Position numbers and translations under genes: made by a program | Part shown: piece by piece, positions 1-64,000 of the stretch | Layout of the letters: every line of letters begins with the position of its first letter | Position numbering within the stretch: the first letter of the stretch is position 1 | Origin: Squalus acanthias | Taxonomy: Eukaryota | Assembly: GCA_030390025.1 (NCBI GenBank) | Contig: CM059431.1 | Span: 123,072,001 to 123,136,000 of the forward strand | Reading direction: 5' to 3' | Length of the DNA stretch: 64,000 bases | Notes under the pieces: model-generated | Database searches by the model: none | Seen by the model: only the letters and a program-made list of their open reading frames with translations | What the model was told of the DNA's origin: nothing

Positions 1-24
1 GAGCTGCAAATCCCAATGCTACAA

Positions 25-140
25 AGTATTTACAGCACAGAAGCAGGCATTTTGGCCCAATAGATCCATGCCGGTGCTATGCTGCACAAGAGTCTCCTCC
101 CACCCTGCTTCATCGAACCCCATTAACATATCCTTCTCCC
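25..140 (-). mobile_element. CR1 LINE 3' UTR fragment
   Basis: Reverse complement resembles the CR1 3' ends at 42620-42730 and 53280-53390 (GAAGGATATG...GGCATGGA...TTGGGCCAAAATGCCTGCTTCTGTGCTGTA). Confidence 0.5.
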
Positions 141-600
141 CATCTGACTGCTGCCATCAGTTGGACAGAGATATAGCGACTGGCCCTGGCAAATAACGCA
201 TCGGTCACCTGACTGATGCGTTTGTGGGTGTCTAATTGCAACACCCTCGATATGGCCCCTGTAGCAGCCTGGAATGATCCAGAGGCGTAAAAGTTCAGGT
301 CACTTTCAATGCCACTGCCACGGCATGGCTGCCAGTCCCAACAGGCAGGGTATCTTCCTCAAGGAGGCTGCCGAGGTCCGCGACCACCTGCTTTGACAAT
401 CTGAGCCTGCTGAATTACTGCTCTTCAGACAGGTCAAGGAAGCTGAGCCTCTGTCTGTGCACCCTGTGAGCATACCCGCTCTGTTGCTGCCTTCTCTGTG
501 GCCCACCTGAATATCCTTCTTTAGCACGCCCTTGCTGCTGCTGCTGCTCTTCCTCCTTCTCCTCCTCACTCCAGTAGAGTATAGCTGGAGCAGCAACCAT
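141..600 (-). pseudogene. Harbinger transposase (HARBI1-like) 5' fragment, frameshifted
   Basis: Minus strand reads ...AVALKV..LNFYASGSFQAATGAISRVLQLDTHKRISQVTDALFARASRYI, matching the transposase at 6510-7861, preceded by an E/Q-rich N-terminus. Confidence 0.8.
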
Positions 601-1616
601 CATCAGCTTCTTGGATTTTTCTCAGAAGATTATCAAAAACACAACCCAAAACAAACAGTGATCACAGAATCACCGCTCACAATGAAGTGAAAGAGCACCT
701 GTGAGTGTAGCCACTTTATTCAAATCGTACCCCCTGTACTTTCAGCACTGTGATCAATCAGCATCCAATCCACCAGGGTTCCCCTCGCAACCTTGCCGTC
801 CTGCGTGAAACCCATGCTGCATACGTTAAAATCACATTGGGGTCCTAATTTCATCATAGGACCCCGATTTACACGAGCTTTCCACCTCTCTACAGCAGGA
901 GTCACGTCAAACACGATACTCGCCGTGGTTAATATTACGTTGGTGGTAGGATCGCCATTTCCGACCATCCTGCCTGTCGTGGGAGGGGAGATTCAAACTG
1001 AGGCCAAAATTTCTGTACCAGAGAAACAGGTGGAAAATTGGCAGTCATTTTATTTTAAAAATTACATTGAATGATTGATATAGATCTGTACCTAAAACCT
1101 GCCATGTCAAAGTTAACATCTGGGCCTAGACATTCAATGGCGTGCACCCATTTTCTAGGTGCCAAACGGGCGCCTAAGCATCCAATGTGGCGGGCGGGGA
1201 GCATGCGCTCATTACATGCCAGAAGTATGCCGCCTGCCATATTAGTGAAGGCAGAAAAATAGGGAGCCAAGGCCCACACCTTAAACAGGCATCAGTTCCT
1301 TTGCATATGCAAGTCGGGGGCTTAACGGGCTGCCCTGAACGCAGCTGACACCAGGCTGGCTGCATTCAGGAAAATATGGTCTACACGTAGCCAAACCTTA
1401 AAGGGACCGCTGCAGGCCGCCACCAAAATTAAGTTTTAAAAAAATACTTACTTCATTGTGAAGCCGGGAGGTGCGGATGTGCTCCACATTCATGTAAGTA
1501 CTTTTTTTTAAATGCTTTGTATTTGGCAAAAGATGCAATAGTTCAGATTGCAATTTATTTGTCTTTAAGCTCTGTGTCAATTTACAATTAGATTCCAGTC
1601 CTGTGGAAGAATCTTT

Positions 1617-2322
1617 GGGGGAAAAATTGGGTTGATTTGCGCCTCTCATTAGTGCCCACGGGGGGGCGCTAACCGGGCTCAAATGCCCTAGCGCCCGGTC
1701 ACGGCGCCGCTAATGCCTCCCGCGAAATTCAGCGGCAGGTTAGAGGCAGTGGTAACCGGTAGTGCCCCGCGATGATGTTATCGCCGTGCGCGGCGCCCCG
1801 CTTGCGCCCCGGCCACAGACTTCCCTTGCGCCCTTGACCTATCGCCGAACGACATGTCCGACAGGGTCAGGGGGCGTTTTTGCAGTGGCGGTGGCGGTAG
1901 TTATAGGGGCAGGTGTCGGGCGGCCATTTTTTTGGGGCCGACTGCCAGCACCTGCCCCCTTTCCCTTTTTTTCAGGGTGCCGGCCACGATCGCTCAGTCC
2001 GGCACTCCTCTTGAGTGCCGGCCTGTTTTCACAGCACCCCGCACCCCGGTGGTCCAGCAGGGCCCCGGTGCATGCAGCGCTAAGCCCCTCCCCTTTAATC
2101 AGAGGAGGGAGGCGTGCAATGATGCAGCGCTACGTGCCGATGCGCGTGGAGCTGTTGCACATAGTGCCGCGATCTTCAGTAGTAGCGCCCCAGGAAGGAG
2201 GTGGAGTGCTTCCAGTAGTGCTCCCCCTCCTGCTTGGGGCGCTACTACTGAATTTCCGGCAGAGGGGCGCTAACTTTTTCGACATTAGCGCCCCAAAAGG
2301 GGCAGCACCTAATTTTTCCCCC
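1617..2322. mobile_element. Harbinger MITE (GC-rich, TAGCGCC-motif family)
   Basis: TIR GGGGGAAAAATTGGGT / ACCTAATTTTTCCCCC; flanks TTT/TTA; homologous to 4171-4838 and 10800-11072. Confidence 0.85.
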
Positions 2323-2325
2323 TTA

Positions 2326-2447
2326 GAATTGAAACGCCAACTGAGTGACTTTTGTTTCTCCGCAGTTGCTGACTGACCTGCTGAGTATTTTCAGCTGTTT
2401 CTGTTTTCGTTTTCCGATTTCCAGCGTCTGCAGTATATTGCTTTTTG
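2326..2447 (+). mobile_element. Penelope-like element terminal repeat fragment with the 3' half of a degenerate hammerhead
   Basis: GAAACGCCAACTG followed by TGCTGACTGACCTGCTGAGTATTTTCAGC...GATTTCCAGCGTCTGCAGTATATTGC, the reverse complement of 19914-20045. Confidence 0.7.
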
Positions 2448-4170
2448 CCGATATAATTACAAGTCTTGCATATAGCACATTACACACTAAACAGGGTGAC
2501 ACATTGGACCCAGATCTTCAGAGATTTTAGGGGCAATTTGGGTGTGTGTTGAAAGTCATTCTGCCAGTTCCACAGTCTCTGCCACCACTTCTGGGATTTC
2601 CCAAAGGAGGTGGCGGTGGGTGCTGAAAATAACCTTTTATATATCAAATTAAATGTTAACAACACAAATACGTCCAATATAGTTTCCATCATTAAAGCCT
2701 TAGCAATGCTTGGCATTGGGAACGTCGTTACATTCCTGCCATCCAGGCAGTGGAAGGGGGGGGGGGAGTGGGTTAAAATGTAAAGTCGAGTACAGAATAT
2801 TACACTTGATGAAACCTGAAGGAACACCATAGTAAAGGCAGCAGCAACCTCATCCTCCCCCACCTGAGGTGTGCCACCTGAGAGGACAGCAATACTGTGG
2901 GCAGCCTGCCACAAATATTGCAATTAGCCTGACTCCAAGGTCAGGCCACAGGAGGGCACTGATCTGGTAAGATTATGCCTGGCCCCGGATCAGAACATCC
3001 AGGCCATTAAATCAGTCTGTAGCAGGGAAAAACAACAACATCTTGCATTACAATAGCGCCTTTAACAGAGTAAAATGAATCAAGTGTCACTCAAGTGTGT
3101 TTAGGGGATTGTATTCTGCGAATCTATGTATTCGAATTAGGACCATTGATTTACGATGACTGAATAAGTTCCATTTAGATTTGCTGCATGGAAATATTTG
3201 ATTTCATAGAATTTTTACTAGTGTTTTGAGGTTTTTATTCTGCAACTCCCTCCATCTACGATTACGGGTAAGGTAGTTCGCTGACATTGCAGTTCACTAC
3301 TTTGGGAGGTGAGGTTCACTGCTTCGGGGCTGTTTCACATTCTTATTTGTGAGCAGTGAATAATTTGTGTCCTTTGGTAGGAATTTTGAACTTTTGTTTT
3401 TCTTTTGTTGCAACGCCTCTTATCAAGGGATGCAGCAACTAATTATTGTAATTTTTCTAATCACCATCTCGGTAATAAGCAATTCTCTAATCACCTTCTA
3501 AATCTGTGTACAGGAAAGGGAGTACTTTGCACAGGCCTAAGTGCTTGTGTAAGCTTTTAAATCAAATATTAGGGGATCTTAGCCGAGTGTTGTCACTCAG
3601 GGATGCTGGTTGGCAACCAAGCTGAGGTTACTGGTGGGGCTCTGGTAAACAGATTGAACATTGGCTGGGAACTGAGGTACCATGTGTGCAAAGATCTGAA
3701 AGGTCACATGTGTCACAAAGGGAAGAAGTTGCTTCTATTTTCCTACTGCAAAACCAGGCACTTGACCTTTTATATGTGCAATCTGTATTATAATCTGCCA
3801 GTCGTTTATTGTCTTTTAGCACAAAAACATCGCTCTCTTTTTCTCAAGTAGAGGAGTCCAGCTGGATAGAGTTAAAGCAATTGCTTTATTCAGCCAAACA
3901 GGTGGCTTGATCGAGACCAGGCCAATGCTGCCAGCTTGAACATGAGATGGGCAGACTGTCACAGTCAGAAATTCGGCATTTTCTGAGGAGACCCAATGTC
4001 ACAGATATCAAAATCTAAGTTTAACTGACCTATATTACAAACCGTGTTACAACTTCCTGTTTTTAACCCATAGTATTTTTTGTTTTAATTTTAAGCACCG
4101 GTTAAACATTAATATTCTATTTTTCACTTCTTTCTAAGTTTCCATTATGGTTAAAGATAAAATACACAAT

Positions 4171-4838
4171 GGGGGAAGAATTGGGCTGCTTTGTGCCTCC
4201 CGTTAGCTCCCTAAGAGGGCGCTAACAGGATGCAAAGTAACTAGCGCCCGGGCACGGAGCCGCCCACGCCTCTCGCAAAATTCAGCGGGAGGTTAGCGGC
4301 GGCGCTAACCGGTAGTGCCCCGGGGCGCTGCGCTGCTGGCAATGTGCTCGTGCCCTGGCCGCAATCTTCGGGAGAGCCCCATGACTTACCGGCGGACGCT
4401 ATGTCCGACGGGGTCAGGGGTGCCTACCTGCGGCCAGGGAGGCGCAATGTAAAGGCGAGGTGCGGGGCGGCCATTTTTGTTGCTGACCGCCTGCCAGCAC
4501 CTGCCTGTGCTCCCATCCCCGGCCTTCTGAACGCCCCCCGCCCCCCCCCCCCCCCCGGCTGTGCTCCAAGAGCCCGGCACTTCTCTTGAGTGTCGGGCTC
4601 TTTTGCCGGCACTCCCGATCCCCGGGGGCCCAGCTGGGCCCCGGGTCGCGCTGCGGAAGGCCCCTCCCCTTTAAGAAGGGGAGGAAGGCCTGCAATACCC
4701 CGGAGCGGCGTGCCCCAGAGCGTGGCACTGCGGCAAGTAGCGCCGCGATATTGACTTGTAGCGCCCCAAGAGGGATGTGGGGCGCTTCCAGTAGCGCCCC
4801 AGCGAAGTTAAGATGGGACGCTAATCAATTTTTAGCCC
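4171..4838. mobile_element. Harbinger MITE (same family as 1617-2322)
   Basis: [16 protein letters not shown] / CAATTTTTAGCCC; flanks AAT/AAC; colinear with 1617-2322. Confidence 0.8.
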
Positions 4839-5009
4839 AACATATTTTGCAAAAATCAGGCAAATAATATTTGGTCTAAACAGGTTTCTGTGTGAGACTG
4901 ATTACAGCAGTTCCTTACCAGGAACAGATTGTCCCATCTATTTATAATCTGGGTTTTACAGCTAGGAGCAAAAAATATAAAAGTTAAGAGAACAACAAAA
5001 AATAAAAAT

Positions 5010-5230
5010 AAACATGCAAATGATAGAAATCTGAAATAGAAACCGAAAATGCCCAGAAATACACAGCTGGTCAGTCAACATCGGTAAAAAGAAAAGACAG
5101 CTTAACATTCAGGTATAAACTGCTTCTTTAGAACTGAAAACCAAAAGAGAATCAAGTCCATTTGTAGGATTGGAGAGAGAAAAACGAAGAGAAGGAAGGA
5201 AAGCTGTAAATCACAGAGGGAAAGCTAATA
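5010..5230 (-). mobile_element. Degenerate Penelope terminal repeat
   Basis: GCAAATGATAGAAATCTGAAATAG...TTAACATTCAGGT...TTTAGAACTG is a decayed copy of 20243-20374. Confidence 0.55.
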
Positions 5231-5354
5231 GGTTGAATGCTCAGTTTAATAGAAAAGTAGGAACCTGTTAGATAGTACAAAAGATCATCATAACCTTGAA
5301 CATAACTCTTACCTAATTGGAAATTGGGTGGAGTTCCATGATGGCACAGCTCCA

Positions 5355-5560
5355 CTTAATTTTTCAAAATGATTTCTGCCTTTGGAGGTGCTAGGATAAG
5401 TTGATAAGGCTGTTAAAAAAACAGTTATGGGATCTTAAGCTTTATAAATAGAGGCAAGGAAGTTAGGCTAAACCTTTATAAATTACAGGTTAGTCCTCAA
5501 CTGCAGTATTGGGTCCAACGCTCAGCACCACACTTTAGGAAGAATGTCAAGGCTTAGGAG
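5355..5560 (+). mobile_element. CR1 LINE ORF2 fragment
   Basis: GTTGATAAGGCTGTTAAAAAA...CTAAACCTTTATAAA...GCACCACACTTTAGGAAGAATGTCAAGG matches the CR1 at 42070-42240. Confidence 0.75.
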
Positions 5561-6124
5561 AGGATCCACTGTCTCTAAATTGTCAGACTGCTCGTCCGAC
5601 ATCCAGTACTGGATGAGCGGAAATTTCCTCCAATTAAATATTGGGAAGACCGAAGCCATTGTTTTCGGTCCCCGCCACAAACTCCGTTCCCGAGCCATCG
5701 ACTTCATCCCTCTCCCTAGCATCGGTCTGAGGCTGAGCCACACTGTTTGCAACCTTGGTGCCATATTTGACCCTGAAATGAGCTTTGGATCACATATCCA
5801 TGCCACAACTAAGACCACCTATTTCCACCTCCGTAACATCGGGGGTGATTTTCCCACTGGAGGCGAGATGGAGACGGGTTTCAGTTTGGGTGGGTTTGGA
5901 ACCCGCCTCCACTGATAGTTTTCAAAAATTTGCGATTTTCCCCTGATTGGCCACTTGATTTCAGAGGTGTGGGATGCTCTTGCTCAATTTGTCTTTTGGG
6001 GCTGAAACCCGCCTCTGCTGACATCACTTTTCAAGTCTGATTTTATGGCTTCTTGCTGCCTTGGCTCATTCCACAGGATTTCTGCCTATGCTGCACCACC
6101 TGCAACATATTCTGAGAAACCACT

Positions 6125-6310
6125 GTGTCCAATTCCAAGGCAAGGGCCTCCCCGAGGCTATCGGATGAGGTGCTACAAATATTGTTTGAGGGGGTGACAG
6201 CTAGCAGGGAGGTGCTCTTCCACTCATCTGGGAGGAAGAGGCCTCCCAAAGAAACCAAGTCTGTGTGGGCACAGCTGCCAAGGGATATAACCTCCAGATC
6301 TGTGTGCAGA
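6125..6310 (+). pseudogene. Harbinger Myb/SANT-like gene, truncated exon 1
   Basis: PRLSDEVLQILFEGVTASREVLFHSSGRKRPPKETKSVWAQLPRDITSRSVCR, homologous to 26900-27139; breaks off before WLQCRKRF. Confidence 0.85.
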
Positions 6311-6509
6311 TTGTTGTTTCTGTGTATTGATGAAATGCCATCCCTGTTGGAAAGCATTAAAATGATTTGATGCCAAAATGTTGGCGTTATGGTATCTGTT
6401 CTTTCGCCTTAGGCAGGTTAGTGCCCTGAGTGAAAGGAGGCCAGAGAGTCATGTCCATTGTCAATGATGTCTTAGGATGGAGCCAAGAACATGTGCCAAC
6501 TTGGGCAAC

Positions 6510-7861
6510 CTATGCAAATCTAGCCAGGATAAGTTCATCCCTTGCATTCCGGGCAGCCATGTGCTCGCGTGCTGCCGCTGCTGCTGGTTAATACACTCTG
6601 ACCTCCTCCTGCTCCTCCTCCTGCTGCTCCTCCACCTCCTCCAGATCCTCCTCCTCCTCAGCCTCCTCCTCTTCCTTCTCCTCCTCATCCTCATCTGAGG
6701 AGGGCTGGAACTGAGCCACTTGCTCCTCAGGAAGCTGCAAGCCATGACACTGTGCGATGTTATGCAGTGCACAGCAGACCACGACCATTCTGGAGACCCT
6801 GTATGGTGTATACTGCAGGGCTCCACCTGATCGGTCAAGGCAATGGAAGCGCATCTTCAACAACCCAATGGTTTGCTCGATGATGGACCTGGTCGAAGTG
6901 TGGCTGGCATTGTAGCGCTCTTCTGCCTCGTTAGTTGGCCTCCTGATCGGCGTCATTAGCCACTTCTTCAGGGGGTAGCCTTTGTCACCAAGGAGCCACC
7001 CGTTAAGTTGGCTTGGCGGATGAAAAGCAGAGGCACACTAGAGTGCCGCAGGATGAAAGAGTCATGGCAACTAGCACAGAACTTGGCGCAAACATGCAAG
7101 AACTCCTTCTTGTGGTTACACACCAGCTGTACGTTGAGGGAGTGGAAGTCCTTGTGGTTGACAAAGATAGCTGGGTTGTGATGGGGTGCCCTAAGGGCCA
7201 CATGTGTGCAGTCTATGACACCCTGCACCATTGGCATGCCTGCCGTATTTGCAAAACCAACCGAACGGGTGGTTATACTTGCTTGATCCCTTGAGAACTG
7301 GATGTAATTGTGGGCCTTAGCGGAAAGGGCATTGGTAACCTGCATGATGCAACTGTGGGCGGCCGACTGGGAGATGCCGCTGATGTCTGCTGATGATCCC
7401 TGGAAGGAGCCTGAGGCAAAGAAGTTGAGTGCAGTGGTGACTTTGACAGCCACTGGTAAGGGGTGTCCACCTGTTCCTCTGGGCACCAGGTCATTCTGCA
7501 GCAGTCCGCAGATCTTTCGGACCTCTCGCGAAAGTCTCAGCCTCATGTTGAGGTAGCTCATCCTCTGTCTGTAAACCCTCTGTCGGAGGTATCTCCTGCG
7601 GCGAGGTGCCTCGATGCGCCGGCGCCTTCTGCCCTGTGCAGCATCAGGTGGCTGAGCAGGAGGTTGGGGCTCCTGCTGCTGTTGCTGCTAAGCTACCTGA
7701 GCAGGAGGTTGGGGCTCCTGCTGCTGTTGCTGCTAAGCTGCCTGAGCAGGAGGTGGGGGCTCCTGCTGCTGTTGCTCCTGAGCTGCCTGGTTCTGCTGCA
7801 GCCGTGGATGCTCCTCATCCAAATCTGAGGTCCATGGTGAAATAAAATGAATGGTTCCCAT
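6510..7861 (-). pseudogene. Harbinger DDE transposase (HARBI1-like), near full length with stops and frameshifts
   Basis: MGTIHF start; LNFFASGSFQ; GVIDCTHV; HSLNVQLVC; HDSFIL; frameshifted [28 protein letters not shown]; acidic tail; ends AARNARDELILARFA* after a premature TAA at 6588. Confidence 0.95.
7654..7788. repeat. 45-bp tandem repeat x3 in the transposase N-terminus
   Basis: Unit GAGCAGGAGGTTGGGGCTCCTGCTGCTGTTGCTGCTAAGCTRCCT starting at 7654, 7699 and 7744. Confidence 0.9.
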
Positions 7862-8969
7862 GCTGCTTGCAGATGCCTCCGTTGGGGAAGCGCTCATTGC
7901 AAGCGGGGAGAGGGTCTTCCAAGGAGGTCCCACAGTTGATAGATTGAAGCTGCAGCACCTCCGACTTCGGAAGACCTTCTAAAAGTTCTCAAAGACCTTT
8001 TAAAGCAAAGTTGTGGCACCTGCAAGTAATCCCTGATGAAATAAATGATGTATTGTTGGACCTGCATCTGTGAGGAGACAACCCACGAGTCAACCCGTCA
8101 GGTTTAGCTGGCGTGGTTTAGGAGGGTCGTGGAACACGGCGAAATGCTCGAAAAATCACGAGGGCCTCTCAGAATAGGCTTAGAGAGGCCCTTAATGAAC
8201 ATTTAATGATCTTAACTAGCGCTATGGCCAGCGGGACCATTTCCCGACCTCCACAACCGGCACCGGCAAAATCCCGTGGAGGCGGGTTATGAACCCGCCC
8301 TCATTGTTTCTGATTTTCCCGCCTTTCCCGCCTCCAAACCTGCCTCCTCCTCGCATTGTCAGCCTCCACCCCTGCCTTAGCTCATCTGCTGCTGAAACCC
8401 TCATCCATGCCTTTGTTACCTCTAGACTTGACTATTCCAATGCTCTCCTGGCTGGCCTCCCATGTCCTACCCTATGTAAACTTGAGGTCATCCAAAACTC
8501 TGCTGTCCATGTCCTAACTCGCACCAAGTCCCGTTCATCCATCACCCTTGTGCTTGCTGACTTACATTGGCTCCTGGTTAAGCAATGCCTCGATTTTAAA
8601 ATTCTCATCCTTGTTTTCAAATCCCTCCATGGCCTCGCCCCTCCCTATCTCTGTAATCTTCTTCAGCCCCACAACTCCCCGATATCTGCGCTCCTCTAAT
8701 TCTGGCATCTTGAGCATCCCTGATTTTAATCGCTCAACCTTTGGTGGACGTGCCTTCTGTTGCCTCGGCCCTAAGCTCTGGAATTCCCTGCCTAAACCTG
8801 TCCGCCTCTCTATCTCTCTTTCCTCCTTTATGACGCTCCTTCAAACCTACCTCTTTGACCAAGCTTTTGGTCACCTGCCGTAATTTCTCCTTTTGTGGCT
8901 CGGTGTCAAATTTTGTTTTATGACACTCCTGTGAAGCACCTTGGGATGTCTTTAGTTAAGGATGCTCTC

Positions 8970-10000
8970 ACTCGGCATCTTGCACTATGGCTAACCAAAT
9001 CTGCTAACAGCAATTACTTACATGCACAACCCTAAAACCCCTTCATCCACTTTAACAAGTTGATACCCCACATATCTTACTTCAGCCCTCCCATGCCACT
9101 TAGCATACACTTTTGAATTGCTAGCCTTCCTCTCGTATACTCAATCTTCTTGTAGAAAATGGTGCACAATGCTCGGCAAAGGCAGGCAACTTGAGGGGGG
9201 ATCCTCACCTTTAAACCTTTCATTTCCTACATGGAGAAGGTCATGGGGCTCATGTGGCGGTACTCTGCTCTTACTGTGGGAAATAACAATCTTGGCAACA
9301 TATTTCCATTGCCAGGTTAGTGACTGAACACCTACCCTATTGCGCTGTGAATGCCACACAGAGAAAATCTTCCAGCCACCTCTCTATCTCCAATGGGGTG
9401 GTGCTCACCCAATTATAACTTCTGCCCTCCTGTCCTACAGATCCACCACAGCAATGGAGGGCCAAGGAGATGAGGGAGATGACAATCCATGAGTTCTGAA
9501 ACAGATCTCCTGCCCTGTGTTCTTCTGCCCCAAACCCCTCCAACTAGCCTCTTGCATCATTTGGTTCCACAGAATAAGGCACCAGCTCAGATTCCTTCTC
9601 TCAGTGGCATTTAGAAAGTGATCATGATGATGTGGAACCTTTCCAGCAGAGGTTAAAGGAAAATTTGCCTATGGCTTTGAAATCATGGGTACGGAGTGAA
9701 AAGAAGGAAGTTTGACGAACACCGCAACTGCATGGTGATCTGATCCCATCAGAAGTAGTGAGAACCGCGGAGTGAGACTGTTGGCAGAATGGCAAAAAAA
9801 AAATTGCAATGAATAAAAGGTTTCCCACCTACAGAAATCACAATTCAAGCTCTCCACACTCTTTAGGCTCAGAAACTCCTCACCTCCGCCTGCATCAGCT
9901 GATCCTGGCAGCTGCTGCAATGTACATATTTCAGTCTGAGAGGACGAATTTCCTTGCCAATTTCAGCACATTAGTCATGCAGGAAATGTTTTCCTTTTTA
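8970..10000 (+). pseudogene. Highly decayed Harbinger Myb gene exons 2-3
   Basis: tcttgtag|KMVHNARQRQAT*GG resembles exon 2 (EKRAHNKRERARTGG) of the younger copies. Confidence 0.4.
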
Positions 10001-10080
10001 AAAAATGTATCCATTCATGGGTTGTGGACATCGCTGGCAAGATCAGTATTTATTGCCCATCCATATTGCCCTTGAGAAGG

Positions 10081-11072
10081 TAAGCCACATGCACGTTCAT
10101 GCTGTTTGGCCCGGGTCATCGGGAAAGAGATCTACTGGCGTCTCCTTTTATACAGGGCATTTTTCATCTCCCGGATACAGCAATGGACAGTGAACTGGGA
10201 GATATTGGCGATGTCCCCAGTAGCTGCTTGAAAGGATCCAGTGGCATAAAAATTCAGAGCCACTGTCACCTTCACTGCCAGCAACAGAGACGTCCTGGTC
10301 CTCAGTTGAGGCTGCAGATCTGGTTGCAGCAGGTGGCAGAGCTCAGTGACCACCTCCTTGCTGAAACGCAGCCTTCGCAAACACAGCTCCTCAGGCAAAT
10401 GAATGTAGGAGAATTGTTCCCAGAATACTCTGGGAGGGTAAGGTCTCCTGTGCAGAGGCCTGTTGGCCCTCCTCCCTCTGGCCATGATTGTCACTCTCTC
10501 TCTGCGTCTCTGATGCCTCCGATTGTGCAGGTGCAAGATGACGCCCCGAATCAGTGCAGCCCCCAGAGTCTCTTCTAAATCGGTGCAAGGAAGGTCAAAT
10601 CAAAAAGAACCTGCAACGTGCTGCTCAGTAGCCAAAACTCCTTCACACAGCGTTGAATCTCTCCAGAAGTCTCTCTCTCTCTCAGAATCTCTCTCTCTCT
10701 CTCAGAATGCGTGGTGCAAAAATGTCTCCAACAAAAAAAGGCAGGAAGAGGGCGCCTTTAAATAGCGCTCCCCCAGACCCTTCCCAACTGTAAACGTTCC
10801 CCTCTACCTGTCGTTGCTAGCGGCAGGCGGAAAGGAAGGGGGCGCCACTCAATATCCAATCCGGGGCGCTACCGGGGCTTTGCACGCTCGACTGACGTCA
10901 CGATCTGCGGGCGCAGGAGATAGTGTCGGTAGACTTTAGCGGCGCCGCAAAAATTCTGGCCAATTTCGCGAGCGGCGCAAACATCGCTGCGCCCGGGTGT
11001 AGTTGCTTTGCGCCCCATTAGCACCCTCTTAGGGCGCAAACGGGAAGCGCTAATCAACCGAATTTTTCCCCC
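10081..11072 (-). mobile_element. Harbinger fragment: transposase 5' part plus terminus
   Basis: ORF 10132-10536 RRPYPPRVF...CLRRLRFSKEVVTELCHLL...VTVALNFYATGSFQAATGDIANISQ; ends in TIR CCGAATTTTTCCCCC of the TAGCGCC family. Confidence 0.85.
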
Positions 11073-11229
11073 ATAATTTTTTTTTCACAAAAATTAAATT
11101 TTCGTTTAAAATATTTAATTAAATGACATTTTAATTCATTTTAAATATGTCATTTTTTATTTTATTTCATGTGTTCGTGCATTTTTTAAGTGAGCCCCAT
11201 TCATACTAATGGGGATTCTGTATGGAACT

Positions 11230-11686
11230 GATCTTGATGGAGTCAAGCTGCAGCACCTCTGACTTCGGAAGGCCTTCTAAAAGTGCTCAGAGGCCTTTTA
11301 AAGCCAAGGTCTGGCACCTGCAAGTAAAGCTTGCTGCATTAAACAATGTCTTGTTAGACCTACAGCAGTGAGGCGGCCACCCACGAGTCAACCCGCCAGG
11401 TTTTCCTGGCGTGGTTCAGGAGGTGCGTGGAGCACGCCAAAATGCTGGAAAAATCACGACCACTTCTCAAAATAGGCTTAAAGAGGCCCATAACGAGCAT
11501 TTAAGGAGGTTAAATCGCGCAATGGCCAGCTGGAGGCGGGAATGTTTCCCGACTTCCAAAACCAGCACCGGCAAAATCCCGCGGAGGCGGGTTGGAGGCG
11601 GGTTCCAAACCCGACCTCTTTGAATCTGATTTTCCCGCCTTTCCCGCCTCCAAACCCGCCTTCTCCGACGTCACAAAATCACCCCC
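11230..11686. mobile_element. Harbinger terminal fragment (family of 5841-8350)
   Basis: Colinear with 7940-8350; ends with TIR CAAAATCACCCCC. Confidence 0.85.
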
Positions 11687-11763
11687 TACACTTCTAAAGT
11701 ATTCCATTGGTTGTAAAGCACTTTGGGACGTCCGGAGGATGTGAACGATGCTATAGAAATATT

Positions 11764-12525
11764 GGCCCAGAAATTAAACAGTGAGTGTTCGCGCGGGGGT
11801 AAGGCGTCCCCGCGATATCTCACTCCGCGCCTACCTTTTTCCTCCGGGCCCACACGAACTTTAGTTTCAAGGCCAGCCCCACCTGCAGCTGTGCAGTGCT
11901 TGCGTGACCCAGAGACGCAATTAGTTCGTGCGAGCTCTGGGATCACGTGATTCAGTTAGAGCCAATGGCAGCACACCATCTTTCATTCATAGTTTTCACA
12001 GCAAGAGCTGTCAAAGCTATGAATCCTACACACCCCCAAAAGAACAGCTAAACCTCAATTAAATTTTAAAAAAGCCATCACATTAATAAAATAAGTATAG
12101 TTAAATAAATTAACCACTTTAAACAAAAAATTAAATTTTTGAAAAAATTTAAAATCTTTTTAAAAGTTATAAAAATAAACTTACCTTTCTTTAAAGTCTC
12201 TAAAAAAGATAAACCTGTTGAAAAAAATTTAAAATAATACTTAATTAACTATTTACCTTGTTAAAAGAGGGTCTTACGCCTCCTTTCTTCATGTGTAAAA
12301 TCTTCCATGCTTACCTGCGTGTTCAAAGCTGCAAAAATAACTAAGTGCACTGCGTGCGCGCAGCCTGTAGCGCGCACGCGGTTCACTTAGGAACCGGCCC
12401 CTTTTGAATTCACGAAGTGCCGGTTTCCCGCGCATGCGCAGTGCATGCAGGAAACCGGCAATTGGAGACCTAAAACGCGAGAGTACACAGTGCGTACTCT
12501 CGCTATTAGGTATAATTTTCGGGCC
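11764..12525. mobile_element. Harbinger MITE with AT-rich core
   Basis: TIR GGCCCAGAAATT / AATTTTCGGGCC; TSD ATT/ATT; inverted homolog of 45049-45789. Confidence 0.9.
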
Positions 12526-13472
12526 ATTAGGTTTTTTTTCTCCAGTGTACTGAGCCACCAAGTCGTGTCAAAAATATATTTATATATTTTCTCTCTATTA
12601 AATATGGCAGGCCTCATTTTTGTGTGTAAATTAGCCTTTTCTATTTCCCTTGCTATGTCAAAATGTATATACAGCTTCTGTTTATGCAACATACTTCTAA
12701 GAGATGCTTTGATACAACAAAATTAGACCAGTCAGCTTTAATTTACTTGTAGGAAATATTACTTAGTGCTCCAGACATATTTCATGCTAGGTTCATTACT
12801 GTGTGATTGTTTATGTTGAATAATCTTTTGATGTACGACACCATTAAAATAAGGAGGACATAATTATCATTTGATGTAATGGTGATGCAACTGTTACATA
12901 ATCATATAATCAGTTATGTGCGTCATGTATTCAAGTATGAGTAGTTGGAGAGGAGTTTGATAACCCATTTTAATTGACTGGCATGTCTCACGACTGAAAA
13001 CGTCAGAAACATTTACTAATAAAAGATCTTATTAGTGATACGTAGTTATATTCAATTTAAATAATTGCTGACATTTAAGTTATCAGCAATGATGATGTGC
13101 TCTGGAGGATAGCTTTGTCCATTTTCAACCTTTTAAAGAGTTTTTAAACAGCCTCAACTATAAATGCTTGACTTAAGTAATGACTTGCTGTCTGCAGTGT
13201 TGTGCAAATTTTATGCTGCTGCAGGTACCAGATGGTAAAACTAAGTTTTGGGTGAGTTGCTGGTGGGAAAGATGCACTACAGGACAACTGGCCGACCTGT
13301 ACCGTACCAACTGTTCCCCCTCTGAATTTCTGGGTTGGGATCTAATTGAACATTTAAAATTGTTTTCTACACGGTAGAGTGTAATTTTGTAGCACTGCCA
13401 CAACTATTTAATAGGGTGGGAAGCAATTTCTGAAAGAGTAAATTCTGAAAGAAAGTTATTTATTACCTACAA

Positions 13473-13700
13473 ATGCAATTCTCCAAAAGATCTCCAAAGT
13501 TCACAGACACAGCGCTGGAGGTACTGCGGCTAGAAGTAGATGTAAGAAAAAGTGACGAGTTTGACACAGCAGGTCACCTTCCTCAGAGGAGATCCATTCA
13601 GAATACCGAGCAGGAGGTCATCAATGCTTTCTCCCACCATCAGATCATTTGGATAAAATGTTAAACAAAATGGCAGATAAGGAAAGCCTTATGAAGGTAA
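13473..13700 (+). pseudogene. Old Harbinger Myb/SANT exon 1 remnant
   Basis: KRSPKFTDTALEVLRLEVDVRK...VINAFSHHQIIWIKC*TKW followed by an AAG|GTAAGA donor. Confidence 0.6.
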
Positions 13701-14060
13701 GACTTCCAATCAGTTCATGAAATAAATTAGAAGTCTCAAGTTTGTATACCATAAAATGTTTCCTCTCAAACAGCTACACAATTTCTGCCGGCCTCTGCAA
13801 AGCAATCAGACAACTTTACGCCTCTTTGAAGGCTTGCGATACATGGCCATATTATGGCACCTCATACATATATGATGCAATTTAAATCTGAAAAGTCTAG
13901 TCACAAAGATATCTTAAAAAAATGTCATACCAAAACTTCTTCAAACAAAGTCTATGTTAACTTACTCGTGCATACAATGGGATGGAGGATGGGTGGGTGT
14001 TACTCTATCCATCCAATTTGGGCCCACTGCCTCGCATCATTAGCATTTACAAAGGACAAA

Positions 14061-16165
14061 GGGCTAGAAATTAATCGACTTACCGACACTCCGTAGCGCA
14101 ATAAAATGGTGAAAAAATGGCAGCGGCCGCTCTTTCGCCAGCTGGTGGCATATCCTGCGGTGGCCGCCATATTCCTCTCCCCATTTGTGCTGCCGGTATC
14201 TGGCAATGCCCTGGAAAAAAAATGGCGGCATGGTGACGTCAATCGGCGTGCAACGCCGACTTAACATCACCAACACGAACATCGACCCTAGTGCTGGCGT
14301 GCAAGCAGGCTGACAGTGGCGATGTCTGCAGCTCTTAAAGGGACACACACATAATTCAGGTAAGTTTGAATTTAAGGGGGGAATTTTTTGGGGGGTCAGG
14401 GAGCGCGTTTGGTGGCGGGTCAGCTGGGAAAAATGTTTTCTTGACAGCGGGTAGGGAACCTGCTGTCAACCCGCCTCCAAGTTAGTCTTCCAGATGGCGG
14501 GTCTGTCATCGCTGACCAAGCGGCAAGGGAGGCAATTTAGAGTGTTAAGAGCTTGTTAACACGCACTTAAAAACTATTTTAAGCTCATCTTTAGATTTTT
14601 AGAGTTCGCCAACAGCTTCCCCGCTGCTCGGGGATCACGTCAGGTAAGGAGGTCGGGTGTTGTGTTGGCATGTGCTGATTTCTTAACTTGACAGTTTCAA
14701 ATGGTCCATAAAAGCTCCCATTTCATAGGTGTTCACTTTCCAAAGTTAGAAGCTGTTGCTTACTGCATTTGGAAGACAGATTGAGCTTTATGCAGCTTAT
14801 AAGTGTTTGGAGCTATCTCTCTATCCAATGTCACCTCATTGGAACAACCTCTCTCACCACTGACAGTTCGCTTCTGTCATGTCAACCTCACCTGCCATCT
14901 ATTCCATCAGCATTGGTGCCTTTAAAAAAATCTCACCTTGGTCCTCAGAATCCCACCATGATCAGCTTCAACACCAGCAGCACCAGGCACACCAGCATCA
15001 GGCACACCAGCAGCATCAACAACAACACCAACCTTCTCCATAATCAACTGATGCTGCACAGGACAGAGGGCATCAGCACCCGACTACATTGCTGCCCGGG
15101 AGGCCAGGGATGGCCTCACCATGGCCAGGTTTACTTCACTTGATGCTGTACACCCTGGCTGCCACATGATGTGCCAAGTTGGCACCACCCCACGCCAAGA
15201 CCATAAAGCATCCTTACAATGTCCAAGCCATTCCTTTCACACTCATCAGCATTGCGGGGGGTACCCGTTATGTAACATCATTCACTGCAACTCACTAAGC
15301 CACTTCCAAAGGTGCATAGAAATCTGTCCAAGAATGCAAAGTGTTTAAAATAAAGATTTCAATGTTTTACAGCACATTAATAGAAACTTCACATGAACAT
15401 TGGCTAAAACACCCAAGTGCCTACCCTTGTGTGTCGTTAGTTGGTATGCTTGGACTAGGATGAGGGTGAGTGTGAGGGGTGGCTAGTGAGATGGGGATGT
15501 GATAATGTAGATAGAGAGAGATGGGTAGAGGTGCAAGGTAAGTTGGTGTGAGTAAGGATGTGCAAGAGTAGGGTAGGGAAGGCAGAGTGATGGGGATGTG
15601 ATGAGTGGCACAGGAGGATGAGGTTGAGTGTGGCTTTGCAGTAATGTTTCATGATCTACTGAGATCATTGAAAGGTTTGCGCCACTGCAGCCTGGTCCTC
15701 CTGACGAGATCCCTGCTTGTGTCCTCCTGTGCAATGTGCAACCAGGCTGCGTTGGTCTCCTGGGAGGTCTCTTCTGCCCATGGGAAGGTACGAGCACCTC
15801 CTTGTTTTCTGTGACTCCCTCCATAAGCATATGGAGGGAGTCATGAGAGAGCCTGGGTGCAGCCGTGCACCTTTGTGCAGTGCTTGTCAGTATGTGCAGC
15901 AACTCAATGCTGTAGAATACTGACAGCACAACTGTCAAAATGAATGTGGACATGGCCCCTTTAAGGAAACCAGCTGCTGATGCATCATCAGATGATGTCA
16001 TCAGACCCGCTTCCTTTTAATTGGCCAGGAACCTCGCTGGGTGGGCTTAACAAACCCAATCATCGGAAAGTCATTTCGGAGGCTGGGCTTGAGACAGCAG
16101 CGGGGCCGAGATCCGCCAACAAGGTCACCCGCCACGGACCCGCCGAGGTTCGTAAAATCACAGCC
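14061..16165. mobile_element. Composite Harbinger derivative: Myb exon 1 on minus (about 15650-15870), transposase remnants on plus
   Basis: Ends GGGCTAGAAATT... / ...GTAAAATCACAGCC; minus PRLSHDSLHMLMEGVTENKEVLVPSHGQKRPP...RRTRLQWRKPFNDL. Confidence 0.7.
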
Positions 16166-16400
16166 AACATTTCAGGTCGATGACCTTTCATCGGAATTGG
16201 AAGATTTTGAGATGAAGAGCTTTTAAGCAAATAGAGGCAGGAAAAAGGCGAGCAGTAAAGTGATAGGCTGGAGAGCAGGAGTGATTAAATGACAAAGGTG
16301 TGATGGTGCAAGTCAAAATGTGGCGATAATGAGACAAGTATAGAAACAAAAGATGGGTCAAAAGGATGTGTAAATGGTTAGAGCAGAATAGCAGAGGGGA
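16166..16400 (-). mobile_element. Penelope 3' fragment with a mutated hammerhead core
   Basis: Minus CCGATGAAAGGTCATCGACCTGAAATGTT; purine-rich continuation like 20375-20500. Confidence 0.7.
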
Positions 16401-16409
16401 AGGGAAGCA

Positions 16410-17245
16410 TGGAAAATCTGACAAAGAGAAGGGTCCCTTGGCCTGGGAATATGGCGGAAAAAAGGCAGGAAGACCACAGGGGTGCAGACCACCCCACTGG
16501 CTCTAATTCTGCCGCAACAAGTGACATGGTCATTGACTGGCTGCTGAAGCGCAGCCTTCTCACTCACTGCTCCTCTGTCATGTTGAAGTATGACATCCTG
16601 ATGCAAAACACCTGCAAGCTATAAGGTCCCCATTTGCCCTGTCTCCTTTGCCATCTTCTTTGAGCAGGTGTGTGCTGCCGTGCTTTCTGCTGCTGCTGTG
16701 GCAGCCTCAATGGTAATCGCAACAACATTCCCATCTTTTCCAGTATTCTAGCAGCCAGTGGCATGGCAGAGTACAGCTGTAGTAGAGCTGTAAGTCAGCT
16801 ATACAACAGTATGATAGACCTTCCAAACTCAGCCAAAGCAGCTAAAAAAATGACTCAAAAAAATCCCCAGCACCCAAAAATGACTTGGCAGAGAATTATC
16901 TTGAAGGACGTGGGGATCCCTTTAAATAGCGCTGCTTTAGCCTGCTTCCTGAGAGTTTGTACCATGTTTTTCTGGACGAGTTTAAGAATGAGTGAATCAA
17001 ATGCGCACATGCACCATTTCCCAAAAGGTCCTAAGACAAGCACACGACCCCAGTTTAAATATTTTAACGTGCCCAGCGATCATTTCAGGCAGCCGCCAGG
17101 GTTGCCTAAGGAGCACATTAACCAATATGGCAGTGGTCTTATTTCATGTGTATATCTAGCGGAGGACATTCCAGAGCAAAATTGGAAAGTGGAACGCCAA
17201 ATTCATGGCCAAAAAATGGGTGATGCGCAAATGAATTTCTACTCC
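16410..17245 (-). mobile_element. Harbinger transposase 5' remnant plus upstream region
   Basis: PYSLQVFCIRMSYFNMTEEQ*VRRLRFS, the same N-terminal motif as at 10132-10536. Confidence 0.65.
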
Positions 17246-18635
17246 AGTAACTTCTGGCTTATGGGACACAAATTTCTATAAACACATAGGAGCGATTTTA
17301 ACGTAGCGCCTAAAATGAGCATGAAATCAGCAGAGTGGCCACTCCATCTGCCCGTTTGTACCCATGTGGGGCCCAAGCCATTTTTAGGCCCGGCTTCATT
17401 ACCATGATGCCAACAAGCTACAGGCGCCAAGTGGGTGCCTTTCCGCAGTTTGCCAATTCTGGGAGGTTGGGAAATCAGCCAGCATCCATGTTGAGCCAGC
17501 CTGCAAATCCAGCCGCGGGGTGGGGGGATGGTGGGTGAGGGAAATGATCCTCGGGATGGAGGGGGGCCATCGGACAGACCAGCAGTGGGTCTGAGTCTTT
17601 TCGGGGCTCAGGAGGAGCACTCTTGCATCTCCTGAGTCCAAGAACGAAAAAAATTCCAAGTTTCCTGGGTCATTTTATGAGTGGCCTCCAGCGGTCCACA
17701 CCTTTGTATCTGAAAATTGCAATCACAGCCCTAGAACTGATGTAAGAGTCCAATTTACATATTTAAACAACCGCCTCCCACCTGTTTCAGGTGGGCAGGC
17801 TGCTTACCCATTCACAGACCTGCCTAAAAAATGCATTAGACGAGCCTTGAATGTTATTGAGTCAGCCATGGTGTCTTTTTCCCCCCGATTTTCAATTGCT
17901 AACCACCCGTTTTACAGCCAATAAACAGTTGGTCAGCAGTTGAAAATTGGCCTCATAGACTTTGAAAATAATATTGTTTATTATTCCCAATGGAATAAAG
18001 CATTAAAAATTATTAATCACATGAACATCTACTCCACAGTTTTCAGTACAGTGGCAATTTCATTTTGCTGTCAGTTCTATGTATGTATTTATTAACTTAT
18101 GCATATCTATTTATCTTTCAATTAAAAAAAAATGTTTGTTTAGTATTTGCCCTTGTCTGCACATTATTTTGTGTTATCTGATTTGTCACTGCTAACCACA
18201 TAACTGTTAATGCATTTTTGGGCAGGGATCAAATAGATGCCAACTAAACCTTTCCTCAGGTGACAGCTCCACCATTTTAATAGCAGCCGATAAGTGGGTA
18301 TTGATGACCTCAACTTATGTTTGCCTCCCACCCTTGCCTCACTCTGCCTCCCAGCCTCCCTGAAACATGAGCAGCCTCAGGTGAAGAGCCACCTCTACTG
18401 TCTTTCCCCACGTAAATGTAGCCCAGGCCTATCCAAACACTACCGTGAGGTTATCCTCCCCATTTCCTCAACCTTGGGCAGCGTCAAGTGTGGAGCCACC
18501 TGTACTGTGGTGAGTGTATGGCAGTGATGGTGGATTACCTCAAATGTTCAGATTGATAGCTAATAACAGCAACGGATATGTTACAAAACAACTGCTTATG
18601 CAATGAAGCTCACCTAGAATTAATATGCACCCTTA

Positions 18636-19460
18636 ACAACAACAATAATGTGCATTTTTTTACGTAATAAAACATCGCAAGGCACTTCACAGGAGTGTAA
18701 TCAGACAAAAATTGACACTGAACCAAATTAGGAGGTATTAGGATGGGTGACTAAAAGCTTGGTGAAAGAGATAGGTTTCAAGCTGCCTCTTAAAGGAGGA
18801 GAGAGAGATGGTGAGGCGGAGAGGTTTAAGGAGGGCATTCTAGAGCTCTGGGCTTAGACTGCTGATTGCATGGATGGCAATGTTGGGGCAAAGGGAGTGG
18901 GGGTTGGACAAGAGGCCAGAGTTAGAGGAATGTAGAGTTCTTGAAAGTTTATAATGATGGAGGAGGTTACAGAGATAGGGAGGGGTGAGGCCATGGACGG
19001 ATTGTAACACACGGATGAGAATTTTAAAATCGAGGCATTGGTGGACCAGGAGCCAATGTAGGTAATCGAGCACAGGGGTGATAAGTGAATGGGACTTGGT
19101 GCGAGTTAAGATACGGGCGGAAGTGTTTTAGATGAGCTTAAGTTTATCAATAATGGAAGATGGGAGAGCATTGGAATGGTCGAGTCTACAGGTAACAAAA
19201 GCATAGATGAGGATTTACGCAGCAGATAGGTCAAGGCAGGGGTGGAGATAGATAACATTACGGAGGTGGAAGTAGGTGGTCTTTGCGATGGGGAGGATAT
19301 GGGGTCAGAAGCTCAGCTCAGGCTCAAATGCCAAGGTTGCAAACAGTCTGGTTCAGCCTCAGACAGTGGCCAGCGCAAAGGATGGAATCAGTGGCTCGGG
19401 AACGGAGTTCGTGGCTGGGGCCAAAGACAACTGCTTCACCCTTCCCAATGTTAATTGGAG
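18636..19460 (-). mobile_element. L2 LINE 3' fragment
   Basis: LHWLLVHQCLDFKILI...HGLTPPYLCNLL; (GTT)n tail at 18636; antisense homolog of 5600-8960. Confidence 0.9.
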
Positions 19461-20007
19461 GAAATTCTTTTTCACAGGAAGCTCAGTTGCAACCATTTTG
19501 CGGGGCTGCAGGAGCTGGATTTTAACACATTTTTTGTTAGCTTTATGTTTCAGCCCTTTTTTGTAAGATGAGTAGCATATAAATCATCAGATAGGAAATA
19601 TAATCTCACTGATACACTCAAAGAAAAAGCAAATTTTACAAGCAATAATTTCACCATTAAGACCAACAAAGTTGAATTTCAAAGAAAACTGATTTCCCGA
19701 ATCCAGTATCATTGCATGAGATGGTTATTGTCTTTATTTTCATTGTTCTTTGCATCTTATTTTCAAGATGGGTTAGTGGGTACAATGCACCCCTTTCAAG
19801 CTAAGACTAGGTTTCTGAGATCCTGGACACAAGAAAATCGAGAGAGGGAATCAATCATTCACCCCTTCAAAGCTGCTCCATCCAGAATCAATGTGTCATT
19901 ATTCTATTACGATCGCAAAATACTGCAGATGCTGGAAATCCGAAATAACAACAGAAAACGCTGGAAAAACTCAGCAGGCCAGGCAGCATCCGTGGAGAGA
20001 GAAAGAG

Positions 20008-20044
20008 AGTTGACGTTTCAGGTCGATGACCTTTCATCAGAACT
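20008..20044 (-). ncRNA. Minimal type I hammerhead ribozyme motif
   Basis: AGUU-CUGAUGA-A-AGGUC-AUC-GACCU-GAAA-CG-UC-AACU: both conserved boxes, 5-bp stem II, 4-bp stem I, GUC triplet, palindromic ACGU stem III. Confidence 0.8.
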
Positions 20045-20335
20045 GGGAAGAGCTGGAAATCAAATAGATTGTCATTATTCTATCATGGACTTCCATCTCA
20101 CACCACATTTTGAGTTCTTGCTGAGCTAATGGAGGTTTTGCCCCAACTGAGTTCTGGACTTGTTAAATTCAAGCTTATTATTTAAATTAGGAGTATGTGA
20201 ATATTGGAGCAGCTGAATCCAAATCCAGATAGAGTTTACAATAGCAAAATATATGGATGCTGGAAATCTGAAATAACAACATAAAAAGCTGGAAACACTC
20301 AGCAGGCCAGGCAGCATCCGTGGAGAGAGAAACAG

Positions 20336-20372
20336 AGTTAACGTTTCAGGTTTGGGACCCTTCATCAGAACT
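20336..20372 (-). ncRNA. Minimal type I hammerhead ribozyme motif (second copy)
   Basis: AGUU-CUGAUGA-A-GGGU-CCCAA-ACCU-GAAA-CG-UU-AACU; GUU triplet. Confidence 0.7.
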
Positions 20373-20519
20373 GGAAAAATCTGGAGATATAACAGATTTT
20401 AAGCAGGTGCAGAGACAGGGAGAGTGGGAAGGGGGGGGGTGGGAGGGGAAGAAGGAACTGAGGAAAATTCTGTGCTAAGGTAGGAGGCAGGAAAGATAAA
20501 GGGCTCGATTTTGCCAAGG

Positions 20520-23232
20520 TGAAGGGATAATTACTAGTCCCAGCGCCTTTTGGGCTACCCCGGATCAGGCGTATTCCCCAGACGTTCACCTTCAACTAAA
20601 GTTAGAGCTAGCCGAATCCTAAAGACGCTTAATTGGGTCTAAAGGTCCAGACTATCTCTCCCTAAAGGAAAGGAACAGCCTGAAGATGTTACCGTCCTCC
20701 ATATAGCACTTTTAATAGGTTTAGCTAGACTGTAACCTTCCGGATATTATGAGGGTCCGGAAAACTCCCCCAGAATTCTGCAACTCCTCACCAAAGAGTG
20801 TACAGAGATTGAGTTTGCGAGTTTGATACAGAAGTACTATGTGAGACAATTCTAAAAATATATAGATTTATTAAATAACCGACATGTGTAAGATTCTCAA
20901 AATTCACAGATCCCCCTAACTCTCAGAAAAAAACCCTAAGGAAAAAGACTTTGGACTTTTTCTAGCTATTACAGGGTGGTGAAGTGCATTGGGCCTAACC
21001 GAAGAACTTTTGAGCAAAAACCAAGATTTGGTACTTTTAAAACATGTCTGGGCTTGTCAGGGAGAAAAGGCTGTGAAGGAAGGTGGGCTCAACCTCTGTA
21101 AAAACAGTTTGGGTATTGGAGCTAATGGGAACTGTCTGGGGAACCGCATGATCTCGCTGGAAGTTTAAATCTGCCCCTATCAGACATTAGCATCCTAACA
21201 ATAAACCCGAGGAGAACAGTCTCCACCCCAAGCTACAGAGCCCATTAAGATATGCATAAAACAAATTACTTCGGCTTACCCTATAGAAATCATAGGCCTG
21301 GCCAAGAAAACCCAAAACATAAGAACAATCAAACTCCGATTAAGTGGCACATCAACGGGATGGGGCCATCCCGGAATCACTTCACACCTTAACAAACCAG
21401 TTACTGTTAATGAGCCCGCCAAAACTAACAAAGACCGTGACCTGATTTGGCGTGCAGATAAGGAACCTTCAATGGGTATAATTGAAGGCCTGTTCTCAAC
21501 CTGAAAAAGAAGAAGAGGAAGAAAGAACAAGAAGACATCAACGGAGGCATTCTCCGCAACACAGTTCTAAAACCAACACCGTTCAGCATTCCGTGTCCAG
21601 CCAGGAGGTCGACAGCTTGAAGGCCAGACCATCCAACAAAGTAGGCTGATACGAGAAGAAGCCAGAACGACCGCCTCAGTGACCATCGGACACCTCGCGG
21701 CAACAAGGCCCTCACAAAACAGCCAACCAAACACCAAGTACCAGTATTCAGGTCACCGCGACCAAAGAAAACCAACTCGAAGAAAAACCGAAGACCGGCA
21801 AAATTTCCACTCTACAATCCACTCCTGACTTACCCCTGGGTAAGATTTTCCCTTAAAAAACTCTAAATCCTACTTCTAAACTAAAGAAAAGTGGGTACTC
21901 ACCTGATAAATCCAATACGCACCCTTCCGCATCAGCGGACTCGCGAAGACTGACCAGATACGCAGTTGAAGTCCTCTACTGCGTACGGGGTACGGCAGAC
22001 ACCAACCGACATATTGAGTGAACCCCAAAACCGCAAACTAACCTAACTGTCAAGGATTCTGGTGAGTATCATCCCTGGTTCTCCAGAGCCCAACCTAGCT
22101 AGTAAAGTGAGATTGGGAGGGGTGAAGTATTCTTTTAATGTTATTTCCCTCGCTTGTACCGAAGTGTTCCCCACTTTTAGAGTGTTAAGAGTGTTTGTGT
22201 TATGTTTTACTTTCTTAAATAAAAATCAAAGTTCTTGCATCAAACCCAGTTGTCTGCTGCACTTTTTGTCACAACCCCCAAATAAGTCCAACAGTTGGTG
22301 TTTCAATCGCAACATTAACAGTTCCAAATACAAAAGCTTACAATTCTTATTAACAGAGATCCTTATTCTCAAATCTTAACTTCGTTACATTTTTACATTT
22401 CTTAGTCTTATTCCAGGATATCTACCAAAATCAAATACAAGTACCTTGATCCCCAAGACTCAAAGCGTTGAAGACTTACAGAGCTTGCCTCTGAAGCCGG
22501 AGAATCGCTTTGCCCCTTACAGTGAATCTGTCTTCCCATTTGAAACTTCAATTTTTACACCCTTTCTCAGTGTTATTTCCTTTGAAGTTTTCTGCTGATG
22601 TAAGCTAATTTTCTCTAGTCATTTTTCTGTTGACCCCTGCTATTTTTACAGTCAGTTCAGCGGGTAGCAAGCAGACTTGTGTCTCTACCTTTGGGTGTTT
22701 CAAGTTCAACACAAAAACAATGTGACGGGTGGTGCCTCCCCCACTTGATGCCATTCTTACCAAGGTCTTCTGTTTGTATCTTTTGCATTTAGAACACCTC
22801 AACCGGATGCACCATTGTCTTCTGAGTTACCTCAACTGGTTGCATTAAGAATTATGTCTGCTGTGTAGGTGTCTCAAGCTTATCATAAAAAATAGTTTAA
22901 CAGCAGTGGTTCTATTTGATGTCATTTTTACGAAGGCATATGTTTCTTTAATTTTCTGTGTTTCATTTCAAAGTGTTGGTTTAAGACACCTTAACTGGGT
23001 ATACCATTGTGTTCTTTCCAATGCTGCAGACTTTCAGGAACCTCCAACCTTCTGTTTCAATAAGGCTATCGTTTCAGTGTCAACAACTTATCTTACCTCA
23101 AAAGCCTGTATGCTGTTCACAGCTTTAGATTGTTGAGGCTTCCAGATTTTCAAGCCCAGTTTGTCATGTTTTAATAAAGTCAGAATTCTTTTATAGGATG
23201 GTGTATTTTTCTGAATATGGCGTATTCCTTCA
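20520..23232. mobile_element. LTR-like insertion (TG...CA) carrying a nested second LTR
   Basis: Termini TGAAGG...CCTTCA; flanks CAAGG/CAAGT; interrupts the Harbinger left end just after the TIR. Confidence 0.6.
20887..22291 (+). mobile_element. Solo LTR (family of 38712-39646), 3' end truncated
   Basis: Starts TGTAAGATTCTCAAAATTCACAGATCCCC like 38712; shares GGTGAG.AT.ATCCCTG and AATAAAA...CACAACCCC.AAATAAGTCCAA. Confidence 0.7.
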
Positions 23233-23482
23233 CAAGTGTGGGCGGGCTGGGGCGTATCAGGACCCCGACTCCTAAGTGAAGTGTTGAAAAAGTGGATTTT
23301 CCCCTAATTGGGCAATTGATTTCCTGCGTGTGGGAACCCCTGGCCCAATGAGTCCTTTCATACAGAAAGTCGCCTCTGATGATGTCATCAATGCTGCTGG
23401 ATTTAAGGCCTGCAAGCAGCCTTGCTTCTTCTGGAGATTGCAAATGCTTTGCAAATTTTATGAAGGAGTTGATTTCCCGACA

Positions 23483-25455
23483 ATGTCCACGATCAAGCAA
23501 AAGTGTGTACCTCGGTTTGATGAGCCCTTCCTCTAAGCTCTGGTGCACGGAGCCAGATGAATAAGGAGGTGCTGTACCCATCCTCAGGGAGAAAAAAGCC
23601 ACCCCAGCAGACAAAAGCTGTGTGGCTGCAAGTGGCCGAGGAGGTGAACTCCATTTCAATGAGCCGCAGAACCTGGTTGCAATGCAGGAAGAGGTTTCAT
23701 GACCTTCTCCGCACAAGAAAAGTGAGTATGACTTTCCCATCACCCTCAATCTGATCCCCATTGCCTCTCCTCACCAGCACTCTGCTTTGCCAACCTCTTC
23801 CTCCACATCCCACTTGACACTTACATCCCTGCACCCTTACCCATTCTCTCTCTCTCTATGGTCACATTCACTTAACTATTCGACCATGCAGCCCTCACAC
23901 TCCCTATCACTGTGATGCAATGACAACAACAACTTACAACACAGGGAGGGTCCTTTGTATTCTACTCAGCATCTATGCTATGGATTCTCTACACTCACTT
24001 CTTCATTCTCACTCAAACTCCACTTGTGTCCCTCATTGCAGGAAAAGAGAGCCCACAATAAGAGGAAAAGAGCAAGGACAGGAGGAGGGCCACCCTCAGT
24101 AGCCCAGCTTAACCCCTGGGAGAGGCGGCCCTGGAAATCGCTGGGATCGAGGACGATACCCAAGTGGGGGATGGACAGATGAGCGCATCACAGCAAGCTG
24201 GTGACAGAATAGTTTGGCATCTCTCTCATTGACATTGCATGAGTCACTGATAATGAATCTGATGCTCTAACAGATTGACTTATGATCATCTGCAATATTC
24301 AATGTGCATGTAACCTTGACTTCACATCTCTAGCTCTTTCCTTTACTCCCCCACAGGACCATCGAAAGCCCCCGTCCCCACTGTCCAGGCGGAAGAGCCT
24401 GCGCTTCCAGACTCCTCAGAGGAAACTGCAACCTCTGAGGGTGCGGCGTCAGCAGAATTCAGCACAAGCAGCACCAGCGCAGACACTCACACCTCGGTGG
24501 GACTTCGCGAGATAGAGTAGTGTTGGCACCTGGTGTATCACAAGTGAGCATCAGCAGATGGTGGAGACAGGGTCAGCAGTGGAGAGTCCTCGTCGGAGTG
24601 CACAGGACTCTGCCAGCTCGGCTCAGCTGCATGTCGACCCTGTGCCTCTGGGTCCATCCAGAAGGAGAGCGGTGCTGGAACTCCAGGAACAGGTGCAGGG
24701 GTCTCTGGCAGGTTTTGTCTCCAGGGTCGCTGCGAGTGTGGAGCAAATGGAGGAGTCCATCGCGAACATCAGCAGAGCCTTTGTGGAGGCATTGGCGCAT
24801 GAACGCATCACCACAGAAAGGATGGCAACCTCCGTGGAAAGGATGGCTAACTCCGTGGTAAGGCTGGCTACCATAGAGGAGAGGATGGCTACGGTAGAGG
24901 AGAGGCAGGCTACGGCCATGGAGGAGCTTAGTCGCCAAGGTATGGAAAACAAGGTAATTGTTCAGAATAGAATGACATCTCTTGAGGAGCGATGGTCAGC
25001 TATTGAGCGTACAAACCAGACCTTCATGGAAGTCCTCTCGAGTAGGACTTCCAGTACAGAAACAGGTCCTCATGGACCCCCTGAAGTGCAGCAAGGTGCT
25101 GTTAAGCCACTTGCTAGCTCTGAAGTGGTGCTGACCCATGAGAGGGATGTTTGTGGCAGACAACAAGAAGTGGGGGCTCCTCTCCAGGCGCTCACACGAC
25201 CATGCCACTGCAGAGCCCTCGGTCAGAGCCCCACCAGAGTCCTTGCCCAACCGAGATCGGTGTCTCAACCCCTGCACAGCTGTTGGATCAGCAGACTGTT
25301 GCCGAGCCCTCACATGTTCGCAACCCCAGAGGACGACTGCCAAAGGCGTCAAGACAGGAGCAGCAAGAAAGTGAGCAAGGGGCCTCCACATCTGCTGAAG
25401 CCACAGGGGAAGCACGCGTAAGAGGAAGATAAAGCACAATTTGTCACAAGGGTAG
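23483..25455 (+). pseudogene. Harbinger Myb/SANT + coiled-coil gene, copy A (exons 23483-23721, 24042-24200, 24357-about 25455)
   Basis: GT-AG junctions equivalent to copies B and C; nonsense codon in exon 1 and 1-bp deletions in exons 1 and 2. Confidence 0.85.
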
Positions 25456-25701
25456 ACACTTGGGTGCTGTGATGTTTTGTATTTGGACCAGCCATCATTG
25501 TCATTGTATTATAAACAGATTTGATGGCAAACTGTTGAAGTTGTGGCCTGTGTCATTTCGCTAATGGGATTTTCACATTGAAGGTTTTGGGCACCTTGCA
25601 ATTGTCAGTATGGTTGTCAGAGTGATAGGAATCTGCAGGTTCTTGTCCATTGTCAATGCTCTGGTAAGAAGGTGTGAGACAAAAGTGTTTGATTGTGCAG
25701 G

Positions 25702-25927
25702 CTAACCAAATCTGGCCAAGATGAGTGCGTCCCTTGCATCCCGGGCAGCAATGTTGTCGCGCGCTGGCGCCTTCTGGCCTGTGCAGCTTCAGGTGGGTGA
25801 GCAGCAGCTTGACGCTCCTGTTGATGCTCCTGCTGTTGGTGCTACTGTTGTTCATAGTTCTGCTGCTGCCGCGGCTGGTCTTCATCCGAATCAAATGTCC
25901 GGAGGAAAGGAATTAAATAGTCGCCAT
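25702..25927 (-). pseudogene. Internally deleted Harbinger transposase (N-terminus fused to the last ~20 codons)
   Basis: ...AAQARRRQR joined out of frame to IAARDARDALILARFG*; compare 6510-7861. Confidence 0.85.
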
Positions 25928-26468
25928 GCTTCTGGTATATGCCTCAGTTGAGGAAGCGCTCAGTCAAGGTGGGGAGAAGGGTTTCCCAGGAGGTCACACT
26001 GGAGATGGGTGTCAGGCTCCAAACTTCCACAACAATGAGTAGGCCTGCTAAAAGTTCGCCCAGACCTGAGACAACAAAGTTCTGCCACCTGCAAATGATC
26101 ATCGGTGAAAACTCTTTTGTAATGTTGGAGCTGCAGCTGTTAGTAAGCAATCCACTTGTGAGGCCGCCAGGATTAACTGGTGTGTTCCAGAGGAGGCGTG
26201 TAGGATGGGGGAAATGTCTAAAAATCAGAAAGGCCTCTCAAAATGGGATAATAGAGGCAATTAAATGGTTGTTAAGGGCCTTAAGGGCCTATTCTACCTC
26301 TTGGAGGTGAGATGGAAATGGGGTCAGAAAACACGCATGTGGGAAAATTGCTCGGAGGTGGGATGGAGGCGGGATGGAGGTGGGATCGGCCCCGCCTGCC
26401 AGTTTTTGCGATTTTACCACCTCACACGCCTCCAATCCTGCCTCCTCGGGCCTGGCAAAATTGTGCCC

Positions 26469-26615
26469 ACAATGTTGCAAATGGAAATGGCAAAATCATA
26501 CAGCCTGAAAAATGGGGGCAGGGATTATAGTCTGAAATTGTTGAACTCAATGTTGAGTCCAGAAGGCTGTAAAGTGCCTAATCGAAAGATGAGGTGCTGT
26601 TCTTCGAGCTTAGAG
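26469..26615 (-). mobile_element. Penelope ORF C-terminus (end of GIY-YIG endonuclease region) and 3' UTR
   Basis: Minus strand KLEEQHLIFRLGTLQPSGLNIEFNNFRL*, matching the typical LGTLxPxGLN motif of Penelope ORF ends. Confidence 0.8.
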
Positions 26616-26899
26616 AGTTTGGGCTCGATTTTGTCATGGGGCGGGCTGGGGGCGAGTCATCCGCTTTTCGTGTTAGCCACCCGGCTCCAATTTGATGTGG
26701 GAAAAATATGCGATTTTCCCCGAATTGGGCAATTGATTTCCAGCGTGTGGGAACCCCTGGCCCAAATAGTCTTTCCATTCTGAAACTCACCTCCGATGAC
26801 GTCATCAATGCTGCTGGATTTAAGGCCTGCAAGCAGCCTTGCTTCTTCTGCAGACTGCAAACCTTTTGGCCTTTGCTCTGATAGTTTCTTCCAGGCAAA

Positions 26900-28918
26900 A
26901 TGTCCAGCAGTAAACCTAAGTCTGCACTGAGGTTTGATGACGCCACCCTGCAAGCTCTGGTGGAGGGAGCAAGAGGGAATAAGGAGGTGCTCTTCCCTTC
27001 TTCAGGGAGGAAGACGCCTCCCCAGCAGACGAAGGCTGTGTGGATGCAAGTGGCCCAGGAGGTCAACTCCTTGTCTATGTGCCGCAGAACCTGGCTGCAG
27101 TGCAGGAAGAGGTTTCATGACCTTCTGCGCACTGGAAAAATAAGTATGACTTTCCCATCACCCTCAATCTGATCCCCATTGCCTCTCCTCACCAGCACTC
27201 AGCTTTGACAACCTCTTCCTCCACATCCCACTTGACACTCACATCCCTGCACCCTTACCCATTCCATCTCTCTGTATGTTCACATTCACTTAACTATTCG
27301 ACTATGCAGCCCTCACACTCCCTATCACTCTGATGCTATGAAAACAACTTATAACACACAGGGAGGGCCCTTGGTCTTGCCACCTCACTGAATCTTTGTC
27401 TCCTTCTAGGCATCTATGCTAAGGATTCTCTACACTCACTCCTTCATTCTCACTCAAACTCCACTTGTGTCCCTCATTGCAGGAAAAGAGGGCTCACAAT
27501 AAGAGGGAAAGAGCGAGGACGGGAGGACGGCCACCCTCAGTAGCCCAGCTCACCCCATGGGAGGAGGCGGCCCTGGAGATCGTGGGAGTGGAGGACGATG
27601 TGCAAGTGGGGGACGGACAGACGGGTGCATCAGAGCAAGCTGGTGACAGAATAATTTTTCATCTCTCTCATTGACATTGCATGAGTCGCTGATAATGAAT
27701 CTGAAGCTCTAACAGATTGACTTATGATCATCTGCAATATCCAATGTGCATGTAACCTTGGCCTCACATCTCTGACTCTTTCCTTTACTCCCCCACAGGA
27801 CCATCGAAAGCCCCCATCCCCACTATCCAGGAGGAACTATCTGAGCCTCCAGACACCTCAGAGGAAGCTGCAACCTCTGAGGGCGCAGCGTCAGCAGAAT
27901 TCAGCACCCCCAGCACCAGCGCAGACACTCTCACCTCGGTGGTACCTTCGCGAGATAGTGTAGTGTTGTCACCTGATGTATCACAGCTCACAAGTGAGCA
28001 TCAGCAGTTGGTGGAGACAGGGACAGCAGTGGAGAGTCCTAGTCGGAGGGCGCAGGACTCTGCCAGCTCGGCTCAACTGCATGTCGACCCTCTGCCTCCG
28101 GGTCCATCCAGAAGAAGAGCGGTGCTGGAACTCCAGGAAGAGGTGCAGGAGTCTCTGGCAGGTTTTGTCTCCAGGGTCGCTGTGAGTGTGGAGCGAATGG
28201 AGGAGCCTATCGCTAACATGAGCAGAGCCTTTGTGGAGGCATTGGCGCATGAACGCATCACCACGGAAAGGATGGCAACCTCCGTGGAAAGGATGGCTAC
28301 CTCCATGGTAAGGCTGGCTACCGTAGAGGAGACGATGGCTACGGTAGAGGAGAGGATGGCTACGTCCATCGAGGAGCTTAGTCGCCAGGGTATGGAAAAC
28401 ATGGTCATTGTTCAGAATAGACTGACATCTCTTGAGGAGCGATGGTCAGCTATTGAGCAAACAAACCAGACCTTCAGGCAAGTCCTCGGGAGTAGGACTT
28501 CCAGTGCAGAAACGGGTCCTCATGGCCCCCCTGAAGTGCAGTAAGATGCTGTCAAGCCACTTGCTAGCTCTGAAGTGGGGCTGACCCATGAGAGGGATGT
28601 TGGTGGCAGACAACAACGAAGTGGGGGCTCCTCTCCAAGCGCTCACACGACCATGCCACTGCAAAGTCCTCGGTCAGAGCCCCACCAGAGTCCCCACCCA
28701 ACTGAGATCGGCGTCTCATCCCCTGCACAGCCGCAGGAGCAGCAGACTGTTGCCGAGCCCTCACAGGCTCGCAACCCCAGAGGATGCCCGCCAAAGGTGT
28801 CGAGACAGGAGCAGCAATAAAGTGAGCAAATGGCCTCCACATCTGCTGAAGCCACAGGGGAAGCACCACGTAGGAGCACACGTAAGAGGCAGATAATGCA
28901 CAAGTCGTCACAAGTGTA
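26900..28918 (+). pseudogene. Harbinger Myb/SANT + coiled-coil gene, copy B (exons 26900-27139, 27483-27642, 27799-about 28918)
   Basis: RFDDATLQALVEGA...VWMQVAQEVNS...RTWLQCRKRFHDL; exon phases join in frame; first donor mutated GT>AT; premature TAA at 28542 and 28818; basic tail PRRSTRKR. Confidence 0.9.
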
Positions 28919-29157
28919 GTCACTTGGGTGAATTGTCATGTTTAATGGTGAAAAGCCATCAGTTGGTTATTGTAAATAAAACATTCTGATGGCAACTGTT
29001 GCAGTTGTGGCAGTTGTGGCGTCTGTCATATCACTAATGGGACTTCCACACTGAGGGCTTAGGATGACTTGGTCAGAGTGATAGCAATCCACAGGTTCTT
29101 GGCCATTGTCAATGGTCTGATAAGACGGTGCGAGGCAAAAGTGTTTGATTGTGCAGG

Positions 29158-29384
29158 CTAAGCAAATCTGGCCAAGAGGAGTGCATCCCTTTCATCCCGG
29201 GCAGCAATGTGGTCGTGCGCTGGCGCCTTCTGGCCTGTGCAGCTTCAGGTGGGTGAGCAGCAGCTTGGCACTCCTGTTGTTGGTGCTGCTGTTGGTGGTG
29301 CTGTTGTTCATGGATCTGTTGCTGCCACGGCTGGTCTTCGTCCAAATCTGATGTCCAGGAGAAAAGGAAATAAATGGTTCCCAT
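29158..29384 (-). pseudogene. Internally deleted Harbinger transposase, same junction as copy A
   Basis: MGTIYFLFSWTSDLDED...AAQARRRQR joined to HIAARDERDALLLARFA*. Confidence 0.85.
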
Positions 29385-29628
29385 GCTTCTGGTATATGCC
29401 TCAGTTGAGGAAGCACTCATTCAAGGTGGTGAGAGGGGTTTCCCAGGAGGTCACACTGGAGATGGGTGTCAGGCTCCAAACTTCCACAACAATGGGTATG
29501 CCTGCTAAAAGTTCCCCCAGACCTGAGAAAACAAAGTTCTGCCACCTGCAAATGATGATTGCTGAAAACTCCTTTTTAATGGTGGAGCTGCAGCTGTTAG
29601 TAAGCAATCCAATTGTGCTGCCACCAGG

Positions 29629-31092
29629 TGTAGGGGGTGGTGTGGTAGGGGTCAGCCTCACATCTGACTCAGTGAGTGGTTCAAATCGCTCCCACGGCCC
29701 TGGTTCTAGACCTTCGACTTATTTAGGGGCTGTGAATAAAGATGCAGTAGACAACAGGTTCAGATGAAAGAATTTTGACTTTTATTAAAAGAAAAGGTAA
29801 CAAACTTAAAACACACTTAACACTTAAACAGGTTGGGTAACACACAGTACAGGCGAGGGAGAATGACAATAGACAAAAACCCTTATCCCTCCAAAAAATC
29901 CCACTATCTAGCTAGGTTTTGGTTTCAGGAGATCAGGGATAATGCTCACCAAACAGGGGTTTTGACAGTGCAAAATCCAGCCAGGTAAGTTGATTGCAAT
30001 TTTGAGGTACTCTCTTTTTGTCCTTTGGGGCCTGCTGTCCCCACGTGCTACCAGTCTGTGAAGTCTGCGATGGTGGTCTGGTCATCGAGTTTTGTTGCAT
30101 TGGAGGCTTGTCGGGGCGGTACCTTCTGGGGCTGGACCGTGGGTTGAGCGATGCCGACTCGCGCCCAGCCTCCAGTGACCTTGGCTAGTGGCTGCTAGTG
30201 CTAGACCGTGTGCTGAGCGATGCCGACTCACTCCCAGTGGCCTCAGCTCTAGCCCTTGCCTGGCCTAGTCTGTCCTTGCCTCCGATCTCGCCCCGGGTCT
30301 GCCTCGTGGCCTTGCTGCTTCTCTCGTCCTCCTGCTCATGTCGTGTGGCTGGTAGTGTCTTGCTGGAACTTGCTGCAACTGGAACAGAGCTGAGAGAGAC
30401 TTTCTTGGGGGATTAGGCCCTCAATTATACTGTTCAGACCCTTTGTCTTTTTTGCGCCAAAACCCCTTTCCTAAATCGGTTTCGTGTTGAAGTGATTTAG
30501 GTTTCAGTTGAGGCCTGTTTATTCCATTGTCTTAGTTTTGTGGGCTTGTTAAGTTTTGATGGGTTTAAGTTGGTGCTAAATTGTCCTGATGGCTTCTGAT
30601 GTCTCCCATTTAGGCAGGTCCTTTATCTACGTGCCAAATCTTGTCCCTATAGATACCCGGCTGATTGGTTTTTGATGAAGTAATGGCTGTACTAGATATT
30701 TTATTGTTTACAGGCTTCTGGCATCCTGTTTGGGCTTGGGGATATTCAAAAGGTGTCTTGAATTATTCAATTTTGGATGTGTTGTGAGGTATTGGGTGAG
30801 GTTCTTCCTCCTGCCAGGATTGCAGTGCAAACAAATTCCAGACAGCTTGAATCCAAAAGCTGTCCACTGCCTCGCCACACCCCTTCACAAAGGTGTTTTT
30901 TTCCCATAGTCATTTTCAAAAGTCATTTTTCCTCAGGGTTTATCTTCCCTGAACTTTAAAATGTCCAAAACTCAGGTTTTTACCTCAAATCACTTCACTT
31001 ATGTCCCATCATCCCAAATTCGTAGGAAAAATCCAAAAATCACCCCTTTTAGGGTTCTATACGAGTTTCTGGGGAATTTTGCGAAGCTTACA
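29629..31092 (-). mobile_element. Solo LTR, 1464 bp
   Basis: TGTAGG...CTTACA; 4-bp TSD CAGG/CAGG; absent from copy A at the equivalent site; AATAAA on minus near 29785; inverted homolog of 38712-39646. Confidence 0.85.
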
Positions 31093-31394
31093 CAGGTTTC
31101 ACTGGCGTGTTTCAGAGGAGACATGAAGCACGTGGGAAGAGTGTTAAAATCAGAAAGGCCTCTCAAAATGGGATTATAGAGGCACTTAACTGGTGGTTAA
31201 GGGCCTTAAGGGCCTATCCCGCCTCTTGGAGGCGGGATGGAGACGGGGTCAGAAAACTCGCATTTGGGAAAATTGCTCGGAGGCGGGATGGAGGCGGGAT
31301 CGGGCCTGCCTGCCATTTTTCATGATTTTAACACCTCACATGCCTCCAATCCCTCCTCCTCGGGCCTGGCAAAATCGAGCCCTTTGTCTTTCTG

Positions 31395-31650
31395 CAGTTT
31401 TGAATGTCCTGATCTGGGAAGGATGTCAAATTCATGAAGAAGGTACATAAAAGATTTCCTAAGATGATATCAGGGATGAAAAGTTTTGGTTATGTGGAAA
31501 GATGGAGAAGCTGATGTTCTTTTCACTAGAAGAGAGAACATTATGAGGAGATCTGATAGAGGCATTGAAAATAATGAGAAGTTATAGATAATGAGATAAA
31601 TAGGGAAACACTATAGTTAGTTTCAATGGGGCTTGAGGTAACCATATTGA
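31395..31650 (+). mobile_element. Decayed CR1 fragment
   Basis: GGAAGGATGTCAA...GATGATATCAGGGATG...GGAGAAGCTG, like 42225-42400. Confidence 0.65.
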
Positions 31651-32479
31651 CGCATGTGACAGAGATAATGGCAATGAAAGACAATCAGCCCCCTATAAAA
31701 CTCTAATTATAGTTAAAAAATGTTCTTACTAGTAATGAGGATGTGAATAAATTTGGTGTTAGGCAATTTATAATTGTGTTTCTCTGGATCCAAAGTCTGC
31801 ACTTAAAATTATGTATGTAAGCATAAAGACAGTTAAAGAGTTGGCTGCATACCATTATTACCATAATTCTTTCTACTGGACTGTCAGGGAAAATTACTAC
31901 CACTAACTCATTTATGATTAACAAATGGACTCACTGAGGTACCGGGAAAATATAAAATAAACCAAAACAAAAAATAAAAGCACAATATGTACCTTTTGAA
32001 GATTCACCTCTTTGTAATAGGGCAATTGTGCAAATGAACAGAAATGTTTGAAATATTGTTTTACATATAAGCATCAATACTTGCTTTCTTTTTAGAGTAG
32101 ACAGCCAAGTTTCAATCTAAATTGGTCTAATTCTATATTAATGTGATTGAGCTCAGTTCAGGCCTGTTGGGATTGAAACTCAGTGCTCATCCCTGACTCA
32201 CATACATCAAATTTAGCCTTTACTGTATTCATTAATAATATTGCACAACATGATTTTAATCCAACAGTGAGAATGGCAAATGGATCTTAACATCTTGATT
32301 CATATATTATTAGTCTGATCAAAACCTTATGTAGTGTTCTGGTTTATAAATAGCAGAATAGCCCACTAATTAATAATTGAGATTTTACTTTCAACTGAGA
32401 AACAATTGCTATTATTTAACGTTCTTGCTTTAATTCCCCCCTCTTTCTTCAAAATACTGACTAATGGTAGAGTTCATGC

Positions 32480-32757
32480 TGTTGCCTTATGGGACCATGC
32501 CCATGTGACTGTTCTTAATGTGTGAATGTGGAATGTGAATGTCAACAAGCGATTCATTACTGAGGGCAACATTAGATAGCGATCTGAGCAGAAACACTGG
32601 GTGGTGTTTTTTTTCCCTTTCTAGCTCAGGCATGCTAAGGCCAATCTTAGTACCTATATGGCCACTGTGAGTGAAATCAGTTGACTCAACACATACCAGA
32701 GAATGGAACCAGGGAATGGAACCAGGGAACATTCTCATCATCATGGCTCAGTTGCAT
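32480..32757 (-). mobile_element. Decayed tRNA-derived SINE, family unassigned
   Basis: Minus strand has a B-box-like GGTTCCATTCCC (locally duplicated) after CTGAGCCAT; body looks SINE-like. Confidence 0.4.
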
Positions 32758-32774
32758 AGGGGGCTGTGTTCTAT

Positions 32775-33444
32775 CAACCTGCTAACTACCTGTTAACAGG
32801 TAGTTAGCAGGCAGAAAATAGGATTATCCCTATTTTTAGCTCTGAGGTGCAGGCTTCCCGACCTCGGAGAACCCCACCAGGATGTAGGAGACGAGAAGGA
32901 GGTCTGCGGGGGTTGGAGGAGTCTGAAAGTGAGATGTAGAGGTGAGTGATGGGTGCAATTATGGAGTGGTAAGTATGTAAGGTAGATGTTACATGTTATA
33001 AAATGTTCACTTACCTTTGTTTCTGCCTACAGCCTTCAGCCGCTGTGGATCTGGAGTCCAGACATCTTCGTTGTAGATTTCACAGACTGGCTGTTGGATC
33101 CTCCGAACCAACAGCCAGGTGACTTTTGCAATGTTGAAAGGTTTGATGAGTCCTGAACACAAGGCTTCACCAAACTACACAGAATGTCAGTGTTTGACAG
33201 CTTCACAGAGCTGTCAAACGCTGACATTTCTTCTTTCAAGAAATCTTGACAGATGGCAGATCAGACGTTGATGTGCTCTGTCAGTGACTTCCCCCTAATT
33301 GGCCTGCTGAGCCCGCTGGGCAGGCTTAACAAGGTCAATCAGGGGAAAATCCCGTTGGTTGGCCAGAAGCTGATGGAGGCGGGATTGAAAGCCGGCAAGC
33401 AGCAGTCCCACCTCCAAAAGCTTCCCATTGACAAAATCCAGCCC
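32775..33444. mobile_element. Harbinger MITE (CCCGCCTCC family), left end truncated
   Basis: Colinear with 54450-55116; right TIR CAAAATCCAGCCC. Confidence 0.8.
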
Positions 33445-34161
33445 TATTATTTTGCATACATGGTTCTGGAAAAGAAAAGCACCAATTGCTCAGTAGCTGC
33501 ACACTAAAAATAACTGTTCTATGATAGTTAATGTGCTTTCATCTTATCTACAATTATAATCAAATTTGCCAGAGAAAAGAGCTGTGCTTAAAGGATAACT
33601 CCAATTTAATTTGTTCTTACTAGATTTGGCTGCGGCAGTCATGTCATAAGAATCAAAAGAATAATTATTGACATCAATGCTACGGAAAATAAATCTAACA
33701 CTAATATACTTGTTTTACACATCAGTAAAGTTGACATTAATCATGAAAGCTTTAAAAGCTAAAAATAAAAGTAATATATTTGATTAGGTAGTATTCAACG
33801 TTGATCCTGTTACCTGAGGTACTCATTGTTCCAGCAACGATGACATCTCTAATGTGGTGAGGAAGGTTAACTGTGATTTTAACTGCTCAGCCATACACTT
33901 GACAATAGGAGGAGAATAAATATCCAAAGCATTTACTGCTGAATCATTAAGCACATGCTGTATTTGGATTACAGAAATAAAATATAGAACATGTATATAG
34001 CACACAATTAATGACAGAATGCCAAATTTACTTCAATGTACAACACAAGTCAAAACATTCAGCTTGATTTTCCACTGTAAAAGTGAAAGTATGGCTTAGG
34101 GACAATTTCCCCTCTTACCAGCAAGGTAAATATGTAAATGTCCACAGGGATGGAATTTATT

Positions 34162-34875
34162 GGCCCGTATTTTCCGATGCCTCTGGGTGTGTACGAGCTG
34201 TGTACACACCCGTAGGGACATCGGAAATGCCGGTTTCAGGCATGCAAAGCACATCTGTCAAGAATCGCCTGCCCTGGAGAAGGGCCTCTGCGGGTGGAGA
34301 GTTCCGCTTTCTGCAGAACCTCCGCCCGCTGAAATCACTTAAAAATCTTATGCCTGGTAAAAGCGTGCATAAGGCCTGCTTTTACCAGCAAAAGAGTTTA
34401 AAAAAGTTAACAAAAAATGTTTTTTCACTCATTTATAATTTTAAAATACTTTTAAGAAAGCTAAGTTTATTTTTAGCCCCATAAAAATCATTATTTTTTT
34501 TCAAAAAATTAATTTTTTGTTTAAAATATTTAATTTAACGTAATTTTAACTCATTTTAAAAACGTGATTTAAAAAAAAAATATTTAATGCTTTGATGTCT
34601 TTTGTCAGTGATCCCCATTCATACTTTTGACAGGTCTATCTGTCAAAAGTATGAAGGGGGATTCCCTTCTCCCATTGGCTTCCAATGGCTCACGTGTTCC
34701 CAGGGATGCTTGCGAACTGCATGCGCCCCTGGGATACCTGGACCCTGCGCATTTCGTCGTGAAGAGCCCAGGATCGGAAATGGCCGGACCTCGGGAGCCT
34801 TCGGGTAAGGGTGTAGATTTTTTCCCGATAGGAGGCATCCGCACGCAGGAAGCCTCCAATCGGAAATTTCGGGCC
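34162..34875. mobile_element. Harbinger MITE with AT-rich core
   Basis: TIR GGCCCGTATTTTCCGA / TCGGAAATTTCGGGCC; TSD ATT/ATT. Confidence 0.9.
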
Positions 34876-35106
34876 ATTGTGTATTTCTGAGATCTCTGAA
34901 TTGGAGGCCTGAAGTCAGCTCCAAAGTTCCAGTGGTTTTGGGCATACACCAAACCTAGGAATCATCTAACGTGCTGGAACATCTGTTTGAGTTAGCTACT
35001 TTAACTAATATTACCGTAGAAAGGAGCCAACCTAGTATAATGTATGTAACTGTACATAGTGAACCCTATGCTCTTTCACTGGAGCCTGCCCATATCAAGT
35101 AATAAT

Positions 35107-35281
35107 CAGTGTTCCCTGGAAGCTGCGCTTTGTTCTGCGCGGCCTGTTTCTTTTAATGCGCGGTCCCTTTAAATTTCTGTGCATGCACGGTATTTACAAT
35201 GTAGAAGCCGGTGAGTGGCCTGCGAAGGACCTTTCAGTTTACTGCGCGGCCACGCGCACGTGCACCTTAGCGGGAACATTG
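35107..35281. mobile_element. hAT-type MITE, 175 bp
   Basis: TIR CAGTGTTCCC / GGGAACATTG; perfect 8-bp TSD GTAATAAT. Confidence 0.85.
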
Positions 35282-37155
35282 GTAATAATGCTATTTTACA
35301 AATAATTTCCATATGAAGACCAATTTCCCAAGCTTCCTGTTGCCATCTGCACTTCCACTTCTTAGACATATGTTTGAACTCAGCCCAGACTGATGGGATG
35401 GAAACCTTTCTCTTTGGGGCATAATAAACAGAACTCAAATATTTTTGTGCTATTTCAAATTCAGGTCCACAGTGCAAAACTACCCATAATTTGACATTAA
35501 AATTGCCAGTCTTACTCAGAGAAACCGTAAAGATATCTGGTGTGATAAATAACAAATCCACAGCGTAAGATAGTCTTCTGAGGTTAGGATCAATATACAC
35601 TATAGTGCAGTACAGAGGGAATTTTAGTCTTCTCAAGTTATAGGATGCCAAAGAAAAGAGTGCTTGTTGCTGTCACTGAGTAAATAAATGGGAAATCTCA
35701 ATGTTAACATCCTTCATCTGATGAACACAAAATAGCATCAACGGTATTTTTAAATTATTGGCAGATTTCCCGTGGTATTTCATATTTCCACCAGTAGTAT
35801 TTGGGAAGATATTTGTAAGAGTTCAGCTCAAATATAATTGTTTTTGGATTGTCATGGAAAATAAATAAGCAATATCGCAATATTTACAGGGATGCGGGAA
35901 GGGTGTGGGTGAGGCCGAAGAACCCGGCAAGGCCGGGAACACAGAGATCCTGCCAAACTTCGCAGCAGGATCTCATCAGCATTTTTGTGATCCATTTCCT
36001 GCCTGGCAGCCGGCCAAATTGACAGCGGCAGGAGGTCGCAGCCGGGAACCGATGGGGACGCTCCCACTGTGGCAGCCTGATTTAAATATGTTAACTAAGT
36101 ATCCCGCCTCTGCACGGCAGGACAGTAGGACATCTTGATATCTACCGCCATAAAAAAGGCGGGGGCACAGCGTGATGGGGCCGTGTTCCCTGTATTTAAG
36201 TTTTTAACCTCCCTCCCCCCCGACCCTCTCCTGCCCATCGTAGGGTTAATATCGAGGCCAGTATTTCGCTTACCCACGACAAGTAGGTAACTAAGTACAT
36301 CACAAACCAACTGTTATATGAATAAATAAATCTTTGCATATGGAATGTGGTAACAGTTCTTTACCTTTATGTCAATATTTGTATTGAAGCCCATGAAATA
36401 TATCAAACATAAGACAAGATTAAACTAATTTGTACAAATAAACAACCTACGTTTGTGCTATATCTTGCTTAGAAGTTTTATATCAAAACAAATTCTGGTT
36501 ACATTCAGCATTCAAAATAACGAAGGTCCCGATTTTAACCGAGGACCAGTTTTCGGCGGGGGAGTTTCGGGGTCCATTTTAACTGGGCTGACAGTGCTGG
36601 AGTTTGGCAACATGGGGAAGGGGAACCTTAGATTTGGCAGAATGGGCTTTGGTTCAGTTGGGAAATCTCGGTGACTTGCAGCAATGGGCGGTGGGAAGGT
36701 CACTGGGCCTACTTTCACTGAAGCAAGGCAGACTTGGGGAAAATAAAAGAGACAAATATAAAGATTCCACTCTCTGGCGTAGAAATTGGGTAGTGTCCGA
36801 AGTGGGATCGACCGTGGGCTGACAGTGGTTTATAGTAACAGTCTAGCTGAAGAGCAATTTACGGGCAAGTTCTTATATATTTTTGTGTGGCCAGGAGGAG
36901 CAGTTGTGACAACATTGGGCCCCAATTTAAATATATTCATCAGGCACTCGCCTGTTTCCAGTGTGTGTGTTTTCTGACCTCAGTCAGTTAAAATTGCGAT
37001 CAGGGAGTTTCCGGCAGGAATAGGGTGGTAAGTCGATTCCCCAGATTTTAACCGCTTGCCTGCCCCATTCACTAGGATCCACATGGAATTTTTCAACTTA
37101 GAGAGAGGCTCCACCCATAGCCACCCACACATTAAAATAAACACATCCATTAGAA

Positions 37156-37665
37156 ACAACAAAAACAACAGCAACTTACATTTATATGGCGCCTTTAACA
37201 TAGTGAAATGTCCCAAGCTGCTTAATAGTATCATTATCAAAAACATTTTTGACACCGAGCCACATAAAAAGATATCAGGATAGGTGACCAAAAATTTGGT
37301 CAAAGAGGTAGGTTTTAAGGAGCATTGTAAAGGAAGAGAGAGTGGTAGAGTGGAGGAGAGGTTTAGGGAGGGAATTCCAGGGCCCAGACAGCTGAAGGCA
37401 CGACCGCCAATGTTGGAGCGATTAAAATCGGGGATGCACAAGAGGCCACAATTGAAGGAGCGCAGAGATCTCGAAGAGGCTGGAAGAGGTTACAGAGATA
37501 CTGAGGGGCAAGACCATGGAAGGATTTGAAAACAGGAATGAGAATTTTAAAATTGAGGCATACCCGGATTGGGAGCCAATCTAGGTCAGCGAGCACATGG
37601 GTGATGGGTGAACGGGACATGGTGCGAGTTAGGGTACGAGCAGCAGAGAGTTGGATGATCTCAAG
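37156..37665 (-). mobile_element. L2 LINE 3' fragment
   Basis: SRSPITHVLADLDWLPIRVCLNFKILIPVFKSFHGLAPQYLCNL; tail at 37156. Confidence 0.9.
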
Positions 37666-38149
37666 ATTAGGGAGGGCTTGGTCTGCTTCGGAAATTCTCT
37701 TAAAGCTGGTTTGATGTTGGATCGTGTTTGCCGATTTTGGTGCTGATTTTGATATGTAAGCATTTCTCTTCTGCTTCAGTGTACATTTAATTTTGCATCC
37801 AATGTTTTTACCTTATTGCTGAAGCCTGCTTTTATTGGAAGAAATATTTGCTGGCTGCTATAATAAGTGCAGCTAAACAAGGTGGGTGGATGGGACTCCC
37901 TTTGAAGATTCCAATCCCAGTGTGTGACCTTATACATGCCAACCTGGAAAACCAGCAAACCTGACCAAAGTTTCAAAATAACGGATACAGCCCCCAATAA
38001 CTTACCAACTCAAGACTGGGACTGACTCACAAAAACATGGGCTTTGTAATTTAAGCGGTCGTCATACACAACATTCCTTCAATTTTGTTGGAGAGGATAA
38101 AAAAATGTGCAAAAACATAGGCTGAAAGGGAAATCCAAATGTCGAAGCA

Positions 38150-40930
38150 AAAAATTAGTGGTGCATATCTAGGAGGCGGGGGGGTTGGGGGGGGGGGGGA
38201 CATTCCCCAGAAAAAACATAAGGGCCTAGAAATGACATACCGCTGGAAAATGGGCATGGGCACCACGATGTGAGATATGCCCGTACGCGATCAAAAAGTG
38301 CAGGCAGCCCGTCAACCATGATTGTAGCCCACAGTCTAGAACAGAATGCGCTGCTGATAGGCTGTGCGCTTAGCAGGGGGGCCAAAGTTCGCTTTGCTGG
38401 AGCGAGGCGAGCTTTACATAAAGCTAGCCTGCTGATCCCTAAGGCCGTCTATACCTCCTAAAGGTGAGCTGCCTTCTGCTGATCAAAAATGGTAAAAGTG
38501 CCTCAACATTAACAATATGGCTCAACAAGCCAGGGAAAGGGCACTCAGGGTCTCGGAGGCAGCACTTGAGCTTTGTGCAGGGGGTCAACACTGGAAGAGA
38601 GGTTCTCTAACACTGGAAGAGAGGTCCTCTACCCCCAAGGGGCCAGGAGGCCCTCCAGAAAGAAGGATGTGGGACCAGATCGCTGAGGCCATCACTGCCA
38701 GCAGCGTCGCCTGTAAGATTTCCAAAATTTGCAGATCCCCAAAAATATATCGAAAGAAAAAAATAAGGACTTTGGAACTTTAAAGGAGACATGTCTGGAC
38801 ATGTACGGCGGTGGATTGTCTGGGAATCCAAAGCCCAGCAAACATTAACATTTGGACAATAGGCCCTGGGAAAAGGCCGCCCCACCCAAAACACAGAGCC
38901 CATAGGAATGCTAGGCCCAGCAAGGAACCCAAAGCATGAGAACAATGCAAGCTTCCATGGAACAACAGCGCAACAGGATGTAAGCCATTTGATTTGGTTT
39001 AGCATAGTTGAAAGCCCATCAAAATTTAACAAGACAATGAACAGGCCTCACCTGAAAACTCACTGCATTACGAAACCAGTTTTCGGGAGGAGTTTTGTGG
39101 GGGGTGGGGGGGGGTGGTGGGTGGGGGAGGGCGAAAAAGGACTATATCTGCAGCAGGACCCAAGAGCTCTTTCTCTTTCGACTCGCCGACTACGCTGGTA
39201 CAACTCTCCCTCTCAGCTCTGCCCAGAAGCCACATGGTAAAGGAAGACGTTCGATGACCAGAATCACCATCGACTTACCTGGCTGGATTTCGTACTGTTA
39301 ATACCCCTGTTTGGTGAGCATTATCCCTGATCTCCTGAAACCGAAACCTATCTTAGAAGTGGGATTTTTGGGTGGGATAAAGGCTTTTCTTTCTTGTATA
39401 CTGTCATTTTTCCCTCGCCTGTAACCGTGTGTTCCCCAAACCTGTTTAAGTGTCAAGTGTGTTTAAGTTTGTTACCTTTTAATTTTAATAAAAGCTATAG
39501 TTCTTTTCATCGGAACCTGTTGTCTATTGCATCTTTATTCACAACCCCTAAATAAGTCCAAGTTTTGAACCTGGGGCATGGGAGTGATTCGAACCGCTCA
39601 CTGAGTCATGGGAAAGGCTGACTCCTACCACAACCACCCCCCTACACGCCCCCCCAGGACCTGGCTCCAGTGCCCAAAGAAGTTTCATGACCTCAGAGGA
39701 GAGGTCAAGGCCAGTGAATGCATCTTCAAAAGCCATCTCCTACCAACTGCACCACTAGCCTCACACACTGTTCAGTGCACAACCTCCCCATCACTCATCT
39801 ACCAACAATCTCTATCAAACATGAGGCACACTTCACCTCACTCCTTTGGAGGGACGGTGCTGACCATTCTTGGTAGGGGCATGGCTGAGCCCTTGGCCAG
39901 CAGCGGTGCTGAAGGAATACAAGATGCTGGTATCCTCATACGTTATCCTCCTTTTCTCACATCCCACTTCCCCCTCATCCTACAAGCTCTTCTGATTTAC
40001 AAGATGCACATAGTGTAAGCATGCAACTCTTGCTTTCTCCCTCTCCCCTCATCACAACCCTGCCCTTGAGCCTTCCTCATTTCACACACCCAAGAAATCC
40101 AGCCTGCCAGCCAGTGATTGACCAAGAAGAGGGAGAGGAGAGTGAAGAAGAAGAAACACCGTCACTTGATTTCACACTCCCAGCCACCAGCTCCTCAAGG
40201 TCGACCAGCAAGGCCATTTGCAGTGTCCCCCACTGAAAGTCAGCAGCCTTCCACCAGCCATGCTGCAGCCACTGGGGTAGCACTGCGTGACATCAGTAGG
40301 AAAGGCAAAGGCACACGCAGGACAGTTACTAAGGGAATGCATAAGGGCGATTAGTTGATTTTTTGAAGTAATATTGGATGGATAGATGTATAAAGTTGGA
40401 TTGGAAAGTTTGCTTTGTGGTGGCTTTTATTTCAGCATCATGGCCAAGAGGACGCTGTGATGGTCAGTAACAGAGGGAAGGTAAGGTGTGGGGCTAATGT
40501 TGAAAAGGGAATTGGGGTTGTGTTCACTGGTACCACAAGCGGATGATTCGATCCTGGATATACGGACTAGAAAGGGACTGCCTGGGTTGCCTCCTTTCTT
40601 CCATTTCCTCCTCTTCTGCTTTTTCCTCTTCCTCCTCCTCCTCCCTCTGCGCACAGCTTATCTCCTTGCCGCCTCTGCTCCGTCTCCATGTGATGATGCA
40701 GCACAAGGGGGACTTCAACTAGAGCCAAAGATCCTCCTAAGCTGTGGGGCCGCGCGACTTAACAATGATCGGGAGGTCCCTTGAAGGCTGCTCACCAGCT
40801 GTTGATGCTGGAGAAGATACCGTGCGTGCGCGGCCACTGTGGAACTGCGTATGAAAAAAAAATAGAGGGAACACTGACTAGAGCCCCCAGAACTGGGAGC
40901 AAGTGGTGTTCTCAGAGGCAATTCTTCCTT
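38150..40930. mobile_element. Decayed Harbinger derivative: Myb exons on plus, transposase C-terminus on minus; ends approximate
   Basis: MAQQARERALRVSEAALEL...MWDQIAEAITASSVA|LTR|PRTWLQCPKKFHDL; minus acidic tail ending IQDRIIRLWYQ* at 40524. Confidence 0.7.
38712..39646 (+). mobile_element. Solo LTR, 935 bp, inside a Myb exon
   Basis: TGTAAG...CCTACA; TSD CGCC/CGCC; AATAAA near 39487. Confidence 0.85.
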
Positions 40931-41028
40931 ATTCAGTCTTGGCACAGTACACAATGGTTAATTGTGATGCTAAACATGTTCAGCATTTATTTAACTATGT
41001 AAGCCACCAGATCAATTACTGGGAAAAT

Positions 41029-42737
41029 TGGAGCTTTCACGAATGAGATTGATAGATTTTTATTAGGTCAAGGTATCAAGGGATATGGAACTAAGGCGGA
41101 TAAATGGAGTTAAAGAACAGATCAGCCATGATCCAATTGAATGGTGGAGCAGGCTCGAGGGGCTGAATGGCCTACTGATGTTTCTTTGATGAAATAACAG
41201 AGAGGGTCGATGAAGGTAGTGCAGTAGATGTTGTATAAATGGACTTTCAAAAGGCATTTGATAAAATACCTCATAACAGACATATTCGGAAAATAGAAAC
41301 ACATAGGGCTGGATTTTATCAATGGAGGCGAGCAGGAGGTGGGACTCCCACTTTTGGGGTTGTAGTCCCGCCTCCATCGAGTTGTGGCCAACTCACTCGA
41401 TTTTCCCTTGATTGACCTTGTTGAGCCTGTTAACAGGCAGTTAATTGTCACTAATTCCCTTCCCGCCTCGGGGAAGCGGGTCCCAGCACAGGTCGGGTAC
41501 CCGCCTCCTGTGAAACTGGCATGGAGGCGGGTTGGGGGCGGGATGGGTTCGGGACCCCCGAATCTGCTATTTTCCCACCCCACACGCCTCCAAACCCGCC
41601 TCCACGGGTCAATGAAAATTCTGCCCATAGTATTAAAATGACGGTCGTAACTTGGGTACGAAATTGTCTAAGGGATAGGCAGCAGATAGTGGTGAATGAA
41701 TGTTCTTCTGACTGCAGTGGGGTCCCCCAGGTGTCGGTATTAGGACCATTGCTTTTCTTGTTCTAAATAAATGACCTAGACTTGGGTAAAGGGAATGCAA
41801 TTTCGAAGTTTGCGGATGATACAAAACTTGGCAATGTAATTAATAGTGAGCTTGATAATAACAGACTTCAGAAAGACATGGACAGACTGATGAAATGGGA
41901 ACACATATGGCAGATGCAATTTAATGCGGATAAGTATGAAATGATACACTTTGGGAGGAGCAACATGGAGAGGCAGTATAATCTATGCCATTATTTTGAG
42001 GGGGGTGCAAGAATAAAGGGACCTGGGGGGGGAGGGGGGTGCATATTCACAAACCTTTGAAGGTGACAGGGAAAGTTGATTAGGGGGTTAAGAAAGCGTA
42101 TGAGATACTTTGGTTTGTAAATAGGGGCATTGAATACAAAAACAAGGAAGTCATGCTAAACCTTTACAAATCTCTGATTAGGCCTCAGTTGGAGTAAAGT
42201 GTACAATTCTCGGCACCACATTTTAGGAAGGATGTCAAGTCCCTGGAGAGAGTACAGAGGAAGTTTACCAGGATGATACCAGGGATGAGGGAGTTCAGTT
42301 ATGTGAATAGATTGGAGAAGCTGGGATTGTTCTCTTTAGAGCAGAGAAGGTTAAGGGGAGATCGAATAGAGGTATTCAAAATTATGAGGGGTTTTGATAG
42401 AGCAAGTAGGGAGAAACTATTTCCTCTGGCAAGTGGGGCTGTAACCAAAAGGTCATAGATTTAAAATAATTGGCAAAAGAACTAGAGGTGAAATGAGGAG
42501 AAATTCCTTCACACAGAGGGTTGTTAAAATCTGGAATGCACTACCTGAAAGGATAGTGGAATCAGATTCCACAGGAACTTTCAAAAGGCAATTGGACATG
42601 TACTTGAAGAGGATTAATTTGCAGGGTTATGGGGAGAAAGTTGGGGTGTGGGATAAATTGGATAGCTCTTTGAAAGAGCCGGCACAGGTATGATAGGCCA
42701 AATGGTCTCCTTCTGTGCTGTAAGATTCTGATTCTAT
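41029..42737 (+). mobile_element. CR1 LINEs: a 3' end (41029-41180) followed by an RT-to-3'UTR copy (41183-42737)
   Basis: FDEITERVDEGSAVDVV..DFQKAFDK; SGVPQVSVLGPLLF; ISKFADDTKLG; RLEKLGLFSLEQRRLRGD; FTQRVVKIWNALP; ATTCTATG-type tail. Confidence 0.92.
41306..41626. mobile_element. Short Harbinger MITE nested in CR1 (deletion derivative of 42738-43581)
   Basis: TIR GGGCTGGATTTT / AAAATTCTGCCC; TSD ATA/ATA. Confidence 0.9.
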
Positions 42738-43581
42738 GGGCTTGATTTTGTCAATGGGGACATGATGGAGGCGGGACTCCCACTTTTTGGGTTGTAGTCC
42801 CGCCTCCATCGATTTGTGGCCAACCCACGCTACTTTCCTTTGATTGACCTTGTTAAGCCCGCCCAGCGGGCTCAGCAGGCCAATTAAGGGACACCTCGAT
42901 ACTGGTGACGTCAACGATTGACATTTCATCTGTCAAGAGCTTTTGACAGATGAAATATCAGCGTTTGACAGCTCTGTGAAGCTGTCAAACACTGACAATC
43001 TGTCTTCTAACTTGAGTCCTTCTACTCAGAATCAGTTAGAGAGCTCTCCAGACCAGAAAGCAGAGGCTGCAGCTTTTGACAGTTCAGCGGCCATTCTGCT
43101 TTCTGTGCCGGTGAGCTGAGGGACTCCCGAGAACTGAAGGGAGGAAGCCTGGAGGAGAAAGTAAAGGTAAGTAAAACTTATTAAAACACTTTACACACAC
43201 CAAACACACTTACCTCTGCACTCATGCACACATCACTCACCTGTACACCGGACATCTTGACCCCTTCAAGCCCTGCAGACCGACGGTCCGCCTCGCTAAC
43301 TTGGCGTGGTTTAGAGCCGTCGGGCAGCCCACACTTCAGGGCTAAAAATAAGGATTAGCCAAAAAACTGCCTGTTAACTACCTGTTAACAGGCAGTTAAT
43401 TAGCACTAATCCCCTTCCTGCCTCGGGGAGGCGGCTCCCAGCACAAGTCGGGTACCCGCCTCCTGGGACATTGGCATGGAGGCGGGTTGGGGGCGGGATG
43501 GGTACGTGCCCCCCGAATCTGCAATTTTCCCAACACTCCCGCCTCCAAACCCGCCTCTATGGGGCTTGGAAAATCGAGCCC
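42738..43581. mobile_element. Harbinger MITE (CCCGCCTCC family) in the CR1 tail
   Basis: TIR GGGCTTGATTTT / AAAATCGAGCCC; TSD TAT/TAT. Confidence 0.92.
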
Positions 43582-44206
43582 TATGTTCCTAGAATCCCAA
43601 ATTTGATGGGTTCAATTATTAGATTTCCGCTAATCAGTTTATAACAGGCAGAATTCAGGCCAATTTGGATTTCAAATTTGATTCTGAACTCTTCCCTAGA
43701 ACTGAGATTTTTGAAGATGATCATTGTGGTTTGGCTCTACTGAATATTAGTTCTTTTTAGAAAATAGCCTCACGGCTGTCAATACCCAGCAGATTTTACA
43801 GGTATTTTCTAATGAGTAAATCCATCTCAGTGACATGGCAGTAAACATATTCAAAGTTATGCAGGAAGGAGCTTATGATAATCCAACGGCTTTGCACATG
43901 TGTTGAATCTGATCACGTGTAATACTCTTGACAATTGCAAATCAGTAGCTATCTCTTATGCCGCTGTTTGCGGCATTTGCAGGAAGTTCCATCACTTTAT
44001 AAAAAGTATGGAGTTGCTCAAATGCTTCCATAATTAGACCATGGATTGAAAACATGATCTGGAATGAAACAGAAGCCCAGAAATTAGATTTGCTGATATT
44101 ATCGGAGAAACGTGAAAGCATTTGTATGACATTCCTCTCTGTTATTTTAATGCAGGTGTTACTTCATTTGAAATGCATCAACAGCTCTATTAGAATATGT
44201 GACAGA

Positions 44207-44702
44207 GGGGGTCATTTTAACCTAACCCGTCCAGCAGGAAACTGATGGGATGGGATTGGCCACCCATTTTAAACCCCACCCAATTTTACTCTCCATGGAT
44301 TTCACTCCTGCTCCTCCTGACTCCACATTCAAGTAAGTAAACATTTTCTTCTCTTTCCTTTGGCAGCCTCCTGTGATCCCTTTAATATCCGCTGGTTTGG
44401 CTGCTTTAGGCCCAGGAAAGCTGACCGCAGCACGCACGGCACCCGCTGAGGCCAGCTGTGACGGAATATGAGAAAGGGGCCTGAAACGGATATTAGGCCC
44501 TAGATTTTCGTAGGAAATGGGCCTCACAGTGCGGACCAATAGGCCTAATGTTAATTTCAGGTATGTGCCCAGGACAACTCTAAATATTTGGTCAGCGGTG
44601 CTGTCCTGGTGTGGAATGAGCGTGCGCCTGCCGTATGCCATATTGGTCCCTTCAGCCCCCCCATTTTTCACCTGTAAAATGGCATGATCCAATTTCTTGG
44701 CC
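44207..44702. mobile_element. Decayed or composite Harbinger MITE
   Basis: Ends GGGGGTCATTTTAACC / CCAATTTCTTGGCC; right part is inverted-similar to 1111-1270. Confidence 0.5.
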
Positions 44703-45048
44703 AGCGAATGTAAATCGGGTGTCTATCTGACAATCTCCTTAGGGAAGTTTAACTCCTCTTTGCTCTGGTGTCTGATCGGTTGCATTCACTCTATACATGC
44801 AGCATCACTATTAAGTGGTTTAATTTCACATTGACACTTAGTTATTGTGTGAATGCATTCTTGAATGCTAATAGGGGAGGGTCCATTCAAGAGTTAATAT
44901 ATTAGTTGCATTCCCATTAGAGTGCTATCAGAAATTTTTGATTACTGAGAGTGATGCTATCTTTCCTCATTAGTCTAGACTCAATCTATACCACACTGAT
45001 GAGCTTGTATTCGACATACTCCTGCTCAGTTATGACACTGAACTTAAT

Positions 45049-45789
45049 GGGCCAAAAATTGATCCCGCTGCGCGAGAGTACGCACTGCGTACTCTCGCGT
45101 ATTCTCTCTCCAATTGCCGGTTTTCTGCATGCCCTGCGCATGCGCTGAAAACCGGCACTTGGTCTTTTGAAAAGGGGGCGGTTCCTCGGTGCATCACGTG
45201 CGCGCTACAGGCTGCACGCACGCTGTGCACTCAGTGCTTTGGATGCGCAGGTAAGTACGGAAGATTTTAGAAATGGAAAAAGGAGGAGTAAGACCCACTT
45301 TTAACAAGGTAAGTAGTGAATTAAGTATTTTTTTGAATTTTTTTTAACAGGTATATCTTTTTTAGAGACTTTAAAGACAGGTAAGTTTATTTTTATAACT
45401 TTTTAAAAGATTTTAAATTTTTTCAAAAATTTAATTTTTTATTTAAAATGGTTAATTTATTTAACTATACTTATTTTATTAATGTGATGGTTTTTTTTAA
45501 ATTTAATTGAGGTTTAGCTGTTATTTTGGGGGGTGTAACATTCATAGATTTCACAGCACGTATGTGATACTTATGAATGGAAGATGGTGTGCTGCCATTG
45601 GCTCTAACTGAGTCACGTGATCCCACAGCTCGCACGAATTCACTACGCCGCTGGGATACGCAAGCACTGCCCGGCTGATGTCTGGAACATCAAGTTCGTG
45701 CGAGCTGGATCTGAAAAAGCACAAGCGGAGTGAGAGATCGCGGGGAAGCCTTACCCCCGCGGGAACAGAGCGAGATCAATTTCTGGGCC
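45049..45789. mobile_element. Harbinger MITE with AT-rich core
   Basis: TIR GGGCCAAAAATTGATC / GATCAATTTCTGGGCC; TSD AAT/AAT. Confidence 0.92.
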
Positions 45790-46160
45790 AATGTTATTGC
45801 TGAAGTCCTAACTTGCTGACTTGTCATGATCACTACAGTCCCCAACACTTACCCACACTTATGGTGACAGCAACCATCTATACAGGACAATTAAAGAGAA
45901 CCATTTTCTATCACCATTAAAATCTATTAGAAAGGCGCCTCTTGCAACGTATGACGTGCGCCGGCTATTTCGGGCAATTCGGTAAGCCCTCACACCTCGA
46001 TAAAGTGTGATTACCTAAATTACTTAACCTTCTGTAGCTACCGTTTAATGACGCTGATCGTTAAAGTTATAGGTTAAAAGGCATAAAGTAACCGTGAATA
46101 CAGGTTTCCTTGTCATTTAAAATGTACTCATTTTGTCCAAATTCATGGCAGAAGAGCTGG

Positions 46161-46318
46161 AAGCCACTGGTGCTGCAAGGCAAATGATCAAAGCCGTCAG
46201 TGCCGCAGGGCAAACAGTCAAAGATGCCTGTGCGACAGGGTGAGCAGTCAAAGCCACCAGTGCCACAGGGCGAACAGTCGAAGCTGTTAGTGCCACAGGA
46301 TGAACAGTGGAAGCTGCC
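46161..46318 (+). repeat. 30-bp minisatellite, about 5.3 units
   Basis: Consensus AAGCCGYCAGTGCCACAGGGCGAACAGTCR at 46161, 46191, 46221, 46251, 46281 and 46311. Confidence 0.85.
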
Positions 46319-47834
46319 TATTAACTGTCAGCTGGTCAATTTTAAAGTTCCTTAACGACTGCCCTGTATTCCAGCGGAGAACGTGTGATTTAAAACTTTA
46401 TAGACATGTTGCATTCCAACTTACTGGACATAAAATCAGATTGCTGGATTCCAAATTATGAATGGAGGACATATCGTGGCTAGCCTGGCCATAATATAAA
46501 CATCAGTATAACTAAGGCTGTTACTCATATGAATAATTGTTGCCTGCATCATGGTGAGGAACACATGAGGCTATGATGATTTTACCATCCAATGCTTATA
46601 GCGGGTGAATCGTGTTAACACTAATGTGTCTGCTATGATCAGTGTGACTGTACTACCTTATCTTACAGGAATAACAGACTGACTGGTTTCAACGGTAATA
46701 ACTTCAGCTTCTCTGTAGCAGTTAGATCAGGTAACCTAGTAACAGTATTCGGGATAGCATCAGTTTATACTTGTGGAACTTCTCATGGCAAATGAGGCCT
46801 TGCTGTGAATTTTTTCATGGCAAATGAAAAAGGACAGAAGGTAGGGAGGGGAAAAGAAATGAGATAAGCACCAGTGGGAGAGGATGACAATTATATAAAA
46901 GATATCGGACACAGAAGGTAGATTCTAAAAATTGAGAGTAAATGTGTCATATTTAAAAAGGTAGGTCATGTCAATTTTAAGTAAACTGTTAATACAAATG
47001 TACTTTTCCATTTATTCCTATGAAATAGTCAATTTGATTGCAAATGTATTTGAATCAGTATCTTTTCCTTCTGTTACGGGGTATGACCTGATAAATAGGG
47101 AAAGCCTTCTATTGGCTACGAACCAAATAAACTTTACTTTGTAGTACCCATCTCAGATAAGCATTCTCGTGCGTGCCTCAGTCAGTTATTCAGCGAAAAA
47201 TCCAAGTGGAATATTTTTAAATATTTAAAGTTTATCTGTTTATGCGTTTCCTTGTAAAACGGGTGCCCTGCTGTGAATGTGACAATTATGTTTATCGTTT
47301 TACCCCATGCGGACCTTTTATACTGTCACGACTGGAATCCCAGTCAACATTGTGATTCTTTAATGCTTAATACAAATAATTGGAAATAGCTGTAAATACC
47401 AGGAAACCCAAAGAGAAGAACCTATATTAGACATTCTAGAGCTCTCACTGAACCTGTTGTACCTGTTCATGTAAGATTGTAGAGGATCAATATATCTCCA
47501 GAACAAAAGATTTAATTCAGAAGGACCATATAACTAAGTTAAACAACAATGGTTCATTTCAAATAGATCTGAAGTCCAAGTGCATCATATTGTACCATGT
47601 GAAAGTGATAAATCAGTTTTGCTTCTCACATAAATGTACATTATTGTGGCCTTGCTCATAGTTATTCAGGGCAAAGAGTTGGTCTTTTATCTGTGTGTGT
47701 TGTAACAGCCTAACATAAGTAACAGTGCCACTCTGGAACAGGTAGGAAGAACAGGCATTCTTGCAATCCTGCTTTTGGGAGGTTTGAGCTCCACTTCTGG
47801 AGAAAATAGAACAGCAGGAATTATAGTTACAATA

Positions 47835-48150
47835 TTAACTATTGAATTCAATGGGCTGGAGACAGGACACTGCCACCAATTCAATGATTTTAATATAATT
47901 AGCAGACCTTTTGTGGCATTGCTCACAGTGAATCAGACAATCAGCCATGTTGTAACAATAGGGGTGTTATGCCATGTAGCCAATATCATCAGTGCCACTG
48001 ATTTACCGTCACCGAATAAGCAACATTTCTTTTTCATTAAATGGTATTCTGAGATTTTTACTCATGCTTTAGGGATCAAATTCCATATAACATTGTCCAT
48101 CATTTAGTGAAATCCATAAATGATTGTCCTTTATTTTGTATATATTTTCC
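47835..48150 (-). pseudogene. Possible decayed Ginger/Gypsy-type integrase zinc-binding region
   Basis: One frame with stops: SLNDGQCY...LRIPFNEKEMLLIR...NMADCLIHCEQCHK...LQPIEFNS; HGIT in an adjacent frame. Confidence 0.3.
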
Positions 48151-48976
48151 TTCCCCCCCCATGTATCTATGTTTCATCCATTAAAAGTTTTAAAGATAAA
48201 AATGCACAGCAAGATGATTTGTAACCAATTAGAGTAAGACATCTGGCAGGTAGTAGTACTGGTAGGAAGAAGGAGCTTTGCTCCGCTAGAAGCAGTTCTG
48301 TGATTTGGTAGCACTGGAAGATGGCCCTGCGCTTTTTTAGAAGTGAAGTTGGGGTCCTGGTGTTTGGTAGTACTGCTGTGGGCTGATAGGCTTTGGCTCT
48401 TTGCAAACATTAAATTTGGTGTTTGTAATTAGTTCTAGAAGTGTATCTTTTTGTCTATTTCTCGCTGTGTTCCTGTTGACCTTTCTCTCTCTCTCTCTCT
48501 GTTTCTCTTTATCTTTATCTGTGTCTCACAGATGGAATGATTTGAGTATTTATATTTTCTAGCTATCGAAAAGATGATAATTTAGCTTTCAAAATTCAAC
48601 TATTTTGTCTTTTTTAAAGAACTCAAATTAGAATGAGGAAAACCTCTTTCACTCAGTTTAATATGATTTCTGAGTTTATGGAGTATTTATAATTCAAAAC
48701 CATTAAAAGCTGCAAATGGTGTGTAATCAGTGCAGTCTATTGTGATTCAATTCTCTCTCTCTCTTTCACACACATCCTTTTCGTATTTAAAAACACAATA
48801 TAAATTTTATCTGAATAAAACTTTTAAACTTCCTTCAAATAATTTTACCAATTGATAAAATAGATGTTGTTACAGACTAAGAGAGAAGCTAAATTTCATT
48901 AGTTAAATGTTAATGATGCTTCTTGTGCAGTGTACTTGCTCAAAATAAAAGAGTCACAATTCTAAGCAAAAATATG

Positions 48977-49719
48977 GGCCCAGAATTTGCGGCCAGCGAC
49001 GAAGCAAAGGCGTTCGCCACTGGCCCCGAACTAAGCTTCGCACAAACATCTCACAATTTCTGTGTCGAAAATTTCGGGTTTTCTGATGCGTAGTTCAAAT
49101 CAACAGAAGATAATGGGGATCCCCAGCGAAGAGCTGCTGTGACGTCAACAAGCTGTCTAAGCGGCCAATCAAGACACCGAATTCTCACAGACAATGAACC
49201 AGGAAGTGGATAAGCTCCTAAAATTCTAACTTTTAAAAAATGTTAGAGAGAGCAAAACAAAGATTGGGGCTCTCACAAGGGGAAAAGGCAAACCTGAAAT
49301 AAAGATGAACAAACTTAAAAAAATATATATATTTTTGTAAAGTTTCTTAAAAATTTTAATTTTTTATTAAAATTGATAAATTTCACACTGCACAAAATTA
49401 AAATTCATTTTTCAGGGCCATAACCTTTGTTTAGCAGTCAATGCACTGTAAAAACACCAGTTACACCAAATCCAAAGGGCTCTAACTTTTAATGGGGTAT
49501 TTAACAGTGTAATTGCTGTGGAAGAGCCGAGGTTTTCGTCAGTTGCCATGAATTCGCTGATTACACAGATTGCCGGCTCTGTGGGGTGGGGGTGGGTGGC
49601 ACAGCGCAGCCAGTGTCGGAGCAGTGAATGACAGGCTGCAGCTTCAGGATTTCCTGAAGTTGCGGTCAGTTTCAAAGGTGGAATGAGGGCGAACGCTGCT
49701 AGTTCACCATCATCAGGCC
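48977..49719. mobile_element. Harbinger MITE
   Basis: Left TIR GGCCCAGAATTTGC; degenerate right end CAGGCC; TSD ATG/ATG; AT-rich core. Confidence 0.65.
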
Positions 49720-50326
49720 ATGAAGTCTAAGGTCGGGCTTCTGAAAGAGGCCAAGGTCTTCAAATAAAACTTCAAGGAAGGCATTAAAAACCAGAGAAGA
49801 AGACTCTTTTGGGTAAATTTAATCACATTATTATGAAATATGCATTTAATTTTTTAAATTTTAATCTTTACTCTGGACATTTCAGTTACTGAGAAAGATA
49901 TAGCAGAAAAACTTAATCAAAGAGCATTTCGAGTGATTTGATTGGTACATAACATGTGATGATAACTTGTTAACATATCGCTTTCCATTATAAATGTTGG
50001 TATGTTAGAATAGGCTTCTGCCATTAGAACTTTTGGCATACTGGGATCGATTTTAACCCTACCCACTTGGCAGAAACTATGCAGGTGGGCAATTAAAACC
50101 AAGAAGTTTACCCATTTAGAACTCACCCCTTTCCCACCGGCTGCAATCTTAACCTGCAGGGTTCTGCAGGCAGCTGAGGCGCCTGCCTAAAGCAGGTGGG
50201 GGGGCCTCATAAATTCAGTCAAATTTGGGTTCTATTATGTCACTAGACCTCAATTGCATTTCAACCGGGCCTGACCAGGGAAGCTGCTGCAACTTTCCTG
50301 CAGGTGAAAGCAGGTCGGCAGCTATC

Positions 50327-51052
50327 TGCCAGTGCAGCCTTCGGTCGCCTGAGGAAGAGTGTTTTTGAAGACCAGGACCTCAAACCCGGCAGTAAGCTCA
50401 TGGTCTACAGAGCAGCAGTGATACCTGCCCTGCTGTATGCCTCAGAGACATGGACCATGTACAGCAGGCACTTCAAAGCACTGGAGAGGTACCACCAAAG
50501 CTGACTCCGCAAGATCCTGCAAATCCATTGGCAGGATAGGCGCACCAACGTCAGTGTTCTCGCTCAGGCCAACATCCCCAGCATCGAAGCTTTGACCACG
50601 CTCGATCAGCTCCGATGGACGGGTCACATCGTCCGCATGCCCGATACGAGACTCCCAAAACAAGCGCTCTACTCGGAGCTCCGGCACGGCAAGAGAGCCC
50701 CAGGTGGGCAGAGGAAACGCTTCAAGGACACCCTCAAAGACTCCTTGAAAAAGTGTAACATCCCCACCGACACCTGGGAATCCCTGGCCCAAGACAGCAC
50801 AAAGTGGAGGAGAAGCATCCGGGAAGGCGCCGAAGACCTCGAGTCTCTTCGCCGGGAGCAAGCGGAAGCCAAGCGCAAGGAGCGCACGTCAACCCAAGCA
50901 CCCCACCTGCCCGCCCCTTCAATCACCATCTGCCCCACCTGTGACAGAGACTGTAGGTCCCGCATTGGACTCATCAATCACCTGAGAACTCATTTTTAAC
51001 GTGGAAGCAAGTCATCCTTGGTTCCGAGGGACTGCCTAAGAAGGAAGGGAAG
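50327..51052 (+). mobile_element. RTE-clade LINE, 5'-truncated
   Basis: ASAAFGRLRKSVF...KLMVYRAAVIPALLYASETWT...QLRWTGHIVRMPDTRLPKQALYSEL...CPTCDRDCRSRIGLINHLRTH*; short 3' UTR ending in an AAG-rich tail; nested in a decayed MITE starting near 50043. Confidence 0.92.
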
Positions 51053-51319
51053 GATGAAGATGTCCATATGGTCAGAAACTTTCCTCTATGGGGCAATGAG
51101 GAGCAGGAGTGCTCCTCCAGGCCTCACAAGGAAAGTCACAGCTTTCTGGAGCCTGGACTCCCTCCTTCCTTCCTATAAAAGCCCCTCCCCACCACTTACC
51201 TGGAAGCAGGCAGCTATTCTCTCTTCCTGTCTCTTGTAGCAGGGATTGGACTGGCAGCATTTAAATGAGGCACCCACTGATTTCAATTTTATATCTTGAT
51301 GTAGGCATTTTCATTGTTA

Positions 51320-51727
51320 AATGCTGAGTCAGAATTTCCGCATCAAGACTTGTGCACATCAATTGGGTTGACAGGTCAGTGCAACATTGAGCAAGTGTTG
51401 GATTGTCAGTGGTGCTATCTTTCATAAGATATTTCAATTGATATCCCATCTGCCTGTACAGATGGACATAAAAGATCTCATGGCACAATTGGAAGAAGAG
51501 CAGGGAAGTTCTCCTGATGTCCTGGTCAACATTCCTCCCTCACCCAACATAAAAAAAAAACAGCTTGATGGACATTTATATCATTTGTTGTTTGTAGAAC
51601 TTTGCTGTGTGACAATTGGTTGCAACATTTGTCTACACAGCAACAGTAATTACACTTACAAAGTAATTCATTGGCAATTCAGATATCCTGAGGATGTGAA
51701 AGGTGCAATATAAATGCAAGTCTTTGT
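51320..51727 (+). mobile_element. DeuSINE (SacSINE1-like), decayed
   Basis: GGACATAAAAGATCTCATGGCACAATTGGAAGAAGAGCAGGG core and ATATAAATGCAAGT tail. Confidence 0.75.
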
Positions 51728-52304
51728 TTAAAAATTGCTGCTCAAAACTGTGCCACAAGAGGTAAGGTTCATGGACAGGTAGTGTGTATGGTTGCAATAT
51801 TTTTAATATGCAGGTCGATTCTCCACAGTGTGGCACACAGGGAGACAAGGACAACTATAGTTTTCAGGTAAAGCAGATTTAAAGCAGACAATTGAAGCAG
51901 AGCACACCGACATAACTCAGTCCCCTTTTTTAAAGTCATACATTTTGCTATTACATTGACATAACACTTCTGTTTTCCGTTATTTGTTATAGTGGAATAA
52001 CAACATTTCTGCCAAGTTGGGAAGCAAAGAAGTATAATTTATTGGAGTATAGGTGTTTTGTTACAGTATAGGCTGAGGAGTTGGAGGAGGCAAAATTGAG
52101 GTGTTACAGCATCACCGATGGTGGGAGGGTGTAACTACAGCATGACAAGTGTACAAGGGCAGTTTCCATTATAAATGTAGATGTAAACATTTATAATGGA
52201 AAAGCTGACACAAAATAGTGTCCAAAGTGTAACAGTAAGCATGGTTTTGTAGACAGGAAGTGCATGCAGACATTTTACAATATATCATAGATATAGTTGA
52301 TATT

Positions 52305-53069
52305 GGGTCAGAAATTCGGCTGTTGTCGGGTGAGTACGCACTGTGTACTCACCCGTGGACGGAACGAAAGTGCCGGTTTCTTGCATGCACTGAGCATGCG
52401 TGGGAAACCAGCACTTCCGTTCCCCTGAGGAAAGGGGTTCAGAGGTCGAACGGGCACACCGGAGGGCCAGCGCGTTCGCCTCGCACTTTGGATTTTTTTA
52501 CAGGTTCCTCCGTGAAGGTAAGCACGGAGAAGATACACTTTTAAAAAGGAGGCGCAAGGCCTTCTTTTAACAAGGTAAGTGTTGATTTTATTAAAATTTT
52601 AACATTTTTTTCACAGATTTATCTTTTTTAATTACTTTAAAGAAAGGTAAGTTTAGTTTTAGCCCCGTTAAAAAATGTAATACATTTTTTCAAAAATTTA
52701 AATTTTTGTTTAAAATAGTTAATTAATGTAATTTATAGTTATTTTTAAAATGTGATGTTTTTTTTAAATTTATTTGTAGTTTTGGGGATGTTTTGGGGCC
52801 GATCTATATTCATAGATTTGACAGGTCTTCCTGTCAAATCTATGAATGAAAGATGATCTGCTGTCATTGGCTCTCCATGGCCCACGTGATCCCAGGGGAC
52901 GCATCGCACTAACTACGCCCCTGAGATACACAAGCACTGCGCGCCGGCAGCTGCAGCAGGCCCAGGAGCCGAAGTCCCCGTGGGCCCAGAGGTCAACGAC
53001 AGGCACGGTAGGTAGGTGCGCACGCGATCCTTGCACCCGCGGGAAGCCAGGGAGCCGAATTTCTGGCCC
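52305..53069. mobile_element. Harbinger MITE with AT-rich core
   Basis: 17-bp TIR GGGTCAGAAATTCGGCT / AGCCGAATTTCTGGCCC; TSD ATT/ATT. Confidence 0.92.
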
Positions 53070-53084
53070 ATTATATTTAATAGA

Positions 53085-53392
53085 AAAAGAGCACAATATA
53101 AAGAATGAATAATAGGGTCTGAAACAAGGGGCCATAGATGCAAGATTAAATCTAAAAGATTTACAACAAAGAGCAATAGAACCTTCTTCACAGAGAGTTG
53201 TGAAGGTGTGGAATTCACTTACAAGTTTAGAGGTTGAGGCAGAAACTAGGTCAACATTCAAGATTTGATTGAATAGGTGGAGGAAGGAAAAGAGGTTGAA
53301 GGGATATGGGAACAGGGTGGGTAAATGTGATTAGAAATATTTGCTCAAGTGAAGGGCAAGCACTGGCACAGACTGGCCTTTTTCCATGTTGT
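53085..53392 (+). mobile_element. CR1 3' end
   Basis: TTCTTCACAGAGAGTTGTGAAGGTGTGGAATTCACT (FTERVVKVWNSL) then GAAGGGATATGGG 3' UTR. Confidence 0.75.
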
Positions 53393-53434
53393 AACCCCAG
53401 CCCTACAAGCCTCCGAGATCTCTTTGCTCACCCA

Positions 53435-53886
53435 GGTCAGTCGTGGCTCAGTGGGTAGCACTCTCGCCTCTGGGTCAAAAGGTTATGGATTCTAAGTCCC
53501 ACTCCAGACACTTGAACATAAAAATCTAGCCTGACACTCCAGTTCAGTACTGAGGGAGTGCTGCACTGTTGGAGGTGCCGTCTTTTGGATGAGACGTTAA
53601 ACCAAGGCCCTACCTGCTCTAAAAGGTGGATGTAAAAGATCTCATGGCACCATTTCGAAGAAGAGCAATGGAGTTATCCCCAGTGTTCTGGCTACTATTT
53701 ATCCATCAATCAACATCACTAAAACAGATTATCTGTTTGTGGGAGCTTGCTGTGGCTACTGTGTTTCCTACATTACAACAGTGACTATGCTTCATAAAAG
53801 TACTTCATTGGCTGTAAAGCGCTTTGGGACGTCCGGTGGTCTTGAAAGGTGCTATATAAATGCAAGTCTTTCTTTTCGTTCTTTTT
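53435..53886 (+). mobile_element. Full-length tRNA-derived DeuSINE (SacSINE1-like) inserted in an L2 3' end (53393-54165)
   Basis: A box TGGCTCAGTGG at 53444; degenerate B box near 53487; core GATGAGACGTTAAACC...GGATGTAAAAGATCTCATGGCAC; L2-like tail; L2 resumes at TCCTCCAATTCTGGC. Confidence 0.85.
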
Positions 53887-54284
53887 CCTCCAATTCTGGC
53901 ATCCTGCGGATCCCCGATTTTAATCGCTCCACCACTGGTGGCTATGCTTTCAGCTGCCAAGGCCCTAAACTCTGGAATTCCCTCCCTAAACCTCTCTGCC
54001 TCTCCATCTCTCTCCTCCTTTAAGATGCTCCTTAAAACCAACATCTCATCTGTCCTGATATCTCCTTCCGTGGATCGGTGTCAAAATATTTGTTGATAAC
54101 ATCTTGTTAAGCACTTTGGGACATTTTGCTACATTAAAGGCACTATATAAATGCAAGTTGTTGTTATACATTTCAGTTGAGATATATATATATATATATT
54201 TCTGAATACTATGTTGAGGTGCTGGTTAGGAAAATTTCTACAGCTGACTTCAGGTTTATTAAGCCAACTTAATTTATAGAGTTA

Positions 54285-55116
54285 GGGGGCAATTTTGCCA
54301 GCCCTGGGGAGGCAGGTATGGAGGTAGGACTGCCGGAAAAATGGCAGAATTTAGGGGCGGGTGTCCAACCTGCCTCCGTGTCTTCTTCCCAGGAGGCGGG
54401 TAGCCGTCCCGCGCCGGGTTCCGTCTCCTTGGAGGCGGGAAGGAATTAAAGCCTATTAACTACCTGTTAACAGGTAGTTAACAGGCAGAAAATAGGATTA
54501 TCCCCTTTTTGCCCTCACAAGTGCGGGCTTCCCGAAGGCTCCGAAACCCGCCAGCTCAGCGAGGCGCGTACTGGTTCTGCGGGGGTCGGGGGGTGCAAAA
54601 GTGTGGCTTGAAGGTAAGTGATGGGTGCAAGAGTGTAGAGGTGAGTATCTGATGTAAGTGCTATGTGTTTTTAAAAGTGTACTTACCTTTGTTTCTTCCT
54701 GCAGGCTTCAGTCGGTTTGTATGCGGATAGTCTCGCACCTCCGTGTTGGAGATGACTGATGGCCATTGCATTCTCAGATGCAACAAACATCTCATTTCTG
54801 TAAAAGAAAGAAGGTTGATGAGGTCTTGTATGCAAGACCTCATCAAACTACAGAGAATGTCACTGTTTGACAGCTTCACAGAACTGTCAAACGATGACAA
54901 TTCATCTGTCAAAAATGTTGACAGATGAAACGTTATATGTTGACATTCTCTGCAACCGGCTTTCCCTTAATTGGCCTGCTAAGCCCGCTGGGTGGGCTTA
55001 ACAAAGTCAATCAAGGGAAAATAGCGTGGGTTGGCCACAAATCGATGGAGGCGGGACATCAACCCGACAAGCAGCAATCCCGCCTCCAACGCGCCCCCAC
55101 ACACAAAATCGCCCCC
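54285..55116. mobile_element. Harbinger MITE (CCCGCCTCC family), inverted relative to 42738-43581
   Basis: TIR GGGGGCAATTTTG / CAAAATCGCCCCC; TSD TTA/TTA. Confidence 0.92.
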
Positions 55117-55372
55117 TTAGAGTTAGAAAAGTGATTGCTGAAGTTCTGCTTGATGGAGGTTCTGCTTGGAATTTTCCCCACACTGGCAAATTACAATTTG
55201 GGGAGGGAGATTTACCTGTGAGTTTATGTGTAACAAAATTGTAAATCAGTTCTTTAAAAATAGGTTTAATTTGTTCTGATAAGCAGCATAAATCTTTAAA
55301 TATAATCATAGTTATAAAATCATCCCTGAGGTAAAGTCTCAAAATTTGTTATAATTCATAATTCATAAATGA

Positions 55373-55505
55373 GGGTAGATTTTCTGAGTCCTAACCAATG
55401 CCATAAAAAAATTGGAAAATCGCAGCCACACCCCCGCTATTTTCCAATGTATGCTGGTGATGGGTGTGGTACCTCACTTTGAGCAGGGACTCAGAAAATC
55501 TCCCC
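55373..55505. mobile_element. 133-bp mini-MITE, Harbinger-like
   Basis: TIR GGGTAGATTTTCTGAGTCC / GGACTCAGAAAATCTCCCC; flanks TGA/TTA. Confidence 0.7.
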
Positions 55506-55929
55506 TTATATGTATGTATGCACCATATAAAAAGAACAAATTAAGGAGATGCTCAATGATTTATTGAGATATTGACAATTGAGTCGGCTATCACCTACAA
55601 TTCTGAGCAATAAGGAAAACAGGAAGTCCCATATTGATGCAGAACATTTCAATGTGGATTTCTTAACCTAACTAATTGCTTATTCAATGATTGATGAGGA
55701 AACTATTTGATAATCTAGTTGGAGTACAATTGCTTAGTTTAATTGATCTGAGAGGAGGCTGAAGTGAATAAGAAAATAAGGACATAAATTACTGTGAGGG
55801 GCTGACTATTTCAATCCATCCAAATGCTGTTTAGTCTGAGAAATATTCCATCAAGCTCCCAAAAATTGATCAATGAAGTACTCAGCAATGTTTTTATTTA
55901 GATGCTACACTGCCTACTTTAATGGCATA

Positions 55930-57160
55930 ATGATATTCCTTGCCTCATTTGGAAAACAAACCTAAAGACTGTAGGAAACACATGTTTTCAAGAGAGATCT
56001 AGAGCTGCAAAAAATCTAAAGACACAGATATATAAATGCTTAAAGGTGGAAGTGTAGGTTAGCAAAAACCATAAAAAGGCAAATGTTGTTCTGAGTTTTA
56101 TATAAAGGGGTCTTATATATAAAAGCAGGGAAGTATTGTTGAATATGTGCAAGTCATTGGTTAGGCCACAGTTGCTGTTCTGGGCACCCCATTATAGGGA
56201 GGATATTATGCCTATAGATAGGGAACAGTGAATATTCAATGGGACCATGTCAGGGACGAGAGGTTGTGGTTATGAAGAAAAGCTTGGAAAATGTTTTTTT
56301 TCGCTGGAAAAGAGAAGGTTGAGATGCATCTAGGTGTGATGGAATACTCTCCACTTGTGTGGATAAGTGCAGCTCCAACAACACTCAAGACCATCCAGGA
56401 CAAAGCAGCCCGTTGGATTGGCACCCCATCCATCACCTTAAACATTCACTCCCTCCACCACCAGCGCACCGTGGCTGCAGTGTGTACCATGTACAAGATG
56501 CAATGCAGCAACTCGCCAAGGCTTCTTTGACAAACTCGCAACCTCTACCACCTAGGGCAAGGGCAGCAGGCGCATGGGAACACCTCCACCTCCAAGTTCC
56601 CCTCCAAGTCACGCCCCATTCTGACTTGGAAATATATTGCCGTTCCTTCATCGTCGCTGGGCCAAAATCCTGGAACCCTCCCTAACAGCACTGTGGGAGT
56701 ACCTTCACCATACGGACAGCAACGGTTCAAGAAGGTGGCTCATCACCACCTTCTCAAGGCTACTTAGGGATGGGCAATAATTGCTGGCCCATGAATGAAA
56801 AAAAAGTAGAGGATTTCAAAATTATGAAAGGTTTTGAGAGGATAAATAGTGAAAGGTTGTTTCCATTGTTTGGAAAATCAGTAACAAGGGCCAATGTCTC
56901 TGGATTATCATTAGAAAATGAACAGAAAGTTAGAAGAAATATTTACACAGCGAGGATTATTAGATCATGGGATACTTTATTGCAAGTGACTATTGAGGCA
57001 GAAACATTTAAAAGGGAATTTGATAAGTGTTTGATAAGTGCAAATATAAAAAGATGTGGGGAAAGGGCAGTGAAATGAGATTAGAGTAGACAGGTCCAGT
57101 TGAAGAGAAAGTACTCGCACAGGCATGATAAGATGACAGATCCTTCTGTGCTATATTTTG
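55930..57160 (+). mobile_element. Old CR1 3' part with a nested CR1/L2-group LINE 3' end (about 56332-56805)
   Basis: CR1 motifs on both sides; insert reads VMEYSPLVW...IQDKAARWIG...HSLHHQRTVAAVC and ends GGGCAATAA...ATGAATGAAAAAAAA. An antisense end of the same insert family lies at 10003-10080. Confidence 0.8.
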
Positions 57161-57292
57161 CATAACTTTATCATCTAAGGATGAGCCATAATTTAACTGA
57201 ATTGAAATGTTTAAGACATGTCAGGAACACAAAAAGAATGTACTTTAATTGATGGCTAGAATAGACTGAGAGACAGTTATTTTTGCATGGTA

Positions 57293-57654
57293 CAGGAAAC
57301 TCTTTATTAACCGGCACCCAAATATCCGGAAATCTCTCTTAACCGGCAAAATTCTTGAGTAGGTAACCGGGGTTTTCCTTCATCTCTCGTTTAAAATTAA
57401 CTTTAAAAAAAACCGAGGCATTTGCCTTGTATCAGAGCATGTAGATTGGGAGGGGAATGTGCAGCTCGGGTAGGCAGCGGACACGACAGATGGTCAGCTG
57501 GCGGTCCCCGGGGAGACGGAGCTCCGAATGCAGGCGCATGTCAATGTGTTCGGGGCTCTCGTACGTTGGGAGGTATAACTCTCCATTATCCGGACTTTTT
57601 GATTAACCGGCACCACGCCGGTCCCGTCGGTGCCGGTTAATAAAGAGTTTCCTG
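57293..57654. mobile_element. Tc1/mariner (pogo/Tigger-like) MITE, 362 bp
   Basis: Perfect 26-bp TIR CAGGAAACTCTTTATTAACCGGCACC; TA TSD. Confidence 0.92.
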
Positions 57655-58304
57655 TACTTGAAACCAGGCTGACCAAAAGTACCATGCAAAAATAACTAAA
57701 TCTATAAAGAAACATTTAGGTTCTTACTAAAGTTGAATCAGAGCAATTGTCTAAAGCCCAGTGCCCATTCCTAGATTACTGTTAATGGCTGACAAGCTCA
57801 CATACAACACTCCATATTACCCAGGCACCAGTTAAGGGGACCACACACCAACTCACCCAATTGTAGAAGATCTGGCAGTACTGCCAAAAAGCCGCCAGAC
57901 ATCAATTCAACAGGCAGCCACAATAGTGCACCCAAAGACTATGATCAGTTATTGGAGCTAGTTTAACAGGCTCATTCCTGAGGCATTCTGCTATGCACTA
58001 TTTTGTAAAGTGTACCATGTATGTTGTAGAGTAAGAAGGCAATGTAAGCGAGTATGGCAAAATGTTGTAACTAAAGAATAATTTCAATTAAAATAAAATA
58101 AAGGTGTTAAAAGCATAGAAGCTCATAACTGCTATCATGTATTCATAAAAATATCAAGTGGGACAAATTTAACAATTGAGAAAATAAGCTACAGCATAAT
58201 TTATAGGTGTAAACAGAGCAAGTTGAGGTCAACATCAAGGTAATCCTAAACATAGAGATGTTACATTATCCAGACCAGATACAAACATTTGCAGCTGACA
58301 GAAT

Positions 58305-58991
58305 GGCCCAGAATTTTCTGGAGTGTGCCATCTCACAGTGAGAGACACAAGTTGGATTTTTTCCTCACCCTTCAACTCCAGTTATTTTTGCGCCGCAAAT
58401 TGCTGGAACCGCAAGCTGATAATGATACAGTGAGGGCAACGGGAGAACTTGGACCTTGGTGAACAACAGGACCAATAGTCTATCTCCTTAACCAATGAGA
58501 TTTAAGGATAGAGAAAAATACAGAGCAAATGATGGAGATAGAAATAGAGTAAATTAGATAGAGAGAGAAAAGAGACATAAAGGAAAAGTAAGAGAAAAAA
58601 ATTAAACTTAAAATTTAAAAAACCTCTAGGAACAATTTACTACCTGCAGGAGTGAGACTCCACAGTTTCAATTGTTCACTTTCTGGGATTCCAAGATTGA
58701 GTGGCATGTCAGGACCATAAATCTCCCCATTAACAGGTTCCTTACACCGTGAAATAGAAACTCTAACTTTCTGCGGCATATTTAATTCATATTTATGGCA
58801 CAAATCCAGCAATCTTTTGACACTTATGGGGGCGTTGGCGGTGAGCTCTTGTTTTTGCAAAGCTAACGGCAATTTTTGGTGATTTGCAGCTCACACCATA
58901 TCTCTTCCTTGCTACAAATTGCTGGGTTTTTACGCACTAATAACAGCGGGTGCTGTGAACTCGTTGTTAATTTTCAAGCAAGTTTTGGGCC
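58305..58991. mobile_element. Harbinger MITE
   Basis: TIR GGCCCAGAATTT / AAGTTTTGGGCC; TSD AAT/AAT. Confidence 0.8.
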
Positions 58992-59252
58992 AATGTAATG
59001 ACAGGCAATCAATATAGTAAACATAATGATTGAGAACCTTTTGTTACAGAGAGAGAGAGAGTTGTTACTACACAACTGAGACAACACATCATTTTAACAG
59101 GTGTACAAATGTTTTAACTTATTATGATTTTTTATTTCAAACTGGATGTTTTTTTGCTGTTGAATAAAAGGGATAGATCATTCAAAGTTAAAATACAGAG
59201 TGATGCCAGTCTAATACCAGTCATTGTGTTGTCATGTTTCAGTGGTGGTTTT

Positions 59253-59684
59253 CACTTGCATTTATATGGCAACATTCACGTCCCAAATGCTTTACAGCAA
59301 TGAAGTACTTTTGAAGTGTAGTCACGGTTGCAATGTCGGAAATGAAGCATCCAATTTGCCACACAGCAAGGCCCCACACATAACAATGAGATAATGATCA
59401 GATAATCTGTTTTTTTAATGATGTTGGTTGAGGGAATAAAAATGGCCATAACATCAGGAGAATTCCCCTGCTATTCTTCGAATAGTGCTATGGGATCTTG
59501 TTTCTCCACCTGAGGTTTTGGTTTAACGTCTCATATCAAAGACGGCACCTCTGATGGTGCAGCACTCCCTCAGTACTGCACTGAAGTGTCAGCCTGGATT
59601 ATGTGCTCAATCTTTGGAGTGGGTCTTGAACCCACATCCTTATCAGTCAGAGGCATTTGTGCTCACTGCTGAGCCAAAGCTGAC
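59253..59684 (-). mobile_element. DeuSINE (SacSINE1-like)
   Basis: Reverse complement of 53435-53870 with A box TGGCTCAGCAG and B box GGTTCAAGACC. Confidence 0.85.
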
Positions 59685-59739
59685 ATTCATTCAAGTTCAT
59701 TTCATATTTCTAGCAGCCACCATGCGTCACTGAAATATT

Positions 59740-61076
59740 GGGCGAGAAATTGCTGGAGAAATAATGACAAGTTAACAGCGCTCTCCACTACTAGTTCGTA
59801 AAAAAAAACAGTGATTTGCGGCGAAGAAGAGATATGCCATGAGATCCGATTCTCACAAATCGCTCGCCTCGACGAAACTGAAAAAAATTACAACCTTGCC
59901 GTGAGCCTCTCCATTGAAGTTGATTGCATATCATGAAATTGCTGGATTTAGGTTAATTGCAAATTAATCTTGCCGCAGCCATTTAGGGCTGCTAATTCAT
60001 GTCGTAAGGACTGTGTTAATGATGTGATTTATGGTTCTGACATAACACTCAAACTTGGAGACCCAGAAAGGGAACAATGAAGCTGCGGAGTTTCACATTA
60101 GCAGATGGTGAATTTTTCCATTAGGTTTTTCAAACTTTTTGTCTGTCTTGGCAATATTGTTATGCCAGTGCTGCCAACCACACTCCTGTCAGAGTCGGAA
60201 GGCAATCATTTTCAGGATGCAAAGCTGTTTTGACACTCAATTATGCAAATTAGATAGATTTCTTTCCGAAAATAACTTTGGCATACAGTATATGAGCAAT
60301 TTGAGACATGACATGGTAAGCGCAGCATGCTTGGGAGGAAAAAGATGACTTTGGACCTATGGGTCCGAAAGCTCTCCACCACTGGGGTTCTCCTCGTGTC
60401 ATGTCCGGGTCTGTTGTAGACTAATTGATTGAGATTGGTTGCTATGATTAGTCAACAACTCTATTATCATTGTATCATGTGACTACCAGGATGATAGAAG
60501 GCAAACTAGATGGACATTGGTATTTTTTCATCTAGCAATTCCTATGTTCCTGTGAAAGTATGCAATGACATACCTACTGGGTGTTCCACTGTTCCAGAGC
60601 ATAATATTTGGGGCTGCTGGTTCTATACTTCATGCATCAAGAATGTTTGCATATCTACCCTGTCATTCACTCATTAGCATCTCAAGGACCAATACTACAA
60701 TTCCCAAACACAGCTAGATTACAATGTCATCTTCTTCTGCTTGTCATTTTTAATTGCTTTCTTTCTATCTCTTTTTCTCTCTCTCTCTTAATCCCTTCTC
60801 TTTCTTTCCCTCTATTTATTTCTCTTTATCTAATTTGACTTTAATTCGCCCTATTTCCTTCTCTTTCGTTCGCTCTGTTTCTTTCTCTATCTTTTCCTTT
60901 TATTGGTGATAGACCATTGGGCACGACATTCAAAAGATCCTAGAAGTGGCATTGACATCGCTGCGCCGTTATCGCTTTGACGTTCCAGCAATCTGCAGCG
61001 CAAATATAGTGCGATCTGCACAGTGAGGTAAAAAGTCTCTCAGCACGAAATGTGCCATTGCAGCAATTTCTGGCCC
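59740..61076. mobile_element. Harbinger MITE (inverted relative of 58305-58991) with a nested LINE-like 3' end at about 60200-60551
   Basis: TIR GGGCGAGAAATTGCTG / CAGCAATTTCTGGCCC; insert ends TTCCTATGTTCCT like CR1 tails. Confidence 0.7.
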
Positions 61077-61832
61077 TATATCTATAATTACAGAATAGTA
61101 CTTTCTGCATAGTGCAGTTGTTTGATAAGTACAGGTTCCCGTTCTCCAGATTCAGTCTTGTTGTTGAAAAATAAATTTAATTTAGACTATATCTATAAGA
61201 CATTTTTTAAATTATATTGAGCGGACAGCAATTCTCAACACAATGCTGGTTAACCAAAAGCCCAAACAGCCTTTGATAAATGAGGCAGGTGTTCGATAAA
61301 TATTATCACCTATGAGGGTTCTCCCGATATCTCCCTGTAACTTCAGAAGGAGATCTGTAGAAATCTTGGAGAAGTGATGTAACCAGCTGTAGTCTTGGAG
61401 GTGTTGTCATTCAGATGAGACGTTAAACCGAGGTCCTGATTGCCCTTTCAGGGGAACATAAATGATCCCATGGCAGGGGAATTCTCCTGATGTCCCGGAT
61501 AACATTTATCCCTCAGCCAATGCTACCAAAAACGCATTATCTGGTTGTTTACATAATTGCTGCTTGTAGGACTCTGCTACATGCAAAAAGGCTGCCATAT
61601 TGGCAAATAGGCACAGCAAATTGGCTGTTTTGGTTAAAGAACACCTGTGGTTTCTTGGCATGAGCCTTTGACATAAAAGCTGAGAGCCGTGCTCCCTTTG
61701 TTTACCAGACTCAGAGCTGCAAATGTTGTGGACCATGGTTGCCGATCTGGTTGCAGTGGCAAAGCTGCCTGATTAATTGACTTCCCTTACAGCCTACTGG
61801 TGCTCCCCTTCCCCCAACATACAGATCATGTA

Positions 61833-61902
61833 ATAACAACAGAAAATGCTGGAAATACTCAGCAGGTCAGGCAGCATCTGTGGAGAGAGAAACAGAGTTA
61901 AT
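61833..61902 (-). mobile_element. Penelope terminal repeat cut at the hammerhead by Harbinger copy C
   Basis: ATAACAACAGAAAATGCTGGAAATACTCAGCAGGTCAGGCAGCATCTGTGGAGAGAGAAACAGAGTTAAT followed directly by the TIR. Confidence 0.8.
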
Positions 61903-64000
61903 GGACTGGATTTTGTCATTGGGGGGCGGGCTGGGGTGGGTCAGGTGGTCGGTGGGTCACGACCCCGCCTCCGATGTGAGGCGGGATAATTGAGCAATTT
62001 TCCCCTAATTGGGCTCTTGATTTCCAGCGTGTGGGAACCCCTGGCCCAATGATTATTTTGATGCTGAAACTCGCCTCTGATGACATCATCTATGCAGCTG
62101 CATTTAAGGCCTGCAAGCAGCCTTGGTTCTTTTTCTGCCTTACAAGTTTTGCATTATACTACTGAGGGATTCGTGCTCCAACCATGTCAAGCAGCAGACC
62201 AAAGTGTGCACCCCGATTCAATGAGAACTCCCTCCAAGCTCTGGTGGATGGAGCAGGAGCGAATAAGGAAGTGCTGTTTCCTTCTTCAGGGAGGAAAAAG
62301 CCTCCCCAACAGACCAAAGCTGTGTGGCTGCAAGTGGCCCAGGAGGTGAATGCCATATCAATGTGCAGCAGAACCTGGCTGCAGTGCCGAATGAGGTTTC
62401 ATGACCTTCTCCGCACAGGAAAAGTGAGTATTCCATCCACATGACCCTCAATCTGATCCCCATCGCCTCTCATCACCAGCACTCTGCTTTGTCAACCTCC
62501 TTCTCCACATCCCACTTGACCCTTACATCCCTGGACCCTTAACCATTCCCTCTCTCTGTATGTGCATAGTCACTTAACTATTTGACTATGCAGCCCTCAC
62601 ACTCCCTATCACTGTGATGCAATGACAACAACTTGCAACACACAGGGAGGGCCCTTGGTATTGGCACCTCACTCCATCTTTGTGTCCTTCTAAGCATCTA
62701 TGCTATGGAGTCTCTACACTCACTCCTTCATTCTCACTCAAACTCCACTTGTGTCCCTCATTGCAGGAAAAGTGAGCCCACAATAAGAGGGAGAGAGCGA
62801 GGTTAGGAGGAGGGCCACCCTCAATAGCCCAGCTCACCACTGCAGAGGAGGCGGCCCTGAAAATCGTGGGAGTCGAGGAAGATGCGCAAGTGGGGGACGG
62901 ACAGACGGGAGCATCACAGCAAGCTGGTGACAGAATAGTTTTTCATCTCTCTCATTGACATTGCATGAGTGACTGATATTGATGCTAAAGCTCTAACAGA
63001 TTGACTTATGATCATCTGCACAATTCAATGTGCATGCAACATTTATCTCACATATCTAACCCTTTCCTTTACTCCCCCACAGGACCATCGACAGCCCCCC
63101 TCCCCACTGTCCAGGAGGAGCAGCCTGAGCCCCCAGACTCCTCAGAGGAAGCTGCAACCTCTGAGGGCGCAGCATCAGCAGAATTAAGCGCACCCAGCAC
63201 CATCGCAGACACTCAAACCTCAGTGGGACCTTCGGGAGATAGAGTAGTGTTGTCACCTGGTGTATCACAACTCACAAGTGAGCATCAGCAGATGGTGGAG
63301 ACAGGGACAGCAGTGGAGAGTCCTCGTCAGAGGGCACAGGACTCTCCCAGCTCGGCTCATCTGCATGTCGACCCTGTGCCTCTGAGTCCATCCAGAAGGA
63401 GAGCGGTGCTGGAACTCCAGGAGCAGGTGCAGGAGTCTCTGGCAGGTTTTGTCTCCAGGGTTGCTGCCAGTGTGGAGCGAATGGAGGAGTCCATCGCTAA
63501 CATGAGCAGAGCCTTTGTGGAGGCATTGGCACATGAACGCATCACCACGGAAAGGATGGCAACCTCCATGGAAAGGATGGCTACCTCCATGCTAAGGCTG
63601 GCTACCATAGAGGAGAGGGTGGCTACGGTAGAGGAGAGGATGGCTACGGCCATGAAGGAGATTAGTCACCAGGGTCTTGAAAACATGGTCATTGTTCAGA
63701 ATAGACTGACATCTTTTGAGGAGCGATGGTCAGCTATTGAGCAGAGAAACCAGATCTTCATGGAAGTCCTCTGGAGTAGGACTTCCAGTGCAGAAACGGG
63801 TCCTCATGGCCCAACTGAAGTGCAGCAAGGTGCTGTCAAGCCACTTGCTAGCTCTGAACTGGGGCTCACCCATGAGAGGAATGTTGGTGGCAGACAACAA
63901 GGAAGTGGGGGCGCCTCTCCAAGCGCTCACATGACCATGCCACTGCAGAGCCCTCGGCCAGAGCCCCACCAGAGTCCTCACCCAACTGAGATCAGCGTCT
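61903..64000. mobile_element. Harbinger copy C (runs off the window end)
   Basis: Left TIR GGACTGGATTTTGTCA; colinear with 26621-28720. Confidence 0.9.
62184..64000 (+). pseudogene. Harbinger Myb/SANT + coiled-coil gene, copy C (exons 62184-62423, 62767-62926, 63083->64000)
   Basis: All visible splice sites are GT-AG; exon 3 is open to the window end; one TGA at 62773 in exon 2. Confidence 0.88.

Follow-up and report, generated by a model that had tools for sequence, protein, structure and literature searches.

Transposase-only and Myb-only Harbinger elements in Squalus acanthias as probable solo-ORF derivatives of two sister subfamilies

Introduction

Transposition of Harbinger elements requires a transposase together with a Myb protein. 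These two proteins are synthesised in the cytoplasm and work in trans, so shortened elements can be moved by any compatible transposase and Myb protein that are present. A stretch of 64,000 nucleotides from Squalus acanthias (assembly GCA_030390025.1, contig CM059431.1, positions 123,072,001 to 123,136,000), here called the window, contains Harbinger copies that keep one of the two genes, and the question arises how such copies propagated. A preliminary description of the window read a transposase-only copy (T) and two Myb-only copies (A and B) as complementary halves of one two-gene element, which may have spread as a split, mutually dependent pair. The window abounds in LINE fragments and Harbinger derivatives; the features considered here are collected in Table 1.

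Table 1. Harbinger copies and their parts, in window coordinates
Feature	Position	Strand	Remarks
Copy T, transposase-only Harbinger	5841..8354		interrupts an L2/CR1-type LINE; right TIR lost
Left TIR of copy T	5841..5852	+	12 bp; its reverse complement terminates copy D at 11686
Myb exon-1 remnant of copy T	6125..6307	+	61 open codons, starts GTG
Myb-deletion junction of copy T	6301..6307	+	match to exon 1 up to 6307, match to the Myb 3'UTR of copy A from 6301
Transposase pseudogene of copy T	6510..7861	-	ATG at 7861, stop at 6510-6512
Copy D, reduced to the right end and its TIR	11234..11686		80% like T
Copy C	14376..16165	-	encodes neither protein; end near 16165 approximate
Copy A, Myb-only	23240..26468	+	exons 23483-23721, 24042-24200 and from 24357
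Copy B, Myb-only	26621..31382	+	exons 26900-27139, 27483-27642 and from 27799
Copy E, A/B-type element of which the left part is present	61903..64000	+	cut by the window end; transposase side outside the window

The transposase-only copy

The LINE that T interrupts is found without T in contigs of public sequencing runs: 14 of the 15 joints listed skip from about 5840 (5799 in one of them) to 8364-8391. A 3-bp target duplication probably lies at 5838-5840 and 8355-8357, the right one changed as by CpG decay. Relative to copy D, which is its closest relative in the window, T lacks the final ~16-20 bases including the right TIR. Movement requires a TIR, so the right one was probably lost after T had inserted.

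Both halves of the transposase span match PF13359 (DDE_Tnp_4) above the cut-off, at 6971-7687 (E 4e-12) and 6591-7037 (E 7e-20), and the catalytic triad is found as D at 7211-7213, D at 6984-6986 and E at 6876-6878. The frame is broken by three in-frame stops (7733-7735, 7688-7690 and 6588-6590) and by a frameshift near 7020, where public contigs from all four runs examined have one extra base; two short gaps of 7 and 1 residues separate it from its homologues. The span is thus whole, as the preliminary description had it, and the gene is dead. A 45-bp tandem repeat (3.1 copies, 7652-7789) and an acidic CCT tract (6602-6692) lie inside it. Two fragments at 149-471 and 10057-10488 were considered as part of the finding and rejected; neither matches T by blastn, and the second belongs to another clade.

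The relatives of this transposase, compared as proteins outside their DNA context like those of the Myb protein, are 43-65% identical to it among the 40 best of 71 matches, and all the named ones come from sharks and rays. The D-D-E triad is retained in 30 of the 71. In a quick tree of 70 of 74 rows, T groups with ten proteins, nine from Pristiophorus and one from Heterodontus (SH-aLRT 97).

On the Myb side, the truncation inside exon 1 described earlier holds, with its position corrected from about 6310 to 6301-6307; ~1.83 kb of Myb sequence present in B is missing. The remnant gives a weak Myb_DNA-bind_5 match (E 0.014, below the curated cut-off) and is 44-48% identical to the B/E protein. 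The start MGTI.F...WTSDLDE, described earlier as common to T, A and B, is intact in T and B only, A having a stop and a frameshift there. At 6313/6314 a further deletion, of 5 bp relative to the other copies, is private to T.

Searches for further Myb relatives gave mixed returns. An index-free protein search found 12. A search with exon 3 of E returned none among 3552 candidates and one for longer proteins matching the T remnant none among 27, both weak blanks; a metagenome scan for related loci in context gave 595 pattern matches, none of them confirmed.

The Myb-only copies

A and B keep a three-exon Myb gene, as reported earlier. Measured against P0077, an annotated Heptranchias Myb protein with 465 residues and an open frame, the three exons of A, B and E correspond to residues 1-80, 81-133 and 134 onward. 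P0077 and P0083, from the same genus, are both full-length and open, and show this three-part structure. Exons 1 and 2 of B and E are 240 and 160 bases long and phase-compatible, and exon 1 of both matches the Myb domain PF13873 above the cut-off. All three genes are broken: A has frameshifts in exons 1 and 2, B has AT as its intron-1 donor and a stop in exon 3, and E has a stop in exon 2. Copy B retains both TIRs, flanked by a 3-bp target duplication (TTT/TTT), and carries a later insertion at 29629-31092. The left TIR of A is absent.

The catalytic core is missing from A and B, again as described: sequence matching T 6578 is joined to that matching T 7615, with a loss of ~1,037 bp. The deletion is not a spliced intron, a possibility that was considered and rejected on the grounds that GT..AG ends are lacking and that the two sides are not joined in frame. 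The junction, expected at 29200-29235 in B, lies at 29216-29226 there and near 25761-25770 in A. It recurs without a gap near 15072 in copy C, which is 73-76% identical and also lacks Myb exons 2-3. Since this junction and, as described below, the Myb-deletion junction are each carried by several copies, both one-gene forms were propagated as lineages.

These copies have the features of PIF/Harbinger elements: a DDE_Tnp_4 (HARBI1-like) transposase with the D-D-E triad in T, its gene broken; a Myb/SANT-like second gene in B and E, with a sub-threshold remnant in T; and short TIRs with 3-bp target duplications in B and in three short relatives (ATA, TAT and TTA), T contributing its left TIR and an inferred duplication. 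No copy with both genes complete and both TIRs was found in the 64-kb window when 10 transposases and 4 Myb peptides served as tblastn queries (E being cut by the window end), which agrees with the preliminary description, as does the disrupted state of every one of T, A, B and E.

Relationship between T and A/B

The idea of complementary halves of one element did not survive comparison of the copies. Per 150-column window, T diverges from A/B/E by 0.26-0.53, against 0.05-0.15 between the cores of A and B and 0.17 between T and D. The TIR of T differs from that of A/B at 3 of 12 bases. The element ends, rightly called related, are only ~70% alike in local matches, and the right TIR of T and the left one of A are gone. 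The Myb remnant of T is also far from the B/E protein. By overall divergence and TIR, the copies lack the highly similar termini of a split family with one parent. Judged by their divergence, T and A/B are sister subfamilies and not halves of one element.

One subterminal motif nevertheless recurs close to the termini in T, A, B and D, as well as in four short non-coding elements, and would make cross-recognition between the T and A/B types possible. Their rough ages also overlap. The A-B cores differ by 8-10%, and most public contigs aligned over T and its LINE flanks are 90-99% alike to that stretch. Among the long pieces listed, 32 in number, the difference from T is 9-20% (median 15%), in a set biased to old copies. 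The transposase deletion itself is shared by copies (A, B and C) that are 24-27% apart.

Spread of the Myb deletion

The spread of the Myb-deletion junction of T was followed in contigs from four of 24 public runs (X4, X7, X13 and X19, with organism codes C, A, E and C, that is three codes), aligned to 5741-8450 at 80% likeness. Run X19 is labelled 'RNA?' and may be DNA. At most 40% of sampled words occurred in any run, so the aligned contigs stand for relatives of T rather than for this locus. Depth was present in 30 of 30 bins, transposase core included, in all four runs.

Uniqueness of the junction to this locus, which would have told against the preliminary reading, was not what was found: contigs with the T-type junction occur in 4/4 runs. 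One of the 32 long pieces listed (X13 record 1, 6241-6415) runs across it, with 31 letters or more to either side, and differs from T at 18 letters, or ~10%. Further evidence comes from the private deletion of T next to the junction. Other copies have about five additional bases at 6312-6314, in several variants, carried by at least 8, 15, 5 and 1 distinct contigs per run; the X4 contigs with these bases have a depth of 275-620 each, compared with 9-18 in seven of its eight long pieces (54.7 in the eighth). From 6313 to 6314 the summed depth drops by 83, 73, 40 and 49% in the four runs. Contigs that end at 6313/6314 must come from the left, and hence connect exon 1 with 6 or more bases of the 3'UTR past the junction zone. 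None of the 24 loose ends listed continues at about 6305 into more of the Myb gene. A loose end of X4 at 6314 stops within 17 letters and is uninformative on sequence further left. The joint 6578 to 7615, which would mark a Myb-only form in the subfamily of T, is absent from the 15 joints listed, after removal of rows near 6598-6699 as repeats.

Contig depth is not copy number and the shortest accepted alignment is unstated, so the claim is limited to a junction that is multi-copy and present in three organism codes. The public contigs are too short to link the junction to a retained transposase. Within these bounds the junction is not unique to this locus, and T appears to be a propagated transposase-only form. 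Myb-deleted copies may make up a large part of its subfamily, the depth at the junction being of the same order as elsewhere in T.

A different account would have the deletion of T as a single event after insertion, the bridging contigs being orthologues or alignment artefacts. It could appeal to the shortness of the contigs, none of which spans the element, to formal bridging by one long piece, and to the other private damage in T, namely the lost right TIR and the 5-bp deletion. Set against it are the several sequence variants at 6312-6314 within each run, at depths far above most long pieces, and the divergence of the bridging piece; moreover, among the joints and pieces listed, none ties the ends of T to this LINE site in another run. 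A one-off deletion is accordingly very improbable.

Selection and mosaicism of the Myb gene

Myb exon 1 bears a signature of purifying selection among A, B and E. Over 78/80 codons dS is 0.43-0.60, dN 0.10-0.14 and dN/dS 0.16-0.31, with bootstrap intervals below 1; for A vs B the ratio is 0.23-0.31, and synonymous changes exceed non-synonymous ones (Fisher p 5e-4). In exon 2 (51/53 codons) dN/dS is 0.25-0.58, and in exon 3 (299/305 codons, up to the window end) it is 0.8-1.0 at a dS of 0.09-0.11. The introns differ by 0.07-0.13. The synonymous excess of exon 1 over exon 3 between A and B is significant (Fisher p 3e-6), and divergence is also raised in the left subterminal region of A/B/E (p 0.17-0.34). 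CpG decay was rejected as the source of the high exon-1 divergence, since non-CpG and transversion distances remain high. In the N-terminal transposase remnant of A/B, only 51 codons long, dN/dS is 0.48-0.67 with a confidence interval spanning 1.

This uneven divergence requires recombination. By sequence comparison, A, B and E are mosaics: exon 1 and the left end derive from older lineages that were under purifying selection, and what lies between is younger and shared. Such a pattern fits functional Myb-only masters, but also an exon 1 acquired from two-gene elements, in which the selected exon may have evolved. Purifying selection on exon 1 between A and B, both devoid of transposase, argues against purely passive derivatives unless the exon came by recombination.

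The same data bear on a one-sided arrangement, with the Myb-only lineage as a long-lived contributor whose Myb protein recognises its own ends and recruits the transposase of others, and the T-type elements as passive passengers of two-gene elements. The selection signal on exons 1-2 and the divergent left subterminal regions speak for it, as does the expansion in Caenorhabditis inopinata, confined to the MADF-bearing branch according to the accessible text of PMC13668399. But the mosaicism leaves the place of exon-1 evolution ambiguous, exon 3 has a ratio near one, and the comparison involves three copies, with the transposase side of E outside the window. We consider the arrangement quite unlikely.

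Propagation of the one-gene lineages

The copies are probably solo-ORF deletion derivatives of two sister subfamilies, moved in trans. T is best read as a defunct copy from a transposase-only (solo-ORF) Harbinger subfamily that was propagated, and A and B as defunct copies from a Myb-only lineage, likewise propagated, within the sister subfamily. E is probably another copy of the latter kind. Each lineage would have been founded by one internal deletion in a two-gene ancestor; the junctions are observed, and short similar sequences at the breakpoints suggest a microhomology mechanism. Each derivative kept its termini and subterminal motifs. The Myb protein binds element ends and escorts the transposase, according to the available part of PMC9179366, and shorter Harbingers mobilise more readily, according to that of PMC13668399. 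The simplest and likeliest source of both proteins would be two-gene copies of the own subfamilies, and the gene retained in one-gene copies could have enlarged the protein pool. Against this account, neither a two-gene copy in the window nor, among the loose ends listed, a Myb-ward one was seen, and Myb-deleted copies may form a large part of the T subfamily.

Mutual dependence would mean that the two-gene ancestors were lost and that T-type and A/B/E-type elements were then amplified together, each supplying the missing protein of the other. Both junctions do exist at lineage level, the transposase deletion is old, the ages roughly overlap, the subterminal motif recurs in both types, and Myb exon 1 has a low dN/dS among A, B and E. 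A split family is on record in C. inopinata, where supply in trans is called hypothetical by the authors in the accessible text (PMC13668399). These points have to be weighed against the distance of T from A/B, down to the Myb protein itself, against the mosaic structure of A/B/E, by which the selected exon 1 may stem from two-gene elements, and against the congruent transposase and Myb trees in fish, which suggest co-evolution of partners (PMC9179366, available part). In addition, the solo forms of sea kraits amplify beside intact two-gene copies in the account accessible in PMC8437027, so the presence of both forms is not in itself a sign of mutual dependence. On this evidence mutual dependence is unlikely.

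A bolder version is also rather doubtful: T-type and Myb-only sister subfamilies, each with one old deletion and ~30-45% apart, would have long co-amplified without two-gene copies, with selection maintaining the DNA-binding exon of the Myb-only elements, which exchanged this exon and the left end between lineages. If true, it would be a lasting cross-subfamily mutualism between vertebrate DNA transposons with both halves amplified, beyond the sea-krait and nematode cases.

Comparison with known systems

Multi-copy transposase-only and Myb-only Harbingers are already known, in sea kraits and in C. inopinata. In the available part of PMC8437027, Harbinger-Snek of Laticauda colubrina is represented by 2263 transposase-only, 452 Myb-only (DNA-binding-only) and 269 intact two-gene copies, and sea-urchin relatives carry one gene or the other. 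In PMC13668399, as far as its text is accessible, Harbinger-1M_cIno of C. inopinata comprises 5 DDE-only copies, 19 MADF-only copies and one two-gene pseudogene, and supply in trans is proposed there. T, A and B are solo-ORF elements in the sense of the accessible text of PMC8437027, each keeping one gene through a large deletion, and both forms are multi-copy: the transposase junction recurs in three copies of the window, and the Myb junction is present among the contigs from each of the four runs, which give no count of loci.

Like Harbinger-Snek, the shark elements are found in a vertebrate, occur as multi-copy transposase-only and Myb-only forms made by large deletions, and have short non-coding derivatives. 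The variants of Harbinger-Snek belong to one young family with many intact members, including the two-gene copies of L. colubrina (PMC8437027, same text). In contrast, the shark copies are all decayed, their solo forms come from the two diverged subfamilies, and two-gene copies were assessed within the 64-kb window only. The resemblance to Harbinger-1M_cIno lies in the split into DDE-only and MADF-only forms, and the split-pair idea is already published there. By the accessible account in PMC13668399, however, that family is active, its halves go back to a single parent and are highly similar at their termini, and its DDE-only forms have not expanded, whereas the shark transposase-only form appears amplified and the partners do not come from one parent.

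A 2022 survey of fish, in the part available (PMC9179366), finds transposase and Myb trees congruent and Harbinger absent from the elephant shark, the sole cartilaginous species covered, and urges that others be checked. The accessible parts of PMC5741667 and PMC9392472 hold nothing on solo forms. No published description of solo-ORF Harbingers in elasmobranchs was found among titles and abstract beginnings, a weak negative since most subscription journals and the repeat databases lay outside the search. The present copies extend solo-ORF Harbingers to elasmobranchs, and their two junctions are clean markers for asking whether the genes of DNA transposons stay selected when acting only in trans. 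Selection on both halves after the split would amount to real cooperation between defective transposons.

Mosaic Structure of the Myb-Bearing Copies

The Myb-only Harbinger copies A and B, and E, a left part of the same type cut by the window end, are mosaics. Silent-site divergence among them is high in Myb exon 1 together with the left end (dS 0.43-0.60), and the introns and exon 3 are much less diverged (about 0.1). Because the dS of the former lies so far above that of the latter, it is suggested that the DNA-binding exon and the adjoining end were swapped between lineages. Copy B also carries an insertion that resembles a solo LTR: its termini read TG..CA, and it is apparently flanked by a 4-bp target duplication. 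Partial kin lie elsewhere in the window.

Copy C, which encodes neither protein, has a Myb deletion whose right-hand boundary, where the 3'UTR begins, almost coincides with that of the deletion in the transposase-only copy T; unlike T's, this deletion starts in intron 1. The two deletions are independent events with a common right-hand hotspot.

Harbinger-related and other features in the window
Feature	Position	Strand	Size
Harbinger transposase fragment	149-471	minus
Harbinger transposase fragment	10057-10488	minus
Weak transposase fragment	16498-16623
Weak transposase fragment	61643-61756
Short non-coding element	32783-33444
Short non-coding element	41306-41626
Short non-coding element	42738-43581
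Short non-coding element	54285-55116
Copy C	14376-16165
Mosaic segment, A	23240-25265
Mosaic segment, B	26621-28716
Mosaic segment, E	61903-64000
Insertion in copy B	29629-31092		1,464 bp
Partial kin of insertion	39269-39647
Partial kin of insertion	22060-22291
Open stretch, weakly Myb/SANT-like	13449-13661	plus	71 codons
Unclassified repeat	11758-12533
Unclassified repeat	45041-45795
Unclassified repeat	52332-53008

Other Remnants and Elasmobranch Relatives

The transposase fragment near 10.1-10.5 kb belongs to a clade other than T's. The four short non-coding elements have related TIRs and the subterminal motif also present in T, A, B and D, with clear 3-bp TSDs in three. The three unclassified repeats are copies of one further family and are 74-83% alike.

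The Myb/SANT-like stretch, outside every mapped element, has no Pfam match and weakly matches P0083, a full-length shark (Heptranchias) Myb protein (E 5e-4, in a search with two proteins); it would be either a host exon or the relic of something old.

Several HARBI1-like proteins, DDE_Tnp_4 kin of T's transposase, form short-branched groups spanning different sharks or rays: P0003/P0004 (clustering with P0086-P0088), P0013/P0015 (with P0089-P0090), P0008/P0044/P0045, and P0023/P0025. The catalytic E is absent from P0003/P0004 and P0013/P0015, and the first D from P0023/P0025. These groups look like candidate domesticated transposase genes of elasmobranchs.
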